NCBI RefSeq assembly: GCF_022846255.1
Contig: NZ_AP025682.1
Direction: 5' to 3' (one strand)
DNA length: 64,000 nt
From: Escherichia coli
GTDB taxonomy: Bacteria; Pseudomonadota; Gammaproteobacteria; Enterobacterales; Enterobacteriaceae
Shown: piece by piece, positions 1 to 64,000 of the stretch
How positions within the stretch are numbered: the stretch's first letter is position 1
Layout of the letters: the number at the start of each line of letters is the position of its first letter
Program-made: the position numbers and the translations under genes
Notes under the pieces: generated by a model
Databases searched by the model: none
Seen by the model: only the letters and a program-made list of their open reading frames with translations
What the model was told of the DNA's origin: nothing

Positions 1-1
1 G

Positions 2-877
2 AAATATATCGCTCTCGATCTCTCGCTACCACTGGGCAACTGGTTTAGCGCAGGGATGACCCATCAAAACGGCTACACCATGGCAAACCTGTCAGCACGC
101 AAACAGTTTGATGAAGGAACCATTCGCACTGTTGGTGCCAATCTGTCACGAGCCATCTCCGGCGATACCGGTGATGACAAAACCCTCAGCGGTGGGGCGT
201 ATGCACAGTTCGACGCTCGTTACGCCAGCGGAACGCTGAACGTCAATAGCGCGGCGGACGGCTACATCAATACCAATTTGACCGCCAACGGCAGCGTCGG
301 CTGGCAGGGTAAAAACATCGCTGCCAGCGGGCGGACCGATGGCAACGCTGGGGTGATATTCGACACTGGCCTGGAGAACGATGGTCAGATCAGCGCCAAA
401 ATCAACGGGCGGATTTTCCCGCTTAACGGCAAGCGTAACTATCTCCCGCTCTCTCCCTATGGAAGATATGAGGTGGAGTTGCAGAACAGCAAAAACTCAC
501 TCGACAGTTACGATATCGTCAGCGGTCGCAAAAGTCATCTGACTCTCTATCCAGGCAATGTCGCTGTCATTGAGCCAGAGGTGAAGCAGATGGTTACCGT
601 CTCCGGTCGTATCCGTGCGGAAGACGGCACACTGCTGGCTAACGCACGGATTAACAACCATATCGGCCGAACCCGAACCGATGAAAACGGCGAGTTTGTC
701 ATGGACGTGGATAAGAAATACCCCACTATCGATTTTCGCTACAGTGGCAATAAAACCTGCGAAGTGGCACTGGAACTCAACCAGGCGCGCGGTGCCGTCT
801 GGGTCGGTGATGTGGTCTGCAGCGGCCTCTCATCGTGGGCGGCGGTGACGCAGACAGGAGAAGAGAATGAGAGTTAA
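2..877 (+). CDS. ecpC: Fimbrial usher EcpC (MatD/YagX), C-terminal part; start lies upstream of the window
   Basis: Frame is open from window start to stop at 877; followed directly by ecpD and ecpE in the conserved ecp order; sequence recognised as the usher C-terminus. Confidence 0.8.
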
Positions 878-2510
878 CCTACTGATAGCGATGATAATCT
901 TTGCGCTAATCTGGCCTGCAACCGCGCTCAGAGCGGCAGTGAGCAAAACAACCTGGGCGGATGCTCCGGCACGCGAGTTTGTGTTTGTCGAAAACAACTC
1001 AGACGACAACTTTTTCGTCACTCCTGGCGGGGCGCTGGATCCGCGCCTGACCGGTGCCAACCGCTGGACCGGTTTAAAATACAATGGTTCAGGAACCATC
1101 TATCAGCAAAGCCTCGGCTACATTGATAACGGTTACAACACCGGCCTTTATACCAACTGGAAGTTTGATATGTGGCTGGAAAATTCACCAGTTTCATCTC
1201 CTTTAACTGGCTTGCGCTGCATCAACTGGTACGCAGGGTGTAATATGACCACCAGTCTTATCCTGCCGCAAACCACCGACGCCAGTGGATTTTATGGCGC
1301 GACGGTGACCAGCGGCGGCGCGAAATGGATGCACGGCATGTTGTCAGACGCGTTTTACCAGTATCTGCAACAAATGCCCGTCGGCAGCAGCTTTACAATG
1401 ACCATCAATGCCTGCCAGACCTCTGTGAACTATGACGCCAGCAGCGGCGCACGCTGTAAGGATCAGGCCTCCGGCAACTGGTATGTTCGCAACGTCACCC
1501 ATACGAAAGCAGCAAATCTGCGGTTGATAAATACCCACTCGCTGGCGGAAGTATTTATCAACAGCGACGGAGTTCCGACTCTGGGCGAAGGGAACGCCGA
1601 CTGCCGGACGCAAACCATCGGCAGTCGTTCAGGATTAAGTTGTAAGATGGTTAACTATACCCTGCAAACAAACGGACTCAGCAACACCTCAATCCATATA
1701 TTCCCGGCGATCGCCAACTCGTCGTTAGCCTCGGCCGTCGGGGCGTACGATATGCAGTTCAGTCTGAATGGCAGTTCATGGAAACCGGTGAGCAATACTG
1801 CCTATTACTACACCTTCAACGAGATGAAGAGCGCAGACTCGATCTATGTTTTCTTCTCGAGCAACTTCTTTAAACAGATGGTGAACCTCGGGATCAGCGA
1901 TATCAACACCAAAGATCTATTCAACTTTCGCTTTCAGAACACCACATCACCGGAGTCTGGCTGGTATGAATTTTCTACCTCCAACACGCTGATTATCAAA
2001 CCCCGTGATTTCAGCATCAGTATTATCTCCGATGAATATACTCAGACACCGTCGCGGGAGGGATATGTCGGCAGCGGCGAGTCGGCACTCGATTTCGGCT
2101 ATATCGTAACCACCAGCGGTAAAACAGCTGCCGACGAAGTGCTGATCAAGGTGACCGGACCCGCGCAGGTGATTGGCGGGCGCTCCTATTGTGTCTTCAG
2201 CTCCGATGACGGTAAGGCTAAAGTACCGTTCCCGGCGACGCTTTCCTTTATTACCCGCAACGGAGCTACAAAAACCTACGATGCCGGGTGCGATGATAGC
2301 TGGCGGGATATGACCGATGCGCTGTGGTTGACCACACCGTGGACTGATATCTCTGGCGAAGTGGGGCAGATGGATAAGACCACAGTCAAATTTTCGATTC
2401 CAATGGATAACGCCATTTCTCTGCGTACGGTAGATGATAACGGCTGGTTTGGCGAAGTCAGCGCTTCAGGAGAGATTCATGTTCAGGCGACGTGGCGTAA
2501 CATTAACTAA
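867..2510 (+). CDS. ecpD: E. coli common pilus tip adhesin EcpD (YagW), 547 aa
   Basis: Full-length ORF with signal-peptide-like N-terminus ([20 protein letters not shown]); length and sequence match EcpD as I recall it. Confidence 0.9.
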
Positions 2511-3189
2511 GGCCCTGCTGACAGTGGTCTGTATGCTGGCGGCACCTTTGACACAGGCGATTTCGGTCGGCAATCTGACTTTTTCACTGCCGTCCGAGAC
2601 TGACTTTGTCAGCAAACGTGTCGTGAATAACAACAAAAGCGCGCGGATATACCGTATTGCCATCAGTGCTATTGATAGCCCGGGCAGCAGTGAATTGCGC
2701 ACCCGACCGGTGGATGGTGAACTACTTTTCGCCCCCCGCCAGCTGGCGTTGCAGGCTGGTGAGAGCGAGTATTTTAAATTTTACTATCATGGTCCACGGG
2801 ATAACCGCGAGCGCTACTACCGGGTCTCATTTCGCGAGGTCCCCACTCGTAACCTGACAAAACGCAGCCCAACCGGCGGTGAGGTCAGCACGGAGCCGGT
2901 GGTGGTGATGGATACCATTCTGGTAGTACGACCACGTCAGGTTCAGTTTAAATGGTCCTTCGATCAGGTGACCGGAACGGTAAGTAACACCGGCAACACG
3001 TGGTTTAAGCTACTGATTAAACCAGGATGTGATTCGACCGAAGAGGAAGGCGATGCCTGGTATCTACGTCCGGGAGACGTGGTTCATCAGCCTGAGTTAC
3101 GTCAGCCGGGGAATCATTATCTGGTCTATAACGACAAATTCATTAAGATTAGCGATTCCTGTCCGGCTAAGCCCCCTTCGGCGGACTAA
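2479..3189 (+). CDS. ecpE: Fimbrial chaperone EcpE (YagV), about 236 aa
   Basis: Start chosen at [14 protein letters not shown] (ORF track begins 15 codons earlier); overlaps ecpD end by 32 nt. Confidence 0.85.
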
Positions 3190-3501
3190 GACTTATCCAT
3201 CAGACGAGGGAAGAATTCCACCTCAGAGACTCAAAAATCGTTTAAATGATGTGGAAGCGATCGTCAATGTCACCTGTAACGATGAGCTTTCTCATATGCA
3301 CACCACAGTGTTCAGGAGACACGGAAAGGTACCAGGCGGCCTGCTAACGAGTGGTTTCTTCACTAATTAGGACGTAAAATCGGTAACGGCTGGAAATCAT
3401 TCAATACTCACACTATCGAAAGTACACCAGCCAACCGAGATACGTCCCTGCATACGACGTACCGCAGTTATCTTTACGATTTATAGCTGTACTGGTGAAT
3501 T

Positions 3502-3831
3502 ATGAGCAATCTGAATCCATGCATGACGTGTGGTGCCTGTTGTGCATTTTTCCGCGTCTCTTTTTACTGGGCCGAAGCCGACGATGCTGGCGGTACCATT
3601 CCCGCCAGGCTCACTGAACAAATATCCCCTTTTCACCGATGCATGAGCGGTACTAATCAGAAAAATCCCCGATGTATTGCCCTTGCAGGAACACCGGGCA
3701 AAAATGCCTGCTGCACGATATATGAAAATCGATCGTCCACATGCAGAGAATTCGCCATGTCTGGTGAGAACGGAGAAGTCAATGAGGCTTGCAATCGTGC
3801 AAGAGCTAAATACGGGCTAACACCGTTATAA
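3502..3831 (+). CDS. ykgJ: YkgJ, small Cys-rich protein (UPF0153, putative metal-binding), 109 aa
   Basis: Cys-rich motifs ([22 protein letters not shown]); K-12 neighbour of yagU and ecpE. Confidence 0.8.
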
Positions 3832-4079
3832 ATATACAATAATTAATTGCATTGCCCCGCCAGCTGTAATAGCGGGGCTTCGTTTTTCAGGGACAACAAA
3901 ACCTGAAACTTCTTCCATTTTCCAGCAACAATGCCTCTTCTTCTGTAGCGTTCTCCGGATCTACATCATCCTGAAGTAGCGCGATATGATCACTGACTGT
4001 CCGCATCAGAATATGAAAAGCAACGTTTTTAACCTATAAAAATGGCGCTATATTTGCGCCATTTTTATCATTCAAAGCA

Positions 4080-4694
4080 TTATCTATTTGAGCCTAAAGG
4101 GATCTCAGGATCTGGCTCATGGGTAATTCTGTTTCGTAAATCTCTGCGAATAATTTCAATAGACCAGAACCAGACTAAATGTCCAAAAATTTCAGAGACA
4201 TTCTCATACCACGGAAGCTCAAAGAGAGGTGGCGTAAGTCCCATGAGAGGGAATGAAATCATATGAACAAAAAGTTGCGCTAAAGCACCTGCCAGTAAGC
4301 CCTGCCAAAGTTTAATTTTCGGAAATACTTCGGCGACCACACAGTAACCAACGGCAAAAACTATCGAAAAGATTATGTGCGTTACACCAACCCAGTTAAA
4401 GACATGCCCGGCGAAGGTATAAACAGCCGAATTTGGATCTGTCAGTCCCAACCAATCCCGAAGAAAAATGTACGGAGGATTGAGAAAGTTACGGGAGCAA
4501 TCAATTTGGCCTGCAGCCCTGATTAATGATTCCGGACCACACGCTGCATTAAACATATCAACCGGACTACGTGGTGGCAATGGAACTTCTGCCCCCCACT
4601 TAACAAATGCGGAAACAACGCCAGCAATCAGCCCAATGAATGCAGCAAGACCATAACGTCTGCGGTTTGGTGGAGTTTGTTCAAATATATTCAT
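4080..4694 (-). CDS. yagU: Inner-membrane protein YagU (DUF1440), 204 aa
   Basis: Full-length ORF with hydrophobic segments; sequence recognised as YagU. Confidence 0.85.
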
Positions 4695-5082
4695 ATCTAC
4701 CCTGCTTGTACCATTATGTTATACACCTCTTTAGGAGTATTCATAAAACAAGGCAAATGTAAAGAACTGTATTGTTTTGTATAACCACATGGTTACCTAA
4801 TCGCCAATTAATATAAGCTCCATTATTTCTCCATATTTTTATGTTAGAAGTGACAAGGAGAAATGTAATGTTTCTCTCAGAGAATATAAATCATTCCTTT
4901 TGCCCACCTTAATGGTGGGCTTTTTTATGCAAAACCTGAACGTCCTGTGGTATTCCTCTGGCATAATGATTTTCGCGATTAACCAACAACCAGACCAGCA
5001 AAGACGCCACCACAAGCACAGCAACATCCATCAGGCTTGCCACACCCCATGCGTGCGGCTCAAAGCCGCCATGGCATATTAA

Positions 5083-5229
5083 TCCGCTTGCCATTTTCGA
5101 ACAGCTGATTGGTTTAGTCCGGTGTTTCCCTGCTTGCACTTAAAAATGAGCGGATGGGAAACTCTCGAAATGGTTCGTCGATATGCTCACCTCGCACCTA
5201 ATCACCTTACCGAACACGCACGGTAAATA
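5083..5229 (+). pseudogene. 3' remnant of a tyrosine-recombinase (phage-type integrase) gene, about 48 codons, no start
   Basis: Translates to ...[27 protein letters not shown], the typical integrase C-terminus with the RYAHL catalytic-Tyr region; bounded upstream by an in-frame stop; ends 85 bp from the thrW 3' end. Confidence 0.5.
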
Positions 5230-5314
5230 GATTCGATCCTGAACCCATCGGTCCCAAATCTGTCCCAATAAAAAATAAGGAAGGTATTAGTGATGTGTAA
5301 CTTATTGATTTAAA

Positions 5315-5390
5315 TGGTGCCGATAAGAGGAGTCGAACCTCCGACCTTCGCATTACGAATGCGCTGCTCTACCAACTGAGCTATATCGGC
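5315..5390 (-). tRNA. thrW: tRNA-Thr (anticodon CGU)
   Basis: Reverse complement reads GCCGATATAGCTCAGTTGGTAGAGCAGCGCATTCGTAATGCGAAGGTCGGAGGTTCGACTCCTCTTATCGGCACCA: cloverleaf-compatible, CGT anticodon, 3' CCA; sits next to proA as thrW does in K-12. Confidence 0.95.
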
Positions 5391-5504
5391 CCTGAAAGGA
5401 CATGTTCACGAACGTGAATCACGGTGGACAAGGTTAAAACTAACCGGGCGATGCGTCAATGGCCTTGTGAATCAAATGGCTACTTTTGCATCACCCGGTT
5501 TTAT

Positions 5505-6758
5505 TTACGCACGAATGGTGTAATCACCAATGCCGATCCACTTGTAAGTGGTCAGTGCTTCCAGCCCCATTGGGCCACGCGCGTGGAGTTTTTGTGTGCT
5601 TACCGCCACTTCCGCACCCAGTCCAAACTGGCCGCCGTCGGTAAACCGCGTAGAGGCGTTAACGTAAACAGCGGACGAATCCACTTCGTTAACAAAACGC
5701 TGGGCGTTGCGCATATCGCGGGTCAGGATCGCATCGGAGTGTTGTGTGCCGTGTTCACGAATATGGGCGATGGCATCGTCAAGATCGCTGACGATTTTGA
5801 CGTTCAAATCTAATGACAGAAACTCATCGTCATACTCTTCCGCTTTAACAGCCACCACCTTCGCGGGGCCTGTCTGCAACTGCGCCAGCGCAGCTGCATC
5901 TGCGTGTAATGTCACGCCGCTTTCCGCCATTTGTTTGCTTAATGCGGGCAGGAAGCTATCGGCGATGTTTTTATTTACCAGCAACGTTTCTACCGTATTA
6001 CATGTGCTCGGACGCTGAGTTTTCGCGTTGACAATTACTTTCAGGGCTTCAGCGATCTCTGCACTTTCATCAACGTAAATATGGCATACGCCTATACCGC
6101 CTGTGATCACCGGGATTGTCGACTGTTCGCGGCACAGCTTATGCAGCCCAGCGCCACCACGCGGGATCAGCATGTCGATGTATTTATCCATACGCAGCAT
6201 TTCACTGACCAGCGCGCGGTCAGGATTATCAATCGCCTGCACGGCACCCGCCGGTAAGCCACAGGATTTCAGGGCGTCCTGAATCACCGCCACCGTTGCA
6301 GCGTTAGTGCGACAGGTTTCTTTGCCGCCGCGCAGGATCACCGCGTTACCCGTTTTCAGGCACAGCGAAGCGACATCAACCGTCACGTTCGGGCGAGCTT
6401 CATAAATCACGCCAATCACCCCCAGCGGCACGCGACGGCGCTCCAGACGCAGACCACTGTCCAGTACGCCGCCATCGATTACCTGCCCCACCGGATCGGC
6501 GAGATTGCACACCTGGCGCACATCGTCGGCAATGCCTTTCAGCCGTGCGGGCGTCAGTGCCAGACGGTCAAGCATCGCTTCGCTAAGGCCATTGGCACGC
6601 GCGTCTGCAACATCCTGCGCGTTAGCGTTGAGGATACTTTCGCTTTGTGCTTCCAGTTCATCGGCGATTTTTTCCAGCACACGATTTTTTTCGCGGCTGG
6701 AGAGTTGCGCTAATTTATACGAGGCTTGCTTCGCGGCAATGCCCATTTGTTCCAGCAT
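5505..6758 (-). CDS. proA: Gamma-glutamyl phosphate reductase, 417 aa
   Basis: Full-length match to ProA ([38 protein letters not shown]...). Confidence 0.97.
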
Positions 6759-6769
6759 CGGCCAGCTCC

Positions 6770-7873
6770 TTAACGGGTAATCATGTCATCACGGTGAACG
6801 GCAACCGGGCCGTATTCATATCCCAGTATTGCATCAATTTCTTGCGAGTGGTGTCCGGCAATACGGCGTAATGCATCGCTGTTGTAACGACTGACGCCGT
6901 GGGCGATATCGCGACCTTCGAGGTTGCAAATACGGATGACTTCACCACGCGAGAAATTGCCAGTCACGCTTTTAATGCCTTTCGGCAACAGGGAGCTGCC
7001 GCGTTCAAGAATGGCGGCAGTTGCCCCTTCATCTACCGTGATTTCACCCGCTGGCGGCGCACCGAAAATCCAGCGTTTACGGTTTTCAAGCGGAGTTGCC
7101 TGGGCATGGAACAGCGTACCCACGGAAATGCCTTCCATCACATCACCAATAACGCCCGGCTTGCTGCCCGCGGCAATAATGGTGTCGATACCCGCACGGC
7201 AAGCCACGTCCGCGGCCTGCAATTTGGTACTCATGCCGCCAGTTCCGAGGCCTGAAACGCTATCACCGGCAATCGCGCGCAGTGCGTCATCAATGCCGTA
7301 CACATCTTTAATCAGTTCTGCCTGCGGATTGCTGCGCGGGTCAGCGGTATACAAACCTTTTTGATCGGTCAGCAGCAACAGTTTATCGGCACCCGCCAGA
7401 ATCGCCGCCAGCGCAGAAAGGTTATCGTTATCACCGACCTTAATCTCTGCCGTAGCGACAGCATCGTTCTCATTAATTACCGGAACGATATTGTTATCGA
7501 GCAACGCACGCAGGGTATCGCGGGCGTTCAGGAAGCGTTCACGATCTTCCATATCAGCACGGGTCAGCAACATCTGCCCGACATGAATGCCGTAAATTGA
7601 AAACAGCTGTTCCCACAGTTGAATCAGTCGACTCTGCCCTACCGCCGCCAGCAATTGTTTCGAGGCGATAGTCGCAGGTAGTTCCGGGTAACCCAGGTGC
7701 TCACGTCCGGCGGCAATCGCGCCCGACGTCACAATAACAATCCGATGCCCGGCGGCATGTAACTGCGCGCACTGGCGAACGAGTTCAACAATATGGGCAC
7801 GGTTCAGGCGGCGCGATCCGCCTGTTAGCACACTGGTGCCGAGTTTTACCACCAGCGTCTGGCTGTCACTCAT
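6770..7873 (-). CDS. proB: Glutamate 5-kinase, 367 aa
   Basis: Start set at [16 protein letters not shown] (ORF track extends 29 codons upstream); immediately upstream of proA. Confidence 0.95.
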
Positions 7874-8061
7874 GATTCTCTGCCATTCAATTTTAGGAAA
7901 AATGATATCAAACGAACGTTTTAGCAGGACTGTCGTCGGTTGCCAACCATCTGCGAGCAAAGCATGGCGTTTTGTTGCGCGGGATCAGCAAGCGTAGCGG
8001 CAGTTGTTTACGCTTTTATTACAGATTTAATAAATTACCACATTTTAAGAATATTATTAAT

Positions 8062-8086
8062 CTGTAATATATCTTTAACAATCTCA
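8062..8086 (+). promoter_or_regulatory. Candidate PhoB-binding Pho box of the phoE promoter
   Basis: CTGTAATATATCTTTAACAATCTCAG, two CTGTAAT/TTTAACA-like half sites about 75-100 nt upstream of the phoE start codon. Confidence 0.45.
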
Positions 8087-8160
8087 GGTTAAAAACTTTC
8101 CTGTTTTCAACGGGACTCTCCCGCTGAATATTCGCGCGTTAATTAAAATCAGGAATGAAA

Positions 8161-9216
8161 ATGAAAAAGAGCACTCTGGCATTAGTGGTGATGGGCATTG
8201 TGGCATCTGCATCCGTACAGGCCGCAGAAATATATAACAAAGACGGTAATAAACTGGATGTCTATGGCAAAGTTAAAGCCATGCATTATATGAGTGATAA
8301 CGACAGTAAAGATGGCGACCAGAGTTATATCCGTTTTGGTTTTAAAGGCGAAACACAAATTAACGATCAACTGACTGGTTATGGTCGTTGGGAAGCAGAG
8401 TTTGCCGGTAATAAAGCGGAGAGTGATACTGCACAGCAAAAAACACGTCTCGCTTTTGCCGGGTTGAAATATAAAGATTTGGGTTCTTTCGATTATGGTC
8501 GTAACCTGGGCGCGCTGTATGACGTGGAAGCCTGGACCGATATGTTCCCGGAATTTGGTGGCGACTCCTCCGCACAGACCGACAACTTTATGACCAAACG
8601 CGCCAGCGGTCTGGCGACGTATCGGAACACCGAATTCTTCGGCGTTATCGATGGCCTGAACTTAACCCTGCAATATCAAGGGAAAAACGAAAACCGCGAC
8701 GTTAAAAAGCAAAACGGCGATGGCTTCGGCACGTCATTGACATATGACTTTGGTGGCAGCGATTTCGCCATCAGTGGAGCCTATACCAACTCTGATCGCA
8801 CCAACGAGCAGAACCTGCAAAGCCGTGGCACAGGCAAGCGTGCAGAAGCATGGGCAACAGGTCTGAAATACGATGCCAATAATATTTATCTGGCAACTTT
8901 CTATTCTGAAACACGCAAAATGACGCCAATAACTGGCGGCTTTGCCAATAAGACACAGAACTTTGAAGCGGTCGCCCAATACCAGTTTGACTTTGGTCTG
9001 CGTCCGTCGCTGGGTTATGTCTTATCGAAAGGGAAAGATATTGAAGGAATCGGTGATGAAGATCTGGTCAATTATATCGATGTTGGTGCTACGTATTATT
9101 TCAACAAAAATATGTCGGCATTTGTTGATTATAAAATAAACCAACTGGATAGCGATAATAAGCTGAACATCAATAATGATGATATTGTCGCGGTTGGCAT
9201 GACCTATCAGTTTTAA
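8161..9216 (+). CDS. phoE: Phosphate-starvation outer membrane porin PhoE, 351 aa
   Basis: Start at [21 protein letters not shown] (signal peptide); C-terminal ...VAVGMTYQF typical of porins. Confidence 0.95.
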
Positions 9217-9223
9217 TGGATAT

Positions 9224-9246
9224 TGCCGGATGTGATGCATCCGGCA
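9224..9246. terminator. Hairpin between convergent phoE and crl, possible terminator
   Basis: GCCGGATG-tgatg-CATCCGGC perfect 8-bp stem; no strong U-run, so low confidence. Confidence 0.3.
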
Positions 9247-9254
9247 CATTTCAC

Positions 9255-9713
<459 letters not shown>

Positions 9714-10958
9714 TTAACACAACCGTTTTTCGATCCAGTCTGTGATTTCCTGAAGGCCTTTGTCAAAATTCCGATACACCGGGTTAAATGGGATCTCTAA
9801 TAATTTACCGTCAGCAGATGACGACGTGATTAAGCGTGAGTCCTCTTCCGGGCTGAACGGATCGTTCTTCCAGTAGCCTGATAACATTGGCGTTGGGCAG
9901 CGACGTCCCAGCAATCCTTGCACTTTTAATGAATAGCGATTCAACTCCACGCGCAACGCTTCATCGGAAGCATCATGCATCCCTAAACGACTGGCCAGAA
10001 CGTCAAGATACATTTCCGGCACCTGTTGCTGGCACTTAAAATCACTCAACAGGGTATGAACTACCGGACCAAGACAGGCAACCACTTTCAGACGCGGCGA
10101 TTCAAGGTATGCCAGACGCACGGCAACGTTAGCGCCGAAACGGAAACCAAAGGCCGCGACGCGAGTGTGATCCACCCACGGTACGTTAGGCAGCGCCTTT
10201 AAAACGTGCTGATGCAACAGGCTGGAGTCCTGGGTGAGCTTCCATTTTGAAGAAAAGCCCACCGACGGCATATCAATAGTCAGCATAGCAATGCCGCGCG
10301 GCGCAAAATAACGTTCATACAGGCTGTAATAGTCCGTCTGCATCGCATCCAGACCACCACACATTAATACTGTCGGGAACGGGCCATCGCCTTTCGGCAT
10401 ATGCAAAAAGCCGGTGATGGGCGCACCGCCGGGTACGGTAAACTCCATCTGCCGCATCGTGCCCGGCAGACGCTGAGCGGCCTCTTCATAGGCGCGGTTT
10501 GACAAAGCCTGCGCTTGCTCGGCCAGGTCATCTCCTTTCAGATGAGGATAGGCAGCAATGTTGTACAACGTAGCCGCATGCAGCCAGTGTCGACCGCTGA
10601 GTTGCGGATCTTCTTCCGCACAGGCTTTTTGTTGCCACACCATCGCCTGGGTAGCCCACTCATAAATCCAGTTGCCGCCGCGGTAGCCAATCACCGTATC
10701 GTATAAATCATCGTCGGTACGTTCGGCATCGCTCATCACAATACGCGCCTGGACATCGAGGATTTCACGTGGGTCAATGCCGCGCCAGATCCACATCAGA
10801 CGGTTAATCATGCGATACCAGTGAGGGATGGTTTTACCATCAAGGGCCGACTGCACAGGCAGTTGTGCGCCGTGACTAAAGCGGCGGACTAGCGTCGAGG
10901 TTTCAGGATGTTTAAAGCGGGGTTTGAACAGGGTTTCGCTCAGGTTTGCCTGTGTCAT
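9714..10958 (-). CDS. frsA: Esterase FrsA (alpha/beta hydrolase), 414 aa
   Basis: Full-length ORF recognised as FrsA. Confidence 0.93.
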
Positions 10959-11049
10959 GGATGCAGCCTCCAGAATACTTACTGGAAACTATTGTAACCC
11001 GCCTGAAGTTAAAAAGAACAACGCCCGGCAGTGCCAGGCGTTGAAAAGA

Positions 11050-11508
11050 TTAGCGACCGGAGATTGGCGGGACGAATACGACGCCCATATCCCACGGCTG
11101 TTCGATCCAGGTATTTTGCGGAATATCAACAACATAATCATCAACCAGCGGACGACCGGCCGGTTTTGCGAAGATGGTGACAAAGTGCGCTTTTGGATAC
11201 ATTTCACGAATCGCAACCGCAGTACCACCGGTATCTACCAGGTCATCAATAACGATGAAGCCTTCGCCATCGCCTTCTGCGCGTTTCAGCACTTTAAGCT
11301 CGCGCTGGTTGTCGTGATCGTAGCTGGAAATACAAACGGTATCGACATGACGAATACCCAGTTCACGCGCCAGTAACGCACCCGGTACCAGACCGCCACG
11401 GCTTACGGCAATAATGCCTTTCCATTGTTCAGAAGGCATCAGTCGGCTTGCGAGTTTACGTGCATGGATCTGCAACATGTCCCAGGTGACGATGTATTTT
11501 TCGCTCAT
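11050..11508 (-). CDS. gpt: Xanthine-guanine phosphoribosyltransferase, 152 aa
   Basis: Full-length match ([50 protein letters not shown]...). Confidence 0.97.
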
Positions 11509-11768
11509 GTGAAGTGTCCCAGCCTGTTTATCTACGGCTTAAAAAGTGTTCGAGGGGAAAATAGGTTGCGCGAGATTATAGAGATCTGGCGCACTAAAAA
11601 CCAGTATTTCACATGAGTCCGCGTCTTTTTACGCACTGCCTCTCCCTGACGCGGGATAAAGTGGTATTCTCAAACATATCTCGCAAGCCTGTCTTGTGTT
11701 GACAACATTTTCTGCTAACCCTGTGACCTGCAATACTGTTTTGCGGGTGATCGACAAGGAGACTTAAC

Positions 11769-13226
11769 GTGTCTGAACTGTCTCAATTATCTCCACAGCC
11801 GCTGTGGGATATTTTTGCCAAAATCTGTTCTATTCCTCACCCGTCCTATCATGAAGAGCAACTCGCTGAATACATTGTTGGTTGGGCAAAAGAGAAAGGT
11901 TTCCATGTCGAACGCGATCAGGTAGGTAATATCCTGATTCGTAAACCTGCTACCGCAGGTATGGAAAATCGTAAACCGGTCGTCTTGCAGGCCCACCTCG
12001 ATATGGTGCCGCAAAAAAATAACGACACCGTGCATGACTTCACCAAAGATCCTATCCAGCCTTATATTGATGGCGAATGGGTTAAAGCACGCGGCACCAC
12101 GCTGGGTGCGGATAACGGCATTGGTATGGCCTCTGCACTGGCGGTTCTGGCTGACGAAAACGTGGTTCACGGCCCGCTGGAAGTGCTGCTGACCATGACC
12201 GAAGAAGCCGGTATGGACGGTGCTTTTGGCTTACAGAGCAACTGGTTGCAGGCTGATATTCTGATTAACACCGACTCCGAAGAAGAAGGTGAAATCTACA
12301 TGGGTTGTGCGGGAGGTATCGACTTCACCTCCAACCTGCATTTAGATCGTGAAGCGGTTCCAGCTGGTTTTGAAACCTTCAAGTTAACCTTAAAAGGTCT
12401 GAAAGGCGGTCACTCCGGCGGTGAAATCCACGTTGGCCTGGGTAATGCCAACAAACTGTTGGTGCGCTTCCTGGCGGGTCATGCAGAAGAACTGGACCTG
12501 CGTCTTATTGATTTCAACGGCGGCACACTGCGTAACGCCATCCCGCGTGAAGCCTTTGCGACCATTGCTGTCGCAGCTGATAAAGTCGACACCCTGAAAT
12601 CTCTGGTGGATACCTATCAGGAGATCCTGAAAAACGAACTGGCAGAGAAAGAGAAAAATCTGGCATTGCTGCTGGACTCTGTTGCGAACGATAAAGCTGC
12701 CCTGATTGCGAAATCTCGCGATACCTTTATTCGTCTGCTGAACGCCACCCCGAACGGTGTGATCCGCAACTCCGACGTGGCAAAAGGTGTGGTCGAAACC
12801 TCCCTGAACGTCGGTGTGGTGACCATGACCGACAATAACGTAGAAATTCACTGCCTGATCCGTTCTCTGATCGACAGCGGTAAAGACTACGTAGTGAGCA
12901 TGCTGGATTCGCTGGGTAAACTGGCAGGTGCGAAAACCGAAGCAAAAGGCGCATATCCTGGCTGGCAGCCGGACGCTAACTCTCCGGTAATGCATCTGGT
13001 ACGTGAAACCTATCAGCGTCTGTTCAACAAAACGCCGAACATCCAGATTATCCACGCGGGCCTCGAATGTGGTCTGTTCAAAAAACCGTATCCGGAAATG
13101 GACATGGTGTCTATCGGGCCAACCATCACCGGTCCACACTCCCCGGATGAGCAAGTTCATATCGAAAGCGTTGGTCATTACTGGACGCTTCTGACTGAAC
13201 TGCTGAAAGAAATTCCGGCGAAGTAA
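11769..13226 (+). CDS. pepD: Cytosol non-specific dipeptidase (aminoacyl-histidine dipeptidase) PepD, 485 aa
   Basis: GTG start, full-length M20-family peptidase; divergent from gpt. Confidence 0.95.
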   Translation: MSELSQLSPQPLWDIFAKICSIPHPSYHEEQLAEYIVGWAKEKGFHVERDQVGNILIRKPATAGMENRKPVVLQAHLDMVPQKNNDTVHDFTKDPIQPYIDGEWVKARGTTLGADNGIGMASALAVLADENVVHGPLEVLLTMTEEAGMDGAFGLQSNWLQADILINTDSEEEGEIYMGCAGGIDFTSNLHLDREAVPAGFETFKLTLKGLKGGHSGGEIHVGLGNANKLLVRFLAGHAEELDLRLIDFNGGTLRNAIPREAFATIAVAADKVDTLKSLVDTYQEILKNELAEKEKNLALLLDSVANDKAALIAKSRDTFIRLLNATPNGVIRNSDVAKGVVETSLNVGVVTMTDNNVEIHCLIRSLIDSGKDYVVSMLDSLGKLAGAKTEAKGAYPGWQPDANSPVMHLVRETYQRLFNKTPNIQIIHAGLECGLFKKPYPEMDMVSIGPTITGPHSPDEQVHIESVGHYWTLLTELLKEIPAK

Positions 13227-13235
13227 TTATTTGAT

Positions 13236-13270
13236 TTGCTGCCGGATGGCGTTTAATCGCCTTCCGGCAG
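13236..13270. repeat. REP-like imperfect palindrome downstream of pepD
   Basis: CTGCCGGATGGCG-ttta-ATCGCCTTCCGGCAG, one mismatch in the stem. Confidence 0.4.
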
Positions 13271-13282
13271 TTTCATCCTTCA

Positions 13283-13897
13283 TTATCCTTCGATAAAAGC
13301 CATCCCTGTGAACGTTCGTCGCGGGTTGCCACGTTCAATCTGGTGATGGAACATTCGCCGCTGCGATTTCAGCGCCGCGCTATTTTCCTGTTGCTGTTGT
13401 TCCAGCTTCCAGGCAATCAGTAATCGCGCCAGCCGCTTGTTAGCATGCTGACTGCGCTCTGACTGAACCTTCACGCTAATACCGGATGCCAGATGCGTGG
13501 CGCGTACCGCCGAGTCGGTTTTATTGACATGTTGACCGCCCGGCCCCGACGAACGCAGCGTCTCATAACGGATCGCGTCGGATTGTTCCTGCTCATCAGC
13601 GGTAAAACGCCCAATGCCCAGAAACCAGTTTTTGCGCCCATGATGAGGCCGATACGGACTCGGACAAATCCACTGGATAGTGCCACACCAGCTTTCGCTT
13701 AGAGCCCATGCGTTATCGCCATCCAGAGAAATCAGCGCCGAACGCAGTGTGTCAGAGTAGCGACCCGTTTCTGTTTCCAGCACCGTTACCGCGACGTCCT
13801 GTCGGGTAGCTTCTTTAATCAGCCTGTCCAGTGCTTTTCTCACTGCGAGACAACATTCTTCCGGCCCCTGAGCAGAGGAGAGTTGTAGCAAGATCAT
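13283..13897 (-). CDS. prfH: Peptide chain release factor homologue PrfH (RF-H), about 204 aa, apparently intact
   Basis: Class-I release-factor-like sequence with the GGQ motif ([17 protein letters not shown]); start set at [16 protein letters not shown], where the ATG overlaps the rtcB-like stop (ATGA). Confidence 0.8.
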
Positions 13898-15045
13898 CCT
13901 TTTTTCCCTCCACTGTTTTTGAGCGTCAGCACCGGGCGCAGTCGCGCGACAGGAATAATTAACCCAGCCAGCACCAGACATTGCACCACGCTTTCAGCCG
14001 ATTTATAGGCTTGTGGCGCTTCTTCAAAGATGAGTTGTTTATCGCGACAAATTACCCGACTGCCAAGTTCAGTCCGCGAGAGTTGCGTCGCCGTGTATTT
14101 CGCTGCCAGACGCCCTTTACACTCGGTGCGCCCCCATTTACGCCCCGCCCCATGCGCCAGCGAGTGGAGCGTTTTTTCGTTCGCAACAGGTTTAACCAGC
14201 CAGGAGTAATCGCCGCGTGAACCGGGAATAATCACCAGACCGTTGTCATCCGGCGTGGCGCCTTTACGATGCAACCAGCCCTGTTGATCGCCGATTTGGC
14301 ACGCGCTAACAAAGTTATGCGCCACATCCAGAACCGGACTTCCGGTGGCCTTAACTTGTTGCATTATGCGCAAAGCGATCAGCTGGCGATTAATACGCGC
14401 AAACGCCAGCGCATCGTCATGTTCCGCAATATACCGTAGCGCGTCGTCACTGCCTTCAGGCAAACCATGATGCGAAAACGAGGCAATATGCCGCTGTAAA
14501 ATAGACTGCCCCAATCCCCTCGAGCCGCTATGAACCAGCAGTTGCAGATGCTGCGCATCCAGACCAGCCAGTGCAAACAGTTCCGCGTCGATAATTTGAT
14601 CAATCTGTTGCAGTTCTGCGAAGTGGTTACCGCCACCGATGGAGCCAAGCGAGTTGTGCCACGGATGCTGTGCAAATGCTGACGGCAGGTTTTCCTCCAG
14701 CCAGCTTTCTTCAGCAACGTCATCCAGATCTGATAATCGCTTTTCAAACTTATCGGCGTTGTATTTGCGAGCGAGAATATCTGTTTGCCATAGCGCCATG
14801 CCGCAGCCGATATCATTGCCGACCAGTGCCGGGTAAAAACGGCCTACGGAGAAGAACGCTGCGCCAATCGGGTAGCCGCGTCCGGGATGTAAATCTGGCA
14901 TCCCCACAACGCGCTGCATGTTGGGTAAATTTGCCGTGGTGTGTAATTGTTGGATCGCTAAACTCTCGATCCACAGGTCATCAGATGCGATGGTAAATAC
15001 CGCATCGGATAAGGGACGAATATATTTGCCCATGTACCATTCCAT
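13894..15045 (-). CDS. RtcB-family RNA ligase paralogue coupled to prfH (ykfJ region in K-12), 383 aa
   Basis: RtcB-like His/Cys-rich motifs ([22 protein letters not shown]); translationally coupled to prfH. Confidence 0.8.
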
Positions 15046-15222
15046 TTATGAATAAAAATCAGGAAATGGCAGACGAATCCAGGGCAAGAAAAAAGAATTA
15101 ATCCTGGAAAGGTCTGCAAAGAGTCATTGATAAAGGATTTGTCATGATTTACCTCCTTGCAGTTTGTGGAATAAGAAAACGCGCACATACTAGACGGGCG
15201 TTATTTTCATTGCAAGCTGGAT

Positions 15223-15675
15223 TTAATGTTGCGGTTTATATCGCATATAAAAATTAGTAAACCACGTTCCCCGGCATTCAACGCGCTGCTGCTTAACTGT
15301 CTGAAAACCATAACGTTCAAAAAAGGGTTTTGCGGTTATGCTGGCGTCCACCGTAAGTTCGGATTCAGACTTAATCAATGGTTTTAACAAAGCGCTGGCA
15401 ACTCCGCGTCGGGTGTATTCCGGTTCAACAAATAACATATCGATATAATGTCCAATGCGGGTAATAAAACCAACCGGTTGTGCATTAATAACTGCAACCC
15501 GCACTTGTGATTTCGCGAGTTTCTCCTTCCAGCGAGATTCGTCAATCTGCGCCCAGGCGGCAATTTGCTGTGGAGAATAGTGCTGACTCGCCGTCATCGT
15601 AACAGCTCGAAGGAAAATAGCGCATAGTTGCTGAAAATCACCAGGCTGATAGTTTCTTATTTGTATGTTATTCAT
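15223..15675 (-). CDS. yafP: GNAT-family acetyltransferase YafP, 150 aa
   Basis: Full-length ORF; last gene of the dinB-yafNOP operon. Confidence 0.9.
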   Translation of the reverse strand: MNNIQIRNYQPGDFQQLCAIFLRAVTMTASQHYSPQQIAAWAQIDESRWKEKLAKSQVRVAVINAQPVGFITRIGHYIDMLFVEPEYTRRGVASALLKPLIKSESELTVDASITAKPFFERYGFQTVKQQRVECRGTWFTNFYMRYKPQH

Positions 15676-15684
15676 AATATAAAT

Positions 15685-16083
15685 TCAAAAACGCATGCGA
15701 AACGCTTCTGCCATTTTCCCAATTTTATGCATTTGGTTGTTATCTCGAGCCAGTTTATGAGGTTCAGGTTTCAGAATGGCAATGAGCAACCATGCTTGCT
15801 CATCAAACGCACCCTGACAATATACCAAATGCGCTGCGTCATTCGTTCTGCTGAATTGGCGCAACTGTGGCGGAAATGGATTATTCACATTTGCCAGATG
15901 AATATGAGCAACTCGCTCAAATTTGATTAATGGCCAGGTAAACGAGTCGTCGTAGAGTGCATCGCGACCAAATATATCTGGCAAAACACCGTCACGCTTA
16001 TAGGAAATAAAATCCGCCGTTAACGCATCAAGTTCCTCTGCTGTAAGTTGCAGGCGAATAAGTTTTGTTTTGAATACCCGCAT
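15685..16083 (-). CDS. yafO: mRNA interferase toxin YafO, 132 aa
   Basis: Full-length ORF directly downstream of yafN, 2-nt gap. Confidence 0.9.
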   Translation of the reverse strand: MRVFKTKLIRLQLTAEELDALTADFISYKRDGVLPDIFGRDALYDDSFTWPLIKFERVAHIHLANVNNPFPPQLRQFSRTNDAAHLVYCQGAFDEQAWLLIAILKPEPHKLARDNNQMHKIGKMAEAFRMRF

Positions 16084-16085
16084 CC

Positions 16086-16379
16086 TTATTCCTTAAAGTC
16101 ATTGAAATCATCATCCGTCATATCATTAAGATATTGTTCAGCGCGGCGTGTAATTTCCTCTAATCTTGCGGCACTCGGACGGAAGCGCGCCTTAACCAGT
16201 TTTTTCTCCTCTTGTTCAGCAAGCATGTCCATTAACGCTTCAAATGCGCTGGCACTTAAGAGATATCCTGCGGGGCGATTATTAGAAAGAACCGCAACCG
16301 GTTGATCAATAAAGTATTTAGCTGGGTTTTTACGTAACTCAGTGATATTGACCGATTTTTCAGCGAGAATTCGATGCAT
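16086..16379 (-). CDS. yafN: Antitoxin YafN (Phd/YefM family), 97 aa
   Basis: Full-length ORF; typical antitoxin-before-toxin arrangement. Confidence 0.9.
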   Translation of the reverse strand: MHRILAEKSVNITELRKNPAKYFIDQPVAVLSNNRPAGYLLSASAFEALMDMLAEQEEKKLVKARFRPSAARLEEITRRAEQYLNDMTDDDFNDFKE

Positions 16380-16430
16380 ACAGTGATCCCCTCATAATAA
16401 TGCACATCAGAATATACATAATAGTATACA

Positions 16431-17486
16431 TCATAATCCCAGCACCAGTTGTCTTTCCATTTGAGGGTCAAGTAACGTCACATGCAGCCCCACCAGACGC
16501 ACACCGCGCCCGCCACGGCGTTCATCCCAGGTTTTACGCGCGGTGGCGATTAAGTCAGCTTTATTCAGCCGCGGCCAGACGTGCTCCTGAGTGGTTTGCT
16601 GAAAATCATCAAACTTTAATTTCACCCCCTGGCGAGCAATCAGTAAATCAGGTTTTACCTTTGCCAGACGGCGTTCAAGTTCAGGATACAGCCGCTCGAT
16701 AATCGCTTCACATTCAGACCAGTGATGAATATCTTCCGCCATCGTGCGTTCCACGCCGACGGATTTTCGCAACCGTTCACTGTTAACGTCGCGCTCGTCA
16801 ATCCCCTGACTACGCTCCCACAAAATGCGGCCAAATTTGCCAAAACGTTTGAGCAGAGTCACCAGATCACACTTTTGCACATCACCGCAGGTCCGCAGCC
16901 CCATCGCTTCCAGTTTTGCCGCCGAGACTTTGCCGACGCCGGGAATTTTTGCCAGCGGTAAGGTTTGCAGAAATGCCGGAACTTCTGCCGGCGTAATCAC
17001 AAACTGGCCGTTGGGTTTATTCATGTCGGAGGCGATTTTGGCGAGAAACTTGACCGGCGCAACGCCCGCAGACGCCGTCAGTTGCAGCTCGTTGAAGATC
17101 GTCTGGCGGATTTCCTGGGCGATGAGGGTCGCAGAACCGTGGCAATGGACGCTATCGGTGACATCGAGATAGGCTTCATCCAGTGATAACGGTTCAATGC
17201 GCGAGGTATAGCGCGAGAAAATTTCGCGGATATGATTTGAGGCTTCTTTGTAGGCGTCAAAGCGCCCTGGAAGCAAGGTGAGATGCGGGCATAATTTGAG
17301 CGCCATCCCTGTCGGCATAGCGCTACGTACGCCAAATTTACGCGCGGGATAATTGGCGGTGCTGATTACCCCCCGTCGTTCGCGGCTGCCGCCAATAGCA
17401 ATAGGGATATCGCGCAGGGCGGGATTGTCGCGCATCTCCACCGCTGCGAAAAAGCAGTCCATATCCACATGAATGATTTTACGCAT
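16431..17486 (-). CDS. dinB: DNA polymerase IV (Y-family translesion polymerase), 351 aa
   Basis: Full-length match ([46 protein letters not shown]...). Confidence 0.96.
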
Positions 17487-17500
17487 TGCTCACCTCTCAA

Positions 17501-17520
17501 CACTGGTAAAGTATACAGTG
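17501..17520 (-). promoter_or_regulatory. LexA (SOS) box of the dinB promoter
   Basis: CACTGGTAAAGTATACAGTG contains CTG-N10-CAG with a TATA core, 15 bp upstream of the dinB start. Confidence 0.7.
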
Positions 17521-17556
17521 ATTTCAGGGTTTGAGAAATGCGTAAAGATTCAGCAT

Positions 17557-18480
17557 TTAACGCGTTCGCTGCGAAAGCACCTGCTGCTTATCCAGCTTTT
17601 GCACCAGCGGCTGCACCACTTTATCCCCATGCTGACCAAAGTATTGATACAGCGTATCGGACGCGCTTTTAGTCAGCACCATAATCTCAATGCGCCGGTT
17701 GCCCGCGCTTTGCGGATTTTTCGCGTCCAGCAGCATCTGGTCCGCCATTGCGCTCACCTGCATCACTTTATCTTCCGGCATTCCTGCCTCTTCCAGCACC
17801 CGACGAGCCGAAAGCGCGCGGTCACCCGAAAGGTTCCAGTTGTTGTAGATATTGTTTTTGTAGGCCATCGCATCGGTATGCCCGGTAATAATAATTTTGT
17901 TATCGAGCGAGTCGAACACTGGCGCGAGCTCCACCAGCAGCGTTTTAAAGAACGGCATAATCTGCGCGCTGCCGCGTTCGAACATATTGCGATTCTGGTC
18001 GTCTTTAATCAGCACGCGTAATCCCTGCGGGACAATCTCCATCTCCAGATTCGCTTCCATATGCGCATCACGGGCAATGGTGTTGATGCTGGTTGCCAGC
18101 TCACCAAGCTCGGTGGCGGATTTCTTCTTCAGCAGCGCCGTTTTCTCGTTGACGTCGCGCGCTTTTTTCTCCGTCTCTTCCGGCACCGCCACGGTGGCAG
18201 GTTTTGACGGATGAGACGGGCTGATTTTATTTAACGGCGACAGCCCACCACCGTTAAAAATCGACTGCCCGTGCAGCGCGGCGATAATGCTTTCACGCTC
18301 GGATTTACTGACGCTATTGACAATCCACAGCGTCATAAATAGCGCCATCATCGCCAGGGTAAAGTCGGCGAACGCTACCTTCCACGCCCCGCCGTGGTGC
18401 CCGGCATGATTCTTTTTGATCTGCCGCCGGACGATGGTGGTTTTTGCCCCACGCTCGCGGCGGTTGCCCGTCTTTCTCAT
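17557..18480 (-). CDS. lafU: Lateral flagellar motor stator protein LafU (MotB-like, OmpA C-terminal domain); mbhA counterpart
   Basis: Single TM segment (WKVAFADFTLAMMALFMTLWIV) plus OmpA-like peptidoglycan-binding C-terminus; start set at MRKTGNRRE just after the lafT stop. Confidence 0.85.
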   Translation of the reverse strand: MRKTGNRRERGAKTTIVRRQIKKNHAGHHGGAWKVAFADFTLAMMALFMTLWIVNSVSKSERESIIAALHGQSIFNGGGLSPLNKISPSHPSKPATVAVPEETEKKARDVNEKTALLKKKSATELGELATSINTIARDAHMEANLEMEIVPQGLRVLIKDDQNRNMFERGSAQIMPFFKTLLVELAPVFDSLDNKIIITGHTDAMAYKNNIYNNWNLSGDRALSARRVLEEAGMPEDKVMQVSAMADQMLLDAKNPQSAGNRRIEIMVLTKSASDTLYQYFGQHGDKVVQPLVQKLDKQQVLSQRTR

Positions 18481-18482
18481 GC

Positions 18483-19346
18483 TTATTCTTGCTCCAGCAT
18501 CGCATTCACCCATGCATCGAGGTTGGCGAAGGTCGGTTTGGACGCCAGATGCAGCAGCTTACGCCCGGCGTCCACCGCCAGCAGCGTCGGTTTGCCGCCC
18601 GCCTGGGCCACCAGCACGGTACGCACACACTCCAGCAGCGAATGTTCCGCCCGCGCCTGCTGTTCCATGGCGTTGGCGAGCGGGTCCATCAGGCAGTAGC
18701 AAATAAACACGCCTAAAAATGTCCCCACCAGCGCTGCCGCCACTTTCAGGCCAATCAGGGCGATAGAACCGTCAATTGACTGCATGGTGATGATGATGCC
18801 CAGCACTGCCGCGCAAATACCAAATCCCGGCATCGCTTCGGCGGTCCGTTGCAGCGAGCGTGACGGCGTTAACAGCGACTCTTCAGCGGTGTCCAGCTCC
18901 TGATCGAGAATGCCTTCCAGTTCATGGGCGTCGATTTTACCCATCGCCATCAGGCGAAAGTTATCGGCAATAAAAGTCACCAGCCGCTTCTGGGTTAACA
19001 CCAGCGGGTATTTCTGGAAAACGGTACTCTCTTCCGGCTGCTCAATATGCTGATCCAACATCCGCAGACCGCCGTTTTGTACCATTTCAAGCAACTCATA
19101 CAGGCACATTAATAGCTGGCGCTGAAACTCCGGCCCGAGCTGTTTTTTACTGATCACGCCTTTAATTTGATGGGCAATCTCTTTCAGCACATGTTTCGGG
19201 TTCCCAATAATCATCGCCCCGAAACCCGCACCCAAAATAATGATCATTTCCGCCGGTTGCCAGATAGCCACTAATTGGCCGCCCGCTTCAAAATAACCGC
19301 CAAATACGCAGCCGAGCACCACCAGTAAACCTAATATTTTTTGCAT
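18483..19346 (-). CDS. lafT: Lateral flagellar motor stator protein LafT (MotA-like), 287 aa
   Basis: Four-TM MotA/TolQ/ExbB-type sequence immediately upstream of the MotB-like gene. Confidence 0.85.
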   Translation of the reverse strand: MQKILGLLVVLGCVFGGYFEAGGQLVAIWQPAEMIIILGAGFGAMIIGNPKHVLKEIAHQIKGVISKKQLGPEFQRQLLMCLYELLEMVQNGGLRMLDQHIEQPEESTVFQKYPLVLTQKRLVTFIADNFRLMAMGKIDAHELEGILDQELDTAEESLLTPSRSLQRTAEAMPGFGICAAVLGIIITMQSIDGSIALIGLKVAAALVGTFLGVFICYCLMDPLANAMEQQARAEHSLLECVRTVLVAQAGGKPTLLAVDAGRKLLHLASKPTFANLDAWVNAMLEQE

Positions 19347-19358
19347 GATTTCTTCACT

Positions 19359-20078
19359 TTAATTCGGATAGACAAAATCACGAATTTTCTGCGCGATCTG
19401 TTTATTCAGTTGACAAATTCGGGCCTCGGTTAGCCCTAATACCAGCGCAATCTCTTTGAGATTCATCTCATGCTGGTAATACATGGAGAGGATCAGTTGC
19501 TCTTTTTCGCTTAATTGTGAAAGCGCGTGTTGCAGCATTTTCTGCGTGACAAACTGATCTTCCAGGTCTCTGCCAGCAAGCGGAATACCCGGTCCTTCGC
19601 CGTTCAGCAGTTCGTCCAGGCTGGCGAGCGTTTCCGCCCCTTCCAGTTGCTGATATTCGAGATAATCTTCATGCGAGATCCCTTCCTCAGCCAGCTCCTG
19701 CCACTCCGGTTCGTGCCCCAGTTTTTTACGCGTTTCGCGAATCAGGTCTTTCATCTGATGATATTTCTGTCGCAGCTGGCGCGGTCGCCAGTCGAGAGCG
19801 CGCAGCTCATCCAGGATCGCACCGCGAATACGGTGCACGGCATAGCCCGCAAAACCTTCGTCCGGCAGCCCATAGCGACGAATGGCCTTCAACAGCCCCA
19901 TTAACGCCGTTTGTTCCATATCCTGACGGTCAATAATGCAATTACACTGCGGGGCAAGGTGCCGCACCACTTTACGCACCAACGGTAAATAGGCCTGCAA
20001 GTAGTGGCTCTCCTGCTGCGGGGTTAATACCGGCGCGGCAGCAAATTCTTCTGACTCGAATAATACGTCCTGTAGCAT
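19359..20078 (-). CDS. lafS: Lateral flagellar sigma-28 (FliA-family) LafS, 239 aa
   Basis: Sigma-70 family regions 2 and 4 recognisable (e.g. LKEIALVLGLTEARICQLNKQ HTH). Confidence 0.85.
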   Translation of the reverse strand: MLQDVLFESEEFAAAPVLTPQQESHYLQAYLPLVRKVVRHLAPQCNCIIDRQDMEQTALMGLLKAIRRYGLPDEGFAGYAVHRIRGAILDELRALDWRPRQLRQKYHQMKDLIRETRKKLGHEPEWQELAEEGISHEDYLEYQQLEGAETLASLDELLNGEGPGIPLAGRDLEDQFVTQKMLQHALSQLSEKEQLILSMYYQHEMNLKEIALVLGLTEARICQLNKQIAQKIRDFVYPN

Positions 20079-20097
20079 GTTTATATCCGCCTGGTGA

Positions 20098-20565
20098 TTA
20101 CTGGAAGACCACTTTTTTCACCAGTAAATCCTTATACGGTGCGCTCATTTTGCGACGCTGAAGATCTTTCTTTAACGCATCCGAAATCAGTTTGCGGATG
20201 GCAGATATTTTCATGCCGCGCAAATCTTCAAATTTCATTTCCGTCAGGCATTCAACTGCAATACTTTGATACAGAGGCTCCTGATGTTTTATTTTTTCCG
20301 CCTCTTTGTCACTGGCGACCACCATCACTAATTCCGCCGACAAATAATGATCCGCGCCGTTGTTGTCATGCAAAGTGACAATGGTTTCCGGCAGCGTCAC
20401 AAATACGCTCTTGCTCTCATCCAGAGCTTCCACCGATTCCGTTTGCGCGGCGGTAGTCGGTTTTCCTTTTCCGGCATAATGATGCCAGACACTCCATCCT
20501 GCTCCAGCGCCGACCACCAACGCCAGAACGGCGCTGACCACGCCTGCCACCACGATTTTCTTCAT
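20098..20565 (-). CDS. lafF: FliL-like basal-body-associated protein LafF, 155 aa
   Basis: N-terminal TM followed by FliL-like domain; position between the fliK-like gene and the sigma gene. Confidence 0.75.
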   Translation of the reverse strand: MKKIVVAGVVSAVLALVVGAGAGWSVWHHYAGKGKPTTAAQTESVEALDESKSVFVTLPETIVTLHDNNGADHYLSAELVMVVASDKEAEKIKHQEPLYQSIAVECLTEMKFEDLRGMKISAIRKLISDALKKDLQRRKMSAPYKDLLVKKVVFQ

Positions 20566-20572
20566 ATTGCCT

Positions 20573-21634
20573 TTACACTTTGATCAAAACGGATTCGTTC
20601 TGTTGAAATTGAGGCGCATCATCAAGCTGTAAGGCGGCACTCACCTCTTCCTGCTGATGGCCCGACTGTTGTTGCTGCTGCGACTGCCCTTCGGAGGAGA
20701 CCTGTACGTTCACCTCCATAAAATTTTGCGCCGTCAGATGCTGGCGGAGATCGTCGCTAAACTGCTGTAACGCGCGGCAAACTTCACTTTGGTTCGCGCC
20801 GATGTGCACCATCAGTTTGCCGTTGTCGAGTTGTACGGCGATCTCGAGCTTGCCAAGCGACGGTGGATCGAGACGGATGGTGGAGATCTGCTGTTGTTTG
20901 TTGAGCTGAAAGTGGATCTGATCTTTCAACAGCGTCGTCAGTTTTTCGCCCAGTTCGTCGATCGAAAGCGTGGCTGGTTTGGCGACAATCTCCTGATGAT
21001 CGCTGACCAGCTCCGGCGTCTTAACCTGCAACACCGCACGCGCAATAACCAGTTCGCTGTCCGACACTTTTTCCGTTTTACGCTCGACCTGCGGGCGCGC
21101 GTTCACACGGGTTAGTTCAGGTTTCGGGCGAGCTGGCTGTGTTGAGACGCGCGGCTGCGTCGGTGCAATGGCATGTAAATCTTCACTGGCGTAAGTCGCC
21201 AGTCTGGCCTGCTGTTCGGGTTTCGCCTGCGGCAACTGACCGATCAGCTCCTGCAACTGCGGCGGCAACGGCGTGAGTTCCTGCTGCTGCGTCGGGCGTT
21301 GCGCCGCGTTTTGCACCACCGCTTTCGTCAATTGCTGGATAACCGGCGATGTTGCGACGTTTCGCGGCTGCGGCGTGTCCTGATGCGGCGCGGCAGGTTG
21401 CGGAAGTAACAGCGCCATTAGCGCCTGCATCGCCACCGGATCGTTCTCCTGCGGGCGCGTCGCCTGTTGCTGACTGGTTTTTGCGCTATGAACGCGCTCC
21501 GCCACCGCCGCGACCGCCATTTTCGGCAGGGTAAACGCGGGCGCGTTTTCACTACTCACCGGCGGTAAAATATCCGCTTTCAGCGACGCCGTTTCCGCAA
21601 GTGTTCCGAGCGTGGCAAGCAATGCCGGATTCAT
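20573..21634 (-). CDS. lafE: Hook-length control protein LafE (FliK-like), 353 aa
   Basis: Pro/Gln-rich low-complexity middle and FliK-like C-terminal domain; conserved position. Confidence 0.7.
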   Translation of the reverse strand: MNPALLATLGTLAETASLKADILPPVSSENAPAFTLPKMAVAAVAERVHSAKTSQQQATRPQENDPVAMQALMALLLPQPAAPHQDTPQPRNVATSPVIQQLTKAVVQNAAQRPTQQQELTPLPPQLQELIGQLPQAKPEQQARLATYASEDLHAIAPTQPRVSTQPARPKPELTRVNARPQVERKTEKVSDSELVIARAVLQVKTPELVSDHQEIVAKPATLSIDELGEKLTTLLKDQIHFQLNKQQQISTIRLDPPSLGKLEIAVQLDNGKLMVHIGANQSEVCRALQQFSDDLRQHLTAQNFMEVNVQVSSEGQSQQQQQSGHQQEEVSAALQLDDAPQFQQNESVLIKV

Positions 21635-21942
21635 GACTTCTCCGAAAGTAAATTAACAATTGAGTAGGCCAGTACGCCTTCCTGATGCCGCTGATGCTGT
21701 TCCATACGCGCCTTCAACACTTCTGCACGCTGCTCGCGCCGTTTAATCAGGGCATTAAACGCGCCGTACAGCTGCGCCTTCACCGCACACAACTGCGCCG
21801 CGTCGGTTTCCGCCGCCACGTAATCGTGAAACTGGCGCATCAACTGCTGATGCAGTGCCGGAAGGCGTCGCCAGCGTTGCTTGTCGAGGGCTTCGTTCAT
21901 CGCTTCAACCAGCGCGAAAAGTTGCCTGCGTTGTTTTTCCAT
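21631..21942 (-). CDS. lafD: LafD, small helical protein in the FliT position (probable export chaperone)
   Basis: Start set at MEKQRRQL, 5 nt after the lafC stop (ORF track extends into lafC); function by position only. Confidence 0.55.
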   Translation of the reverse strand: MEKQRRQLFALVEAMNEALDKQRWRRLPALHQQLMRQFHDYVAAETDAAQLCAVKAQLYGAFNALIKRREQRAEVLKARMEQHQRHQEGVLAYSIVNLLSEKS

Positions 21943-21946
21943 CGTC

Positions 21947-22339
21947 TTAACCCAGCTTGCCCGAAAGCCCTTCCCAGCCTTCACGCAGGTTGCTTAAGAT
22001 CAGCATCACTTCATCGATTTTCTCTGCCGACAGTTCGCCGCTGGCCTCATACAAGCGATACACACAGTGGTCATAGAGGCGCGAAAGGTTGACCACCAGC
22101 TCGCCGCCAGTTTCAAACTCCAGCGAACTGGTGAGCGCATTGAGAATGTCGATGCATTTATTGATGCTCTGGGCTTTCTTCTCGAAACGCCGCCCTTCAA
22201 TATGGCTTTTGGCGCGTTCCAGCTCGTCCATCAGACCAGAAAACAGCACCAGCACCAGTTCCAGAGGCGATGCCGCCGCAGTACGCGCCGCGAGATCGAT
22301 CTCTTTATATTGCGAATAGCCGTCCTGTACTTGGTACAT
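21947..22339 (-). CDS. lafC: Flagellin-specific chaperone LafC (FliS-like), 130 aa
   Basis: FliS-like sequence (MYQVQDGYSQYKEIDLAARTAAASPLELVLVLFSGL...). Confidence 0.85.
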   Translation of the reverse strand: MYQVQDGYSQYKEIDLAARTAAASPLELVLVLFSGLMDELERAKSHIEGRRFEKKAQSINKCIDILNALTSSLEFETGGELVVNLSRLYDHCVYRLYEASGELSAEKIDEVMLILSNLREGWEGLSGKLG

Positions 22340-22361
22340 CTTTAGGGATATTCCTTCTGAG

Positions 22362-23678
22362 TTACGCGAATGCCGCCATGCTGGCTTTCATGGTGTACAC
22401 CTCGACCAGCGTGTTGGTGTACTCCTCGAGATAACGGTCGTAGTTGGCGTTATAGGTATCAGTAAGCTGATCGCCTTCGTCCTGAATTTTGCTCATCTGA
22501 TCGTCAATGTTCTGCTGGCGCAGGGTGATGATGCCGTTGCTGGAGTCCGTGTAGGTGTTAATCAGGTCGTCCATCTGTGCCACCATGCTGTTGTCGCCAA
22601 CGAAAATAGAGGTCAGACCGTCAGGATTTTTCGCCATTTCGTCGTTGAACTGGTCGGAGTCAATCTGTAAGTGGCCGTGAGAATCAAGCGTGATGCCATA
22701 GTCAACAATCGACACCCCGTTGTAGCTGGCATGGGCGATATCATCGAGCTGGTTCGCCAGTGAGCTGAGTCCGGCGTCACCCGCAAATACCCCGGCGCTG
22801 GTACTGTCATCACCGTGGGTGGTCAACGAATCAACCGTATCAATCAAGGTGTTATAAGCATCAACAAAGGTCTGTACTTTCTCCTGGCTGGCGCTGGAAT
22901 CTTCGCTGATGTTAAAGGTAGTGAGATCGCTGTCAGAATCGCTGACTTCGGTGAAAGTCATGGTGACGCCGGGGATCACATCATCAAAGGTATTGCTGCT
23001 ATTAGTGATCTCTGGCCCCGTGGCGCTGCCGAGATGAATAATCGCGTCCTGGGCGGAGGAAACATCCGTAGCAACAGGCGCGCTGGCGCTGTCGTTGCTG
23101 GCGTCATGCCCCGTTACGCTCACCGAAAATGCGCTCTGCGCCCCGGTGCTATCGGAGGTGAGCATAATCGTGGTGGTGCCGTCGGTTTTTACCAGTGCCG
23201 CCGACACGCCCGGATTGTCATCAGAGTCGTTAATCGCATTCACCAGTTCACTGGCGTCGATAAAACCGTCGCCGTCACCGTTCTGATCTGCCGCCGACAG
23301 ATCAATATCCATGGTGCTGTCGCCCATCGTCAGTTCGAAGGTGCCGGTAGCGGAAAAGGCGTCGTCGCCCATACTGAACGTGGTTTGCTGCCCCTGTGCC
23401 AGTTGCTCAACGAAAAATGAGTAGCTTCCCGCCTGCACCTGCGAGTTAGCGGAAACGGTCGCCGAGTCATTATTGCTGGTGGCGGCAAACGTCACCGGGC
23501 CGTCAGTATCGCTGTTCAGCGCGTCAACGGCGCTCTGAAAATCGCTCAACGCTGAGCTGAGCGAGTCCAGGCCGCTGCTTTCAGCATCCAGCTCGCTCTG
23601 CTTCTCCTGCAAATTGGCTGCCTGAGTGGCAACATCCGCATAAGCGATTTCTTGCGCAATGGTTCTTGGGTTGATCAT
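22362..23678 (-). CDS. lafB: Filament cap protein LafB (FliD / HAP2-like), 438 aa
   Basis: FliD-like N- and C-terminal heptad regions; first gene after a sigma54 promoter motif. Confidence 0.8.
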   Translation of the reverse strand: MINPRTIAQEIAYADVATQAANLQEKQSELDAESSGLDSLSSALSDFQSAVDALNSDTDGPVTFAATSNNDSATVSANSQVQAGSYSFFVEQLAQGQQTTFSMGDDAFSATGTFELTMGDSTMDIDLSAADQNGDGDGFIDASELVNAINDSDDNPGVSAALVKTDGTTTIMLTSDSTGAQSAFSVSVTGHDASNDSASAPVATDVSSAQDAIIHLGSATGPEITNSSNTFDDVIPGVTMTFTEVSDSDSDLTTFNISEDSSASQEKVQTFVDAYNTLIDTVDSLTTHGDDSTSAGVFAGDAGLSSLANQLDDIAHASYNGVSIVDYGITLDSHGHLQIDSDQFNDEMAKNPDGLTSIFVGDNSMVAQMDDLINTYTDSSNGIITLRQQNIDDQMSKIQDEGDQLTDTYNANYDRYLEEYTNTLVEVYTMKASMAAFA

Positions 23679-23710
23679 TGATGACTCCGGATAACGATGT
23701 CAGGTTATTG

Positions 23711-23725
23711 GCAAAAGGCGTGCCA
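23711..23725 (-). promoter_or_regulatory. Sigma54 (-24/-12) promoter motif upstream of lafB
   Basis: Minus strand reads TGGCACgccttTTGC, a perfect match to TGGCAC-N5-TTGC; predicted start site about 20 nt upstream of the lafB ATG, which has a GGAG Shine-Dalgarno. Confidence 0.6.
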
Positions 23726-23842
23726 ATAATTTTTATGTGAATAATCAATAAATTGAAAAAGGGGCGGAAATGGTGTTTCCGGTCTGGCGGAAAAAAGCCT
23801 GCCGCTGAAAGCACAACACCGCCCGCAGGCGGTGTTGTTCGT

Positions 23843-23873
<31 letters not shown>

Positions 23874-23883
23874 AAGTCCGCCA

Positions 23884-24798
23884 TTACTGCAGCAGGCTGG
23901 AAACCATGCTGGACATGCTGTTGGACTGTTTCAGCATGGTGATGCCGGTCTGCATCAGCACCTGCTGTTTAGTCATGTTGGACGCTTCCGTCGCGTAGTC
24001 GGTATCCATAATGTTACCGATAGCGACTTCGGTGTTGTCCTGCATACTGGTCAGGTTATTAGCGGTGTCGTTCAGACGGTTGATAGACGCCCCCAGCTTG
24101 GACTGGATCTGCGAAACATCATCCATCGCGGTAGAAATGCTGGTGATCATCTGGTTAGCCGAGCCAGACGCAGTCAGCTCAGTACCGCCAGAAACGCCTG
24201 CGGTGCCAGTGGTGTCAGCCTGATCCGCACTGAAGGAGTTGCTGATAGCAGAAAGATCCGTCACCAGGGTATTCAGCTGGCTTGAAATATTCACGGTCAT
24301 GGTGTCGGAAGATTCCGCGCCCACCTGGAAAGTTACTGCGCTCTGGAACAGACCGTCAGTACCGGTGTTGCTGGTACCGGAAACACCGAACAGGTTGGTG
24401 CCGCCGTAAGTGGTGTTTTGCAGCATGTCAGACATCTGCTGACCCAGTTCATCGTATTCGTCCTGCATCGCCTGCAGATCGTCGTCGCTGTAGGTGCCGT
24501 TCGCTGCCTGAGTTGACAGGTCTTTCATACGACCCAGCACATCAGACATTTCGTCGAACATGCTGTCAGCGGTTTGCAGCATCGCGGTGGCATCATTGAT
24601 GTTGCTCAGCGCCACACCCATACCGCTGGACTGTGCTGTCAGACGGTTAGCAATTTGTTTGCCTGCGGCGTCATCGGCAGAAGAGTTAATCCGGTTACCC
24701 GTTGCCAGGCGTTCCATAGATGTAGACAGAGAAGAGCTGCTTTTACTGATTGCATTAACGGCGGCCATTGAGGCGTTATTGGTGTTAATAGATAACAT
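23884..24798 (-). CDS. lafA: Lateral flagellin LafA, about 304 aa
   Basis: Conserved flagellin N-terminus (MLSINTNNASMAAVNAISKS...) and C-terminus (...LMQTGITMLKQSNSMSSMVSSLLQ); start at 24798 has an AAGGAG Shine-Dalgarno; short Ser/Thr-rich variable domain. Confidence 0.9.
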   Translation of the reverse strand: MLSINTNNASMAAVNAISKSSSSLSTSMERLATGNRINSSADDAAGKQIANRLTAQSSGMGVALSNINDATAMLQTADSMFDEMSDVLGRMKDLSTQAANGTYSDDDLQAMQDEYDELGQQMSDMLQNTTYGGTNLFGVSGTSNTGTDGLFQSAVTFQVGAESSDTMTVNISSQLNTLVTDLSAISNSFSADQADTTGTAGVSGGTELTASGSANQMITSISTAMDDVSQIQSKLGASINRLNDTANNLTSMQDNTEVAIGNIMDTDYATEASNMTKQQVLMQTGITMLKQSNSMSSMVSSLLQ

Positions 24799-25232
24799 GA
24801 TACTGCTCCTTGGGATTAATCGTTTTCGTTTCGATACCCTGTAAAAACGACACCTCAGGAGCAAACTTAAAATCGCCGTTAAAATTTTTTCGCCACGTAT
24901 TATCCGATGCCACTTTTAGCTAAAAAAAGCAGAGGTTAAATTCAGATAAAAAGATTATTAGCAATATCTGCCACATGGCCAGGAATCAAAATATGTCTTT
25001 ATCAAATGCTTGATATAGTTAAGATTGTCATCAATTAACGCGTTTTCTTCTCAATGTACTGATGCCAAAATTTACATTGCGTTGCAAATAGTACACGTTT
25101 AGCTATTGTGCCTGTCCTGTCATTTCGTTACATTTCCACGCCATATAGTGATTAAGAATAATCCTATTACCATAAAATATTAATTATCACGCAGAAAAAT
25201 CATCTTCTCAGGGACGTATAAGACTGTGCTTT

Positions 25233-26126
25233 ATGCAAAGCACTATCAGGAAACATTTATCCCTTGCTAAGGTAAACTCAACTATGAGTATTATTATCAA
25301 CAACTGGCGGATGGACCCGTCGCTTAATGCCTTAATACATTGCGAAACGGGTGAAACACGTCGTCTCGGCGAATACCATTTTATTTTGCTGGAAACATTA
25401 GCAAAAAATGCCGATGTGGTTTTATCGCGATCTTATTTATGTGCCGAAGTATGGAAGAACCGCATTGTCGGCGGTAACAGCCTGCCGACGGCGATCCACG
25501 CTCTGCGCGTTGCCATTGATGATGACGGCAAGCAACAGAACATTATTAAAACCATCCCGAAAAAAGGGTACCTGTGCAATAAAGAGTATGTGTCTTTGCC
25601 GGAGTCATCGCCTGCAGAAGCGCTGATTATTACCGACCAGATACAAGATACAGCCCCAGAAGAGATATCTTCGACAACACCGCCTGTACCTGTTAGAAAA
25701 AAACATAAAGGACTGATGGGGTTAGCGTTGGCCGCAGCTGTTATATTTATTGGCTCGACCGTGGGGTATTCACACTTGAAAAGTACACCTGACGCCCCGC
25801 AACTGGTAAAAGAGTCAATTAACAGTCCAAGAATAAAAATATTTCATTTAACTTCTGCTGGAGAAAATAATTCCGTACCGTTACTATCACAAACCCTCGC
25901 ACCAGGAAAAGACAAACTCGATAATTTATTGTCAGCGCATAATATGACAATGACAACCTATTATAAATATGTTCGTAACCGACTGGAGAGTGATATTGTT
26001 CTGCGCAACCAGTGCAATGGTAGCTGGCAATTAACCTTTAATGTGGAAGGTTGGCAGAACAGCGATATTAATAGCGCGATGTATCAGAATTTAGAGAAGT
26101 TGTTAAATACTGTGCAGAAATGCTGA
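25233..26126 (+). CDS. lafZ: LafZ, membrane-anchored ToxR/CadC-like winged-helix transcriptional regulator (alternative start at 25284)
   Basis: N-terminal OmpR/PhoB-type winged-helix region (about aa 20-110), single TM (LMGLALAAAVIFIGSTVGY), C-terminal presumably periplasmic domain; divergent from lafA. Confidence 0.65.
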   Translation: MQSTIRKHLSLAKVNSTMSIIINNWRMDPSLNALIHCETGETRRLGEYHFILLETLAKNADVVLSRSYLCAEVWKNRIVGGNSLPTAIHALRVAIDDDGKQQNIIKTIPKKGYLCNKEYVSLPESSPAEALIITDQIQDTAPEEISSTTPPVPVRKKHKGLMGLALAAAVIFIGSTVGYSHLKSTPDAPQLVKESINSPRIKIFHLTSAGENNSVPLLSQTLAPGKDKLDNLLSAHNMTMTTYYKYVRNRLESDIVLRNQCNGSWQLTFNVEGWQNSDINSAMYQNLEKLLNTVQKC

Positions 26127-26141
26127 TGAGTGCCAATATAT

Positions 26142-26178
26142 GCCGGATGCGACGCTAAACGCGTCTTATCCGGCCTAC
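26142..26178. repeat. REP element between lafZ and lafW
   Basis: GCCGGATGCGACGCTAAACGCGTCTTATCCGGCCTAC. Confidence 0.55.
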
Positions 26179-26184
26179 CGATAA

Positions 26185-27162
26185 TTACCCCAATAAATTC
26201 CTCACCGTCTGGCTGGAAATTCGCGCCTGACCGTTCACAGCCTGCAATAAAACCTGATAGTTATGATTGGCGCTATCAAGCACACCGCCGAGATTTTCCG
26301 ATGCCTGCACCGCGTTTTCCGTTTGCGGGAAGCGCGACATGCCGTCGATCAGCTGCCGCGCTTTTTCCTGCTGCACCGCCATCTTCGCGCGCTGCTGATT
26401 AATGTTTTCTAACGTCTGAGAAATCCCCGCCCCACCCTGTTGCAGGCTTTGCGCTAAGCGGTCCGCCTGTGACGGTTCGGCAAAGGTTTTTAGCGGCATA
26501 AACGCTGATTTATCACCATCGGTACGCACGCTTAAGGTTCGTTCGATATGGGGCCACTGTTTTTCAGTGGTGGAGAAGCTGATGCCATCGGCGTGTTGAT
26601 GCATCTGAACGCCCACGCGGCGCAGAGCGTTGGTCAGCCGCGTCTGATACTGCGCGGCGCTGTCATCCTCAGACAGCATCACCGCCGAAAGCTGAGTCTG
26701 CCGCCCGTCAGAGACGCTGAACATGCGCGTTCCCGGCGTGGGATTGTGTACCAGATTCGTCAGATCCGGCGAGTGAAAAGTCACCCGCGCTTCCCCCTGC
26801 AACACTGGCTGCAACTGGCGGTCCACCGCGCCGCCGGAAAGCGCGGTGCGTTTGTCCAGCATCTGCATCAGCGCTGAACTCTGCGCCTGCCCGCCCTTAC
26901 GCTGGCTGTGACGGTAATCGAGCAACTGCTGTTCCAGTTGCCCGAGATAGTGATCCGCCTGCTGCAACGTGGTGAGCTGATCGTTAAGCTGCACACTGTA
27001 ACGCTGCGGGCGAGTGGTAATCAGCGGCGAGGCCGGATATTCACTCGCCGTCGCCGGGAGTTTTTGCCGCACCGCCTGAGTGGGCGCAACGGTTGACGAC
27101 GATACCGCAGCGCTATGCGCGCCGCCGGTGGCGAGTGATGAAGATGTAAGTCCGACCTGCAT
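26185..27162 (-). CDS. lafW: LafW, lateral-flagellar-cluster protein of unknown function, 325 aa
   Basis: ORF directly downstream of lfgL; no domain recognisable by eye; name assigned by position in the Flag-2/lateral flagellar gene order. Confidence 0.5.
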   Translation of the reverse strand: MQVGLTSSSLATGGAHSAAVSSSTVAPTQAVRQKLPATASEYPASPLITTRPQRYSVQLNDQLTTLQQADHYLGQLEQQLLDYRHSQRKGGQAQSSALMQMLDKRTALSGGAVDRQLQPVLQGEARVTFHSPDLTNLVHNPTPGTRMFSVSDGRQTQLSAVMLSEDDSAAQYQTRLTNALRRVGVQMHQHADGISFSTTEKQWPHIERTLSVRTDGDKSAFMPLKTFAEPSQADRLAQSLQQGGAGISQTLENINQQRAKMAVQQEKARQLIDGMSRFPQTENAVQASENLGGVLDSANHNYQVLLQAVNGQARISSQTVRNLLG

Positions 27163-27178
27163 ACGGTTCCTGAAAGAG

Positions 27179-28108
27179 TTAGAGAACGCTGAATAAATTC
27201 AACTCACTCACTTTCGAGTAAGTCTTGAGGGTAGCTTCCATTGCCACTTCCAGTCCGGTAAAGGTGATCGACGCCGGGCCGTAATCGAGATCCTGTAAAG
27301 AACCAATCAACTCATCATTAGAGGTAGAAATATCGGTCTGCGCATCGCTCAGCATCGACATGGTGTTCTGCGTCTCGCCAAGCGACGCAATCGAGGCGTT
27401 GAGATCGTCCGAAGCGGTATCCACCACATCAACGGCGTTCTGAAGATCGCTCTGCACCTGCGGATCTGCCGGGTCAACATCCGGGTTTTGCAGCTCCTGC
27501 GACAGGGAATTAAGGGTGTTGAGCACGTCTAAATTACTGCCGAAGAAATCGCTCGCCGCCACGTTGGTATCCACTTCCACGCCGTTCGACACCGTAGTCT
27601 GACGATGGTCACTGTTACCCTGATAGCTATAGCTGTCGGTCACACCATCACCGTCATCATCCACAGCCACAATCGGCGGCTGATCGTTGATGGTGCCGCC
27701 AAAGACGTAATGCCCGTCTTCATCCTGATAGTTCAGCGCCGCGACCATTGATTCGGTGAGCGACTCAATATCCTGGCCGAGGCTTGCCAGCGAATCGGCG
27801 GTATTGGTGCCGTTCGCTGCTTCCAGCAGGTCGTCACGCACCGCCAGCAGGCTGTTGTTGACGCCATCAAGAATAGACTCCTGCTGGCTTAAGCCCGCCG
27901 ACGCGGAGTCGATATTGCTCTGATACTGTTCAATCGCCGACTGCTGGCGGTTTAACTGGGTGATGCGCGTGGCGGCGATTGGGTCATCCGACGGCTGCAA
28001 AATTTCCTTGCCGGTTGCCATCTGCTCGACCACATGCGCCAGAGAGCCGGAGAGATTATTAAAACTTTGCGTCATCGAGACGTAGGTTTGTTGGGTGGTT
28101 ACTCGCAT
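27179..28108 (-). CDS. lfgL: Hook-filament junction protein LfgL (FlgL / HAP3-like)
   Basis: Flagellin-like N-terminal segment (MRVTTQQTYVSMTQ...PSDDPIAATR); start set 8 codons inside the ORF-track start. Confidence 0.8.
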   Translation of the reverse strand: MRVTTQQTYVSMTQSFNNLSGSLAHVVEQMATGKEILQPSDDPIAATRITQLNRQQSAIEQYQSNIDSASAGLSQQESILDGVNNSLLAVRDDLLEAANGTNTADSLASLGQDIESLTESMVAALNYQDEDGHYVFGGTINDQPPIVAVDDDGDGVTDSYSYQGNSDHRQTTVSNGVEVDTNVAASDFFGSNLDVLNTLNSLSQELQNPDVDPADPQVQSDLQNAVDVVDTASDDLNASIASLGETQNTMSMLSDAQTDISTSNDELIGSLQDLDYGPASITFTGLEVAMEATLKTYSKVSELNLFSVL

Positions 28109-28122
28109 TTTCGCGCTCCCGC

Positions 28123-29499
28123 TTAGCTGCACATTTCCAGCACCGAATCGAAAATCTCGGCCCCGGCGGAAATGACTTTCAGATTGGCTTCATAAATTTG
28201 TTGATAGGTGATCAGGTTCACCGCCTCTTCGTCCATGCTGACGCCGCTGACGCTACTCTGCTGGTTTTGCGCTTCGGAATAGACATTGGACGCGGCATCG
28301 ACTTCCGTCTGGTTTTGCTGACTGTAAATGCCGATATTGCTGATGATTGACGAGCACGCCTGCCCGACCGTCACACTGCCGAGGTTGGCTATCTCCAGCG
28401 GTTCGGTGGAGATATTGATCAGCGCCTGCAGGTTGTCGCTGTTGCCGCTTTCGTCCGGTGAACTGGAAAACGCCAGCTCATCGGCAGTGATATCCGGGTT
28501 AACGGTCAGTGGGCCGTCGGCATTGCTGGCATCGTAAATAAACAGTGGCTCGCCGGGGTTACCGTTGAGATCGTAGCCCTGCGCCAGCTGGTTGTTGACC
28601 GCATCGGCGAACTGCGACGCCATGCTGTTGATGGTGTCGGTCAGCGGCGTCAGCACATCGTTTTGATAATCAAACAGTGCGCCTAATGAACCGCCAGTGT
28701 CGGTGGTCATCGTCGAGATGGTTCCGGCGAAGGTCAGCGTCATACTTGCTGTACCATCGGCGTTGGTTTCCAGCGCGATGGTCGAGCTTTGCTGCCCGCT
28801 CACCAGCGGCTGACCGTTTTTCAGGGTGACGTTGTAGTTGCCCTGGTCGTCAACATTGACCTGCACGTCCATCATTCCGCTCAGTTCTTCCACCATCTGA
28901 TCGCGGGCGTCGTACAGCGCGGAGGCGTTATCGCCGTTGGCTTCGGCCTGAGCGATTTGCTGGTTATAGCTGGCGATGCCGCTGGTCAGCGTATTGATTT
29001 GCGATACCATCGCCTGCTGCTGACTGATGATTTCCGTGCTTTGCGAGTCGATGTAATCCAGCGTGTTGTCGATGCGCAAGGACAGCGCCCCGGCTTCGCT
29101 GATCACCTGCTCGCGCAGGGCGGAATCATCGGGGCTGGTGGTCGCTTCGTTAAGGGCAGCGAAAAAGTTATCGAAGCCGCCGCTCAGACTGCTGTTATCG
29201 TCGCTCAGTACCGCTTCCAGTTGTGTGAGATACCCTTGTTGGGTGCTGTAATAGCCGTAATCGCTGGCGGCATACCATACCTGATTAACCTGATACTGGT
29301 TGGAGACGCGGCGAATACTGTCGACCTGCACGCCGTTACCGGCGCTGTTCGGCGAACCACCGCTGGCACCGATGGTGCTGATCTCCGCCACCTGGCGGGT
29401 GTAGCCCGTGGTCATGGCGTTAGCGGTGTTTTGCGCCGTGACGTTCAGCTCCACCTGCGCGGTTGATGCGCCGCTGTAGCCGATGTTAATCATGTCCAT
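28123..29499 (-). CDS. lfgK: Hook-associated protein 1 LfgK (FlgK-like), 458 aa
   Basis: FlgK-like N-terminus (NAMTTGYTRQ) and conserved C-terminal helix. Confidence 0.85.
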   Translation of the reverse strand: MDMINIGYSGASTAQVELNVTAQNTANAMTTGYTRQVAEISTIGASGGSPNSAGNGVQVDSIRRVSNQYQVNQVWYAASDYGYYSTQQGYLTQLEAVLSDDNSSLSGGFDNFFAALNEATTSPDDSALREQVISEAGALSLRIDNTLDYIDSQSTEIISQQQAMVSQINTLTSGIASYNQQIAQAEANGDNASALYDARDQMVEELSGMMDVQVNVDDQGNYNVTLKNGQPLVSGQQSSTIALETNADGTASMTLTFAGTISTMTTDTGGSLGALFDYQNDVLTPLTDTINSMASQFADAVNNQLAQGYDLNGNPGEPLFIYDASNADGPLTVNPDITADELAFSSSPDESGNSDNLQALINISTEPLEIANLGSVTVGQACSSIISNIGIYSQQNQTEVDAASNVYSEAQNQQSSVSGVSMDEEAVNLITYQQIYEANLKVISAGAEIFDSVLEMCS

Positions 29500-29571
29500 G
29501 TTGGGTCCTTACCGGTAAATCGTGCCGGTTAAAAGCGGCGTGAAGTTGGGGATTCTTAAGTGGATAATGGT

Positions 29572-29705
29572 GCGCGCTGATGCCCTCACCCCGGCCCTCT
29601 CCCACAGGGAGAGGGCGAAAACCTGCGCCATATTCACCTCCGCGCTCAATCGGTCCCCTCGCCCCTTTGGGGAGAGGGTTAGGGTGAGGGGCAAAGCGCG
29701 CCCCT
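29572..29705. repeat. ~130-bp compound palindromic intergenic repeat, copy A (two hairpin units), between lfgK and lfgJ
   Basis: CCCTCACCCCGGCCCTCTCCCacaGGGAGAGGGC ... TCCCCTCGCCCCTTTGGGGAGAGGGTTAGGGTGAGGGG; near-exact reverse complement of copy B at 38862..38993. Confidence 0.6.
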
Positions 29706-30004
29706 CATTTCCCCTTCGGCGACAACTGCTTCACAATCATCGCCGCAATCCCAATCCCGTGCTGCTGCGCCAGGGTGTTACACAACTCATCGTCATAAAA
29801 CCCCTGCATCATGCGCACCGAATCGCTGTTAAATGGGTTATCTTTCGAATCGAACAACTCGTTGGTTTTACGCATCTCTTTCAGCATGTTGCGTAAAAAA
29901 ATCGCCTCAAACTGTTCCGCGGCCTGCCTGATATCATTGGCCTGAACCTTCGGCCCCATTAACGCATCGCTGCCGTCAATCCCGCCGCTGCCGTTGATTT
30001 TCAT
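29705..30004 (-). CDS. lfgJ: Rod-binding protein LfgJ (FlgJ N-terminal-domain-like), 99 aa, no muramidase domain
   Basis: Short ORF in the flgJ position between flgI-like and flgK-like genes. Confidence 0.7.
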   Translation of the reverse strand: MKINGSGGIDGSDALMGPKVQANDIRQAAEQFEAIFLRNMLKEMRKTNELFDSKDNPFNSDSVRMMQGFYDDELCNTLAQQHGIGIAAMIVKQLSPKGK

Positions 30005-31119
30005 CAGATCACCTCCAGGTCGGCATCCAGCGCGCCCGCCTCATGCAGCGCCTGCAAAATCGACATAATGTCATCCGGCGTCGCGCCTAAACTGTTCAAC
30101 GCATTAACCAACGTTTTCAGGCTGCTCGACTCCGGCAAACTCACCACGCCCGGACGGGCATGATTCACCGCGATATTGCTCTGTGGCGTTACTGCCGTAC
30201 GCCCGCCCGCAAAGGCATTCGGTTGGCTGACGTTGCTGGTTTCGTTAATTGAGACAGTCAGGCTGCCATGCGACACCGCCGCCGCGTGCAGCGCGATGCC
30301 ATCGCCCATCACCACCGTACCGGTACGCGAGTTAAACACCACGCGGGCGCGGATTTTCTCCGCCTGCACCTGCACATCATCCAGTTGCGACATAAACGCC
30401 ACCCGCGCGCCGGGGCTGGTGGGCGCACGCACAGTGACGTTGGTGGAACTCTGCGCCGTGGCAATGCCGCCAAACGAGGCGTTGATCGCCGCCGCAATGT
30501 TGTTGGCGTCTTTAAACGACGGGCGTTTCAGGTTGAGCGTGATGGTGTCGCCCATCTGAAAATCGCTGGGGATCTCGCGCTCCACCGTCGCGCCGTTGGG
30601 AATTAACCCGGCGGTTGGCGTATTAACCGTTACGCTCGAACCGCTGGCCCCGGTGGCATTCATCCCGCCCACCACCACGCTGCCCTGCGCCAGCGCATAA
30701 ACTTCGCCATCCGCGCCGTGCAACTGGGTCAGCAACAAAGTGCCGCCACGAATACTTTTGGCATCGCCAATCGACGAAACGGTGACATCAATGGTCTGCC
30801 CGCGCGAGTACATCGGCGGCAGCGTGGCGCTCACCGCCACCGCGGCGACGTTTTTCACCTTCGGGTCGATTTTATTCGGCAGTTGCACGCCAAACTGGCG
30901 CAGCATATTGGTGATGGTCTGGTTGGTGAATTTGACCTGGTTTTTATCGCCCGTGCCGTCGAGGCCGACCACCAGGCTGTAGCCGACCAGTTGGTTTTCA
31001 CGCACGCCCTGTACGTTGACCAGCGATTCCAGCGATTGCGCCAGCGCCACGCCAGGTAGCGCCAGGCTCACGGTGATTACTGCGGCCTTTATCCAGTTTT
31101 GCATTGCACTCTCCGGCAT
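30004..31119 (-). CDS. lfgI: P-ring protein LfgI (FlgI-like), 371 aa
   Basis: Signal peptide followed by FlgI-like sequence (...[13 protein letters not shown]...). Confidence 0.9.
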
Positions 31120-31784
31120 TAAATCGGGAACAGAGGATGGTTAAACAGTCGCGTCAACCAGCCTGCGGCGTTGGCGTCGCTTAACGCGCCGCGTCCGGCA
31201 TAGGAGATGCGGGCATCGGCGATCCGCTGCGAGGAAACCGAGTTGTCGTTCTGGATGTCGTCGGCGCGCACCAGGCCGCTTAAGCGGATGTACTCATCGC
31301 CCTGGTTGAGGGTCAGCCATTTTTCGCCGCGAATTTCCAGGATGCCGTTAGGCTGCACCGCATGGACGGAAACGGTGATCTCCCCGCGCAGGCTGTTCTG
31401 CTGCTGGGAAGTGGCGCTGCCGTCAAAGTCGCGGTTGGCATCAATGGAGCCGGAAAGCTTATCTTTGGTGTGTCCAAAAATGGTCGGCGCGCCGATATCG
31501 ACGGTGTTGCTTTTGCCGAAGTTGGTTTTCGCCTGTTTGCTCGACTGGGTGGATTCTTCGAGGATCACCGTCAGGATATCGCCCACGCGGTAAGCCCGCC
31601 GGTCGGCAGTTAGCGACCAGTTGTAGCCGGTTTCAAACACGCCCCCGGCACGCCCGTCTGCCGGAGGCGGCGCTTCGGTGGTTGGTGGCGCAAAGTATGC
31701 GTCGTCTTTTTTGACCAGAATGGCCTGCGATTCACACCCGCTAAGCAGGGGAAGCAGCGCCACCAGCCAGAGATAATTTTTCAC
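31119..31784 (-). CDS. lfgH: L-ring lipoprotein LfgH (FlgH-like), about 221 aa
   Basis: GTG start chosen at [17 protein letters not shown] (lipobox LLSGC); the ORF-track N-terminal extension runs into a REP element. Confidence 0.85.
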
Positions 31785-31818
31785 GTTCTGCCTGTTTAAA
31801 TACAGTGAGTTATGTGCT

Positions 31819-31860
31819 CTTGTAGGTCGGATAAGACGCCTCAGCGTCGCATCCGACATT
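31819..31860. repeat. REP element between lfgG and lfgH
   Basis: GTAGGTCGGATAAGACGCCTCAGCGTCGCATCCGACAT. Confidence 0.55.
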
Positions 31861-31865
31861 TCGCC

Positions 31866-32651
31866 TTACAGCGTCTGGCTGATGTACTGCAACATATCGT
31901 CCGCTGCTGACACCATTTTGGCGTTCATCTCGTACGCGCGTTGCACCGTAATCATCGCCACCATTTCGTTGACGATATCCACGTTCGAGCCTTCGAGCGC
32001 GTTGTCCTGCAAGGTGCCAAGCCCATCTTCGCCCGGCACGCCTTCGGTCGGCTGACCGCTGGCGGCGGTTTCCAGATAGAGGTTGTCGCCCTCGGCGGAA
32101 AGCCCCGCCGGGTTGGCGAAGTTCACCAGCGTCAGTTGCCCTAACTCGGTCACGTCGCTGTCGCCGGGTAAGATCGCCGTCACCGTACCGTCCTCACCAA
32201 ACGCGACGTTGGTCGCCCCCGCCGGAACGTCGATTTCCGGCTGCAACGGCAAGCCCTGCGAGTTGGTCAGTACGCCGTCAGCGTTCACCTGCAAGTTGCC
32301 GTCGCGGGTATAAGCGATATCGCCGTTGGCCTTTTGCACCTGCAAAAATCCCAGCCCCATAATGGCGACATTCATCGCGTTGTCGGTGGTTTCGACGTTG
32401 CCTTCGGTGAAGGTTTTCTGAGTGCCGACAATGCGTACGCCGCTACCGAATTGCAGCCCGGTCGGCATAATGTTGTTCTGATCGAGCATCGCGCCCGGCG
32501 CTTCCTGGGTCTGGTAAAACAGATCCTGAAACATCACCCGGTCGCGCTTAAAGCCTGTGGTGTTAACGTTGGCGATGTTGTTGGCAATCGCGCTCATTTC
32601 AGCATCCTGCGCTGAGAGGCCGGTTTTGCTGATCCATAGTGCTGCGTTCAT
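31866..32651 (-). CDS. lfgG: Distal rod protein LfgG (FlgG-like), 261 aa
   Basis: Conserved rod/hook N-terminus (ISKTGLSAQDAEMSAIANNIANVNTTGFK) and C-terminus. Confidence 0.9.
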   Translation of the reverse strand: MNAALWISKTGLSAQDAEMSAIANNIANVNTTGFKRDRVMFQDLFYQTQEAPGAMLDQNNIMPTGLQFGSGVRIVGTQKTFTEGNVETTDNAMNVAIMGLGFLQVQKANGDIAYTRDGNLQVNADGVLTNSQGLPLQPEIDVPAGATNVAFGEDGTVTAILPGDSDVTELGQLTLVNFANPAGLSAEGDNLYLETAASGQPTEGVPGEDGLGTLQDNALEGSNVDIVNEMVAMITVQRAYEMNAKMVSAADDMLQYISQTL

Positions 32652-32686
32652 GGTGGTAAATTCCGTGTTATTTTTTGGCCGCGGTT

Positions 32687-32721
<35 letters not shown>

Positions 32722-32729
32722 ATGTGCGG

Positions 32730-33467
32730 TTACGAGCCGCGCAATAAGCGGTTGCCCGCGTCGCTGATATCTTCGGCGGTTTTCATCATCTTGATCTGCG
32801 CTTCGAACTGGCGGTTCATGGCGATGGACGACATCATCTCACTCACCGCCGAGACGTTGCTGCCCTCGAGAAAACCGCCGCTGACTTTGATGTTTTCATC
32901 GCGCTGGGCCGGAACGCCGTCGGCAGTCACCAGCATCCCTTCAGGATTTTTCGCCAGGTTAGCGACCGGAATATCCACCAGCTTCAGGCGGTCGATATCC
33001 ATCGTCGCGGTCACGTCGCCGTCATCGGGCGTCACCGACAGCGTGCCGTCGCTGCCAAAAGAGGCGATGGCGTTCGGCGGCAGAATAATCGGCCCGTTAT
33101 CCCCCAGCACCAGATTGCCGTCGATGGTCAGTTGCCCCTGGTCGTCCTGCTGAATGTTGCCGTTGCGGGTATAGACTTCGTTGCCGTTTTTATCCTGCAC
33201 CGCAATGTAACCCGCGCCCTGAATCGCCACGTCCAGCGGGCGTTCGGTTTTCTCCGCCACACCCGTGCTGTCGTTCACGCCGCTGGCCCCTTCCTGCGCC
33301 ATATAGCGAGTGTCGAAGCCGCCGCCTTTCACCTTGTCATTGGTCGCCATTGCCATATCGGCGCGAAAACCGTTGGTGTTGACGTTCGCCAGGTTGTTGG
33401 CGCTAATCTGCTGCTCATACAACGTCTGAGAAGCCCCGCTCAGGGCGGTATAAATCAAGCGATCCAT
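32730..33467 (-). CDS. lfgF: Proximal rod protein LfgF (FlgF-like), 245 aa
   Basis: Rod-protein N- and C-terminal conserved segments; position between flgE-like and flgG-like genes. Confidence 0.85.
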   Translation of the reverse strand: MDRLIYTALSGASQTLYEQQISANNLANVNTNGFRADMAMATNDKVKGGGFDTRYMAQEGASGVNDSTGVAEKTERPLDVAIQGAGYIAVQDKNGNEVYTRNGNIQQDDQGQLTIDGNLVLGDNGPIILPPNAIASFGSDGTLSVTPDDGDVTATMDIDRLKLVDIPVANLAKNPEGMLVTADGVPAQRDENIKVSGGFLEGSNVSAVSEMMSSIAMNRQFEAQIKMMKTAEDISDAGNRLLRGS

Positions 33468-34669
33468 TACATTGCCTGGAACAGCGCGTCATCGAGCTGC
33501 GTGCTGGTGGCGATCACTTTGGTGTTGGCCTGATAGTTACGCTGGGCGGTCATCAGGTTAACCAGTTCGCTGGTAATATCGACGTTAGAGCTCTCAAGCG
33601 CTCCCGACGTGAGCGTGCCGCAGGTTCCGGAACCGGGAACACCAATCAGTGGCGTGCCGGATTCCCCGGTTTGTACCCACGCGGTACCGCTTACGGCTTG
33701 CAGGCCGTCGTCGTTAGGGAAAGTCGCCAGCACCACCTGGCCCTGCAACATGCGCTCGCCGTTGCTGTAGGTGGCGTAAACTTTGCCATCGTCATCGACC
33801 TGCACACCGTTCTGAGTCGCGGAGGCGTAGCCGTCGGCGGCGTTGGTGGTGACAGAAAATTCAGAACCGTATTGCGTACAGGTGGAGTAATCGACGGTCA
33901 AATCGATGGGCGCGGCGGCGTCGGTCTGAAACTCAATGGTCTGCGGCGTGGTTGGCGAAGTCAGCTTCCCGGTGTTCGGGTCGAAGGTTAACGTCGTCGC
34001 CGGAACGCCGGTCTGCTGCTGACCGTCGAAGGTGTACTGCACTTCCCAGGTGTTGTCGCTGGTTTTGGTGAAGTACTGGCATACCGAGTGTTCGTTACCT
34101 AATGAGTCGTACACCGTGGTGGTGTAGCTGTCGGTGTACGAGCTGCTGTTGGTCGCGTCGAACGGTACGGTAGTGCGGTCGATAGCGTCGTCGCTGGCAT
34201 CGAAGTTGGCGGTAAAGGTCAGGCTGCTACTGGCCTGCGCCGGAATATTGCCAGTTTTGATCTGGATATCGGTGACTGTACCGGTTTGCAGAGTGCCCGT
34301 GTCATCGACCGGATAGCCCTGCAAATAAGCGCCCGAGGCGTTGACGATATAGCCGTTTTTGTCGGTTTCAAACGATCCAGCGCGGGTATAAGAAATGTTG
34401 CCCGCGCTGTCGCAGGTAACAAAAAAACCGTCGTCGTTAATCGCCAGATCCAGCGCGTTACCAGTGGAGACCAGCGAACCGCCGCGCGAAATACTTTGCG
34501 CGGTGCCCGCCACGCTGACGCCCATCGCCTGGCTTCCGGCATACATGGCGGAAAACTGGGTGGTCATCGACTTATAGCCCACCGTTCCGGCGTTAGCGAT
34601 GTTGTTACTGATCCCGTCGAGCTGTTCGTTAACGGCATTCAGCCCCGTTGCGGCAATTTCATAACTCAT
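33467..34669 (-). CDS. lfgE: Flagellar hook protein LfgE (FlgE-like), 400 aa
   Basis: FlgE-like termini (MSYEIAATGLNAVNEQLDGISNNIANAGTVGYK ... SNVDITSELVNLMTAQRNYQAN). Confidence 0.9.
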   Translation of the reverse strand: MSYEIAATGLNAVNEQLDGISNNIANAGTVGYKSMTTQFSAMYAGSQAMGVSVAGTAQSISRGGSLVSTGNALDLAINDDGFFVTCDSAGNISYTRAGSFETDKNGYIVNASGAYLQGYPVDDTGTLQTGTVTDIQIKTGNIPAQASSSLTFTANFDASDDAIDRTTVPFDATNSSSYTDSYTTTVYDSLGNEHSVCQYFTKTSDNTWEVQYTFDGQQQTGVPATTLTFDPNTGKLTSPTTPQTIEFQTDAAAPIDLTVDYSTCTQYGSEFSVTTNAADGYASATQNGVQVDDDGKVYATYSNGERMLQGQVVLATFPNDDGLQAVSGTAWVQTGESGTPLIGVPGSGTCGTLTSGALESSNVDITSELVNLMTAQRNYQANTKVIATSTQLDDALFQAM

Positions 34670-34692
34670 TGTTTCTTCCTGTTAATTGATTC

Positions 34693-35406
34693 TTACGCCA
34701 CATCACTGTCGGCATCGGGTACGCCAAACTGGCTAATCATGGTGAACGGCACTTCACCTACACCTGCAACGTTAAGTACCGGGGAGCTGCCGTCGAGCGG
34801 GATGCGCACATCTTCCACTTCGCCGGAGACTTCAATCGGTACCTCTTCTTCCCCGGTGTTGGTCACCACCGAGACGTCGTAATCGCCCGGCGGGATGCCG
34901 TAATCCGCCGGATTAATCGAGAAATCGACCTGGCCTGGCCCAACCGACGAACTCCCTTCCGGGATCAGCGAGACGGTGTAGTCATCGCCCGCAGCATCGG
35001 TAAAGTGGAGATCGGCGGTGGTACAGGCGTCATCCAGCGTGGCGCGACCGTTAATGGTCTGATCACTCACCTGCAAGGCGGTGGTCTGCACCATAATGTC
35101 GTCGCCCACCAGATTGCCGAGCGCCATCACCTGAATGTTGCTCATCAGCACCGCGTTGGTGTTGGCCTGCACGCTCATCTCTTCCATCATCGCCACCTGC
35201 GCCATCGAAGAAAGCTGGTCGATATATTCGGTGGCGTCAGTCGGGTCGGTCGGGTCCTGGTTTTGGATCTCAGCGACAAACAGCGTCAGGAAGGTATCGA
35301 CGGGCGAGCTATCGCTGCTACTTTGCGTGTCGCTGGCCGCCACGTTGTTGCTTTCCGCCGTGGCGGTCGGCTGCGGCGATTGCGCATTCAGCGCCAGGGT
35401 ATTCAT
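34693..35406 (-). CDS. lfgD: Hook capping/scaffold protein LfgD (FlgD-like), 237 aa
   Basis: Position and FlgD-like N-terminal region. Confidence 0.8.
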   Translation of the reverse strand: MNTLALNAQSPQPTATAESNNVAASDTQSSSDSSPVDTFLTLFVAEIQNQDPTDPTDATEYIDQLSSMAQVAMMEEMSVQANTNAVLMSNIQVMALGNLVGDDIMVQTTALQVSDQTINGRATLDDACTTADLHFTDAAGDDYTVSLIPEGSSSVGPGQVDFSINPADYGIPPGDYDVSVVTNTGEEEVPIEVSGEVEDVRIPLDGSSPVLNVAGVGEVPFTMISQFGVPDADSDVA

Positions 35407-35837
35407 CAGGCTTCTCCCAGTTTCAGCAGGCTTTGCTGCATACTTTTCACGTTGTTGAGCACATCGACATTGGTTTCAAAATCGCGCGAGGCCGACATCA
35501 TGTCCGCCATCTGTTCCACCACGTTGACGTCGGGATACCAGACATCCCCGTTAGCATCGGCGAGCGGCGAATGTGGTTCATAGCGTTTCACCGCCCCGCC
35601 GGTTTGCAGCACGTCCTGCACCTGCACGCTGGCACCGTCAATGGCGTGGCGATGCGTTCCCGCCAGCAAGCTGTTGTGATACACCGCCGCAAACACCGGG
35701 CTGCGCGCTTTATACGCCTGCGCCTCGCTGCTGGCGGGCGCATTGGCATTCGCCAGGTTACTGGCAACGGTATTCAGACGCAGCGTTTGCGCCGTCATCG
35801 CCGAGCCGGAAATCTGATAGATATCAGTAAATGACAT
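35406..35837 (-). CDS. lfgC: Proximal rod protein LfgC (FlgC-like), 143 aa, uninterrupted
   Basis: FlgC-like sequence (MSFTDIYQISGSAMTAQTLRLNTVASNLANANAP...); single ORF with no frameshift. Confidence 0.9.
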   Translation of the reverse strand: MSFTDIYQISGSAMTAQTLRLNTVASNLANANAPASSEAQAYKARSPVFAAVYHNSLLAGTHRHAIDGASVQVQDVLQTGGAVKRYEPHSPLADANGDVWYPDVNVVEQMADMMSASRDFETNVDVLNNVKSMQQSLLKLGEA

Positions 35838-35839
35838 GC

Positions 35840-36175
35840 TTATTTCCCTTCAATGGCCTCTCTGATGCCGCTGATTTGCAGATTCAGAAAGGTCAGACTG
35901 CTTTGATAATCCATACTATTTTGTGAAAACCGCGCCTGTTCGCTGTTCAGTTCCACGGTGTTGCCATCTTCCGACGGCTGCATCGGCACGCGGTACTGGA
36001 CATCCACCGCCGCGTTATTTGCCCGTTGCATCTCCCTGGCAAAATCAATATCTTTAGCCTTGAAATTTGGCGTATCGACGTTCGCCAGATTCGCAGTCAG
36101 TAGCTCGGTCCTCTCAAGACGTAACTTCACTGCCTGCGGATGCACTCCCAATGCCTGTTGAAAACTGATCCCCAT
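35840..36175 (-). CDS. lfgB: Proximal rod protein LfgB (FlgB-like), about 111 aa
   Basis: Start set at MGISFQQALG with an AGGAG Shine-Dalgarno; the longer ORF-track start would lie upstream of the predicted sigma54 start site. Confidence 0.85.
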   Translation of the reverse strand: MGISFQQALGVHPQAVKLRLERTELLTANLANVDTPNFKAKDIDFAREMQRANNAAVDVQYRVPMQPSEDGNTVELNSEQARFSQNSMDYQSSLTFLNLQISGIREAIEGK

Positions 36176-36211
36176 TTCTTGCGTCACTCCTGCTTCAATC
36201 CGCATACGCTA

Positions 36212-36228
36212 AGCAATCGCCGTGCCAT
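36212..36228 (-). promoter_or_regulatory. Sigma54 (-24/-12) promoter motif for the lfgB...L operon
   Basis: Minus strand reads TGGCACggcgaTTGCT, a perfect match to TGGCAC-N5-TTGCW, about 25 nt upstream of the lfgB start. Confidence 0.65.
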
Positions 36229-36256
36229 TTTTTAAGTGACTGATGAGAAAAGGTTT

Positions 36257-36994
36257 ATGAGTTTTCAATTTTGCAGGCGGAAGTTTTATTTCCTCCTGGC
36301 GCTGGCCTTACCGGGCTACGCCGCCGTCCATCCCGTGCAACATAGCGCGCGGGAACAAGTCAACGCCCAGGTGCTGAATGCCGCCAGCCAGCAGATTGAA
36401 TCGCTAGCGCAGCAGCGGCAGTGGCATGACTATCGCTACACCTTTAAGGTCTACATTCCCTCGCAGATTTCGACTGCCGCGCCCTGCGCTACGGCCCCCG
36501 GCGTCACGCTGACTTCGCCTGCGGAAATCGCTCTCAACCGGATGAACTTCACCGTCAGTTGCCCGCAAAGCTGGCAGATGAACGTCGCGGTGCGCCCGGA
36601 TGTTCTGGTACCGGTGGTGATGGCAAAGTCACTGGTTGCCCGCGATACGCCGCTCACGGCAAATGATGTGGAGCTGAAGCCCTACAACGTCAGCGCCCAG
36701 CGTCGCGATGTGTTGATGGAGCTTGATGACGCGATTGGTTTCAGCAGTAAACACGCGTTGCAGCCGGGCAGGCCAATCACCAAAGAAGAACTGATATCTC
36801 CGGTGCTGGTCGAGCGCGATCAACCGGTGATGATTGTTTACCAGAGCGCGGGGATCAGCGCCTCGCTGCCCGGCGTGGCGCTGAAAAATGGTCGTAAGGG
36901 CGAGATGGTGAAAGTGCGTAACGCCAGCAGCCAGCGGGTCATCAGCGCGATGGTGGCAGAAAGCGGCGTGGTGACGACGGTAAGCGCGGAGTAA
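36257..36994 (+). CDS. lfgA: P-ring assembly chaperone LfgA (FlgA-like); ORF-track start is 36236
   Basis: Signal-peptide-like N-terminus, FlgA-like C-terminal domain; divergent from lfgB as in flgA/flgB arrangements. Confidence 0.75.
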   Translation: MSFQFCRRKFYFLLALALPGYAAVHPVQHSAREQVNAQVLNAASQQIESLAQQRQWHDYRYTFKVYIPSQISTAAPCATAPGVTLTSPAEIALNRMNFTVSCPQSWQMNVAVRPDVLVPVVMAKSLVARDTPLTANDVELKPYNVSAQRRDVLMELDDAIGFSSKHALQPGRPITKEELISPVLVERDQPVMIVYQSAGISASLPGVALKNGRKGEMVKVRNASSQRVISAMVAESGVVTTVSAE

Positions 36995-37074
36995 TTTGCG
37001 CAGGCGATTAAAGTTTTGCCGCCTGTTAACCGCTTTACTGGAGTAACCCACCTAAATACCGAGACGAGGTTGCG

Positions 37075-37353
37075 ATGAAAATCACCCCGACTATGCCAGG
37101 CAATCGCCCGACAGCCACAACGGCTGGCTCCAGCCAGCCACGCAAAAGCACGGCGACCACCACCACGACGCAGAGCGCAGACGACATTACCCAGGCGGGA
37201 TTGCAGTCTGCCCAGCAAACGCTGAACGACCAGCAAGAGAGCGATATCGACAGCGATAAAGTGGCGCAAATGCAGGCGATGCTGGCGTCCGGCAGCCTGC
37301 AAGTGGACACCGAACAGTTAGCCAGCGACATGCTGAGTTTTTTCCAGAACTAA
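37075..37353 (+). CDS. lfgM: Anti-sigma-28 factor LfgM (FlgM-like), 92 aa
   Basis: Small ORF with FlgM-like C-terminus (VDTEQLASDMLSFF) in the flgA-flgM-flgN order. Confidence 0.7.
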   Translation: MKITPTMPGNRPTATTAGSSQPRKSTATTTTTQSADDITQAGLQSAQQTLNDQQESDIDSDKVAQMQAMLASGSLQVDTEQLASDMLSFFQN

Positions 37354-37365
37354 GAGGCCGATGAA

Positions 37366-37794
37366 GTGAGTATCCGGTTACAACAGGTGAAGGCGTTGTT
37401 GCAGGGCATTCGTGACGACGACGCACTGTACGATTCCCTGCGCGAACTTCTCCAGCGTCAGCGGATCTGCATGATTCGCCGCGCCAGCGAAGATCTGCTG
37501 GCGGTAAACGACGAGATAACGCAGCACTATGAACAGTTGCATGGGCATAGCCATCAGCGGCACAGCCTGCTGAAAATGCTTAATGTCAGTGTAAATCGTG
37601 ACGGTCTGGCGCAGGTTTTTGCCTGGCTTCCGGCTGTGCAAAAAGCAGCAGCACAACAGTTGTGGCAACGCCTTGAGCAAAAAGCGGAACGCTGCAAAGC
37701 CTACAACGACAAAAACGGCGAGCTGTTGATTCGCCAGTATGAATTTATTCAGTCTTTTTTAGGCGGCGAAACAGATTTTCTGTACCAGGAATAA
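37366..37794 (+). CDS. lfgN: Export chaperone LfgN (FlgN-like), 142 aa
   Basis: Helical ORF immediately downstream of the flgM-like gene. Confidence 0.7.
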   Translation: MSIRLQQVKALLQGIRDDDALYDSLRELLQRQRICMIRRASEDLLAVNDEITQHYEQLHGHSHQRHSLLKMLNVSVNRDGLAQVFAWLPAVQKAAAQQLWQRLEQKAERCKAYNDKNGELLIRQYEFIQSFLGGETDFLYQE

Positions 37795-37921
37795 CGACAA
37801 TTCCTTCCGCCATCGCGGAAACGGATTTTCCGCCTGATTCTCAATCCCTTGTTTTTGATTACAAAAATTCCCGGCACGCTTATTGCACATTCCGCAAAGT
37901 AATAAAGACTGGAAGCCACCT

Positions 37922-38851
37922 ATGAGTTTTATTGAATGTTACGAACCGGAATACGTGCGCAATTTTATGACGCAATATCCCGATTCGCCTTTGTACGTCC
38001 GCAAGGTCTGGAAGAATGAGATTCGCCAGAGCCTGGCATTGACCGATATTGAAAGTTGCAAAGCGGTGCTCAACGATGCCAGGGCCTTTGATTTACAGCT
38101 CACCTACCGCCCTGTGGAAGACAATGCCGCCGAGCTATCCGCGCGCGATGCGATAGTAAACCAGGCCATTTTGAGCACCCTTACGCTCCCCGATTTAACC
38201 CCGGAGCTTTCCCTGTATGCCGTCGGGATTTTGCTCTCCCGCGCCAGTAAAATGCCGGGCAGAGACGGAGATATTCTTGCCCGCTTGACGACGCTGCCAC
38301 AGGCGCTGGGGGATCATGCACAAAAAGGCACGCTACAGGCACAGTTCGCCCAACTCCCACCCGTGCCACAACTGGCGCGCCAACTGGTGACGCTGCTCGG
38401 GAGTTTTGCGTTTGACTGGTCGATTTTGCCGGAAAGCCCGCGCAAAGCCTCGCTACCGTTGCAGGTGACTTTGCTGACGTTGCATGACGCCAACAGCGAA
38501 GCTTTGTTGCAACAGCAGCTTAAGGTGCAGTGGCAAACCACCTGGCAACAGCATTTTGCCGCCGCGCCGTGGATGATGCGCAACTGGCTGATTTACCGAG
38601 TTTATCACGACGTGATTGGGCAGGCAGACGGAGCAGATTATTGCCCGCTGGTGTGTGATTTTTATCTCATCCGCACGTTAATCAGTTTATGGACGCTGGA
38701 TGGTTCTGCGCTGCGGCAGGAGGATATTTTCGCCCTCTTTGCCATGTTTGAACGCTGGCGGACCAGTGAAAATGCGCTGTTTATTCGCCAGCAAATTCAG
38801 TCGTTATGTGCCGCAGAGCCGCTGCTGTCAGCGTTTTCGCTGCTGACGTGA
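37922..38851 (+). CDS. Hypothetical protein, about 309 aa, no recognisable domain; first gene of the putative modification module
   Basis: ATG at 37922 with a GGAAG Shine-Dalgarno; same strand as, and upstream of, the multidomain glycosyltransferase. Confidence 0.55.
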   Translation: MSFIECYEPEYVRNFMTQYPDSPLYVRKVWKNEIRQSLALTDIESCKAVLNDARAFDLQLTYRPVEDNAAELSARDAIVNQAILSTLTLPDLTPELSLYAVGILLSRASKMPGRDGDILARLTTLPQALGDHAQKGTLQAQFAQLPPVPQLARQLVTLLGSFAFDWSILPESPRKASLPLQVTLLTLHDANSEALLQQQLKVQWQTTWQQHFAAAPWMMRNWLIYRVYHDVIGQADGADYCPLVCDFYLIRTLISLWTLDGSALRQEDIFALFAMFERWRTSENALFIRQQIQSLCAAEPLLSAFSLLT

Positions 38852-38861
38852 GTCGCTCTGT

Positions 38862-38993
38862 GCGCGCTTTGCCCCTCACCCTAACCCTCTCCCCAAAGGG
38901 GCGAGGGGACCGATCGAGCACGGTGTTAAAATCGGCGCTGGTTTTCTCCCTCTCCCTGTGGGAGGGGGTCGGGGTGAGGGCATCAGCGCGCAC
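38862..38993. repeat. ~130-bp compound palindromic intergenic repeat, copy B, inverted relative to copy A
   Basis: GCCCCTCACCCTAACCCTCTCCCCAAAGGGGCGAGGGGACCGATCG...CTCCCTCTCCCTGTGGGAGGGGGTCGGGGTGAGGG; reverse complement of 29572..29705. Confidence 0.6.
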
Positions 38994-39029
38994 ATTCATC
39001 ACATTCACCCATTAACTCACCCAGACACC

Positions 39030-41474
39030 ATGCCAACACCGACCATCATCAAAACACTCGCCACCCACCGCGAAAAACCGTTCGTCAGCGTCGTCACGCC
39101 AACCTGGAACCGCGGCGCATTCCTGCCGTACCTGCTTTATATGTACCGCTATCAGGACTACCCGGCAGACCGCCGCGAACTGGTCATCCTCGACGATTCC
39201 CCGCAAAGCCATCAACACATCATCGACCGCCTGACCAATGGCACGCCGGAGTCCTTCAACATCCGCTACATCCATCACCCGGAAAAACTGCCGCTGGGCA
39301 AAAAACGCAACATGCTCAACGAACTGGCGCGCGGCGAATACATCCTCTGCATGGACGATGACGACTACTACCCGGCAGATAAAATCTCTTACACCATCGC
39401 TATGATGCAAAAAAACCGGGCGCTCATCTCCGGTTCCGACCAGATCCCCATCTGGTACAGCCACATCAATCGCATCTTTCAAAGCCGCAGCTTCGGCCCG
39501 CATAACATCCTCAACGGCACCTTTTGCTATCACCGTAACTACCTGAAAAAGCACCGCTACGATGACGATTGCAATTTAGGCGAAGAGAAAAGTTTCACCG
39601 ACAATTTCAGCGCTAACCCGCTACAACTGCCCGGCGAGCGCACGATTTTGTGTATCTCGCACAGCCACAACACCTTTGATAAAGACTTTATCCTCGGGGC
39701 CAGCACGCCTGTAAACGCGGCGCTTACGGATATCGTCAGCGATCCGCTGCTACGCAACGCTTATCTGGGTCTGCATAACGCCACTCATTATCAGGCGATC
39801 CAGCATCAGGCGATCGATCAGATCGTTCTGCTGAATCTGGATAAACGCCCGGATCGCTTACAGCAGATCCGTGAAGAACTGACATTGCTGCATATTCCGC
39901 CTGAGAAGATCACCCGCCTTGCCGCCAGTGAAAATGAAAACGGTCAACGGGGCCGCCAGCAATCACACTTGCAGGCGCTGCATCTGGCGCAACAGCACGG
40001 CTGGCAAAACTATCTGCTGCTGGAAGATGACGCGGTTATTCTCAAACAGGAGAAACATATTCAGGTGCTGAACGCGCTGCTGGCGAGCCTGGCGAAAATT
40101 CCCTGGCAGGTGATGATCCTCGGCGGCGAAATTTCGCAGGGAACGATGCTAAAAAGTTTGCCTGGGCTGGTGCACGCGCGGGACTGCCGCAAAGTGTGCG
40201 CTTATCTGGTGAACAGCCGCTACTACCTGCAGCTGGCGCAGCAGATGAACAACGATGAGCATTCGCTGGAAGGCGGCTGGCAGCCGCTGCTGCGCACCGA
40301 CAAATGGCTGGCCTGTTACCCGAGCCTTTGTTATCAGCGACCGGGCTTTAGTGATATCGAGAAAAAAGCGACTGATAACATTAACCACTACTTCAATAAG
40401 TTACCCGTAGCCACCAAGCCATCTACATTACCTATCGCCGATACCATCGGCTTTTTTATGGAAACCTCATTCCACTACGCGCTCTACCGCCCAATCATCA
40501 CTGCCCTACAGGCGCAAGGACAAAGCTGCACGCTGGTGATCAACGACCGCGTGTTTAAACCGTTTCTGGATGAAATGCTGAATACGTTAAAAAGCATCGA
40601 CGATCCACAGCTCAAAGGAATGCGCTTATCGGAAATGCAGGCACACGGTCAGCGAGTAAAATGCCTGGTCAGCCCCTATCACACGCCTGCGCTCAGTGGC
40701 CTTTCCCCCCTGAACATTCGCGCCATGTACGGCTTAGCCAAAGAAACGTGGAACCACGCCGACTGGAACCGTTTTTATCAGCGCATTTTGTGTTACAGCC
40801 ACTACAGTCAGCGGGCGCTGGCACATTTCGGCAGCGCAAAAGTGGTCGGCAACCCACGCTTCGACGCCTGGCATAACGGCACGTTCGACCGCGCTCTGCC
40901 GGAAAATATCCAACCCGATTCCCGTAAACCTACGGTGCTCTATGCCCCCACGTTTGGCGCATTAAGCTCCCTGCTCCACTGGGCAGAAAAATTGGGGCGT
41001 TTGAGCGGCGATGTGAACCTGATTTGCAAACTGCACCACGGCACCTGCTCGCGCCCGGAAGAAGCCGCATCGCTGGCACTGGCGCGCAGGCATTTAAAAC
41101 AGCGCACCGACTCTGCCCGCCACACGCTGGCGCTACTGGCAAAGGCCGATTACGTGCTCACCGATAACAGCGGGTTTATTTTCGATGCTATCCACGTTGA
41201 TAAACGGGTGATCCTGCTCGACTTTCCGGGCATGACGGAACTGCTCGACGGTGAGAAAAGCTACTCCACGGCAGAGAGCGCCGACCAGCGAATCCGCGAA
41301 ATATTGCCGGTGGCTCATGATGTTGCGGAACTGCGTTACTTATTGTCAGAGGTATTTGACTGGGGGGCGGTTCAGACGCGGCTTACGGAAATTCGCCATC
41401 ACTATTGCGATGCGTTTATGGATGGCAAGGCGGGAGAACGAGCGGCGTTGGTGATTGTGGAGGCGTTGGGGTAA
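39030..41474 (+). CDS. Three-domain glycosyltransferase, about 814 aa: GT2-like + GT25-like + TagB/TagF-like CDP-glycerol glycerophosphotransferase (domain calls by motif)
   Basis: GT-A signatures (VSVVTPTWNRG, VILDDSP, CMDDDDYYPADK); GT25-like block (LLNLDKRPDRLQQI...LLLEDDAVIL); TagF-like block (VLYAPTFG...LTDNSGFIFDAIHVDKRVILL); start codon uncertain (39030 ATG vs 38958 GTG inside the repeat). Confidence 0.75.
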   Translation: MPTPTIIKTLATHREKPFVSVVTPTWNRGAFLPYLLYMYRYQDYPADRRELVILDDSPQSHQHIIDRLTNGTPESFNIRYIHHPEKLPLGKKRNMLNELARGEYILCMDDDDYYPADKISYTIAMMQKNRALISGSDQIPIWYSHINRIFQSRSFGPHNILNGTFCYHRNYLKKHRYDDDCNLGEEKSFTDNFSANPLQLPGERTILCISHSHNTFDKDFILGASTPVNAALTDIVSDPLLRNAYLGLHNATHYQAIQHQAIDQIVLLNLDKRPDRLQQIREELTLLHIPPEKITRLAASENENGQRGRQQSHLQALHLAQQHGWQNYLLLEDDAVILKQEKHIQVLNALLASLAKIPWQVMILGGEISQGTMLKSLPGLVHARDCRKVCAYLVNSRYYLQLAQQMNNDEHSLEGGWQPLLRTDKWLACYPSLCYQRPGFSDIEKKATDNINHYFNKLPVATKPSTLPIADTIGFFMETSFHYALYRPIITALQAQGQSCTLVINDRVFKPFLDEMLNTLKSIDDPQLKGMRLSEMQAHGQRVKCLVSPYHTPALSGLSPLNIRAMYGLAKETWNHADWNRFYQRILCYSHYSQRALAHFGSAKVVGNPRFDAWHNGTFDRALPENIQPDSRKPTVLYAPTFGALSSLLHWAEKLGRLSGDVNLICKLHHGTCSRPEEAASLALARRHLKQRTDSARHTLALLAKADYVLTDNSGFIFDAIHVDKRVILLDFPGMTELLDGEKSYSTAESADQRIREILPVAHDVAELRYLLSEVFDWGAVQTRLTEIRHHYCDAFMDGKAGERAALVIVEALG

Positions 41475-41484
41475 ACCGCGCAAG

Positions 41485-41566
41485 TGCCTGATGCGCTTCG
41501 CTTATCAGGCCTACGGATCGATCACGTCTTGTAGGCAGATAAGGCGTTTACGCCGCATCCGGAAAG
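41485..41566. repeat. Pair of REP elements downstream of the glycosyltransferase gene
   Basis: GCCTGATGCGCTTCGCTTATCAGGCCTAC and GTAGGCAGATAAGGCGTTTACGCCGCATCCGG. Confidence 0.6.
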
Positions 41567-41583
41567 AAACAAACATCTCTGTG

Positions 41584-41988
41584 TTAGTACTTTATATAAT
41601 TCCCCCTAATCACCTCAATGATCCCCGTCGTCGATACCGACGGCGTACGGGGAAAATAGACCACCTCACAGATACACGAGAAATCGTCAAACTTCCCTGC
41701 CCAGTCATCACCCATCACCAAAATATCCGCACTGTACCCCCACAGATATTCCGCTTTCTGCGCCAGCGACTCCTCCAGAAATACGCCATCCACGCACGCC
41801 AGCCCGGCGATGATCGACATGCGGTCATCCTGATGGTAAACCGGTGCTCTGCCCTTTTTGGCGATATTTAAGGCGTCGGACGATACGCCGACCAGCAGCC
41901 GTTCGCCCAGCGTGCGGGCGCGTTGTAAAAGGCGCAGATGACCGACATGAAACACATCGAAGGTGCCGAAGGTGATGACCGTTTTCAT
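41584..41988 (-). CDS. TagD-like cytidylyltransferase (glycerol-3-phosphate cytidylyltransferase family), about 134 aa
   Basis: Nucleotidyltransferase HxGH-type motif (ITFGTFDVFHVGHLRLL) and size matching TagD/TarD-type enzymes; start set at MKTVITFG, 2 nt after the lfiJ stop. Confidence 0.75.
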   Translation of the reverse strand: MKTVITFGTFDVFHVGHLRLLQRARTLGERLLVGVSSDALNIAKKGRAPVYHQDDRMSIIAGLACVDGVFLEESLAQKAEYLWGYSADILVMGDDWAGKFDDFSCICEVVYFPRTPSVSTTGIIEVIRGNYIKY

Positions 41989-41990
41989 GG

Positions 41991-42425
41991 CTACTCCGCT
42001 AATTTGTGCCGTAGCCAGCACTGAACGGCGATATCATCCACCGCTTTTTGCGCTTTCGCCGTGGCACTTTCATGCTGCTCGCGGCGTTTGTCATCCAGCG
42101 TCAGGGCCACCACTTTCTCTTCGCACGCCGCCGCCGTCAGGTTTTTCTGCATTCGCGTAGCCTTGATGTTAGCCAGCGTTTTTTCCTGCTCCTGCCAGGC
42201 GATCACCTTGCGTAAGGTGCCTTTGTAGCCGCTGACGTTTTTCAGCGATTCCACCGACGCCGCCGCGTCCGCAGACGTTTTCTCCACCAGGTAGCCTAAC
42301 GCTTTGATATTGTTGTCATAGCCCGCGCAGATCTGTTTTTGCTTTGCCAGTTCGACGGTTTTGTCTTTGACCGATTTATCCCGCAGGCGCTGCAACTGCG
42401 CCAGAGTGTCGATGATTTGTCGCAT
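41991..42425 (-). CDS. lfiJ: Export chaperone-like LfiJ (FliJ-like), 144 aa
   Basis: Coiled-coil ORF immediately downstream of the fliI-like ATPase. Confidence 0.75.
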   Translation of the reverse strand: MRQIIDTLAQLQRLRDKSVKDKTVELAKQKQICAGYDNNIKALGYLVEKTSADAAASVESLKNVSGYKGTLRKVIAWQEQEKTLANIKATRMQKNLTAAACEEKVVALTLDDKRREQHESATAKAQKAVDDIAVQCWLRHKLAE

Positions 42426-42427
42426 GG

Positions 42428-43768
42428 TTATTGCCCTTCTGCCTTTTTGCCGTTGGGAAAGAGGATTTGCAGGCGGCTTTGCACCAGTTCGAGGGAAGCG
42501 GGTTCGTGCATCTCCTGGCGCAAAAATCGCTCGATAGCCGGGAACATTTTCACCGCTTTGTCGACGCTGGCGTCGGCACCTGCCACGTAGCCCCCGAGCG
42601 GGATCAGCGGTTTGATCTCCATATAGGCGGCGTAGTTTTGTTTCATCGCACGGGCGGATTGCTGATGTTCCGGGCTGGTGACCTGGTTCATGCAGCGGCT
42701 GATCGACTGGCCGATATCAATAGCCGGATAGTGCCCCGCTTCCGCCAGTTTGCGGGTTAATACGATATGTCCGTCCAGCACTGCGCGGGCGCAGTCGACT
42801 ATTGGATCTTGCTGGTCGTCGCCTTCCGCCAGCACGGTGTAGATGGCGGTCATCGATCCTGCGCTTTCGCTGTTGCCTGCGCTCTCGACCAGTTTGGGGA
42901 TCATGCCGAATGCCGATGGCGGATAGCCTTTGGTGGCGGGCGGTTCGCCGAGTGAAAGAGCAATTTCCCGCTGAGCCATGGCGTAGCGGGTCAGGGAATC
43001 CACCAGCAGTAAAACGTGATGCCCGCGGTCGCGAAACCAGGCGGCGATGGAGTGGCACAGTTCGGTGGCTTTCAGGCGCATCAGCGGCGATTCATCGGCA
43101 GGCGCGACAACAACGATAGACTTTGCCAGCCCGTCCGCGCCCAGCGAATGGTCAATAAACTCTTTCACTTCGCGCCCGCGTTCGCCAATCAACCCGACCA
43201 CCACAATGTCGGCTTTGGTCTGGCGGGTGATCATCCCCAGCAGCACGCTTTTCCCGACGCCGCTGCCCGCCATCAGCCCGACACGCTGGCCTTTGCCGAT
43301 GGTCAGCAGGCCGTTAATCGCTTTCACGCCCACGTCCAGCGGTTCGTCCACTGAACGGCGGGTTAAGGGATTGACCGAGGGTGGCAGCGGCGGCAGAAGG
43401 TCGTTGCCGTTCAGGCGGCCTTTGCCATCCAGCGGTTCGCCGAGACCGTTAACCACGCGGCCTAACCAGCTTTCGCCAATCAGGATGTCGTGGGCTTTTT
43501 CTTCCGGGAAGACGCGTGCGCCTGCCATCAGGCCGACCGGCTGTTTAAACGGCATTAAGTAGGTGATGTCGCGATTAAAGCCCACGGCCTGCGCGTCGAT
43601 CAGCGTGTGATTGGCGCTTTCGATGCGGCACAGTTGCCCGGTCATTAGCGGGCAGCCGACGCTCTCCAGCAGAATGCCGTTCAGGCGCACCAGCCGCCCG
43701 GCGACGCGGGCCAGCGGGATCGACTCCAGCGAGCGCAGGGCGTTATCGAAAGCAGAAAAATCACTCAC
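42428..43768 (-). CDS. lfiI: Flagellar export ATPase LfiI (FliI-like), 446 aa
   Basis: Walker A (GLMAGSGVGKS) and F1-ATPase-like fold signatures. Confidence 0.92.
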   Translation of the reverse strand: MSDFSAFDNALRSLESIPLARVAGRLVRLNGILLESVGCPLMTGQLCRIESANHTLIDAQAVGFNRDITYLMPFKQPVGLMAGARVFPEEKAHDILIGESWLGRVVNGLGEPLDGKGRLNGNDLLPPLPPSVNPLTRRSVDEPLDVGVKAINGLLTIGKGQRVGLMAGSGVGKSVLLGMITRQTKADIVVVGLIGERGREVKEFIDHSLGADGLAKSIVVVAPADESPLMRLKATELCHSIAAWFRDRGHHVLLLVDSLTRYAMAQREIALSLGEPPATKGYPPSAFGMIPKLVESAGNSESAGSMTAIYTVLAEGDDQQDPIVDCARAVLDGHIVLTRKLAEAGHYPAIDIGQSISRCMNQVTSPEHQQSARAMKQNYAAYMEIKPLIPLGGYVAGADASVDKAVKMFPAIERFLRQEMHEPASLELVQSRLQILFPNGKKAEGQ

Positions 43769-44471
43769 CCTGTGACTCCGGCGTCAGCGTCTCTTGCAGC
43801 GCGGTCATGCATTGTTCAAGGCGATGCTCACAGCCGATATCCAGTTCAGATTTGTCGGTAATCACTCGGCATTCGCCTGGCGGCAGATCCGGCGAAGGCG
43901 TCAGCCCCCATTCGCTGACTTTTTCCGGCACCGCGTCGCGCAGGCGGTTAAACTCTTCTGTACTCAGCATCACTTGCAGGGTCTCCGGCATCGCCGGGAA
44001 GGCCGCCAGCGCCTCTTCCACCAGCGCCAGTAACTGCGTCGGTTGCAGCGCCAGTTCGCAGCGGATCACCTGGCGGGTGACTTTTTCCACCAGTTGCAGC
44101 AAATCTTCCCGCTGTTTGCGTTCGATATGGGCGAGAAAGTCGTTCACTTTTCCGCTGATGGCTTCCAGCGGCTGCGCCGCCTCAACAAACTGTTTGCGTC
44201 CTTCCTGCTGCCCGGCGAGGCTGCCTTCGGTGTAGCCCTGACGTCGCCCCTCGACAAAACCTTGTTGATGACCTTCGCTAAAGCCCTGCTCCTGACCTTC
44301 GGTCATTCCCTGAGCAAACCCTTTTTGCAGCCCTTCCTGAAAACCGTCCATCAACTGACGCTGGTAATCGGCGGCGCTGATACTGGCAGTAAGCGGTTCT
44401 CCGGTCACCGCACGCTGGCGCGGCGGGAAGCGGTGCAGGCGATAGCGCCCGCGCAGTGTTTCAATGGTCAT
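43761..44471 (-). CDS. lfiH: Export ATPase regulator LfiH (FliH-like), 236 aa
   Basis: Position between fliG-like and fliI-like genes; overlaps lfiI by 8 nt. Confidence 0.75.
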   Translation of the reverse strand: MTIETLRGRYRLHRFPPRQRAVTGEPLTASISAADYQRQLMDGFQEGLQKGFAQGMTEGQEQGFSEGHQQGFVEGRRQGYTEGSLAGQQEGRKQFVEAAQPLEAISGKVNDFLAHIERKQREDLLQLVEKVTRQVIRCELALQPTQLLALVEEALAAFPAMPETLQVMLSTEEFNRLRDAVPEKVSEWGLTPSPDLPPGECRVITDKSELDIGCEHRLEQCMTALQETLTPESQGE

Positions 44472-44474
44472 GGG

Positions 44475-45485
44475 TTACTCCGCCGTCTGTTCCGCAAAGA
44501 GCTGTAGCTGAATTTCGCCCGCTTCTTCCAGCTCACGGGCGATGCCCATGATTTCGCGGCGGATCTGTTCGATACGGCTAACCGGCACCGGACCCAGACG
44601 CGCGGTGATCGCTTCCAGTTGCTGCGCCTGACGTTTTGGCATTACCGCGTAAATCGAGCGGCGCAGCAGGGCTTCGGTGCCTTTCAGCGCCACCGCCCAG
44701 TCTTCCATCGGCACTTCGTCAAGCAGACGCCGACGCACTTCTTCGTTCTGGCGGCTGAGGATAAAGAAGTCGTACATCTCATCCTGGATCTGCCCCAACA
44801 CCTCTTCGTCGCGTTCGCGCATCTGGTCGAGGATCACCTGCTGATTGCCCTGGAAGCGGTTGACGATATCCGCCGCCTGTTTGATGCCTTTTACCTTCGA
44901 GCCATGTTCCGAAAGTACCGACAGGCCACGTTCAATCAGGCGGTCCAGCTCATCCACCACGTCGCGGTTGACGTCGTTGAGTTTCGCCACCCGATAGAGT
45001 ATTTCGTTTTGCACCGATTCGTTGAGATAAGAGAGCACCGCTGCCGAGATTTCCGGCGTCAGAAACGCGAGGAACACCGCCTGCAATTGCAGATGTTCTT
45101 CGGAAATCAGCATCGCCAGCTGGCGTGGTTCTACCCATTGCAGGCGCGCCATCCGCGAGCGGATCTCATCGCCATAGATGCCGTTGATCACGCTGCTGGC
45201 GATCTCGGTGCCCAGCGCCTTGTTAAGAATGCCCTGCAACATGGAGCGCGATGCGCCGTTGATCCCGCTCTGTTCGCGGAACTCATCAAAGAAGTTATTG
45301 ATCACCTTGCGCGCCATGCTGGTTTTGACGCCGGAAAGCCGCGCCATGTTTTCGCTCAGGCGCACCACTTCTTCGCGGCTGAGTTTTTGCATCACCGTCG
45401 CCGCCGCCTCTTCGCCCAGACACAGCAACAGGATCGCCGCCTGTTCCAGGTAGCTGTTGCTCTTATTTGTTGTCAATTCGCTCAT
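44475..45485 (-). CDS. lfiG: Rotor/switch protein LfiG (FliG-like), 336 aa
   Basis: FliG-like sequence and position after the fliF-like gene. Confidence 0.85.
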   Translation of the reverse strand: MSELTTNKSNSYLEQAAILLLCLGEEAAATVMQKLSREEVVRLSENMARLSGVKTSMARKVINNFFDEFREQSGINGASRSMLQGILNKALGTEIASSVINGIYGDEIRSRMARLQWVEPRQLAMLISEEHLQLQAVFLAFLTPEISAAVLSYLNESVQNEILYRVAKLNDVNRDVVDELDRLIERGLSVLSEHGSKVKGIKQAADIVNRFQGNQQVILDQMRERDEEVLGQIQDEMYDFFILSRQNEEVRRRLLDEVPMEDWAVALKGTEALLRRSIYAVMPKRQAQQLEAITARLGPVPVSRIEQIRREIMGIARELEEAGEIQLQLFAEQTAE

Positions 45486-47109
45486 TGCTGGTGATCCATT
45501 GTCTGAGAACTTCGGCTACGCGATCGGTGTCGCTCATGGCCAGTTTTTGCAGGAACTCGAGTTTCACTTCGAGGCCAGAACTTTGTGACGGCAGGCTGTC
45601 ATCGCCGGGTAGCGACGGCAGGTCGACGTTTTTGCGCTCTTCTTCCGGCATGGCAATCCACGGTTCGCTGACGGCTTCCGGTTCTGGTGTGATAACCGGC
45701 GCACGTACCGCCGTCAGCCGTTTCATCAACGGACGCACCACGAAAAACAGCAGCAACAGCGCCAGCAGGCCGCAGCCAATCAGCCGCACCCAGGCCAGTA
45801 CGCTGTCATCTTTCCACAGTGGAATAACCGGTCCGACAGGCACCGCCTGCGGTACAAAGTTGAGTAACGATAAGGAGAGATTGTCACCACGCTGGGCGTC
45901 GATCCCGGCGGCATTGTTCAGCAGTGCGGTCAGTTGCGCAGTCTGCTCCGGCTTCCAGTTTTTCAGCACCGGGGCGTTTTGATTGAGCACCACCGCCACG
46001 TTGAGGCGTTTCACCGCAAAACCAGGATGCTGAATATGCTGGACGCTGCGGTCGTAAGAGTAATCGCGCTTGCTTTCGCTGTGTTTGGATAACGCTTCCG
46101 GCGAGCGATTTTCTTCCGTACCGTTGGTCATCTGATTCGCCGCAACCGGCGGGCGGTTGCTGAGCGAACCGGGCACGCCCATCGCCACCTGATTGGTGTC
46201 GCTGTCCAGCACGCTCTCTTCGCGGTTGATTTTCGGCGAGTCGCCGTAGTGTTCCTGGGTTTCGTCAATGGTGCTGAGATCGAGATCCGGCATCACGCTG
46301 ACGCGGTAATTCCCGCTGCCGACCAGCGAATCCAGCACGTTCGCCACGCTGGCGCGGGTTTTGTCCTGGATGTCTTTAAGGATCTGATCGCGTTTACGCG
46401 TTGCGGCAGAAACCGCCTCGCCCGCGCCGATGTCGTCGGTCAGCAGATTTCCCGCCTGATCGACGACGCTGACTTTGCTGGCGTGCAGCCCCGGAATACT
46501 ACCGGAAACCAGATGCACGATGGCGTTCACCTGGTCCATATTCAGCTTCGCGCCGTAGTGCAGGCGCACCACCACCGAGGCGCTGTTTTGCGGCTCATCG
46601 CTGACCACAAACGAACTTTCTTCGTTAAGCGCCAGATGCACCCGCGCACTCTCCACCGCGTCCAGCGACATAATGCTCTGCGCCAGCTCCCCTTCGAGGC
46701 TGCGTTTGTAGCGCACGTTCTGCACGAACTGGCTGCTGCCGAGCACTTCGTCTTTGTCCATCAGCTCGTAGCCGCTGGGCAATATCGCCTGCACGCCTTT
46801 GGCGGCAAGGGTCATGCGCGTTTTCGACAGTTCATCTTCCGGCACCAGTATCTGCCCGCTTTGCGGGTCGATGCGGTAGCTGAGCTTTTCGCCATCCAGC
46901 ACGGTGACAATCTGCGACACGGGCAGATTTTCCTGGCGTCCGTAGAGCGAAACGTAGCCGCGATTACCGGTCCACAGCACGCTGACGATAATCGCCGTCA
47001 CCGCCACGGCAAGCCCCACTCCCGCCATCAACGCCCAGCGTTTGTTATCTACGAGACGCAGTCGAAACGCCGGAAACGCCTGGGTTAACTTCTTTATTTG
47101 TGCATTCAT
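45463..47109 (-). CDS. lfiF: MS-ring protein LfiF (FliF-like), 548 aa
   Basis: N-terminal TM, large periplasmic region, C-terminal TM; size typical of FliF. Confidence 0.85.
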   Translation of the reverse strand: MNAQIKKLTQAFPAFRLRLVDNKRWALMAGVGLAVAVTAIIVSVLWTGNRGYVSLYGRQENLPVSQIVTVLDGEKLSYRIDPQSGQILVPEDELSKTRMTLAAKGVQAILPSGYELMDKDEVLGSSQFVQNVRYKRSLEGELAQSIMSLDAVESARVHLALNEESSFVVSDEPQNSASVVVRLHYGAKLNMDQVNAIVHLVSGSIPGLHASKVSVVDQAGNLLTDDIGAGEAVSAATRKRDQILKDIQDKTRASVANVLDSLVGSGNYRVSVMPDLDLSTIDETQEHYGDSPKINREESVLDSDTNQVAMGVPGSLSNRPPVAANQMTNGTEENRSPEALSKHSESKRDYSYDRSVQHIQHPGFAVKRLNVAVVLNQNAPVLKNWKPEQTAQLTALLNNAAGIDAQRGDNLSLSLLNFVPQAVPVGPVIPLWKDDSVLAWVRLIGCGLLALLLLFFVVRPLMKRLTAVRAPVITPEPEAVSEPWIAMPEEERKNVDLPSLPGDDSLPSQSSGLEVKLEFLQKLAMSDTDRVAEVLRQWITSNERIDNK

Positions 47110-47113
47110 AGGG

Positions 47114-47455
47114 TTATATCGACATACTCATCAGGTCGTTAAACCCGGTGGCGATTTTATTGCGCACCTGCACCAGCGCGGAGAAAGAGAGCGACGCCTG
47201 CTGGCTGGCGATCATCGCACCTGCTAAATCATCACTTTTGCCCGTGTCGATAGCTGTTTGCTGCTGCTCCGCCACCTGCTGGAACTGGTCAACGTGACCG
47301 AGCGCGCCGGACATAATGCGGTTAAACGAAACGTCCGGGTCGGTGGAACTGAAGGTCATGGCGGGCAGCACCGGTGCCTGGGCGTTGGCCTGCATCCGCT
47401 GCACGTCCTGCATGATTTGCGCCTGCATGGTGCTGTTGATTGTGGTAATGCTCAT
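47114..47455 (-). CDS. lfiE: Hook-basal body protein LfiE (FliE-like), 113 aa
   Basis: Small ORF with FliE-like C-terminus; 14 nt downstream of lafK. Confidence 0.75.
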   Translation of the reverse strand: MSITTINSTMQAQIMQDVQRMQANAQAPVLPAMTFSSTDPDVSFNRIMSGALGHVDQFQQVAEQQQTAIDTGKSDDLAGAMIASQQASLSFSALVQVRNKIATGFNDLMSMSI

Positions 47456-47469
47456 TTTTAACTTCCGGG

Positions 47470-48456
47470 TCAGGAGAAAACTTCGATACCGTGCTTGCGC
47501 ATGGAGGCCAGTCGATAGCGCAGTGCGCGCGGGGTAATGCCTAACAGGTCGGCAATTTTGCTGCGGTTGCCCTGATATTTACGCATCAGGTCGGCGATAT
47601 ATTGATACTGCGCACTTCGTCCGGCCTGGCCTAAATCGCTGGTTTCCGCAACAGATACGGAGGGCTGAACAGGCCATTGCAGTTCACTGTGATCGGCAAC
47701 GTCTATTTCCGGCAGGCCTAAGGCATCCGGGAAAATCACGCCGTCGCGGTTTAAAATCATTCCCCGCTGAATGGCGTTCTCCAGCTGACGCACGTTGCCG
47801 GGCCAGCGGTAATTGAGCAGCGCCCGGCGGGTAGATTCTGAAAGGGTGATATTTTTCACCAGCACCGTGGAGTATTTTTTAATAAATGACTCTGCCAATG
47901 GAATAATATCGTTCAGACGTTCACGCAGCGGCGGCATGGTAATAGGAATTACCGCCAGACGATAATAGAGATCTTCACGAAAACGCCCGGCGGCAACTTC
48001 CTGTTCAAGGTTTTTATTGGTACAGGCAATCAGGCGAAAATTGAGTTTAATTTGTCGGTTGCTGCCTAATCGCTCAACCTGTTGTTCCTGCAACACGCGT
48101 AATATTTTGGCCTGAAGCGCCAGCGGCATATCGCCAATTTCATCGAGTAATAAGGTGCCGTTATTCGCCAGTTCCATTTTTCCTGGCACGCTGGCAATTG
48201 CGCCGGTAAATGCACCTTTGTCGTAGCCAAATAAGGTAGATTCCAGCATATTTTCCGGGATCGCCGCGCAGTTCACGCCGACATAGGGTGCGCTTTCATT
48301 TTCACCAAAGGCTACGGTGTGAATATATTTTGCCACGCACTCTTTGCCCGCGCCGGTTTCGCCCTGAATGAGCACCGGCACGTTAAATGCGGCGACACGC
48401 TTTGCCAGAGTAAAAGCGTTAATGCTGGAAGCGGCAGTTGCAATAAGTTCAGACAT
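47470..48456 (-). CDS. lafK: Sigma54-dependent transcriptional activator LafK, 328 aa, AAA+ domain plus C-terminal HTH, no receiver domain
   Basis: Walker A GETGAGKE, GAFTGA motif (ESTLFGYDKGAFTGA), Walker B LLLDEIGDMP, FREDLYYRL, C-terminal HTH (NRSKIADLLGITPRALRYRL); in-frame stop 25 codons upstream of the ATG. Confidence 0.85.
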   Translation of the reverse strand: MSELIATAASSINAFTLAKRVAAFNVPVLIQGETGAGKECVAKYIHTVAFGENESAPYVGVNCAAIPENMLESTLFGYDKGAFTGAIASVPGKMELANNGTLLLDEIGDMPLALQAKILRVLQEQQVERLGSNRQIKLNFRLIACTNKNLEQEVAAGRFREDLYYRLAVIPITMPPLRERLNDIIPLAESFIKKYSTVLVKNITLSESTRRALLNYRWPGNVRQLENAIQRGMILNRDGVIFPDALGLPEIDVADHSELQWPVQPSVSVAETSDLGQAGRSAQYQYIADLMRKYQGNRSKIADLLGITPRALRYRLASMRKHGIEVFS

Positions 48457-48584
48457 AGGGTGAACGATATAAGTAGCGACATTAATCAGGATGTTCTGAA
48501 GCGTATCACCGGTGGGATTAACAAGTTCGAATTAAACGATAATAAAAATATTATTTGTTTATAAACAATGAGTTATAACCGCAG

Positions 48585-48662
48585 GCCGGATAAAGCGTTT
48601 ACGCCGCATCCGGCAATCGTGCACCGGTGCCTGATGCGACGCTGCGCGTCTTATCAGGCCTA
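48585..48662. repeat. Pair of REP elements in the lafK-lfiM divergent intergenic region
   Basis: GCCGGATAAAGCGTTTACGCCGCATCCGGC and GCCTGATGCGACGCTGCGCGTCTTATCAGGCCTAC. Confidence 0.6.
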
Positions 48663-48842
48663 CAGTTCGTGCAATGTTTTATGACGATGCCCTATATCTC
48701 GCCCGTTAATAATTTAATTATTTTTTCACCCTATTAATAATTTGCCCCTTTCACTCCCCCTCTATTTAATACCTCACCTTGTGTCACTGCCGGATTTGCG
48801 TGCACAAAATCGCCCATACCATTACAGCAGAGAAAGTAAGCC

Positions 48843-49694
48843 ATGCTGAAGTACAGTAAAACGCCAGGCATCTTTAAATTAGAAGGTAATCGGCTCGGAC
48901 GCCCCTACCATCGCCTGCCGACCCTGTTTACGGGGAATTTTGACGTGATTGATTCGCATCTGGGCAGCTACTTTCTCAAAAAGCATCGCAGCAATATCAC
49001 CTTAAAAAAGATTGGCTGCGAAATGGATATTATTAATAAAAACGCCGAACTGATGGTTTCCCAGGTCGGGCATCTGGCGTTTGATATTGATCGCTCCTTA
49101 TTGTTAATGCTGCTGGGCAATTTTTATGGTCTGGAGTCCTCTCTCGAAGAGGCGAAAGACCATAATGGCCTGCCGACCAAAACCGAAACGCGGTTAAAAA
49201 ACCGCCTCGCGCTGGATATCTGCACGCTGATTTTTAATCTGCAAACCTCCGGTATTGCGCTGAAATTAAAGATGGACAGCAGCACGGTAATTACCCACTG
49301 GGCGTATCAATTAACCTTTACCCTTGCGGGCGATGAAGAGAGCAGCTTTCGTATTTTGCTCGACGACGCCCACACCGATTTTATTTTAAATCTGATCCGC
49401 CACAGCGAGCACAGTAAACCGCAGCAGGTGGCGAAATCGGTCAATAAACCGGCCCTGATTAAAGAAATCATCCGCTCCCTGCCGTTGACTCTGAACGTCA
49501 AAATCGCCGAGCTATCGATGAATGTCGCCGATCTGGCGCAGATAAAAGCCGGGGATATTTTACCCATTTCGCTGGGAGAAACGTTCCCGGTGGCGATTGG
49601 GCAATCTGAATTATTTAGCGCCCTGATTGTGGAAGACAAAGACAAACTGTTTTTGTCGGAGCTGGCGGGCAAGAATGAGAATAGCCATGAGTAA
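48843..49694 (+). CDS. lfiM: Switch protein LfiM (FliM-like), 283 aa
   Basis: FliM-like middle domain; first gene of the lfiMNPQR-lfhBA operon. Confidence 0.8.
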   Translation: MLKYSKTPGIFKLEGNRLGRPYHRLPTLFTGNFDVIDSHLGSYFLKKHRSNITLKKIGCEMDIINKNAELMVSQVGHLAFDIDRSLLLMLLGNFYGLESSLEEAKDHNGLPTKTETRLKNRLALDICTLIFNLQTSGIALKLKMDSSTVITHWAYQLTFTLAGDEESSFRILLDDAHTDFILNLIRHSEHSKPQQVAKSVNKPALIKEIIRSLPLTLNVKIAELSMNVADLAQIKAGDILPISLGETFPVAIGQSELFSALIVEDKDKLFLSELAGKNENSHE

Positions 49695-50058
49695 GCAAGA
49701 AGATATTTTAGCCGGGGATTTTGGCCTCACCGATGAAGTTGCGCCTGTCGCCAAATCCGCCGACGCCGAAACGCTGGTCACCCGCCTGGAAGACCGATTT
49801 TCCGACTCGATGACGCTACTGAAACGCATTCCGGTGACCTTAACGCTGGAAGTGTCGTCGGTGGAAATCATGTTAGCCGACCTGCTTAACATCGACGACG
49901 ACACGGTGATTGAACTGGATAAACTCGCCGGGGAGCCGCTGGATATTAAAGTGAACAATATCCTGCTGGGCAAAGCGGAAGTGGTGGTGGTCAACGAGAA
50001 GTACGGCCTGCGCGTGCTGGAATTTAACACCCGCGATATCAACGACCTGGCACCATGA
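49687..50058 (+). CDS. lfiN: Switch protein LfiN (FliN-like), about 123 aa
   Basis: SpoA/FliN-like C-terminus (VIELDKLAGEPLDIKVNNILLGKAEVVVVNEKYGLRVLE); start at MSKQEDIL overlaps the lfiM stop. Confidence 0.8.
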   Translation: MSKQEDILAGDFGLTDEVAPVAKSADAETLVTRLEDRFSDSMTLLKRIPVTLTLEVSSVEIMLADLLNIDDDTVIELDKLAGEPLDIKVNNILLGKAEVVVVNEKYGLRVLEFNTRDINDLAP

Positions 50059-50807
50059 AACGCCGTACTCAACTGACGCTGGGCCTGGCGCTGCTGGCGC
50101 TCGCCCCGCTGGCGCTCGCCCAGGGCGGCGATATCGCGCTGCTTAACGTGGTGACCCACGGCAACACTCAGGAGTACAGCGTCAAAATTCAGGTACTGAT
50201 TCTGATGACCCTCGTCGGTTTGCTGCCGACGATGGTGCTGATGATGACCTGCTTTACGCGCTTTATTATCGTGCTGTCGCTGCTGCGCCAGGCGCTGGGG
50301 CTGCAACAAACGCCGCCGAACCGCATTCTGATTGGTATTGCGCTCTCACTCACCCTGCTGGTAATGCGCCCCATCTGGCTCAATATTTACGACCACGCGG
50401 TAGTGCCGTTTGAAAACGATCAGATTACCCTGACAGATGCGTTAAGCACCGCCGCGACGCCGCTGAAACGCTTTATGCTGGCGCAGACCGACAAAAAAGC
50501 GATGGCGCAAATCATGACCATCGGCGGCGCGAAGGGCAATGCCGCCGACCAGGATCTCTCCATCGTGGTGCCCGCCTATGTACTGAGCGAGCTGAAAACC
50601 GCCTTCCAGATTGGCTTTATGATTTACATCCCGTTTCTGGTTATCGACCTGATTGTCGCCAGCGTATTGATGGCGATGGGGATGATGATGCTGTCGCCGC
50701 TGATTGTTTCGCTACCCTTTAAACTGATGCTGTTTGTGCTGATTGACGGCTGGTCGCTGACCATCGGCACGCTCACCACCAGCATTCGCGGGCTGGGGCT
50801 GGGCTGA
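50055..50807 (+). CDS. lfiP: Export apparatus protein LfiP (FliP-like), 250 aa
   Basis: Signal peptide plus conserved FliP TM core. Confidence 0.9.
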   Translation: MKRRTQLTLGLALLALAPLALAQGGDIALLNVVTHGNTQEYSVKIQVLILMTLVGLLPTMVLMMTCFTRFIIVLSLLRQALGLQQTPPNRILIGIALSLTLLVMRPIWLNIYDHAVVPFENDQITLTDALSTAATPLKRFMLAQTDKKAMAQIMTIGGAKGNAADQDLSIVVPAYVLSELKTAFQIGFMIYIPFLVIDLIVASVLMAMGMMMLSPLIVSLPFKLMLFVLIDGWSLTIGTLTTSIRGLGLG

Positions 50808-50809
50808 TT

Positions 50810-51082
50810 ATGTTGACCGTAGACGTAGCCGCCGACATTGTCGCCAGCGGCATTAAAGTAGTGATTTTGCTGGTTTCGGTACTGGTGGTGCCAAGCCTGC
50901 TGGTCGGCCTGCTGGTGAGCGTGTTCCAGGCGGTGACGCAGATTAACGAACAGACCCTGAGCTTTTTGCCAAGGCTGATTGTCACGCTGGTGGTGCTGGG
51001 CATGTGCGGCAAATGGATGATTATCCAGTTGCATGATCTCTGCATTCACCTGTTTACCCAGGCCGCGTTGCTGGTTCATTGA
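50810..51082 (+). CDS. lfiQ: Export apparatus protein LfiQ (FliQ-like), 90 aa
   Basis: Two-TM small protein with FliQ-like sequence. Confidence 0.85.
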   Translation: MLTVDVAADIVASGIKVVILLVSVLVVPSLLVGLLVSVFQAVTQINEQTLSFLPRLIVTLVVLGMCGKWMIIQLHDLCIHLFTQAALLVH

Positions 51083-51083
51083 G

Positions 51084-51866
51084 ATGCGCACAAGCGACGT
51101 TACGCAACTGATGGATCTGGCGCTGGGGCTGTGGTTTCCCTTCGTGCGCATTATGGCGTTTCTGCGCTATATGCCGGTGCTGGATAACAGCGCCCTGACC
51201 GCGCGCGTGCGGATTATTTTGTCGCTGGCGCTGGCGATCATCATCACGCCGTTGATCCCCCATCCCATTCCCCACGACCTGCTTTCGCTCAATAGCCTGA
51301 TCCTGACGGTAGAGCAAATTTTATGGGGCATGTTGTTCGGGCTGATGTTTCAGTTTCTGTTTCTGGCGCTGCAACTGGCCGGGCAAATTCTCTCGTTCAA
51401 TATGGGGATGAGCATGGCGGTGATGAACGACCCGAGCAGCGGCGCATCGACCACTGTGCTGGCAGAGTTAATTAACGTTTACGCGATCCTGCTGTTTTTT
51501 GCCATGGACGGGCATCTGCTGCTGGTAAGCGTGCTGTATAAGGGTTTCACCTACTGGCCGATTGGCAACGCCCTGCATCCGCAAACCCTGCGCACCATCG
51601 CGCTGGCCTTTAGCTGGGTGCTGGCGTCGGCATCGCTGCTGGCGCTGCCGACCACTTTTATCATGCTGATTGTGCAGGGCTGCTTTGGCCTGCTCAACCG
51701 CATTGCGCCGCCGCTGAACCTTTTTTCTCTTGGCTTTCCTATCAACATGCTGGCGGGGCTGGTCTGCTTCGCCACCCTGCTCTACAACCTGCCGGATCAC
51801 TATCTGCATCTGGCGAATTTTGTGTTGCAGCAACTCGACGCGCTGAAAGGTCACTATGGCGGATAG
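51084..51866 (+). CDS. lfiR: Export apparatus protein LfiR (FliR-like), about 260 aa
   Basis: Polytopic membrane protein; start set at ATG 51084 just after the lfiQ stop. Confidence 0.85.
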   Translation: MRTSDVTQLMDLALGLWFPFVRIMAFLRYMPVLDNSALTARVRIILSLALAIIITPLIPHPIPHDLLSLNSLILTVEQILWGMLFGLMFQFLFLALQLAGQILSFNMGMSMAVMNDPSSGASTTVLAELINVYAILLFFAMDGHLLLVSVLYKGFTYWPIGNALHPQTLRTIALAFSWVLASASLLALPTTFIMLIVQGCFGLLNRIAPPLNLFSLGFPINMLAGLVCFATLLYNLPDHYLHLANFVLQQLDALKGHYGG

Positions 51867-52995
51867 CAGCAGCGAAGAAAAAACAGAGAAACCCTCGGCG
51901 CAAAAGCTGCGTAAAGCGCGTGAAGAGGGGCAGCTACCGCGCTCGAAGGATATGGGGCTGGCGGCGAGCCTGTTTGCAGCGTTTGTGGTGATCTCCAGTA
52001 GTTTTCCGTGGTATGCCGATTTTGTGCGCGAGAGTTTTATCAGCGTGCATCAGTACGCACAGGAGATTAATAACCCGCAGGTGATCGGTCAGTTTCTGCG
52101 CCATCACCTGTTAATTCTCGGCAAGTTTATCCTTACGTTGCTGCCGATGCCCGCCGCCGCACTGCTCTCCTCACTGGTGCCCGGCGGCTGGCTGTTTCTG
52201 CCGAAAAAAATCCTCCCGGATTTCAGCAAAATCAGCCCGTTAAAAGGCATTGGGCGACTGTTTTCCAGCGAACATCTGGCGGAAACGGGGAAGATGACAG
52301 TGAAGTCGGTGGTGGTGCTGGTAATGCTGTGGGTAAGCCTGCGCAATAACTTTGCCGCCTTTCTCGGCCTGCAGGCGCTGCCGTTCAAACTGGCGATGAA
52401 TGATGGATTATCGCTCTACGCCAGCGTGATGCGCAACTTTGTCATCCTGTTTATCTTCTTTGCGTTAATCGACGTGCCGCTGGCGAAAGCCCTGTTCACC
52501 AAAGGGCTGAAGATGACCAAGCAGGAGCTGAAAGAAGAGTACAAAAATCAGGAAGGCAAGCCGGAAGTGAAGGCGCGCGTGCGGCGGCTGCAACGGCAAC
52601 TGGCGATGGGGCAAATTCGCAAAGTGGTGCCGAAAGCCAACGTGGTGATCACCAACCCGACCCACTACGCCGTGGCGTTACAGTATGACTCATCACGTGC
52701 CGCCGCACCGTTTGTGGTGGCGAAAGGCACCGATGAAATCGCCCTCTATATTCGCCAGGTCGCCACTGAAAATCAGGTGGAAGTGGTGGAGTTCCCGCGA
52801 CTCGCGCGCTCGGTTTACTACACCACCCAGGTGAACCAGCAAATTCCGTTTCAGCTTTACCGGGCCATCGCCCACGTTCTGACCTACATCCTGCAAATGA
52901 AACACTGGCGCGAGGGCGCACAGCCGCGCCCGGCCCTGAACAGACATATTTCCATTCCCAAAGAGGTACTTAAACTGGATGGCGAAAACAACTAA
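51856..52995 (+). CDS. lfhB: Export apparatus protein LfhB (FlhB-like), 379 aa
   Basis: FlhB-like sequence including the NPTH autocleavage motif (VVITNPTHYAVAL). Confidence 0.9.
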   Translation: MADSSSEEKTEKPSAQKLRKAREEGQLPRSKDMGLAASLFAAFVVISSSFPWYADFVRESFISVHQYAQEINNPQVIGQFLRHHLLILGKFILTLLPMPAAALLSSLVPGGWLFLPKKILPDFSKISPLKGIGRLFSSEHLAETGKMTVKSVVVLVMLWVSLRNNFAAFLGLQALPFKLAMNDGLSLYASVMRNFVILFIFFALIDVPLAKALFTKGLKMTKQELKEEYKNQEGKPEVKARVRRLQRQLAMGQIRKVVPKANVVITNPTHYAVALQYDSSRAAAPFVVAKGTDEIALYIRQVATENQVEVVEFPRLARSVYYTTQVNQQIPFQLYRAIAHVLTYILQMKHWREGAQPRPALNRHISIPKEVLKLDGENN

Positions 52996-55072
52996 ATCGT
53001 TCCTCGCGCCGCTGCGCGGCGGCAATCTCGGCGTGCCGTTGGTGATCCTGTGTATTCTGGCGATGGTTATTCTGCCGCTGCCGCCTGCGCTGCTGGATAT
53101 TCTGTTCACCTTCAACATTGTGCTGGCGGTGATGGTGCTGCTGGTGGCCGTGTCGGCGAAAAGGCCGCTGGAATTCAGCCTGTTCCCGACCATTTTGCTG
53201 ATCACCACCTTAATGCGTCTGACGCTTAACGTTGCTTCTACGCGCGTGGTGCTGCTACACGGGCATCTCGGCGCGGGCGCGGCGGGTAAGGTGATTGAGT
53301 CGTTTGGTCAGGTGGTGATTGGCGGCAACTTTGTCGTCGGTTTCGTGGTATTTATCATCCTGATGATCATCAACTTTATCGTCGTAACCAAGGGGGCCGA
53401 GCGTATTTCCGAGGTTTCTGCCCGCTTTACCCTGGACGCGATGCCCGGCAAACAGATGGCGATTGACGCCGATCTTAACGCCGGGTTGATCAACCAGACG
53501 CAGGCGCAAACCCGGCGTAAAGATGTCGCCAGCGAGGCCGATTTCTACGGCGCAATGGACGGGGCATCAAAATTTGTGCGCGGGGACGCCATCGCCGGGA
53601 TGATGATTCTGGCGATCAACCTGATCGGCGGCGTCTGTATCGGCATCTTCAAATACAACCTGAGCGCCGACGCCGCCTTCCAGCAATATGTGCTGATGAC
53701 TATCGGCGATGGGCTGGTGGCGCAAATCCCTTCCCTGCTGCTCTCCACCGCGGCGGCGATTATCGTCACCCGCGTCAGCGATAACGGTGATATCGCCCAT
53801 GACGTGCGTAATCAGTTGCTGGCAAGCCCGTCGGTTCTCTACACCGCCACTGGAATTATGTTCGTGCTGGCGGTGGTGCCGGGAATGCCGCATTTCCCGT
53901 TCCTGATGTTCAGCGCCCTGCTTGGTTTTACCGGCTGGCGGATGAGCAAGCGCCCGCAAGCGGCGGAGGCGGAAGAGAAAAGCCTCGAAACGCTAACCCG
54001 TACGATGACAGAAACCAGCGAGCAACAGGTCAGTTGGGAAACTATTCCGCTGATCGAACCTATCAGTTTAAGCCTCGGCTACAAACTGGTGGCGCTGGTG
54101 GATAAAGCGCAGGGCAACCCGCTCACCCAGCGTATTCGCGGCGTACGTCAGGTGATTTCCGACGGCAACGGCGTGCTGCTGCCGGAGATCCGTATTCGGG
54201 AAAACTTCCGTCTCAAGCCCAGCCAGTACGCCATTTTCATCAACGGCATTAAGGCTGATGAAGCGGATATTCCGGCGGATAAACTGATGGCCCTGCCCTC
54301 CAGCGAAACCTACGGCGAGATTGACGGCGTACTGGGGAATGACCCGGCATATGGGATGCCGGTCACCTGGATTCAGCCTGCGCAGAAAGCGAAGGCGCTG
54401 AATATGGGGTATCAGGTGATCGACAGCGCCAGCGTGATTGCCACCCATGTGAACAAGATTGTGCGCAGCTATATTCCTGACCTCTTTAACTATGACGATA
54501 TTACGCAGTTGCATAACCGCCTGTCGTCGATGGCACCGCGACTGGCGGAAGATTTGAGCGCGGCACTCAATTACAGCCAATTGCTGAAAGTGTACCGGGC
54601 GCTGCTGACCGAAGGCGTTTCCCTGCGCGATATCGTCACCATCGCCACCGTGCTGGTCGCCAGTAGTGCGGTGACCAAAGATCATATTCTGCTGGCGGCA
54701 GATGTGCGCCTGGCGCTGCGGCGCAGCATTACCCATCCGTTCGTTCGCAAGCAGGAGCTGACGGTGTATACGCTGAATAATGAGCTGGAAAATCTGCTGA
54801 CCAACGTGGTGAATCAGGCGCAACAGGCCGGCAAAGTGATGCTCGACAGCGTGCCAGTGGACCCGAATATGCTCAACCAGTTCCAGAGTACGATGCCGCA
54901 GGTAAAAGAGCAGATGAAAGCGGCGGGGAAAGATCCGGTGCTGCTGGTGCCTCCGCAGCTGCGCCCTTTGCTGGCGCGCTATGCAAGGTTGTTTGCGCCG
55001 GGGCTGCATGTGCTGTCGTATAACGAAGTGCCGGATGAGTTGGAGTTGAAGATAATGGGGGCGTTGAGTTGA
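52979..55072 (+). CDS. lfhA: Export gate protein LfhA (FlhA-like; fhiA counterpart), 697 aa
   Basis: FlhA-like N-terminal TM domain and large cytoplasmic domain, full length. Confidence 0.92.
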   Translation: MAKTTKSFLAPLRGGNLGVPLVILCILAMVILPLPPALLDILFTFNIVLAVMVLLVAVSAKRPLEFSLFPTILLITTLMRLTLNVASTRVVLLHGHLGAGAAGKVIESFGQVVIGGNFVVGFVVFIILMIINFIVVTKGAERISEVSARFTLDAMPGKQMAIDADLNAGLINQTQAQTRRKDVASEADFYGAMDGASKFVRGDAIAGMMILAINLIGGVCIGIFKYNLSADAAFQQYVLMTIGDGLVAQIPSLLLSTAAAIIVTRVSDNGDIAHDVRNQLLASPSVLYTATGIMFVLAVVPGMPHFPFLMFSALLGFTGWRMSKRPQAAEAEEKSLETLTRTMTETSEQQVSWETIPLIEPISLSLGYKLVALVDKAQGNPLTQRIRGVRQVISDGNGVLLPEIRIRENFRLKPSQYAIFINGIKADEADIPADKLMALPSSETYGEIDGVLGNDPAYGMPVTWIQPAQKAKALNMGYQVIDSASVIATHVNKIVRSYIPDLFNYDDITQLHNRLSSMAPRLAEDLSAALNYSQLLKVYRALLTEGVSLRDIVTIATVLVASSAVTKDHILLAADVRLALRRSITHPFVRKQELTVYTLNNELENLLTNVVNQAQQAGKVMLDSVPVDPNMLNQFQSTMPQVKEQMKAAGKDPVLLVPPQLRPLLARYARLFAPGLHVLSYNEVPDELELKIMGALS

Positions 55073-55102
55073 TGGGGGAGACTATATAAGGTCTCGGACT
55101 GT

Positions 55103-55127
55103 CCCCTCGCCCCTTTGGGGCGAGGGA
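55103..55127. repeat. Perfect hairpin repeat unit between convergent lfhA and yafL
   Basis: CCCCTCGCCCC-ttt-GGGGCGAGGG; related to units of the compound repeat at 29572 and 38862; no U-run, so not called a terminator. Confidence 0.4.
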
Positions 55128-55169
55128 GAAAAACGTGTACGACTTTAACTTTTTCGCAGTATTGCCGTC

Positions 55170-55928
55170 CTACAAAATCGTCTCTTCCGTCAAAATCCGC
55201 CGCGCGCCTAAAAAATGATCCTGCCAGAAAGGTTCAGCTAACCGGCTTATCCGAATGGTTTCGCCGGTACGTGGTGACTCGATAAACTGACCGTCTCCCA
55301 GATACACCCCCATATGATCGGCTATCTCGCGGCTGTGAATATGGAAAAACAGCAAATCTCCCCGGCGCAGGTCGTTATTCGCCACAATCGTTGCCCGACG
55401 GTAGTGGTACATCTCATTGGCCGTGCGCGGGAGCTTAGCCTCAAGGATCTTGTTGTAGGCATAAAAAACCAACCCGCTACAGTCGAAGCCTTTATCAGGC
55501 CGCGTGCCCCCCCAGATATAAGGCTTACCTAGCTGCTGCTCCAGGCGGTGAATCGCCACTTCGGTGATGTTATGTAGATGGTCGCTGCTTAAGAAATGAT
55601 TATTCTCCACCAACGCCTGCCAGCGTCTGTCACTCGCCTTGAGCGGCGCAGGAAACCATTCTGGATGCTGTTTTATCTGCTCCCGATTATGCTGGCGCAG
55701 CGCCCTTCTGCTTTTGGCATTGCCTTCCACAATATAGCTGGCCTGCTTTTTCAGATGGGTTTGGTACTGTTTTAATAAACGCGCACGGTTTTGCATCCGC
55801 TGGCGGGCGGCGTAGCTAAAAGAGATATGTGATGTGGTGGCGCTGGCGAGTAAAGGGAGCAAAACGCATAACGAAAACACGCCTGGATGCAGAAATCTGC
55901 CGTGCAAGAACGAAGACATGAAGGACAT
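55170..55928 (-). CDS. yafL: NlpC/P60-family peptidoglycan endopeptidase YafL, 252 aa
   Basis: Signal peptide; catalytic Cys context (GFDCSGLVFYAY) and His (DHMGVYLG). Confidence 0.85.
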   Translation of the reverse strand: MSFMSSFLHGRFLHPGVFSLCVLLPLLASATTSHISFSYAARQRMQNRARLLKQYQTHLKKQASYIVEGNAKSRRALRQHNREQIKQHPEWFPAPLKASDRRWQALVENNHFLSSDHLHNITEVAIHRLEQQLGKPYIWGGTRPDKGFDCSGLVFYAYNKILEAKLPRTANEMYHYRRATIVANNDLRRGDLLFFHIHSREIADHMGVYLGDGQFIESPRTGETIRISRLAEPFWQDHFLGARRILTEETIL

Positions 55929-56230
55929 AAACCAGCTGAATGAAGGTGAGAATTTTAAAAGACCGGAGGAGTAAACGGGATTATTAATTGCTTATTTGCA
56001 TATTACTATTGCGGTTTCATAATCTTAGGAAATAAGAAATAAATCTACAATCCATGCGCTTTTCGGACTCTTGAAAACTGCCCCTGTGCTAAATTTGTAA
56101 ACCCTGCGCCGACAGGCTTGCGTAAAACTCTTTTGGTGATAATGTGAGCCTTCCAAATCCAGACTATTCCGATTTGGGATTCATTTTGCCGTCCTGGCGT
56201 GTGTAACCGTTTTATCAAGGAATAAGCAGT

Positions 56231-56971
56231 ATGCGTAAAATCGCATTAATTCTTGCGATGTTGTTGATCCCGTGCGTTTCGTTTGCCGGTTTGCTGGGCA
56301 GCAGTAGCTCGACCACGCCAGTGAGCAAAGAGTATAAGCAGCAGTTGATGGGATCCCCTGTCTACATCCAGATCTTCAAGGAAGAACATACGCTCGATCT
56401 CTACGTCAAAATGGGCGAGCAATATCAACTGCTCGACAGCTATAAAATCTGTAAATATTCCGGCGGCTTAGGGCCAAAACAGCGTCAGGGCGATTTCAAA
56501 AGCCCGGAAGGGTTTTATAGCGTCCAGCGTAATCAGTTAAAACCAGACAGCCGTTACTACAAAGCGATTAATATTGGATTCCCAAACGCCTATGACCGTG
56601 CGCATGGTTATGAAGGGAAATACCTGATGATTCACGGCGATTGTGTTTCCATCGGCTGCTACGCGATGACCAATCAGGGTATTGATGAGATCTTCCAGTT
56701 CGTTACTGGTGCGCTGGTGTTTGGTCAGCCGAGCGTGCAAGTGAGTATTTATCCGTTCCGCATGACCGACGCCAATATGAAGCGCCATAAATATTCCAAC
56801 TTTAAGGACTTCTGGGAGCAACTGAAGCCGGGCTACGACTACTTTGAGCAAACCCGTAAGCCACCGACCGTTTCTGTGGTCAATGGCCGTTACGTGGTCA
56901 GCAAGCCGTTAAGCCACGAAGTTGTGCAGCCACAACTGGCATCAAACTACACGCTCCCCGAGGCAAAATAA
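56231..56971 (+). CDS. yafK: L,D-transpeptidase-family protein YafK, 246 aa
   Basis: Signal peptide; YkuD-like catalytic region ([12 protein letters not shown]). Confidence 0.9.
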
Positions 56972-57709
56972 GCGCCATTCACCTGGCATAATCTTTTGCC
57001 AGGTTTCATTGCCCGTCAGCGGCTGTGTCGCAATCACCGTGACCACATCATTCGGTGTGGTCTGCGAGCTGAAGTCGATTTCCACATCCTGATCCAGCAA
57101 CGTTGCCACGCCAAACGGCGCGCGGCGGGTGATCCAGTGTAAATTAGTCGAGCAATACGCCATTACATAGCGCCCATCCGAAAGTAGCATGTTGAAAACG
57201 CCCTTCTGCCGCAGTTCATCCGCCAGTGAGGCGATATATTTAAACACTGCCGCCATGTTGCCCGGTGTGCGCGGGTAACGCTGCGTTAATTTATGCAGGA
57301 GCCAGCAAAAGGCTTTTTCGCTATCGGTTTCACCGACCGGGCGGAAGTTGCCGGTTTCCAGTGATTTGTAGCCCGTCAGTTGTCCATTATGGGCATAAGT
57401 CCAGTTACGCCCCCATAACTCGCGGGTAAACGGGTGAGTATTTTCCAGCGCCACCTCGCCCCGATTAGCCTGGCGAATATGAGCCACCACCGAACAGGAT
57501 TTTATCGGGTAGTCCTGGACAAGTTTGGCGATGGGGGAATTAAAGCTGGGTTGCGGATCTTTAAATGTGCGACAGCCTTTACCTTCGTAAAAGGTAATGC
57601 CCCAGCCATCTTTATGTGGCCCGGTTCCACCACCACGCTGTACAAGTCCGGTGAAACTAAAGCAGATATCGGTAGGGACATTGGCGCTCATCCCGAGCAA
57701 TTCGCACAT
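56942..57709 (-). CDS. yafJ: Class II glutamine amidotransferase YafJ, about 255 aa
   Basis: N-terminal MCELLGMS (catalytic Cys2) with a GGAGG Shine-Dalgarno; ORF track starts 5 codons earlier. Confidence 0.88.
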
Positions 57710-57784
57710 GGGTAACCTCCACAACAGCGGGAGCGCATGGCCCCCGGCGAAGATTGATTAAAAAGTAAAAAGGTGCAGGCTGTT

Positions 57785-57815
57785 ACCCTCACCCCGGCCC
57801 TCTCCCTGAAAGGGA
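57785..57815. repeat. Single unit of the CCCTCACCCCGGCCCTCTCCC-type palindromic repeat upstream of gmhA
   Basis: CCCTCACCCCGGCCCTCTCCCTGAAAGGGAGA. Confidence 0.4.
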
Positions 57816-57824
57816 GAAAAGACC

Positions 57825-58403
57825 TTACTTAACCATCTCTTTTTCAATTAACTGGATCAGGATATGGATCACTTTAATGTGGATCTCCTGAATGCGGTCG
57901 GCATAACCAAAGTGCGGAACGCGAATTTCAATATCCGCCGTGCCAGCCATTTTGCCGCCGTCTTTACCGGTCAGGGTGATCACTTTCATCCCCTTCTCAC
58001 GCGCCGCCGCGATCGCTTTGATCACGTTTGCAGAGTTACCGGAAGTGGAGATCCCCAGCAGTACATCGCCTTCGCGACCTACCGCTTCAACGTAACGGGA
58101 GAAAATATCATTGAAACCAAAATCATTACCGACGCAGGAAATATGGCTGACGTCAGAAATGGCAATCGCCGGGTAGCCCGGACGGTTTTCACGGTAGCGA
58201 CCGGTCAACTCTTCGGCAAAGTGCATGGCGTCGCAATGGGAGCCGCCGTTGCCACAGGAAAGCACTTTGCCACCGGCTTTAAAGCTGTCTGCTAACAGGA
58301 CCGCCGCGCGCTGAATGGCGTGAATATTGGCGTCATCTTTTAAAAAGTTAGCCAGCGTTTCCGCCGCTTCGTTCAGTTCATTACGAATAAGATCCTGGTA
58401 CAT
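57825..58403 (-). CDS. gmhA: Phosphoheptose isomerase (sedoheptulose-7-phosphate isomerase), 192 aa
   Basis: Start at [24 protein letters not shown] (ORF track extends 54 codons upstream); SIS domain. Confidence 0.95.
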
Positions 58404-58642
58404 GAGGATATCCTTCAGCATAAATGTAATAGACAAAATGCAGTGTACCGGATACCGCCAAAAGCGAGAAGTACGGGCAGGTGCTATGACCAGGACTTTT
58501 TGACCTGAAGTGCGGATAAAAACAGCAACAATGTGAGCTTTGTTGTAATTATATTGTAAACACATTGCTAAATATTTTCACATCCACTACAACCATATCA
58601 TCACAAGTGGTCAGACCTCCTACAAGTAAGGGGCTTTTCGTT

Positions 58643-61087
58643 ATGATGATTTTGAGTATTCTCGCTACGGTTGTCCTGCTCGGCGCATTGTTCTATCACC
58701 GCGTGAGCTTATTTATCAGCAGTCTGATTTTGCTCGCCTGGACAGCCGTCCTCGGCGTTGCTGGTCTGTGGTCGGCGTGGGTACTAGTGCCTCTGGCCAT
58801 TATCCTCGTGCCATTTAACTTTGCGCCTATGCGTAAGTCGATGATTTCCGCACCGGTATTTCGCGGTTTCCGTAAGGTGATGCCGCCGATGTCGCGCACT
58901 GAGAAAGAAGCGATTGATGCGGGCACCACCTGGTGGGAGGGCGACTTGTTCCAGGGCAAGCCGGACTGGAAAAAGCTGCATAACTATCCGCAGCCGCGCC
59001 TGACCGCTGAAGAACAAGCGTTTCTCGACGGCCCGGTAGAAGAAGCCTGCCGGATGGCGAATGATTTCCAGATTACTCATGAGCTGGCGGACCTGCCGCC
59101 GGAGTTGTGGGCGTACCTTAAAGAGCATCGTTTCTTCGCGATGATCATCAAAAAAGAGTACGGTGGGCTGGAGTTCTCGGCTTATGCCCAATCTCGTGTG
59201 CTGCAAAAACTCTCCGGCGTGAGCGGGATCCTGGCAATTACCGTCGGCGTGCCGAACTCATTAGGCCCGGGCGAGCTGCTGCAACATTACGGCACTGACG
59301 AGCAGAAAAATCACTATCTGCCGCGTCTGGCGCGTGGTCAGGAGATCCCTTGCTTTGCACTGACCAGCCCCGAAGCGGGTTCCGATGCGGGCGCGATTCC
59401 GGATACCGGGATTGTCTGCATGGGCGAATGGCAGGGCCAGCAGGTGCTGGGGATGCGTCTGACCTGGAACAAACGCTACATTACGCTGGCACCGATTGCG
59501 ACCGTGCTTGGTCTGGCGTTTAAACTCTCCGACCCGGAGAAATTACTCGGCGGTGCAGAAGATTTAGGTATTACCTGTGCGCTGATCCCGACCACCACGC
59601 CGGGCGTGGAAATTGGTCGTCGCCACTTCCCGCTGAACGTACCGTTCCAGAACGGACCGACGCGCGGTAAAGATGTGTTCGTGCCGATCGATTACATCAT
59701 CGGCGGGCCGAAAATGGCCGGGCAAGGCTGGCGGATGCTGGTGGAGTGCCTCTCGGTAGGCCGCGGCATCACCCTGCCTTCCAACTCAACCGGCGGCGTG
59801 AAATCGGTAGCGCTGGCAACGGGTGCGTATGCGCACATTCGCCGTCAGTTCAAAATTTCTATTGGTAAGATGGAAGGGATTGAAGAGCCGCTGGCGCGTA
59901 TTGCCGGTAATGCCTATGTAATGGATGCTGCGGCATCGCTGATTACCTACGGCATTATGCTCGGTGAAAAACCCGCCGTGCTGTCGGCTATCGTTAAGTA
60001 TCACTGTACCCACCGCGGGCAGCAGTCGATTATTGATGCGATGGATATCACTGGTGGCAAAGGCATTATGCTCGGGCAGAGCAACTTCCTGGCCCGTGCT
60101 TACCAGGGGGCACCGATTGCCATCACCGTTGAAGGGGCAAATATTCTGACCCGTAGCATGATGATCTTCGGTCAGGGGGCGATTCGTTGCCATCCGTACG
60201 TGCTGGAAGAGATGGAAGCGGCGAAGAACAATGACGTTAACGCGTTCGATAAACTGCTGTTCAAACATATCGGTCACGTCGGTAGCAACAAAGTTCGCAG
60301 CTTCTGGCTGGGCCTGACGCGCGGTTTAACCAGCAGCACGCCAACCGGCGACGCCACTAAACGCTACTATCAGCATCTGAACCGCCTGAGTGCCAACCTC
60401 GCCCTGCTTTCTGATGTCTCGATGGCGGTGCTGGGCGGCAGCCTGAAACGTCGTGAGCGCATCTCGGCCCGTCTGGGGGATATTTTAAGCCAGCTTTACC
60501 TCGCCTCTGCCGTTCTGAAGCGTTATGACGACGAAGGCCGTAATGAAGCCGATCTGCCGCTGGTGCACTGGGGCGTACAGGATGCGCTGTATCAGGCAGA
60601 ACAGGCGATGGACGATTTACTGCAAAACTTCCCGAACCGTGTGGTTGCCGGGCTGCTGAATGTGGTGATCTTCCCGACCGGACGTCATTACCTGGCACCG
60701 TCTGACAAGCTGGATCATAAAGTGGCGAAGATTTTACAAGTACCGAACGCCACTCGTTCACGTATTGGTCGCGGTCAGTACCTGACGCCGAGCGAGCATA
60801 ACCCGGTTGGTTTACTGGAAGAGGCGCTGGTGGATGTGATTGCCGCCGACCCGATTCATCAGCGGATCTGTAAAGAGTTGGGTAAAAACCTGCCGTTTAC
60901 CCGTCTGGATGAACTGGCGCACAACGCGCTGGCGAAGGGGCTGATTGATAAAGATGAAGCCGCTATTCTGGTGAAAGCTGAAGAAAGCCGTCTGCGTAGT
61001 ATTAACGTTGATGACTTTGATCCAGAAGAGCTGGCGACGAAGCCGGTAAAGTTGCCGGAGAAAGTGCGGAAAGTTGAAGCCGCGTAA
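58643..61087 (+). CDS. fadE: Acyl-CoA dehydrogenase FadE, 814 aa
   Basis: Start at [24 protein letters not shown] (ORF track extends 26 codons upstream); N-terminal membrane segment plus ACAD domains. Confidence 0.95.
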
Positions 61088-61095
61088 TTGAATAA

Positions 61096-61120
61096 CGGAG
61101 CCTTTCGGCTCCGTTTTTTT
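61096..61120 (+). terminator. Rho-independent terminator downstream of fadE
   Basis: CGGAGCC-tttc-GGCTCCG hairpin followed by TTTTTTT. Confidence 0.7.
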
Positions 61121-61129
61121 ATCGGCTAA

Positions 61130-61603
61130 TTATTTAAAATTAAAGCCATCCGGATGGTTTTCCAGGCTGCCGGTCAACGCCGCGAACAGCACCGTTTTAC
61201 CATCAATAGAAAGCGCATCGTTCACATTCAACCAGGTGAGTTTCTCTTGCGACGTTTTCTCATCAATGGTCGAGAACAGCCCCGTCATCTGATTAGATTT
61301 CTCGGACCACATCACAGCGATACGTTGCGAGCCACAGTCATGCGGTTTGCACGCGCTCATCACCTGATACGTCTCATCTCCCAACGTTACGGTTTGTGCA
61401 GGGGTATAAGTACCGCCTTTCATCACCCAGGCCGGCAGCTTATGCCCTTGCACCATCTGATTAAACGCCGCTTTGGTGGTTTCGCCCTTTGCAAGACTGC
61501 TAATGGTTAAATCATCCTGCGCCATTGCACTGGTGGCGATGACCAGAGCGGCGACTGTCGTTATTGCCTTAAACATCATTCCTCCCGGGCTTATCCTGCC
61601 CAT
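61130..61603 (-). CDS. ivy: Inhibitor of vertebrate lysozyme Ivy, 157 aa
   Basis: Signal peptide plus the conserved CKPHDC loop. Confidence 0.93.
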   Translation of the reverse strand: MGRISPGGMMFKAITTVAALVIATSAMAQDDLTISSLAKGETTKAAFNQMVQGHKLPAWVMKGGTYTPAQTVTLGDETYQVMSACKPHDCGSQRIAVMWSEKSNQMTGLFSTIDEKTSQEKLTWLNVNDALSIDGKTVLFAALTGSLENHPDGFNFK

Positions 61604-61756
61604 GTGATTAACTCCCTAAAGCCTGGCGATAACACGATAATTTGCAAATCAGATATTTCCAATATCAGCATTTGTTATCAATTTATTCTGCGCTAAGGCA
61701 ACTGCCTGATAAGGTGTTAGAGTTATAAAACCCTTCGCATAAAGGAGTTGTACACC

Positions 61757-62527
61757 GTGCCTGGTTTGAAGATTACGCTTTTGCAGCAACCACTGGTGTG
61801 GATGGATGGTCCTGCCAACCTGCGCCATTTTGATCGTCAACTGGAAGGTATTACCGGGCGCGATGTGATCGTTCTACCGGAGATGTTTACCAGCGGCTTT
61901 GCCATGGAAGCGGCAGCTTCGTCGCTAGCACAAGATGACGTAGTGAACTGGATGACAGTCAAAGCGCAGCAGTGCAATGCGCTGATTGCAGGCAGTGTTG
62001 CATTACAAACGGAGTCTGGTTCGGTTAACCGCTTTTTGCTGGTTGAGCCGGGCGGCACGGTACATTTTTATGATAAGCGTCATCTGTTCCGCATGGCAGA
62101 TGAGCATCTACATTATAAAGCGGGCAATGCGCGAGTGATTGTGGAATGGCGCGGCTGGCGTATTTTGCCGCTGGTGTGCTACGACTTACGTTTTCCGGTG
62201 TGGTCGCGCAATCTCAACGATTATGACCTCGCCCTGTACGTCGCCAACTGGCCTGCTCCGCGCTCTCTACACTGGCAGGCATTGCTGACAGCCCGCGCGA
62301 TTGAGAATCAGGCGTATGTGGCGGGATGCAATCGCGTCGGCAGCGATGGCAACGGCTGCCATTATCGTGGTGACAGCCGGGTGATTAATCCGCAAGGCGA
62401 GATTATCGCTACTGCCGACGCGCATCAGGCAACGCGCATTGATGCGGAGCTGTCGATGATGGCATTGCGGGAATATAGAGAAAAGTTTCCGGCATGGCGG
62501 GATGCGGATGAGTTTAGGTTGTGGTGA
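61757..62527 (+). CDS. yafV: Nitrilase-superfamily omega-amidase YafV, about 256 aa
   Basis: GTG start 9 nt after an AAGGAG Shine-Dalgarno; carbon-nitrogen hydrolase catalytic Cys context (LPLVCYDLRFP). Confidence 0.88.
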   Translation: MPGLKITLLQQPLVWMDGPANLRHFDRQLEGITGRDVIVLPEMFTSGFAMEAAASSLAQDDVVNWMTVKAQQCNALIAGSVALQTESGSVNRFLLVEPGGTVHFYDKRHLFRMADEHLHYKAGNARVIVEWRGWRILPLVCYDLRFPVWSRNLNDYDLALYVANWPAPRSLHWQALLTARAIENQAYVAGCNRVGSDGNGCHYRGDSRVINPQGEIIATADAHQATRIDAELSMMALREYREKFPAWRDADEFRLW

Positions 62528-62529
62528 GT

Positions 62530-63765
62530 GGGTGTTGTGTTTAGGGCCGGGGAGAGTCAGGGTAAGACTACGAAAGCCCGCTCCCAGCAAGGACTGACGC
62601 CAGGTAGTTTCTGTCCATGGCTGCTTTTCGCATCTTACGTCTTAACCCTGCCTTGAATACATTATCATTCGTTAAAATATTAATAGCGATGTGCCGTATC
62701 CCTGAAAATAATTCTGCTGCATTTCCTCTTCTTATTTTGCAGTCGTCTTCATTCATTACCACGTCCAGACGCCAGTGCAGCTTATTCTCCACGTGCCAGT
62801 GGTTTCGGATTGCTGTGGCGAACTTCTCTGCGGTTAAATCAGCAGAACTGATATAATATCTGACCGTCATTTCTGGCTCTTTCTTTTGTTCTGCTATTAT
62901 TGACCGAAAGGAGACTGCCACGCATAATTTCTTCAGACCTTTCCATTCAAACATGAAATCAATAAGTTCATCAGGGACATCGCAAACAATGTGAAGACGG
63001 ATTTCTTCTCTGCCGTGACTTTTTTCACTAATTGCGTAACTGTCATGCTCTGGATTATTTAATTCTTTCAGTGGGAATTTTTCCTCAAAGGCTTTATTAA
63101 GCCGCCCCTGATTTCCTTTTACAGCGAATAAATAATCACCGCCCTGTTTTTGTATCTTCTCTGCGATATCTTTCTGGCAACCCATCGCATCAGTTGTGAT
63201 AATTTTTCCTTTAATATCCAACATGTTAAGAAGTTCATGGATAGCTGTGATCTCATTGGATTTCTCATCCGTCCTGATCTGTCCGATGACCAGACTGTGC
63301 ATTGTTGAGAACGCACTAATGACATGAATCGCTCCCCTGCGGCGACTCTTGTCATAAGAATGCCGGAGCGTTTTTCCATCAATTGCAATAACGTCTTTAT
63401 CATCTGAAGAATGGCAGTCACGCATCCAGTTAATAAAGCACTCGTGAAATTTTGCAGGACTGATACAGGATACAACTCTGGCAATGGTATCGTGAACAGG
63501 AATACCATTTTCAAAATCACCATATTGCTTCAAAAAATCGAGATGTGTTTCCCCAAAATCCTCTATATCTTCCCAGCCTTCTGCACCAGAAATAACGGCA
63601 CAAATAGTCAACAGTAGAATACCCGATAATTTATGTTCCACTTTCCAGGCTTGTCTGTAATCGGGGATAATAGAAATATGTTCCATCAATTTTTTAAGTT
63701 CCATTTTGTTCTACTTAATTATGTAAGGAGTATTTGATCATGTATACGCAATAAAAAACAGCTTC
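62530..63765 (-). mobile_element. ISAs1-family (H-repeat) insertion element, complete copy
   Basis: About 1.2-kb unit carrying an intact transposase ORF; its first ~240 bp (62537..62780) is repeated almost identically at 63770..64000, the start of a second tandem copy. Confidence 0.7.
62568..63704 (-). CDS. ISAs1-family transposase (H-repeat-associated protein, YhhI/YafF-like), 378 aa, intact
   Basis: Full-length ORF ([59 protein letters not shown]...). Confidence 0.85.
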
Positions 63766-63781
63766 AGGTAACAGGGCAAGA

Positions 63782-64000
63782 TTACGAAAGCCCGCTCCCC
63801 GCAAGGACTGACGCCAGATAGTTTCTGTCCATGGCTGCTTTTCGCATCTTACGTCTTAACCCTGCCTTGAATACCTTATCATTCGTCAAAATATTAATAG
63901 CGATGTGCCGTATCCCTGAAAATAATTCTGCTGCATTTCCTCTTCTTATTTTGCAGTCGTCTTCATTCATTACCACGTCCAGACGCCAGTGCAGCTTATT
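63782..64000 (-). CDS. Second ISAs1-family transposase gene, 3' part only (continues past window end)
   Basis: Encoded C-terminus differs by one residue from the last 64 aa of the first copy. Confidence 0.7.

Follow-up and report, generated by a model that had tools for sequence, protein, structure and literature searches.

More than 80% of co-directional gene overlaps are shorter than 30 bp (PMC12548453), and co-directional overlaps of at least 60 bp have all been judged to be misannotations (PMC2478687). The same work accepted, on the grounds of orthologue conservation, the 32-bp out-of-frame overlap between the co-directional E. coli genes holD and rimI, which is conserved in Enterobacteria (PMC2478687). 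In translationally coupled overlapping pairs, such as those with the ATGA (-4) and -1 arrangements and the coat-lysis pair of phage fr, the genes are co-directional, their products form a complex and the downstream start precedes the upstream stop (PMC12548453, PMC10666635); in phage fr, coupling proceeds by back-scanning re-initiation at -38 nt (PMC12548453). Structural work assigns a dedicated chaperone to the fimbrial adhesin EcpD (PMC4654587). A literature search retrieved no paper on an overlap of ecpD with ecpE, and no start-site, ribosome-profiling or coupling data for ecpE.

The window analysed here is a 64,000-nt stretch of an E. coli genome (contig NZ_AP025682.1), which opens within ecpC, with ecpR, ecpA and ecpB lying outside it. 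Its ORF list gives the gene order ecpC, ecpD, ecpE, ykgJ and yagU, collinear with the annotated ecpR-A-B-C-D-E-ykgJ-yagU order (including that of K-12), and a 601-nt query taken at the ecpD-ecpE junction is 100% identical to the annotated operon in NZ_CP031215. The locus is the ecpRABCDE (Mat/ECP) operon of the alternative chaperone-usher pathway. The ecpC fragment (56..877) matches the CooC_C usher C-terminal domain (1.5e-21), and EcpD scores 1018 bits against the NCBIfam equivalog NF047911 FimbAdhEcpD (cutoff 900), covering 537/538 model positions. The profile search matched no NCBIfam model to EcpE, and its score against Pfam PapD_N (19.6 bits) falls under the gathering score of 23 bits; phmmer aligned its residues 28–202 with the crystal structure of the paralogue EcpB (5DFK, E=4.5e-20), which places EcpE among the PapD-like periplasmic chaperones, and RefSeq names the product 'fimbrial chaperone EcpE'. 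EcpE homologues are 231–236 aa long, with 236 aa in Klebsiella. For a few longer database entries of 292–297 aa (P0003, P0009 and P0118), the likely causes are a start called too far upstream or a frameshift that fuses ecpE to the 3' end of ecpD.

The initial annotation described a 32-nt overlap between ecpD and ecpE, with the start of ecpE (MFRRRG) lying inside ecpD in a different frame, and both statements agree with the sequence, the ORF list and the existing annotation (Table 1). ecpD ends with TGG CGT AAC ATT AAC TAA, its stop codon occupying 2508–2510, while the stop codon of ecpE is at 3187–3189; the frame of ecpE is +1 relative to ecpD (867 is 0 mod 3, 2479 is 1 mod 3). The last 11 codons of ecpD (10 residues and the stop) carry the 5' end of ecpE, and the ~10.7 EcpE codons inside the overlap encode the positively charged n-region of the signal peptide. 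In L001, from a strain without differences in the 601-nt query, RefSeq/PGAP places ecpC at 2153..4678, ecpD at 4668..6311 and ecpE at 6280..6990, and in K-12 MG1655 ecpD (b0290) and ecpE (b0289) are annotated at 305174..306817 and 304495..305205, so that the overlap comprises identical nucleotides in both. Over 101 nt of the junction K-12 differs from the window at a single base, 2525 (T here, C in K-12), downstream of the overlap; the starts, the stops and the 32-nt overlap itself are the same, and residue 16 of the EcpE signal peptide is Ala (GCG) in K-12 and Val (GTG 2524) in the window. The overlap is thus already present in the reference E. coli annotation and is mechanistically ordinary, in keeping with its initial description as a minor point.

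Table 1. Features of the ecpC-ecpD-ecpE region, in window coordinates, with the energies of the Shine-Dalgarno:anti-Shine-Dalgarno (SD:anti-SD) duplexes for the candidate ecpE starts.
Feature	Position	Strand	SD:anti-SD (kcal/mol)	Basis or remark
ecpC stop / ecpD start overlap, 11 nt (ATGAGAGTTAA)	867..877	+		sequence and translation; RefSeq
ecpD (yagW), fimbrial tip adhesin, 547 aa	867..2510	+		ORF list, NCBIfam NF047911, RefSeq
alternative ecpE start ATG	2434		-3.0	
alternative ecpE start TTG	2449		-4.1	
ecpE Shine-Dalgarno AGGAGA	2468..2473	+		in ecpD Ser-Gly-Glu codons TCA GGA GAG; 5 nt to ATG
ecpE start ATG	2479..2481	+	-7.4	built from ecpD cAT Gtt (His-Val); RefSeq/K-12 start
out-of-frame ecpD/ecpE overlap, 32 nt	2479..2510	+		EcpE signal-peptide n-region over EcpD C-terminus
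ecpE (yagV), PapD-like periplasmic chaperone, 236 aa	2479..3189	+		phmmer to 5DFK, RefSeq
EcpE Sec signal peptide, 27 aa	2479..2559	+		charge/hydrophobicity, 5DFK alignment, conserved mature N-terminus
alternative ecpE start GTG	2524		-3.6	
alternative ecpE start ATG	2533		-2.2	

Among 5,426 complete E. coli genomes, the 601-nt junction query was matched in 4,952, always under features annotated as ecpD and ecpE, and the region is absent from 474 (about 9%). The 60-mer spanning the junction is exact in 76% of the records from ~4,950 E. coli genomes and an upstream control 60-mer in 32%; these figures depend on the allele of the window and are weakly in agreement with a genuine overlap. The one junction variant that was inspected has its change at 2511, just beyond the stop codon of ecpD. 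Thirteen of the junction matches sit on plasmid-typed records, and the match of strain PEC422 (H12) falls into two separate places beside a 'hypothetical protein', which suggests that ecpE is disrupted there.

Three further observations concern other parts of the window. A tRNA-Thr(CGT) gene, presumably thrW, lies at 5315–5390 on the minus strand, ~600 nt past yagU, and is directly followed by an ORF at 5505–6758 (minus strand), which we take to be proA. In K-12 the thrW site is occupied by the CP4-6 prophage, and in NZ_CP031215, the record with the 100% ecp match, yagU is followed by an integrase fragment, IS1 and vat; the thrW island site of the window (region 4695–5505) is thus empty or different. 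Two Rfam families were also recognized, IS009 (RF02111) in the ykgJ-yagU intergenic region at 3874–4074 on the minus strand (197 bits, gathering score 117) and the nucleoid-associated noncoding RNA naRNA4/CssrE (RF02564) at 48584–48660 on the plus strand (79 bits, gathering score 59.5).

Since the mechanically derived ORF list has the ecpE frame open as far back as ATG 2434, the length of the overlap depends on the choice of the start codon, a caveat already raised in the initial annotation. The ribosome-binding site, the signal peptide and the orthologues settle this choice for ATG 2479. The core AGGAG (2468–2472) lies 6 nt before this codon, and its duplex with the 3' end of 16S rRNA is, together with that of ecpD, the strongest in the operon. 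The 27-residue pre-sequence that begins here, assessed by rules and homology rather than by a trained predictor, has the features of a cleavable Sec-type signal peptide: an n-region of 11 residues with a net charge of +4, an h-region of 13 residues (highest Kyte-Doolittle average over 10 residues, 2.71) and the c-region TQA, with cleavage between TQA and I releasing the mature N-terminus ISVGNL. The homology evidence concurs: the EcpB chain in 5DFK aligns from residue I28 of EcpE, the signal of EcpB ends with PAQA followed by LDVGD, and the mature N-terminus ISVG(N/D)LTF is kept in EcpE orthologues.

The orthologue scan, with one genome per species, yielded 21 loci (52–89% protein identity) from Klebsiella, Raoultella, Enterobacter, Phytobacter, Pantoea, Pluralibacter, Phaseolibacter and a divergent Escherichia. 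The same ATG, Shine-Dalgarno sequence and 32-nt overlap are found in 18 of them, from all of these genera except Phaseolibacter; the ecpD stop codon ends 31 nt after the ATG position and the Shine-Dalgarno duplex ranges from -7.4 to -8.0 kcal/mol. Eleven of the 18 loci have an in-frame TGA or TAA at -21, which renders the upstream ATG and TTG unusable, and in three loci (L006, L011 and L019) the ATG is the sole start candidate upstream of the h-region. The other three of the 21, from Enterobacter sp. 10-1 (L016, 3989–4030), Raoultella terrigena (L017, 3986–4027) and Phaseolibacter flectens (L021, 3899–3960), have lost not only the ATG but also the Shine-Dalgarno sequence, GGA being replaced by GGT or GGC. 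They possess an ATG at +21, formed from ecpD AAT G.., with a weak Shine-Dalgarno sequence and an 11-nt overlap, as well as a rival upstream GTG at -9 or ATG at -18 with a better Shine-Dalgarno sequence and an overlap of 41 or 50 nt; all of these candidate replacements lie within ecpD. One further locus (L022) carries the ATG both at 0 and at +21 and could be an intermediate state, and the 11-nt form is a candidate junction in these four loci. Whatever its length, an overlap of the ecpE start with ecpD is present in 21/21 loci, and the pair thus combines an orthologue-like length of the downstream gene with an overlap that recurs across genera. An out-of-frame ATG near the end of a gene is in itself a trivial product of chance; a strong Shine-Dalgarno sequence at the correct spacing, a signal peptide that only this start provides in normal form, and cross-genus conservation at synonymous sites of ecpD take the arrangement beyond chance. 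We consider it highly probable that the co-directional ecpD-ecpE overlap is genuine and evolutionarily maintained, and that ecpE starts at AUG 2479.

Several of the orthologous loci exhibit peculiarities of their own. Klebsiella spallanzanii (NZ_CABGGS010000045.1, 283955–300170) has two ecpE homologues (L006 and L022) with 72–74% identity to E. coli, located ~7.5 kb from each other in the same orientation, an arrangement suggestive of two ecp-like operons in tandem, and Phytobacter massiliensis has two copies of ecpE on different contigs (L009 and L019). Upstream of position 4001 in the locus of Pluralibacter gergoviae (L020), the ORF in the ecpD frame is open for only 358 codons vs 540–637 in the other loci. 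The adhesin gene may be frameshifted or truncated here, or may have a different N-terminal region.

The initial annotation also proposed a ribosome-binding site internal to the 3' end of ecpD, and the codon usage of ecpD argues for it. The analysis comprised the 19 sequences with the ATG, whose loci are phylogenetically related, so that the counts are not independent events; against a background in which one codon is used throughout at only 4.8% of the conserved degenerate residues of ecpD, the codons that contain the Shine-Dalgarno sequence, the spacer and the ATG are TCA (95%), GGA (100%), GAR, ATT (100%) and CAT (100%), encoding Ser-Gly-Glu-Ile-His. This is the most synonymously constrained five-codon stretch of ecpD and the sole one among 71 five-codon windows in which at least four codons are essentially fixed. 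The glycine codon of the Shine-Dalgarno sequence is GGA in 19/19 of these sequences, whereas ecpD usually employs GGC or GGT and GGA is elsewhere its rarest majority glycine codon (2/40 columns). The histidine codon at the ATG is CAT in 18/18 cases and never CAC; in L022 the histidine is replaced by tyrosine, encoded by TAT, and the ATG is still intact. Selection for the start signals of ecpE is thus evident at synonymous sites of ecpD, and the predicted ribosome-binding site and start codon within the 3' end of ecpD are well supported by the comparison of sequences.

Within the 32-nt overlap the second codon positions of ecpE coincide with the third positions of ecpD, where synonymous variability remains at the background level. 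The substitutions observed are mostly synonymous in ecpD (GTT/GTC, ACG/ACA, CGT/CGC and AAC/AAT) and the same substitutions alter EcpE (F2S/L, R5H/Y, V7A and T8I), so the conserved C-terminus of EcpD dominates and the tolerant n-region absorbs the changes. The n-region requires hardly more than a positive charge and therefore tolerates the constraint imposed by ecpD, which makes the overlap cheap. The conservation of RRRG in EcpE was rejected as proof that the overlap is translated, since the argument is circular: the conserved EcpD motif QATW, read in the other frame, forces RRRG.

Two alternative choices of the start codon have to be weighed against ATG 2479. When a long co-directional overlap is annotated, the downstream gene has often been extended too far at its 5' end by mistake (PMC2478687), and GTG 2524 and ATG 2533 are both in frame in the window, so ecpE might begin beyond the ecpD stop with no overlap at all. 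The paper on misannotation, however, concerns overlaps of at least 60 bp and accepts a conserved one of 32 bp (PMC2478687), and the two codons themselves are poor candidates: both have weak Shine-Dalgarno sequences (Table 1), GTG 2524 is GCG in K-12, and neither codon is conserved in the orthologues, of which L003 has no alternative start in this region at all. EcpE is periplasmic and therefore needs a signal peptide, while the pre-sequences left by these starts, 12 or 9 residues long, would lack a charged n-region and be incompatible with export, and we regard a start beyond ecpD as very improbable. A start farther upstream, at ATG 2434 or TTG 2449, would extend the overlap to 77 or 62 nt and lengthen the pre-sequence; such a reading is permitted by the frame open from 2434 in the window and is mirrored in the few database proteins of 292–297 aa. 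The Shine-Dalgarno sequences of these codons are, however, weak (Table 1) and poorly spaced, the pre-sequence would have an atypical length of 37–42 aa, neither RefSeq nor K-12 uses these codons, and the stop codon at -21 makes the extension untranslatable in 11 orthologous loci. Taken together, these points render an upstream start extremely improbable.

With the start at AUG 2479, ecpD and ecpE have the layout of a coupled pair, i.e. they are co-directional, belong to one transcription unit and the ecpE start precedes the ecpD stop. The scans revealed no convincing terminator between the two genes and no plus-strand promoter-like site in 1..4200, and on the latter ground a promoter of ecpE internal to ecpD was rejected. 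Masking of the ecpE ribosome-binding site by RNA structure was likewise considered and rejected: the single-sequence fold has a minimum free energy no better than that of shuffled sequences (z=+0.88), and the alignment fold of 15 orthologues gave a weak consensus hairpin with no compensatory changes. Without an occluding structure, a coupling route based on RNA unfolding is unsupported, and the exposed Shine-Dalgarno sequence could act independently of ecpD translation. Ribosomes can probably bind de novo to the strong, exposed Shine-Dalgarno sequence at 2468–2472 and initiate at AUG 2479; a further contribution could come from ribosomes that finish ecpD at UAA 2508–2510, scan back over the short distance of 29 nt to the AUG and initiate again. 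By either route, adhesin and chaperone would be made in roughly matched amounts. Translational coupling, the other option named in the initial annotation, would tie the synthesis of EcpE to that of EcpD. It is plausible, as EcpE is the chaperone dedicated to this adhesin, and we put the prospect of measurable coupling, given that the start and the overlap are real, at about even or slightly better.

Initiation of ecpE might also be independent only, with the overlap a by-product of gene packing and free 30S subunits using the ecpE Shine-Dalgarno sequence with no dependence on ecpD, or even with interference from the ribosomes that translate ecpD. The strength and good spacing of that sequence, the lack of inhibitory structure that would require unfolding and the non-overlapping ecpA-ecpB and ecpB-ecpC junctions, which indicate that the operon can do without overlaps in places, are all consistent with this reading. 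On the other hand, the ecpE start remains inside ecpD in 21/21 loci, even where it has moved, which suggests that the short distance between start and stop is itself maintained; the relation between client and chaperone favours matched output (PMC4654587), and coupling has been documented at a similar negative spacing (PMC12548453). Purely independent initiation is in our opinion a serious possibility, if one somewhat short of even chances. A bolder interpretation, which we regard as rather doubtful, is that the overlap itself rather than a given start codon is the selected feature, with EcpE produced mainly by re-initiating ribosomes at a ratio to EcpD near 1:1. Under this interpretation the ribosomes would back-scan by about 29 nt, or by 8 nt in the 11-nt variants, the loci of Enterobacter sp. 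10-1, R. terrigena and P. flectens would constitute natural experiments, and the RRRG of EcpE would have arisen by overprinting, as the alternative-frame reading of the conserved EcpD motif QATW.

The practical consequence of these results is the confirmation of the reference ecpE start, with little import beyond confidence in the annotation. N-terminal sequencing of mature EcpE, a check suggested in the initial annotation, cannot identify the start: the mature N-terminus is uninformative because the 27-residue signal peptide is cleaved off. The arrangement does matter for the design of constructs, as the ribosome-binding site and the start of ecpE are lost when the last ~45 nt of ecpD are deleted or recoded, and a C-terminal tag on EcpD disrupts ecpE. 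More generally, the junction is a clean and well-conserved case of a co-directional overlap of ~30 nt, in which the n-region of a signal peptide overprints a conserved C-terminus. The predicted coupling, if true, would add one more case of matched chaperone-client synthesis and no new principle.

Compared with the described systems, the ecpD-ecpE overlap lies in the upper but known part of the size range and passes the test of orthologue conservation. It resembles the overlap of holD and rimI, with which it shares the length of 32 bp, the co-directional, out-of-frame arrangement and the conservation; the genes are, however, unrelated to those studied here, and in ecpE the overprinted part is the n-region of a signal peptide that is later cleaved, so dual coding is unusually cheap. 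With the coupled pairs ecpD-ecpE has in common the orientation, the complex formed by the products and the order of start and stop, and its spacing of -32 is within the range of the back-scanning re-initiation known from phage fr (PMC12548453). It differs from the dominant -4 and -1 pairs in that its overlap is much longer and ecpE has a strong Shine-Dalgarno sequence of its own, and in that its coupling is only inferred. A further parallel is found in the operon itself: the ecpC-ecpD junction exhibits the same relative frame (3n+2), the same CAGGAGA Shine-Dalgarno sequence and the same duplex of -7.4 kcal/mol as ecpE, but with an overlap of 11 nt vs 32 nt for ecpD-ecpE.

Follow-up and report, generated by a model that had tools for sequence, protein, structure and literature searches.

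A decayed SfV/P22-type integrase scar at the unoccupied thrW site of Escherichia coli, with probable traces of more than one past occupant

The tRNA gene thrW is a frequent target of integration in Escherichia coli, and the yagU-proA interval adjoining it is the conserved site of the vat island (PMC6592367, PMC7545054). In the stretch of 64,000 nucleotides of E. coli DNA analyzed here, referred to below as the window, this interval appears empty, which raises the question of whether an element was once integrated there and, if so, whether it was the material that occupies the same interval in strain K-12. The gene order of the window, which runs in reverse relative to K-12, is ecpE, ykgJ, yagU, a 620-bp spacer, thrW, proA, proB, and phoE. 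Both ykgJ (3502 to 3831, plus strand; ecpE lies beyond it) and yagU (4080 to 4694, minus strand; a DUF1440 membrane protein) were placed by the annotation of a RefSeq locus with 99.5% identity, in agreement with the gene names proposed in an earlier, sequence-only reading of this DNA. That reading had also described an empty thrW hotspot with yagU next to it and an integrase 3′ fragment beside the tRNA, a description which was borne out, as the 620-bp gap holds no island. The gene thrW itself, encoding tRNA-Thr(CGU) at positions 5315 to 5390 on the minus strand (ARAGORN and Rfam), retains an intact attachment site. It is at present unoccupied and, being intact, should still be able to accept new elements. 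Screening of positions 3800 to 5600 against Rfam at permissive thresholds returned nothing beyond the tRNA, an IS009 match, and subthreshold noise.

The fragment beside thrW was identified by protein and DNA homology as an integrase pseudogene in which ~66 codons survive from the 3′ end of an SfV/P22-type tyrosine recombinase gene, located at approximately 5103 to 5300 on the plus strand and directed toward thrW. In other E. coli strains (comparison locus L006), an intact 372-amino-acid integrase adjoins thrW and ends 14 bp from the tRNA; residues 321 to 364 of this protein aligned by tblastn with positions 5143 to 5274 at 38 of 44 identical residues (86%), across two in-frame stops, and its last residues aligned in another frame of the remnant. 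A second integrase allele, represented by the thrW-side copy in strain E2348/69, pushed the upstream edge of the remnant to approximately 5103 to 5109. The damage consists of two nonsense codons and two frameshifts, namely, a TAG at 5115 to 5117, a 2-bp deletion near 5140, a TAA at 5224 to 5226, and a 1-bp deletion with a TAA at 5269 to 5271. The original stop codon (5298 to 5300) is preserved 14 bp from the tRNA, as in the intact integrases of L006, O157, and phage SfV, and the intervening 14-bp spacer (5301 to 5314) recurs unchanged in the SfV attP and in those prophages whose integrase is intact.

At the DNA level, the 171 bp from 5144 to 5314 displayed 91 to 92% identity to the int 3′ end of phages SfII, SfV, SfI, and SfIV and 76% identity to that of P22, all of which are classic thrW-integrating phages. 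In phage SfV, int is followed by the same 14-bp spacer and then by a 46-nucleotide match to the thrW 3′ end. The remnant is homologous to the C-terminal catalytic domain of tyrosine recombinases, including the motif around the catalytic tyrosine (RYAHL), and the intact relative matches Pfam PF00589 with an E value of 2.8e-48. A full catalytic-domain reading frame is absent, given that ~66 of 372 to 387 codons are left, and the remnant is a pseudogene fragment and not a functional member of the SfV/P22-type integrases; the RefSeq annotation likewise describes a frameshifted integrase interrupted by an internal stop.

These alignments refine the 48-codon integrase frame that had been called at 5083 to 5226. 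The frame is indeed open, with 47 codons and a stop, and aligns with an integrase C terminus as had been supposed (the 38 of 44 residues and the match to the Sf phages detailed above). Only its last 27 codons, however, lie in the true integrase frame, the first 20 being integrase sequence read out of frame upstream of the 2-bp deletion. The distance between frame and tRNA, which had been given as 85 bp, amounts to 88 nucleotides when measured from the stop at 5224 to 5226, and it cannot be regarded as a spacer, as it is itself decayed integrase coding sequence. Pfam searches with the four small open reading frames of the spacer yielded nothing except an integrase match of the 47-amino-acid frame, which on its own was weak and below the cutoff (E = 0.13). 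Such a result might be taken to mean that the site was never occupied and that the integrase-like frame arose by chance, a reading which is refuted by the 91 to 92% DNA identity to Sf phage int across 171 bp and by the 86% protein identity over 44 residues and to which we assign practically no probability.

A second phage-derived fragment occupies the yagU side of the scar. Positions 4975 to 5107 on the minus strand, directed toward yagU, carry a remnant of a lambdoid gene of family phrog_1443, corresponding to residues ~51 to 96 and interrupted by a 5-bp indel, which was recognized through DNA and profile matches. The intact product is a putative membrane protein of 97 amino acids. Bases 4976 to 5103 are 83% identical to part of such a gene in the BL21 Rac prophage, whose 97-amino-acid protein matches phrog_1443 at an E value of 2e-58; the residual open reading frame of the window matches the same family at E values of 2e-14 and 5e-8, and RefSeq labels the residual frame at 4909 to 5094 a hypothetical protein. 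A 9-nucleotide match between the terminator-like hairpin upstream of yagU (see below) and BL21 Rac was considered too short to use.

The phrog_1443 remnant directly abuts the integrase remnant at approximately 5103 to 5107, the two together amounting to ~330 bases of decayed prophage sequence. The gene is found in lambda-like phages, e.g., phage 21. The record of phage PhiR49_2, which follows prophage order, opens with int at one end, and the phrog_1443 gene takes the penultimate position at the other, being transcribed outward. The two remnants of the window keep this order and orientation, the integrase (plus strand) facing thrW and the phrog_1443 fragment (minus strand) facing yagU. Because this arrangement matches the layout of prophage ends, the two fragments are taken to represent the two extremities of one lambda-like prophage. 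The interior that was lost would measure ~40 kb, as judged from the single such phage examined; the attR repeat and anything beyond the phrog_1443 gene are also missing from the window. The direct repeat of the thrW 3′ end for which the sequence-only reading had proposed a search was not encountered within the 64-kb window, even by short-word BLAST, and with no attR copy left in the window we infer the outer boundary of the prophage.

It is, therefore, proposed, with a probability of roughly 85%, that the thrW-yagU interval is the inherited, nonfunctional scar of a lambda-like temperate phage which carried an SfV/P22-type integrase and had integrated at the thrW 3′ end. Under this proposal, a deletion would have removed nearly the whole prophage, joining integrase codon ~306 to codon ~50 of the near-attR gene, and a further loss would have taken the rest of the far end, including the attR repeat. 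The scar would then have gathered its stop codons and frameshifts and passed by vertical inheritance to about a quarter of sequenced E. coli, and later elements (SfV-like prophages, the vat island, and a P4-like defense island) would have integrated on its thrW side.

Given the contents of the interval in K-12, an obvious alternative is that the K-12-like arrangement was deleted and that the fragment is the scar of the integrase of that island. The thrW-yagU interval of K-12 MG1655 was confirmed to harbor the CP4-6 prophage (34 kb) together with yagP-paoDCBA, as the sequence-only reading had stated, and both are absent from the window, in which tblastn with IntF, YagP, and PaoA to PaoD returned no match. 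The integrase of CP4-6, however, argues against this origin, as IntF is of the P4-like kind, is encoded at the far end of the island, faces the opposite way to the remnant, and is unrelated to the integrase family of the remnant (blastp E = 0.44). Alignment with K-12 yielded two homologous blocks, 3401 to 4855 and 5297 to 5700 (the K-12 ptwF repeat matches 5297 to 5366); the 441 bp between the blocks have no K-12 counterpart. Since the window keeps positions 4856 to 4937, which K-12 lacks, it cannot be derived from a K-12-like state by one simple deletion.

Further observations weigh against such a deletion, which we consider very improbable. K-12 has its own, unannotated SfV-type integrase 3′ end of ~60 bp between ptwF and yagP (37774 to 37835 of comparison locus L002), and 948 pao-bearing genomes combine the short scar with an empty thrW. 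The scar of the window is, moreover, shared by at least 1,297 of 5,426 genomes, mostly with a more recent island separating it from thrW, and paoC, present in ~3,600 genomes, is missing genome-wide from the remaining third or so of E. coli. Thus, of the earlier claim that an island had been deleted, the once-occupied site and the deletion scar stand, while the identification of CP4-6 and pao as the lost island does not. On the account favored here, the lack of CP4-6 and pao constitutes a polymorphism of its own which lies outside the scar, and loss of pao and its never having been present both fit the data.

A variant in which pao was ancestral beside yagU and was removed together with the attR end of the prophage, K-12-type genomes having later lost 4856 to 4937, has more in its favor. 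The pao genes adjoin yagU in 3,571 genomes and were never found elsewhere, and the attR end of the old prophage is indeed missing. This scenario would, nevertheless, require an extra event in the K-12-type lineage, the end points of the K-12-type and window-type integrase scars differ, and none of 80 yagU loci from other species had pao within 10 kb. On balance, we regard it as unlikely, though clearly less so than a deletion of CP4-6 and pao. A scan of YagU in one genome per species gave no readout of the ancestral state, the gene being found in unrelated contexts with pao, ykgJ, and proA not nearby.

The distribution of the scar was assessed in 5,426 complete E. coli genomes with positions 4856 to 5142, which span the junction, as the query and a coverage of at least 80% as the threshold. 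The junction-spanning scar was present in at least 1,297 of these genomes, and a query bridging the yagU and proA sides was contiguous in only 80, in which the scar directly adjoins thrW; among these were IAI39, ST648-type strains, and some ST131 strains. The other scar-bearing genomes carry an insertion on the thrW side of the scar. In E2348/69, a partial integrase and insertion sequence elements are followed by a partial tRNA (46 nucleotides in common with thrW) and then by the scar, while in strain 2014C-3075 the SfV-like prophage is complete, its integrase lies intact at thrW, and an SfV-type attR (the 46-nucleotide partial tRNA) adjoins the scar. In PA45B, the vat island lies on the thrW side, with no partial tRNA beside the scar. 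ST131 strains carry a 10.8-kb P4-like defense island, GI-thrW, which has been described previously (PMC4134206) and likewise lacks a partial tRNA at its yagU side.

Comparison of the window with scars of the IAI39 type indicated that the sequence nearest the tRNA has a different source from the remainder. Positions 5104 to 5189 agree with the IAI39-type scar at 84 of 86 positions and have the TAG and the 2-bp deletion in common with it, but positions 5190 to 5300 agree at only 41 of 82 positions with IAI39 and at 103 to 104 of 111 with SfV-type int. Judging by these alignments, two integrase alleles are joined in this chimeric scar, and since the phrog_1443 junction is common to both scar types, a single origin is indicated, with the tRNA-proximal part replaced in one of them. 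The 3′ end of the integrase of an SfV-type prophage and the old scar constitute direct repeats. In the lineage of the window, a newcomer of the SfV type, inserted like the prophage of 2014C-3075, probably recombined through the 3′ end of its integrase gene with the old scar and was thereby lost, leaving its own allele in place of the 110 bp closest to the tRNA; a second, later-lost occupant of thrW thus probably lies behind the chimera.

Relative to K-12, the T-stem of thrW contains a compensated pair (5327 and 5342), G-C replacing U-A. This change falls inside the 46-nucleotide segment common to the SfV-type attP and thrW, which is exchanged upon integration, and is consistent with a phage-derived thrW 3′ end. 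The G-C allele also occurs in strains 2012C-4502 and YL03, and the attR copy of E2348/69 is a hybrid of both alleles. The sole shared stretch available for the proposed crossover, GAAATGGTTCGTCGA, provides ~15 to 17 identical bases, and for this reason the chimera could instead represent a preexisting mosaic integrase allele, with no recombination with a second occupant. If it did arise by recombination with an incoming prophage, it would illustrate prophage loss that is independent of an excisionase.

Integrase remnants of 204 bp were also observed next to the islands of ST131 and YL03, at the end facing thrW, and they are cut within ~3 nucleotides of the codon at which the window remnant is cut (remnants at 5998 to 6201 of comparison locus L005 and at 4991 to 5194 of L007; ST131 island at 33641 to 44596 of L093). 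These thrW-side remnants have different neighbors from that of the window, and GI-thrW of ST131 is flanked by two remnant copies with 86.7% identity. A purely random deletion in situ does not explain a shared truncation point within ~3 nucleotides, and this counts against the prophage-scar interpretation proposed above.

The coincidence would be accounted for if the ~200-bp integrase 3′ segment were a mobile module, i.e., an attP/attL arm overlapping the end of int, which moves along with islands or recombines as one piece and is delivered already truncated; two remnant classes with different neighbors, and an ST131 island that has one such copy on either side and lacks a partial tRNA toward yagU, are what such a module might leave. 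The lesions of the window remnant look random, however, and the abutting phrog_1443 fragment fits the geometry of prophage ends, and a module of this type is accordingly held to be improbable relative to the decayed prophage scar.

The AT-rich stretch that had been noticed before yagU corresponds to positions 4695 to 4937, where the GC content is 33%, compared to 53% for the entire window. Upstream of yagU, homology to K-12 ends at 4855, whereas other Escherichia yagU loci stay homologous to 4931 to 4937. The 82 bp from 4856 to 4937, which K-12 is without, are common to the yagU loci of E. albertii and strain SCPM-O-B-8794, which lie elsewhere in the chromosome. Beyond 4937, no homology was found between the window and the other yagU loci, and a search with the 37-bp junction sequence between the yagU unit and the phage remnant (4938 to 4974) was similarly negative.

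One promoter-like site was predicted for yagU, on the minus strand at 4763 to 4736, and a strong hairpin is situated 3′ of the gene at approximately 4040 to 4068. Divergent from yagU, on the plus strand, a terminator-like hairpin with a T-run (4902 to 4927) is kept in E. albertii and SCPM-O-B-8794 and thus conserved in three Escherichia yagU loci, while in K-12 it is missing or replaced. A 14-codon open reading frame with a Shine-Dalgarno sequence (4868 to 4912, plus strand) runs into this hairpin and was rejected as a small-protein gene. Since E. albertii does not preserve its frame and promoter prediction on the plus strand gave nothing, the unit at 4868 to 4927 may be a small RNA or an insulating terminator.

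On the other side of yagU, between that gene and ykgJ, lies a frameshifted remnant of a tail fiber assembly (Tfa) C-terminal domain (3887 to 4006, minus strand; phrog_105, E = 3e-8), which K-12 has as well and with which the Rfam IS009 match at 3874 to 4074 overlaps; a 39-amino-acid open reading frame at this remnant is named tail fiber assembly protein by RefSeq in ST131. With the phrog_1443 remnant on one side and the Tfa remnant on the other, yagU is flanked on both sides by phage late-gene debris.

As an observation in its own right, yagU and its flanks (4005 to 4937) behave as a discrete unit of ~0.93 kb which recurs at different chromosomal sites (comparison loci L010 and L044), adjoining dsbB-nhaB in E. 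albertii and having, in SCPM-O-B-8794, a yedL-like gene on one side and fliE with an intG-like remnant on the other. The YagU protein is 85 to 91% identical in Vibrio, Aeromonas, Pectobacterium, and Providencia, and such cross-genus identity suggests horizontal movement. Although yagU is usually treated as an ordinary chromosomal gene, its unit was also considered as a possible phage moron, i.e., a self-contained element that brings a promoter and a terminator of its own, sits between phage genes, and turns up in differing contexts. The observations that bear on this are the recurrence at other loci, the flanking phage remnants, the single promoter-like site, and the strong hairpins. We put forward tentatively, and at less than even odds, that the thrW-ykgJ segment is layered prophage debris in which yagU represents a moron-like cassette, with its own promoter and terminator, between truncated phrog_1443 and tfa genes, and in which the short integrase scars next to thrW would serve as substrates for an excisionase-free removal of newly integrated prophages that leaves chimeric scars behind.

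Of the systems already known, the closest is the attL end of SfV/SfII/P22-type thrW prophages, i.e., those of the serotype-converting Shigella phages and Salmonella P22, which have the same integrase family and orientation, the same 14-bp spacer, and the same 46-nucleotide identity segment with the thrW 3′ end. Compared to these prophages, the window retains ~66 codons with four inactivating lesions and lacks xis, the phage body, gtr, and attR. CP4-6 with ptwF of K-12 has the tRNA target and the chromosomal interval in common with the scar but is P4-like, with the unrelated IntF at its far end, and is not its source. In most scar-bearing genomes, the same flank is taken up by islands known from extraintestinal pathogenic E. 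coli, among them the vat island and GI-thrW; no such island is present in the window, which has the unoccupied form observed for 80 of the at least 1,297 genomes carrying the flank. The E. coli integrase pseudogene intG near fliE is likewise a short, nonfunctional remnant fixed in the chromosome; unlike pseudogenes of that type, the window remnant combines two integrase alleles and lies beside a fragment derived from the far end of the same prophage.

The feature as such is ordinary and essentially known, being a RefSeq-annotated pseudogene at a published island hotspot and a minority state of that hotspot, and it has little importance beyond bookkeeping. The additions made here are modest and comprise the two-ended nature of the remnant, the allelic chimera, the K-12 scar, and the position of yagU between phage fragments. 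The locus illustrates that a tRNA hotspot which looks empty can preserve traces of at least two past occupancies and that scoring a locus as present or absent against K-12 says little about what has been deleted. The scar junction may also be of practical use in marking a lineage, namely, the part of E. coli that lacks pao and is prone to carry the vat island. Elsewhere in the window, a flagellar gene cluster (flgK, fliD, and flgE among others), which we take to be probably the Flag-2 lateral flagella locus that is degraded in K-12, was observed between frsA and pepD at approximately 9500 to 34000, and its best full-length match (24.5 kb) among the 5,426 genomes was only 97.5% identical.

Follow-up and report, generated by a model that had tools for sequence, protein, structure and literature searches.

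The window that we analysed, a stretch of 64,000 nucleotides of Escherichia coli DNA, very probably (we put the chance at about 93%, going by sequence comparison) carries the E. coli RtcB2-PrfH module for ribosome rescue and repair as an intact copy in the chromosome, located between yafP and pepD. As the function of rtcB2-prfH has been published and the pair occurs in about half of E. coli, the gene pair is an already known, characterised system, and the only part of the locus that may be new is what precedes it, a short leader ORF together with a conserved RNA element. This leader joins two barely connected literatures, that on ribosome repair by E. coli RtcB2-PrfH and that on ArmZ/MexXY induction in Pseudomonas aeruginosa, and it offers a testable answer to the question of how rtcB2-prfH is regulated in E. 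coli.

The rtcB2-prfH gene pair

An earlier note on this DNA had described, without stating the strand, an intact and overlapping pair of an RtcB-family gene and a release-factor gene at 13283-15045. Both ORFs were present there on the minus strand, with rtcB2 (13894..15033; 379 aa plus stop; release-factor-H-coupled RtcB family RNA ligase) directly upstream of prfH (13283..13897; 204 aa plus stop; peptide chain release factor H), as is expected of RtcBs of the RF-H-coupled type. The junction reads GGATGATC on the minus strand and contains the ATGA overlap described in the note (13894..13897), in which the ATG of prfH (13897-13895) overlaps the TGA of rtcB2 (13896-13894). Among loci in which both genes are complete, from several phyla, the overlap was 4 nt in 28 and 1 nt in 13. 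Translational coupling of rtcB2 and prfH via overlapping stop and start codons was proposed as early as 2006 (PMC1586002), and translation of prfH in the window is probably coupled to that of rtcB2 through the ATGA overlap. The convergent gap between pepD and prfH holds an inverted repeat (13239..13270; 12 pairs, 1 mismatch; CTGCCGGATGGCG-TTTAAT-CGCCTTCCGGCAG) that is possibly a shared terminator and that was not called by the terminator scan of 13000-15800.

The 383 codons given for the RtcB gene in the note correspond to an ORF that does run from the first ATG (13894..15045, 383 aa), but translation almost certainly begins at the second ATG, that at 15033, which yields 379 aa. This assignment is made because RefSeq annotates 379 aa in strain ATCC 25922, because the alignment with NF007153 begins at residue 5 of the 383-aa form, because ATGGGCAA is a conserved start in 24 species (several of which lack the upstream ATG or have it in another frame) and because the published numbering of H294 fits only the 379-aa form.

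RtcB2 scored 641.3 bits against NF007153 (cut-off 407; residues 5-382 in 383-aa numbering aligned to positions 1-378 of the 379 of the model) and 619.6 bits against TIGR03073 (cut-off 271.8), and it matched the Pfam family RtcB (PF01139). A motif alignment to 1UC2 and 4DWR showed that the active-site residues D74, C77, N136, H137, H168, H239 and H294 (379-aa numbering) are all present. In RtcB of P. horikoshii we take D95, C98, N202, H203, H234, H329 and H404 to be the Asp/Cys/His metal ligands and the guanylylated His. H294 is the residue that was mutated in the study of EcRtcB2 (PMC9304027). A sequence search of the PDB returned no solved structure of any RtcB2 among its matches.

PrfH scored 328.2 bits against TIGR03072 (cut-off 166.65; residues 2-201 aligned to all of model positions 1-200) and was 100% identical over 204 aa to EcPrfH, chain 8 of cryo-EM entry 7SA4. 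It also matched the Pfam RF-1 domain (PF00472, E 2e-24) and structures of RF2 (E 1e-19), aligning only to RF2 residues ~116-308, with RF domain 1 absent. The GGQ motif was located at residues 120-122, and the residues listed as rRNA contacts in PMC9304027 (R52, S53, R83, H85, H86, R88, K89, N90, R181, H184 and R189) were all found. The protein ends ...GMAFIEG at residue 204 and has no basic C-terminal tail, in contrast to the 231 aa of CgPrfH, and it is of the short EcPrfH type. The release-factor homologue of ~204 codons with a GGQ motif, as the note had it, was therefore borne out, as was the retention of catalytic and recognition residues that it had proposed to check by alignment in both proteins. 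A frameshift, which it had named as a refutation, was absent: neither gene contains a frameshift or internal stop, and both proteins align end to end with the family models. The family models, the PDB match and the comparison with K-12 given below all support an intact pair.

Function of the pair

Colicin E3, CdiA-CT(ECL) and related ribotoxins cleave 16S rRNA between A1493 and G1494, and the ribosome stalls as a result; ColE3-damaged ribosomes stall at the start codon (PMC13166195). Hydrolysis of peptidyl-tRNA by EcPrfH is confined to 70S ribosomes with a 16S rRNA cut at A1493/G1494, the new 3'-phosphate at A1493 being read by R83, H86, R88 and R189 and the hydrolysis being carried out by GGQ (PMC9304027). 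RtcB2 is a GTP- and metal-dependent 3'-phosphate/5'-OH ligase that uses His294, and EcRtcB2 was found to re-ligate cleaved 30S subunits (PMC9304027). In vivo, ColE3-like toxicity was reversed by RtcB2 plus PrfH (PMC9304027), and ATCC 25922 lacking rtcB2-prfH was sensitised to colicin E3 (PMC9223846). Repair of translating ribosomes is faster with PrfH, and PrfH is dispensable if RtcB2 is overproduced; its strict need is disputed (PMC9304027 and PMC9223846 versus PMC13166195).

The proteins of the window are essentially identical to those of ATCC 25922, and by extension from these the pair would be expected to act in three steps: a ribotoxin cuts 16S rRNA at A1493/G1494 and the ribosome stalls, PrfH would free the peptide from the cut ribosome through recognition of the A1493 3'-phosphate and its GGQ motif, and RtcB2 would then re-seal the 16S rRNA. 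The note was right that such pairs have been proposed to act on damaged or stalled ribosomes and undersold the case, as this action has been published as shown; the colicin challenge of a deletion mutant that it suggested is in the literature for the essentially identical pair of ATCC 25922 (PMC9223846). The two genes should be annotated as what they appear to be, functional components of a characterised anti-ribotoxin defence, and not as hypothetical proteins or pseudogenes. The strain from which the window derives should resist toxins of the colicin E3 type and of the CdiA-CT(ECL) type better than K-12.

A conserved leader upstream of rtcB2

Upstream of rtcB2, at a distance of 64 nt and on the same strand, lies a leader ORF of 15 codons (15098..15145; MTNPLSMTLCRPFQD), preceded by a near-perfect SD sequence (AAGGAGGT, followed by 5 nt and then the ATG). 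An equivalent ORF of 13-15 codons with an upstream GGAG(G) was found in all 24 species analysed (Gamma- and Betaproteobacteria), and the leader SD and four RNA segments are conserved in the same 24 species. These segments, all on the minus strand, are S1 (15162-15152, which includes the leader SD), S2 (15123-15112, within the leader ORF), S3 (15074-15062) and S4 (GGAATGGTA, 15035..15043). The last lies directly 5' of the rtcB2 start, presumably forms its weak ribosome-binding region, and is able to pair with the 3' half of S3. A promoter-like element (TTGCAA, 17 nt, TAGTAT; 15187..15215, minus strand) stands between yafP and rtcB2, 53 nt ahead of S1, and an element of the form TTGNNN-N16-18-TANNNT occurs 49-65 nt upstream of S1 in 19 of the 24 species. 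From these signals we infer a separate promoter for the operon, followed by a PA5471.1-type leader. A stricter consensus scan of 13000-15800 called neither the promoter-like element nor a terminator in the leader.

The element comprising S1-S3 (15063..15165) is described by covariance model R1, which had a single match in the 64-kb window (97.7 bits, E 1e-19) and which, across 1.13 Mb of loci, matched only upstream of rtcB2. R1 also recovered sequences outside its training set, namely those of K-12, ATCC 25922, Proteus penneri, Parachitinimonas and, weakly, P. aeruginosa. It found no leader in the loci of Alphaproteobacteria, Neisseria, Burkholderiales, Firmicutes or Bacteroidota. The Burkholderiales loci have a different, SD-preceded ORF of 19 codons. 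Rfam, searched at gathering thresholds across the whole window and at E values of up to 10 across 14950-15300, holds no family that matches the leader; the only matches were at chance level and on the opposite strand. The leader is not mentioned in the papers on E. coli RtcB2-PrfH that we consulted; its conservation outside Pseudomonas may already have been noted in the primary paper on PA5471.1 (Morita et al. 2009).

Two helices of the leader, S1:S2 and S2:S3, are mutually exclusive. In S2:S3, which was independently predicted by RNAalifold, six core pairs are paired in all 23 distinct sequences, three of them with compensatory changes, and the covariation score was 0.300 against 0.183 for shuffled alignments (0 of 500 shuffles as high; slid controls at most 0.105). 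The support for S1:S2 (87% paired) and for S3:S4 (82.6% of cells paired, with an A-U to U-A swap between the CCAUU/AAUGG and CCAAU/AUUGG lineages) is weaker than that for S2:S3, as it consists mostly of invariant or one-sided changes. S2:S3 and S3:S4 have no more than 3 nt in common and are therefore not strictly exclusive. The nucleotides of S2 are kept even where the reading frame differs (PFAG in Pseudoalteromonas versus LCR). All E. coli genomes are at least 95% identical in the yafP-rtcB2 intergenic region, so variation within the species cannot serve as a test of the leader ORF. A U-rich tract after S3 was considered as an intrinsic terminator and rejected on inspection, as it lies 8-12 nt past the S2:S3 stem with no extending helix.

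The leader has a counterpart in P. aeruginosa, where a leader ORF of 13 aa, PA5471.1 (MIQFSTLCRLRLA, which fits the Q3/F4 description in PMC13041342), is found at the same position upstream of armZ. The two leaders have the S1, S2 and S4 blocks and a ...TLCR... motif in common, the common blocks being CnGCAAAGGAGG, CTTTGCAGG and ATGGATTGG-N3-ATGGGC, and R1, although built without P. aeruginosa, matched the P. aeruginosa leader (24.9 bits, E 0.0016; a weak match, owing to a long insertion). Judged by these shared blocks, the E. coli leader ORF is homologous to PA5471.1. A clear difference is the spacing, since the Pseudomonas leader lies ~250 nt upstream behind a GC-rich spacer, against 64 nt in E. 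coli.

How the leader may control rtcB2-prfH

PA5471.1 mediates the stalling-dependent induction of armZ-PA5470 (PMC13041342; PMC12057347), and by analogy the leader probably controls the expression of rtcB2-prfH in E. coli. A ribosome stalled early on the leader ORF would free S2 to pair with S3, and S2:S3 would, if the homology with P. aeruginosa holds, raise expression of rtcB2-prfH; a ribosome reading through to the leader stop codon would keep expression low. S3:S4 would cover the ribosome-binding region of rtcB2. Candidates for such stalling are ribosomes that a toxin has damaged and that halt at the start codon, and ribosomes inhibited by a drug. ColE3-cut ribosomes, which still initiate but stall at the start codon, might be captured at the leader because of its near-perfect SD and would then cover S1, by which S2 would be left free for S3 and the structure over the rtcB2 start would loosen.

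When a ribosome footprint was modelled in seven species, its placement on leader codons 1-5 mostly lowered the cost of opening the rtcB2 ribosome-binding region in all seven, typically by 2-4 kcal/mol relative to late positions (in P. mosselii only for footprints on codons 1-3). The effect is modest and consistent; rtcB2 has a weak SD, and in every state the energy computed for opening was high (7-18 kcal/mol). Control of the Pseudomonas leader has been described as transcriptional attenuation (PMC13041342), whereas no terminator is evident in the E. coli leader, and on the basis of the modelling the E. coli element may act on translation rather than on transcription. No intrinsic terminator was found by scan in the leader of the window; the same scan found none in the P. 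aeruginosa leader either, so the terminator test is a weak one.

The most serious alternative is that the upstream region does not sense stalling at all and is a plain 5' UTR that contains a promoter and a small ORF, the latter present by chance or with a function of its own, or a binding site for an sRNA or protein. We consider this unlikely, at about one chance in four. It would account for the lack of a canonical terminator, for the lack of a switch in a first footprint model, which scored the rtcB2 ribosome-binding region by its mean unpaired probability, for the mostly invariant or one-sided changes in S1:S2 and S3:S4 and for a whole 5' UTR fold that is no more stable than that of shuffled sequence (z = -1.44; P. 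aeruginosa likewise, z = 0.16). It does not account for the maintenance of the ORF, its strong SD and its length of 13-15 codons across two proteobacterial classes, nor for S2 being kept across reading frames while S2:S3 covaries. Moreover, start, early-stop and deletion mutants of the homologous PA5471.1 alter armZ expression (PMC13041342), and the K-12 remnant ykfJ was reported to be inducible by the translation inhibitor 4-azaleucine (PMC3516279).

To the more specific proposal that the operon is switched on by the very damage that it repairs, the leader acting as a direct sensor of both decoding-centre damage and drug-induced stalling, we give even odds. If it is true, leaders of the PA5471.1 type would be ancestral in gamma- and betaproteobacterial RtcB2-PrfH operons, ArmZ/PA5470 of P. 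aeruginosa would in the first place be a module for ribosome repair, with its recruitment to MexXY control coming later, and E. coli with an intact operon should induce it under aminoglycosides or chloramphenicol. More generally, the leader suggests that in about half of the E. coli strains a system for ribosome repair may be induced by antibiotics that target the ribosome.

Distribution of the pair and its loss from K-12

The pair was found at the same locus, over at least 80% of its length, in 2674 of 5426 complete E. coli genomes. In K-12 MG1655 only the pseudogene remnants ykfJ and prfH are annotated, as the note had correctly stated, and a three-way alignment of the window, MG1655 and ATCC 25922 showed that MG1655 lacks the 1027 bp corresponding to window positions 13809-14835. 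The missing segment covers RtcB2 from residue ~67 to the end and the first ~30 codons of prfH, and is bounded by CGGGTA repeats at 13803-13808 and 14830-14835. The pair of ATCC 25922 (EcRtcB2-EcPrfH; Tian et al. 2022 PNAS, PDB 7SA4; Maviza et al. 2022, 2026) has the same location between yafP and pepD and the same ATGA overlap, with 99.2% DNA identity, an identical PrfH, 377 of 379 identical residues in RtcB2 and the same leader; the window differs in keeping yafN-yafO between dinB and yafP, which ATCC 25922 lacks.

Most of the pair has been lost from half of the complete E. coli genomes, so selection for it is intermittent, and one could suppose that the copy in the window is intact yet effectively silent or inactive, a cryptic operon heading for decay as in K-12, O157 and about half of E. 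coli. The ribosome-binding region of rtcB2 is indeed weak and predicted to be structured, and RtcB2 differs from the protein tested in ATCC 25922 by two substitutions (H126 and A139 here, R126 and V139 there). Both are at non-catalytic residues; A139 stands directly after the metal ligand His137, and Leu is found at the corresponding position in archaeal and Thermus RtcBs, by which the position looks tolerant. However, both ORFs are full length with all catalytic residues, PrfH is identical to the active protein, and the copy has an intact promoter-like element, leader and coupling signal, which match those of the protective ATCC 25922 copy (PMC9223846) exactly or nearly so; a silent operon is therefore improbable.

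Relation to P. aeruginosa ArmZ

RtcB2 of the window is 60% identical to ArmZ (PA5471) of P. aeruginosa, likewise of 379 aa; both belong to the PRK09588 family, and armZ is followed by prfH (PA5470) with an ATGA-type overlapping stop and start, as in the window. ArmZ binds the repressor MexZ via a C-terminal helix and thereby de-represses mexXY (PMC12057347), and RtcB2 could accordingly be thought of as mainly regulatory, an ArmZ-like anti-repressor of a TetR-family repressor instead of an RNA repair enzyme. This is very improbable, as the E. coli protein has been shown to act as a ligase (PMC9304027) and to protect against ColE3 (PMC9223846), RtcB2 of the window retains all ligase residues, and the anti-repressor role, which ArmZ has acquired towards MexZ, is described only in Pseudomonas (PMC12057347).

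Relation to other RtcB proteins and release factors

E. coli RtcB1, encoded in the sigma-54/RtcR-controlled rtcBA operon, shares with RtcB2 the Pfam family, the ligation chemistry, the Cys/His/Asp metal ligands and the nucleophilic His, and is only about 28% identical to it. RtcB1 is paired with the cyclase RtcA and is under RtcR, whereas RtcB2 is paired with PrfH behind a leader peptide. PrfH has the GGQ peptidyl-hydrolase domain in common with RF1/RF2 and ArfB/ICT1, and differs from RF1/RF2 in that its domain-2-like module reads the 3'-phosphate of cleaved A1493 instead of a stop codon and makes no contact with mRNA (PMC9304027). The CgPrfH subfamily of the Flavobacteriia (PDB 9MOR/9MQ4) is homologous to PrfH of the window (E 2e-40), and CgPrfH, with 231 aa and the basic C-terminal tail, also rescues intact non-stop ribosomes (PMC12829566).

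The latter activity and the breadth of the superfamilies PF01139 and PF00472 would allow RtcB2 to be a general RNA/tRNA ligase like RtcB1 and PrfH an unrelated, general rescue factor for non-stop ribosomes, but this is barely credible, since EcRtcB2 repairs cleaved 30S subunits and less than 2% of cleaved tRNAs, the opposite of RtcB1, which repairs tRNAs and not the decoding-centre cut (PMC9304027), since EcPrfH, to which the tailless PrfH of the window is identical, is inactive on intact ribosomes (PMC9304027), and since the module gave no protection from the tRNA-cutting colicins E5 and D (PMC9223846). The spacing of the genes differs as well: in many loci of Flavobacteriia prfH lies 80-1200 nt apart from the RtcB gene, whereas the two genes of the window overlap.

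Identity and function of the gene pair

The rtcB-like gene (rtcB2) and prfH lie on the minus strand of the window, flanked by pepD (11769-13226, plus strand) and yafP (15223-15675, minus strand). The rtcB-like ORF occupies 13894-15045 (383 codons from the first ATG) and the maximal prfH ORF 13283-13981, the relevant start being the ATG at 13897 (204 aa). At the junction, which reads ...AAAAAAGGATGATCTTG... on the minus strand, the TGA of the rtcB-like gene (13896-13894) therefore shares bases with the ATG of prfH (13897-13895) as ATGA. The ORFs and the junction sequence bear out the coordinates, codon counts, overlap and GGQ motif reported in the earlier note, in which the strand was absent.

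The true start of rtcB2 is almost certainly the second ATG, at 15033, yielding 379 aa as in the RefSeq annotation of ATCC 25922. The NCBIfam alignment starts at residue 5 of the 383-aa ORF, and ATGGGCAA serves as the start at each of the 24 orthologous loci examined; the upstream ATG has no counterpart in Phytobacter and P. mosselii, is followed by a stop in Gilliamella and is out of frame in Pseudomonas sp. YH-1. Moreover, the published catalytic His294 fits the 379-aa numbering only.

RtcB2 scored 641 bits against NF007153 (cut-off 407) and 620 bits against TIGR03073 (release-factor-H-coupled RtcB family, cut-off 272), and PrfH 328 bits against TIGR03072 (cut-off 167), with concordant Pfam matches. 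Both proteins align to the family models end to end, and no hidden frameshift was found. When RtcB2 was aligned to RtcB structures from P. horikoshii and T. thermophilus, its metal-binding and nucleophile motifs proved intact (GNDIGCG, GGGNHF, VHSGSRG, DVAHNF and LAHGAGR; D74, C77, N136, H137, H168, H239 and H294 in the 379-aa numbering). PrfH is identical at 204/204 residues to chain 8 of PDB 7SA4 (a cryo-EM structure of EcPrfH on a damaged 70S ribosome), and all residues listed for the cleaved A1493 3'-phosphate, h18/S12, C1914 and C1054 (PMC9304027) are present; neither protein has lost a catalytic residue. Two positions separate RtcB2 from its ATCC 25922 counterpart (H126/A139 in the window, R126/V139 in ATCC 25922). 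Between the convergent pepD and prfH genes we observed a 12-bp inverted repeat (13239-13270) with no more than a short T-run on the pepD side; it was not called by the terminator scan and may be a shared pepD/prfH terminator.

The prfH operon, with its invariably linked upstream RtcB-like gene, was described by Baranov et al. 2006 (PMC1586002), who called translational coupling of the two genes likely and noted a deletion of about 1 kb in K-12 and O157. According to Tian et al. 2022 (PMC9304027), EcPrfH releases peptides only when the 70S ribosome is cut at A1493/G1494, and EcRtcB2 re-ligates this cut in 30S subunits and not cleaved tRNAs, the reverse of RtcB1; in vivo the pair reverses ColE3-like toxicity, for which PrfH Q122 and RtcB2 H294 are required (PMC9304027). 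The chromosomal operon of ATCC 25922 guards against colicin E3 and not against colicins E5 or D, and overexpressed RtcB2 alone is enough for protection (Maviza et al. 2022, PMC9223846). In the work of Maviza et al. 2026 (PMC13166195), RtcB2 repaired 30S and 70S unaided in vitro, PrfH made repair faster on translating ribosomes, and ribosomes carrying the damage stalled at the start codon. The functional accessory system proposed in the earlier note is therefore a correct recognition of one already known. Beyond that, the present analysis corrects the start codon and strand, maps the K-12 deletion and adds a conserved leader of the PA5471.1 type (the P. aeruginosa leader peptide), through which regulation of the operon in E. 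coli becomes open to direct testing.

Distribution and the K-12 deletion

A megablast search with the 1763-bp pair detected the locus in 5415 of 5426 complete E. coli genomes, with at least 80% coverage in 2674 only. Identity reaches 99.4% for the nearest match and 99.2% for ATCC 25922 and Nissle 1917 (EcN). K-12-type genomes cover 42% of the pair, as two pieces, and a three-way alignment placed the deletion at 13809-14835 (1027 bp), bounded by CGGGTA repeats at 13803-13808 and 14830-14835. Both remnants are annotated as pseudogenes in MG1655. K-12 also carries an ERIC-like insertion of about 127 bp (about 2530-2660 of its locus, L003) between the conserved leader and the start of ykfJ, the rtcB2 remnant; the repeat is absent from the window (near 15046) and from ATCC 25922.

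A conserved leader upstream of rtcB2

The 189-nt yafP-rtcB2 spacer, outside the coordinates of the earlier note, holds a 15-codon ORF on the minus strand (15145-15098, MTNPLSMTLCRPFQD), preceded by AAGGAGGT at 5 nt from its ATG and annotated neither in the MG1655 record nor by PGAP. The architecture is repeated upstream of rtcB2 in 24 sequences, from Escherichia, Salmonella, Klebsiella, Kosakonia, Cronobacter, Phytobacter, Superficieibacter, Proteus, Providencia, Limnobaculum, Pragia, Orbaceae/Gilliamella, Pseudoalteromonas, Pseudomonas, Tahibacter and Parachitinimonas. It comprises a promoter-like TTGCAA-N17-TAGTAT (15215-15187, minus strand; equal relative position in 19/24), a leader ORF of 13-15 codons and four conserved segments: S1, CUGCAA(A)GGAGG, containing the leader SD; S2, CUUUGCAG(A/G)C, within the ORF; S3, G(U/C)C(U/C)GCCA(A/U)U; and S4, GGA(A/U)UGGUA, whose end is 3-4 nt short of the rtcB2 AUG. 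Conservation of the S2 nucleotides extends to loci that read them in another frame (PFAG in Pseudoalteromonas, LCR elsewhere), which points to a constraint at the RNA level.

Three predicted helices were tested on a gap-free alignment of S1-S4 (A2). The six core pairs of S2:S3 are intact in 23/23 distinct sequences, with compensatory double changes in three of these pairs (A-U/G-C, G-C/A-U and C-G/U-A); the covariation score was 0.300 versus 0.183 in shuffles (0/500 as high), and at most 0.105 in slid controls. S1:S2 is 87% paired, mainly via G-U transitions, and S3:S4 82.6%, with one A-U/U-A swap. Anchor bias is small because most sequences offer one candidate S3 site only, and RNAalifold predicted S2:S3 on its own from unanchored full-length leaders. 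A covariance model of S1-S3 (R1) has a single match in the window (15063-15165, minus strand, 97.7 bits, E 1e-19) and matches in 1.13 Mb of loci upstream of rtcB2 only, including sequences outside its training set (K-12, ATCC 25922, Proteus penneri, Parachitinimonas and, weakly, P. aeruginosa). No Rfam family corresponds to the leader.

In the MexXY literature, P. aeruginosa armZ (PA5471) is termed an RtcB-like ligase (PRK09588 cluster), with PA5470 as prfH; PA5471.1, a 13-aa leader peptide about 250 nt upstream, confers on the operon induction by ribosome stalling (aminoglycosides, chloramphenicol, suhB or cca mutations). The P. aeruginosa leader we located, ATGATTCAGTTCTCTACCCTTTGCAGGCTGCGCCTGGCCTAA (translation MIQFSTLCRLRLA), fits the published description of Q3 (C7T amber) and F4 (C12A). 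ArmZ is 60% identical to RtcB2 of the window, prfH follows armZ with overlapping stop and start, and the two leaders have S1 (CCGCAAAGGAGG), S2 (CCCTTTGCAGGC) and S4 (ATGGATTGGATTATGGGC) in common; the leader in E. coli is therefore homologous to PA5471.1. The four E. coli/PrfH papers examined make no mention of a leader, Pseudomonas or ArmZ. Induction of the K-12 remnant ykfJ by 4-azaleucine has been reported (Morita 2006, cited in PMC3516279), which fits because the leader is retained in K-12.

In E. coli, we infer that the leader may act as an alternative-helix switch, in which S1:S2 and S2:S3 would compete for GCAG and S3:S4 would cover the weak ribosome-binding region of rtcB2. With a ribosome halted on leader codons 1-5, S1 would be covered and S2 left free for pairing with S3; a ribosome arriving at the stop codon, predicted to lie in the apical loop of the S2:S3 hairpin, would melt that hairpin, and the freed 3' arm could extend the S3:S4 helix. 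Equilibrium folding with 28-nt ribosome footprints gave a mixed outcome: the mean unpaired probability of the rtcB2 ribosome-binding region was unchanged by the footprints, and opening the region -18..+12 around the rtcB2 AUG mostly cost 2-4 kcal/mol less with footprints on codons 1-5 than on late codons in 7/7 species (in P. mosselii for codons 1-3 only). The terminator scan detected no canonical terminator in the E. coli leader, and several output steps are therefore candidates, among them translational occlusion and the transcriptional attenuation put forward for Pseudomonas. Since ColE3-cut ribosomes stall at the start codon and the leader SD is near-perfect, the leader is attractive as a putative direct sensor of damaged ribosomes.

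Related loci

Scanning one-genome-per-species contigs with a degenerate DNA pattern for GGQ[HN]VNKxxSAVRATH, a motif specific to PrfH, retrieved 120 loci. Of the loci in which both genes are complete, 28 have a stop/start spacing of -4 (ATGA) and 13 a spacing of -1, and most of the other Proteobacteria and Firmicutes stay within 11 nt, versus an rtcB-prfH gap of 80-1200 nt in many Flavobacteriia; tight coupling is thus typical of the EcPrfH-type operon. In Flavobacteriia loci such as L004, L015, L028 and L076, 80-1200 nt separate prfH from the nearest gene of the RtcB family (about 29% identity to EcRtcB2), a gap in some cases large enough for another gene. Two Burkholderiales loci (Hydrogenophaga, L039 and L041) have a different SD-preceded 19-codon ORF (MQKNTTSLWAGSAVAGL...) upstream of rtcB2, where the SD is sequestered in an analogous hairpin (CCACAAGGAG/CUCCCUGUGG). 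R1 has no match on this leader, which may be a second type for the rtcB2-prfH operon.

Neighbouring features

The genes dinB-yafN-yafO-yafP are all intact upstream of rtcB2 (15223-17486). The window thus has the K-12-type yafNO toxin-antitoxin pair together with an intact rtcB2-prfH, whereas ATCC 25922 has rtcB2-prfH without yafNO. YafO is a ribosome-dependent mRNA interferase.

Between dinB and fadE lies a seemingly complete Flag-2 (lateral flagella) cluster (17557-55072), including LafU, FliD-, FlgK-, FliI- and FliF-like proteins, a sigma-54 activator, FlhB and FlhA, of which K-12 and ATCC 25922 have remnants only. Its segment 18600-43000 is at least 80% present in 1264/5426 complete E. coli genomes, with a best identity of only 96.4% versus 99.4% for rtcB2-prfH, which hints at an unusual lineage or a recombined segment.

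The tRNA-Thr(CGT) gene thrW (5315-5390, minus strand) has no adjoining CP4-6-type prophage; about 3 kb separates it from the ecp fimbrial genes (EcpD, 867-2510), with an Rfam IS009 RNA (3874-4074, minus strand) in between. Further matches were an Rfam naRNA4 (nucleoid-associated ncRNA/REP-type; 48584-48660, plus strand, 79 bits) and an ISAs1-family transposase ORF (62568-63704, minus strand).

Follow-up and report, generated by a model that had tools for sequence, protein, structure and literature searches.

The lafU gene stands at the end of the Flag-2 lateral flagellar unit lafB–lafU and directly upstream of dinB in a 64,000-nucleotide stretch of Escherichia coli DNA, which we call the window. 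The question that this junction raises is whether RNA polymerase leaving lafU runs on into dinB-yafNOP, and whether such read-through matters for the production of DNA polymerase IV (Pol IV) and the YafNO and YafP proteins. The genes on either side and the spacer between them are as follows.

17557 to 18513, minus strand: lafU, MotB-type stator protein of Flag-2 (longest open reading frame; NCBIfam NF005273, 1.4e-174; TAA stop at 17559-17557)
17487 to 17556, minus strand: lafU–dinB spacer of 70 nt, read from the sequence, identical in K-12 MG1655 and without an intrinsic terminator
16431 to 17486, minus strand: dinB, DNA polymerase IV (NCBIfam NF002677, 1.4e-164), with its ATG at 17486
16379 to 16086, minus strand: yafN (NCBIfam match)
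16083 to 15685, minus strand: yafO (NCBIfam match)
15675 to 15223, minus strand: yafP (NCBIfam match)

Both lafU and dinB lie on the minus strand and are co-directional. The sequence-only reading had put the LexA box of dinB at 17501..17520, 36 nt from the lafU stop, with 70 nt between lafU and the dinB ATG on a common strand, and these positions and distances proved exact when read from the sequence. The 36 nt between stop and box run from 17556 to 17521, and the −35 element of the dinB promoter starts 19 nt past the stop. At equivalent annotated loci the RefSeq start of lafU corresponds to window position 18480 (307 aa, 3 nt past motA), as against 18513 for the longest open reading frame; moving the start from 18513 to 18480 leaves the junction finding unaffected. 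The lafU–dinB junction is an already known, annotated and ordinary E. coli gene boundary.

The unit from which read-through would come extends upstream as listed here.

18483 to 19346, minus strand: lafT, MotA-type stator protein, which overlaps or abuts lafU (TIGR03818, 2.4e-112)
19359 to 20078, minus strand: lafS, FliA/WhiG-type sigma-28 factor of Flag-2 (NF009091, 3.8e-133)
20098 to 23678, minus strand: lafB (FliD), lafC (FliS), lafD, lafE (FliK-like) and lafF (FliL), from NCBIfam matches and neighbourhood
23710 to 23725, minus strand: putative sigma-54-type promoter motif TGGCACGCCTTTTGCC, 47 nt ahead of lafB and in agreement with the consensus at 10 of 11 positions
23765 to 23781, minus strand: terminator-like hairpin after lafA, CGGAAACACCATTTCCG followed by CCCCTTTTTC, between lafA and lafB (consensus scan)

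The intergenic gaps across lafB–lafU are 22, −38, −4, 7, 19, 12 and −31 nt, and this tight packing makes one transcription unit likely. Treating lafB to lafU as an operon, as had been done from the sequence alone, is thus reasonable: no gap exceeds 22 nt, a sigma-54 motif lies upstream, and a gene for a LafK-type sigma-54 activator is found at 47470-48456. Genes for LafA, FliD, FliS and full-length LfhA are also present. The unit probably starts at the sigma-54 promoter at 23725 and would be LafK dependent. LafS, LafT and the MotB/OmpA-like LafU stand in that order at the end of the locus, as in the published arrangement lafWZABCDEFSTU (PMC6993521), and the content and order of lafA, lafB-F, lafS, lafT and lafU are shared with Flag-2 cluster 3 of E. 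coli 042 and other Enterobacterales (Ren et al. 2005; PMC6993521). A relaxed scan for sigma-28 promoters inside lafU gave one site, TAACG-N13-GCCGTTAA at 18256, which we treated as a chance match. In a K-12 FliA ChIP-seq table, which starts at 265447, no site was listed near lafU or dinB, and the specificity of FliA may differ from that of LafS. A Vibrio review yielded nothing on the promoter classes of lateral operons. In the ST131 strain EC958, Flag-2 flagellin was not detected in broth or in soft agar, at 28 or 37 °C (PMC4637896).

The sequence-only reading had also described the spacer as free of any obvious intrinsic terminator. A consensus scan of the minus strand of 17487-17556 found no terminator-like site, and the segment 17575..17525 folded at only −5.9 kcal/mol (z = 0.15 relative to shuffled sequences), so that this description holds on both counts. 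The best candidate in a search for hairpins followed by T residues was the following.

17551 to 17586, minus strand: weak, imperfect 36-nt hairpin across the lafU stop codon, −9.3 kcal/mol, with the tail AAUCUUUA

We rejected this hairpin as a lafU terminator on the grounds of its energy, its tail and its 3′ arm, which differs in E. whittamii and in E. coli SCPM-O-B-8794. Neither a GC-rich stem-loop just 3′ of the stop nor a U-tract abutting a stem was found at the end of lafU. The lafU loci of Citrobacter and Kluyvera served as a positive control for the same search. At 8 of 10 loci of Citrobacter and Kluyvera ascorbata it returned a hairpin 7–14 nt past the lafU stop, with folding energies of −11.5 to −17.9 kcal/mol and a tail rich in T, and in two further clades it returned hairpins of −13.8 to −22.2 kcal/mol after lafU with long T runs. 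The terminator tails at the comparator loci L021, L029, L024 and L031 contain T runs of 5–9. The missing terminator in Escherichia is informative, because orthologous lafU genes elsewhere carry one. No known RNA family was recognised in the spacer, both matches being far under the gathering scores.

A polymerase crossing the spacer would run through the dinB promoter and its operator, which are arranged in the following order.

17532 to 17537, minus strand: −35-like hexamer TTCTCA of the dinB promoter, 16 nt from the −10 hexamer (consensus scan)
17510 to 17515, minus strand: −10 hexamer TATACT, within the LexA box (consensus scan)
17501 to 17520, minus strand: LexA operator (SOS box) CACTGTATACTTTACCAGTG, overlapping the −10 hexamer and the start site (sequence, conservation and PMC2814082)
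17504, minus strand: dinB transcription start, within the LexA box and 6 nt past the −10 hexamer, transferred from K-12 coordinate 250880 (PMC6131387, supplement file 4)
17493 to 17496, minus strand: Shine-Dalgarno core GAGG of dinB, read from the sequence

The core palindrome of the operator, CTG-N10-CAG with an AT-rich centre, is CTGTATACTTTACCAG at 17518-17503. By hand count, the box and the idealised 20-mer disagree at 7 positions, and a search with that 20-mer allowing 3 mismatches gave no match; the pattern was too strict, and searches with the core motif were used instead. The motif CTGTAT-N7-CAG is unique in the 64 kb, yet 23 of 100 shuffled sequences contain at least one copy, and the LexA motif by itself is statistically unremarkable in 64 kb. 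Its core, CTGTATA...CAGT, does not vary in sequence or position among 25 of 25 aligned regions upstream of enterobacterial dinB genes, and CTTCTCA or a near variant occupies the −35 position in most of these 25 aligned lineages. The K-12 dinB ATG is at 250898 and the spacer is identical, which gives a dinB leader of 18 nt. SMRT-Cappable-seq of K-12 reported a dinB-yafN-yafO unit from 250880 and a yafNOP unit from 251972 (PMC6131387). SOS induction of yafNO in K-12, where the spacer sequence is the same, needs the dinB promoter, and yafNO also has a promoter of its own (PMC2814082). In K-12, yafN-yafO(-yafP) is co-transcribed with dinB and is also served by a yafN-proximal promoter (PMC2814082, PMC6131387).

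The distribution of the junction was surveyed from both sides. A scan for LafU in one genome per species gave 32 loci. In Escherichia (E. coli, E. whittamii and two further species) dinB begins 70 nt after lafU, and in Phytobacter 74 nt after it. In Citrobacter and K. ascorbata dinB lies about 770 nt past lafU, and the gap holds the terminator and an open reading frame of 215 aa (ORF215) that has no Pfam match. At no fewer than 15 further lafU loci, dinB is missing from the nearest 3 kb; most genera with Flag-2 thus differ from the window in that their lafU is not adjacent to dinB. Citrobacter and K. ascorbata share with the window orthologous lafU and dinB genes on a common strand and in a common neighbourhood, and homology in the dinB promoter and LexA box starts at the −35; unlike Escherichia, they have ORF215 and, at the 8 of 10 loci given above, the lafU terminator. 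Pairwise alignment with Citrobacter placed the homology breakpoints at window positions 17578 and 17537/17519, Phytobacter being collinear with Escherichia. Between these breakpoints, Escherichia and Phytobacter have 40 nt where Citrobacter and K. ascorbata have about 750 nt, which comprise C-terminal codons of lafU, its strong terminator and ORF215. The absence of the terminator traces to this indel of about 750 bp.

A survey from the dinB side added 12 more genera, in which the upstream neighbour of dinB is either a divergent gene or the co-directional nqrF-nqrM. The divergent neighbour is a YkuD-family gene in Salmonella, Enterobacter kobei, Kosakonia and Superficieibacter, and other genes take this place in Yokenella and Entomohabitans. 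The nqrM–dinB gaps (91–144 nt) in six genera contain a terminator-like or REP-like stem-loop in 6 of 6 cases. ORF215 in Citrobacter and K. ascorbata abuts the dinB promoter with no terminator. Terminator-less co-directional abutment on dinB is thus limited to a few lineages: the upstream partner is lafU in Escherichia and Phytobacter, whereas Citrobacter and K. ascorbata have ORF215 in this place. Considered as one operon, lafB...lafU-dinB-yafNOP shows a single strand, short gaps and no internal terminator, and the neighbourhood is not conserved across the taxa that possess both parts. In the Flag-2 locus literature that we found (De Maayer et al. 2020, PMC6993521), which describes the locus and its deletion, transcription across lafU–dinB is not discussed.

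Within E. coli the junction is nearly universal and the operon is not. A 601-nt junction sequence was present at no less than 80% coverage in 5385 of 5426 complete genomes, whereas the lafT–lafU 5′ region, used as the marker for an intact stator operon, was present in 1310 of the 5426 (24%). The remaining 76% are without the operon and carry the lfhA'-'lafU deletion as in K-12. In K-12 the Flag-2 cluster is deleted from lfhA to lafU, leaving a promoterless 3′ fragment of lafU (lafU', also mbhA, b0230) without a start codon, and nothing transcribes into the junction with dinB (b0231). The spacer, LexA box, promoter hexamers, Shine-Dalgarno sequence and start codon are all identical to those of the window, and the downstream operon is the same; unlike K-12, the window has the full lafB–lafU unit intact. 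Three Flag-2-positive E. coli of varied origin all have the 70-nt gap, and their spacers differ from that of the window at no more than 1 nt. Comparison of the window, K-12 and these three strains thus revealed no spacer difference between Flag-2-positive and Flag-2-negative strains. The same spacer occurs with and without Flag-2, and it has therefore not diverged according to whether transcription enters it.

RNA that begins upstream of the dinB promoter contains a complementarity to the dinB start codon, made up of two segments.

17537 to 17546, minus strand: 5′ arm TTTACGCATT, preceding the dinB start site, of a perfect inverted repeat of 10 bp
17478 to 17487, minus strand: 3′ arm AATGCGTAAA of the repeat, complementary to the 5′ arm and covering the dinB ATG and codons 2-3

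Because the start site at 17504 comes after the 5′ arm, only upstream-initiated RNA carries this arm; the native mRNA is without it. The predicted probability that the dinB AUG is unpaired was 0.00 on RNA begun at or ahead of the lafU stop, compared with 0.71 on the native leader. Davis, Simons and Kleckner reportedly described in 1985 a fold-back inhibition of IS10 transposase translation on read-through transcripts. The logic there is alike, in that the start-codon region pairs with a 5′ arm that precedes the element's own start site and only external transcripts are blocked, and the dinB repeat has this geometry. Unlike the IS10 case, the dinB stem is a thermodynamic prediction only, and is neither conserved outside Escherichia nor accompanied by covariation. 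Conservation was assessed with RNAalifold and explicit counting of pairs on the upstream regions of 25 dinB genes, which represent four genomic contexts. The stem is kept in all Escherichia examined, two changes in E. albertii retaining the pairing through G-U, and Phytobacter, Kluyvera and Citrobacter have analogous pairings to the AUG region formed by different sequences. Across the 25 lineages RNAalifold recovered the LexA palindrome only, with no compensatory pairs, and we rejected a conserved RNA hairpin insulating dinB. When the window hairpin was projected on the alignment, its outer helix was paired in 52% and its covariation score was that of shuffled alignments (174/500). The middle stem, a complementarity between the −35 and the Shine-Dalgarno sequence, is present also where the upstream gene is divergent, and probably reflects two elements conserved independently of each other. 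Perfect 10-bp inverted repeats with loops of up to 60 nt number 12 in the 64-kb window, compared with 2.7 in shuffled sequences. The stem over the AUG is a feature specific to Escherichia and possibly fortuitous; as modelled, it would oppose a coupling of flagella to Pol IV.

The explanation that we favour, and hold to be reasonably probable, is that the terminator-less junction is an accident of genome architecture and not a regulatory device, and that read-through is leaky but inconsequential. Because 40 nt stand in place of the roughly 750 nt that include the lafU terminator, a polymerase leaving lafU would meet no intrinsic stop signal, and some read-through RNA would be expected whenever the normally silent lafB–lafU operon is active. 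The output of dinB would remain under its own LexA-controlled sigma-70 promoter, with mRNA of the 18-nt leader carrying dinB-yafNOP. LexA, bound 36 bp past the lafU stop, would probably act as a roadblock that blunts read-through, and on RNA begun upstream the stem 17546-17537:17487-17478 would hide the dinB AUG, so that dinB would go untranslated and lie open to Rho. Read-through would then have no adaptive role, and the junction as it stands is a textbook example of a terminator-less boundary made by an indel beside a gene with its own well-characterised promoter.

An effective stop without a canonical terminator is a different explanation of the same junction, and one that we consider unlikely. 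Here LexA would block the polymerase and Rho, possibly with Mfd, would release it, and uninduced cells would contain no significant spanning transcript. The operator is directly in the path, and LexA is cited as pausing RNA polymerase in vitro (PMC10310618, PMC4132739). The situation resembles that of known protein roadblocks (LacI, and LexA in vitro) in having a repressor site in the transcription path downstream of a co-directional gene; it differs from them in that the documented role of the dinB operator is promoter repression, a roadblock role here being our inference. The spacer is the only local stretch with more C than G (C/G of 1.06–1.54 in 78-nt windows around 17600-17560), which favours Rho, and the dinB AUG, predicted to be paired on a spanning RNA, would leave that RNA untranslated. 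Among the rows listed from the K-12 table of full-length transcripts (PMC6131387), none describes a unit that runs from b0230 into b0231, the dinB units in the K-12 datasets begin at 250880 only, and a K-12 Term-seq supplement assigned no 3′ ends to dinB, lafU or yafN. These K-12 transcript data weigh little, because the lafU remnant there has neither promoter nor start codon. Against an effective stop, Rho would have little room to load, since only about 60 nt ahead of the dinB Shine-Dalgarno sequence are untranslated. A ribosome ending at the lafU stop would closely trail the polymerase, and trailing ribosomes are described as aiding roadblock passage (PMC4132739); a LexA roadblock would moreover vanish upon SOS induction.

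The sequence-only reading had gone further, and considered it conceivable that read-through from lafB–lafU would link lateral flagellar expression to Pol IV and toxin-antitoxin expression, so that Pol IV, YafNO and YafP would rise without SOS when lateral flagella are made. The common strand of lafU and dinB, the lack of a terminator between them and the retention of this arrangement throughout Escherichia and Phytobacter speak for it, as does ORF215 of Citrobacter, which likewise abuts the dinB promoter without a terminator; a ciprofloxacin phenotype of the Keio delta-mbhA mutant (see below) hints that upstream transcription matters. We nevertheless found no support for the proposed link and think it quite improbable. 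The operon is lost from 76% of complete E. coli genomes, and these keep a spacer identical to that of strains which retain it; close relatives have a strong terminator after lafU, and LexA is in the path. The regulatory link is unsupported because the adjacency is lineage-specific, confined to Escherichia and Phytobacter and absent from most Flag-2-bearing genera, and because Flag-2 expression was undetected in EC958 (PMC4637896). On read-through RNA the dinB AUG is predicted to be sequestered, and dinB overexpression is reported to impede growth (PMC4564189), which argues against selection for constitutive spill-over. The converse proposal is that the 10-bp inverted repeat is a selected fold-back insulator, which leaves only LexA-controlled transcripts translatable and guards against Pol IV made by read-through. 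It would account for the perfect 10-bp stem that covers the AUG and whose 5′ arm precedes the mapped start site, for the presence of the stem in all Escherichia examined, with G-U pairing kept by the two changes in E. albertii, and for the fact that Phytobacter and K. ascorbata, where a co-directional gene likewise precedes dinB without a terminator, have independent upstream sequences of their own that are complementary to the AUG region. We give it little credence, since the 25 lineages show neither a consensus structure nor covariation and the middle stem is found also beside divergent upstream genes. Two pairing-preserving transitions would arise by chance with a probability of about 13–16% by our own estimate, AUG accessibility did not differ significantly from that of shuffled sequences (fraction 0.15), and inverted repeats of this size, with the 12 found, are not rare in the window. 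The full form of the coupling is very improbable: LafK/sigma-54 transcription of lafB–lafU through the LexA operator into dinB-yafNOP would raise Pol IV and the YafO module without DNA damage and so couple surface motility to mutagenesis, or, as a variant, the Escherichia-specific start-codon hairpin would be an insulator selected against exactly that. If read-through did raise Pol IV and YafNO when lateral flagella are made, about one E. coli strain in four would possess a route to stress-type mutagenesis that does not depend on SOS, and the effect would bear on many Pol IV studies that used marker cassettes in lafU.

Besides the comparative terminator evidence, the mapping of the start site and the predicted fold-back stem, a lead from the Keio library is a useful by-product of the analysis. 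In a 2026 screen of that library, delta-mbhA, which removes the K-12 lafU remnant, was confirmed as strongly ciprofloxacin-sensitive; dinB was not mentioned, and polar effects of the kan cassette were ruled out for other mutants only (PMC13131330). Given the Keio design, the phenotype is in our view most simply explained by transcription from the kan cassette entering dinB-yafNOP. If the phenotype does come from read-through of the cassette, the dinB operon can be influenced by transcription that arrives from lafU. This lead, which is no evidence on Flag-2, suggests that the junction is permeable to upstream transcription. In practice the junction mainly calls for caution with cassettes placed in the lafU remnant, which are positioned to transcribe into dinB.

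In K-12, dinB lies directly downstream of what is left of lafU. Two features of this segment are:

Window 17557-18404: counterpart of the K-12 pseudogene remnant lafU' (mbhA, b0230).
Window 18230-18256, minus strand: sigma-28-like motif TAACG-N13-GCCGTTAA, within lafU, in the portion that K-12 retains.

A 2026 screen of the Keio collection reported strong ciprofloxacin sensitivity for delta-mbhA (PMC13131330). The paper does not mention dinB, and polar effects of the kan cassette were ruled out only for mutants other than delta-mbhA (PMC13131330). Read-through from the kan cassette into dinB-yafNOP is a likely explanation of the delta-mbhA phenotype. The motif within lafU is at most a candidate site for LafS; the FliA sites mapped by ChIP-seq in K-12 do not include it (PMC4183435).

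The arrangement around dinB was compared in loci from other genomes, with positions given within each locus:

L015 (Escherichia albertii NBRC 107761), 3750-6693: lafU-dinB region with a REP-like element and an interruption of dinB.
L034 (E. coli AR_0013), 4415-5919: dinB followed by yafP, without yafN or yafO.
L005, 4090-4737, and L029, 3894-4538: ORF of 214-215 aa, located after the lafU terminator and before dinB.
L041-L046, 1056-1200: nqrM-dinB gaps in six genera with dinB downstream of nqrF-nqrM.

In AR_0013, yafP lies directly 3' of dinB and overlaps it, and yafN and yafO are missing; E. coli strains thus differ in the toxin-antitoxin portion of the dinB operon. dinB itself appears to carry a disruptive insertion in E. 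albertii NBRC 107761, because prophage-like DNA interrupts it after approximately codon 5 (between ATGCGTAAAATCAT and AATCTTC). The prophage-like DNA includes a 575-aa tape-measure-like ORF, and the REP-like element separates lafU from the dinB promoter. A 444-aa ORF from a Logan assembly (P0065) joins an OmpA-family domain (PF00691) to full DinB domains, the latter at 99% identity, and is either a mutational lafU'-dinB fusion or an artefact of assembly or gene calling.

The 214-215-aa ORF is conserved in Citrobacter and Kluyvera ascorbata and contains CxxC pairs; a Pfam search with it gave no match. Only 64-67 nt, without a terminator, separate its end from dinB in these genomes, and it may therefore be co-transcribed with dinB. 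Where dinB follows nqrM, a stem-loop, terminator-like or REP-like, was visible ahead of the dinB promoter in all six gaps. These promoters carry a -35-like CTTCTCA, a LexA box and a GAGGG Shine-Dalgarno sequence similar to those of Escherichia, the resemblance being weaker in Buttiauxella than in the other genera.

Escherichia sp. E1V33 is a nearer match to the window than most E. coli are, with 99% identity in LafU and 100% in DinB. Of 5423 E. coli records, no more than 83 match the junction at 99% identity or better, which suggests that the window comes from a cryptic Escherichia clade or from an atypical lineage within E. coli.

Elsewhere in the window the neighbourhood includes:

52979-55072, plus strand: lfhA.
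55170-55928, minus strand: yafL, after a 97-nt gap.
13283-15045, minus strand: RtcB-family RNA ligase gene and an overlapping ORF, downstream of yafP.

The lfhA-yafL gap (55072-55170) contains an inverted repeat (55104/55117) with 10-bp arms and a loop of 3 nt; rayT, which K-12 and AR_0013 carry between these two genes, is missing here. The RtcB-family gene is intact (383 aa; NF007153, 4.7e-193), whereas in K-12 it is the pseudogene ykfJ. The overlapping ORF (13283-13981; 232 aa) occupies the position of prfH in AR_0013.
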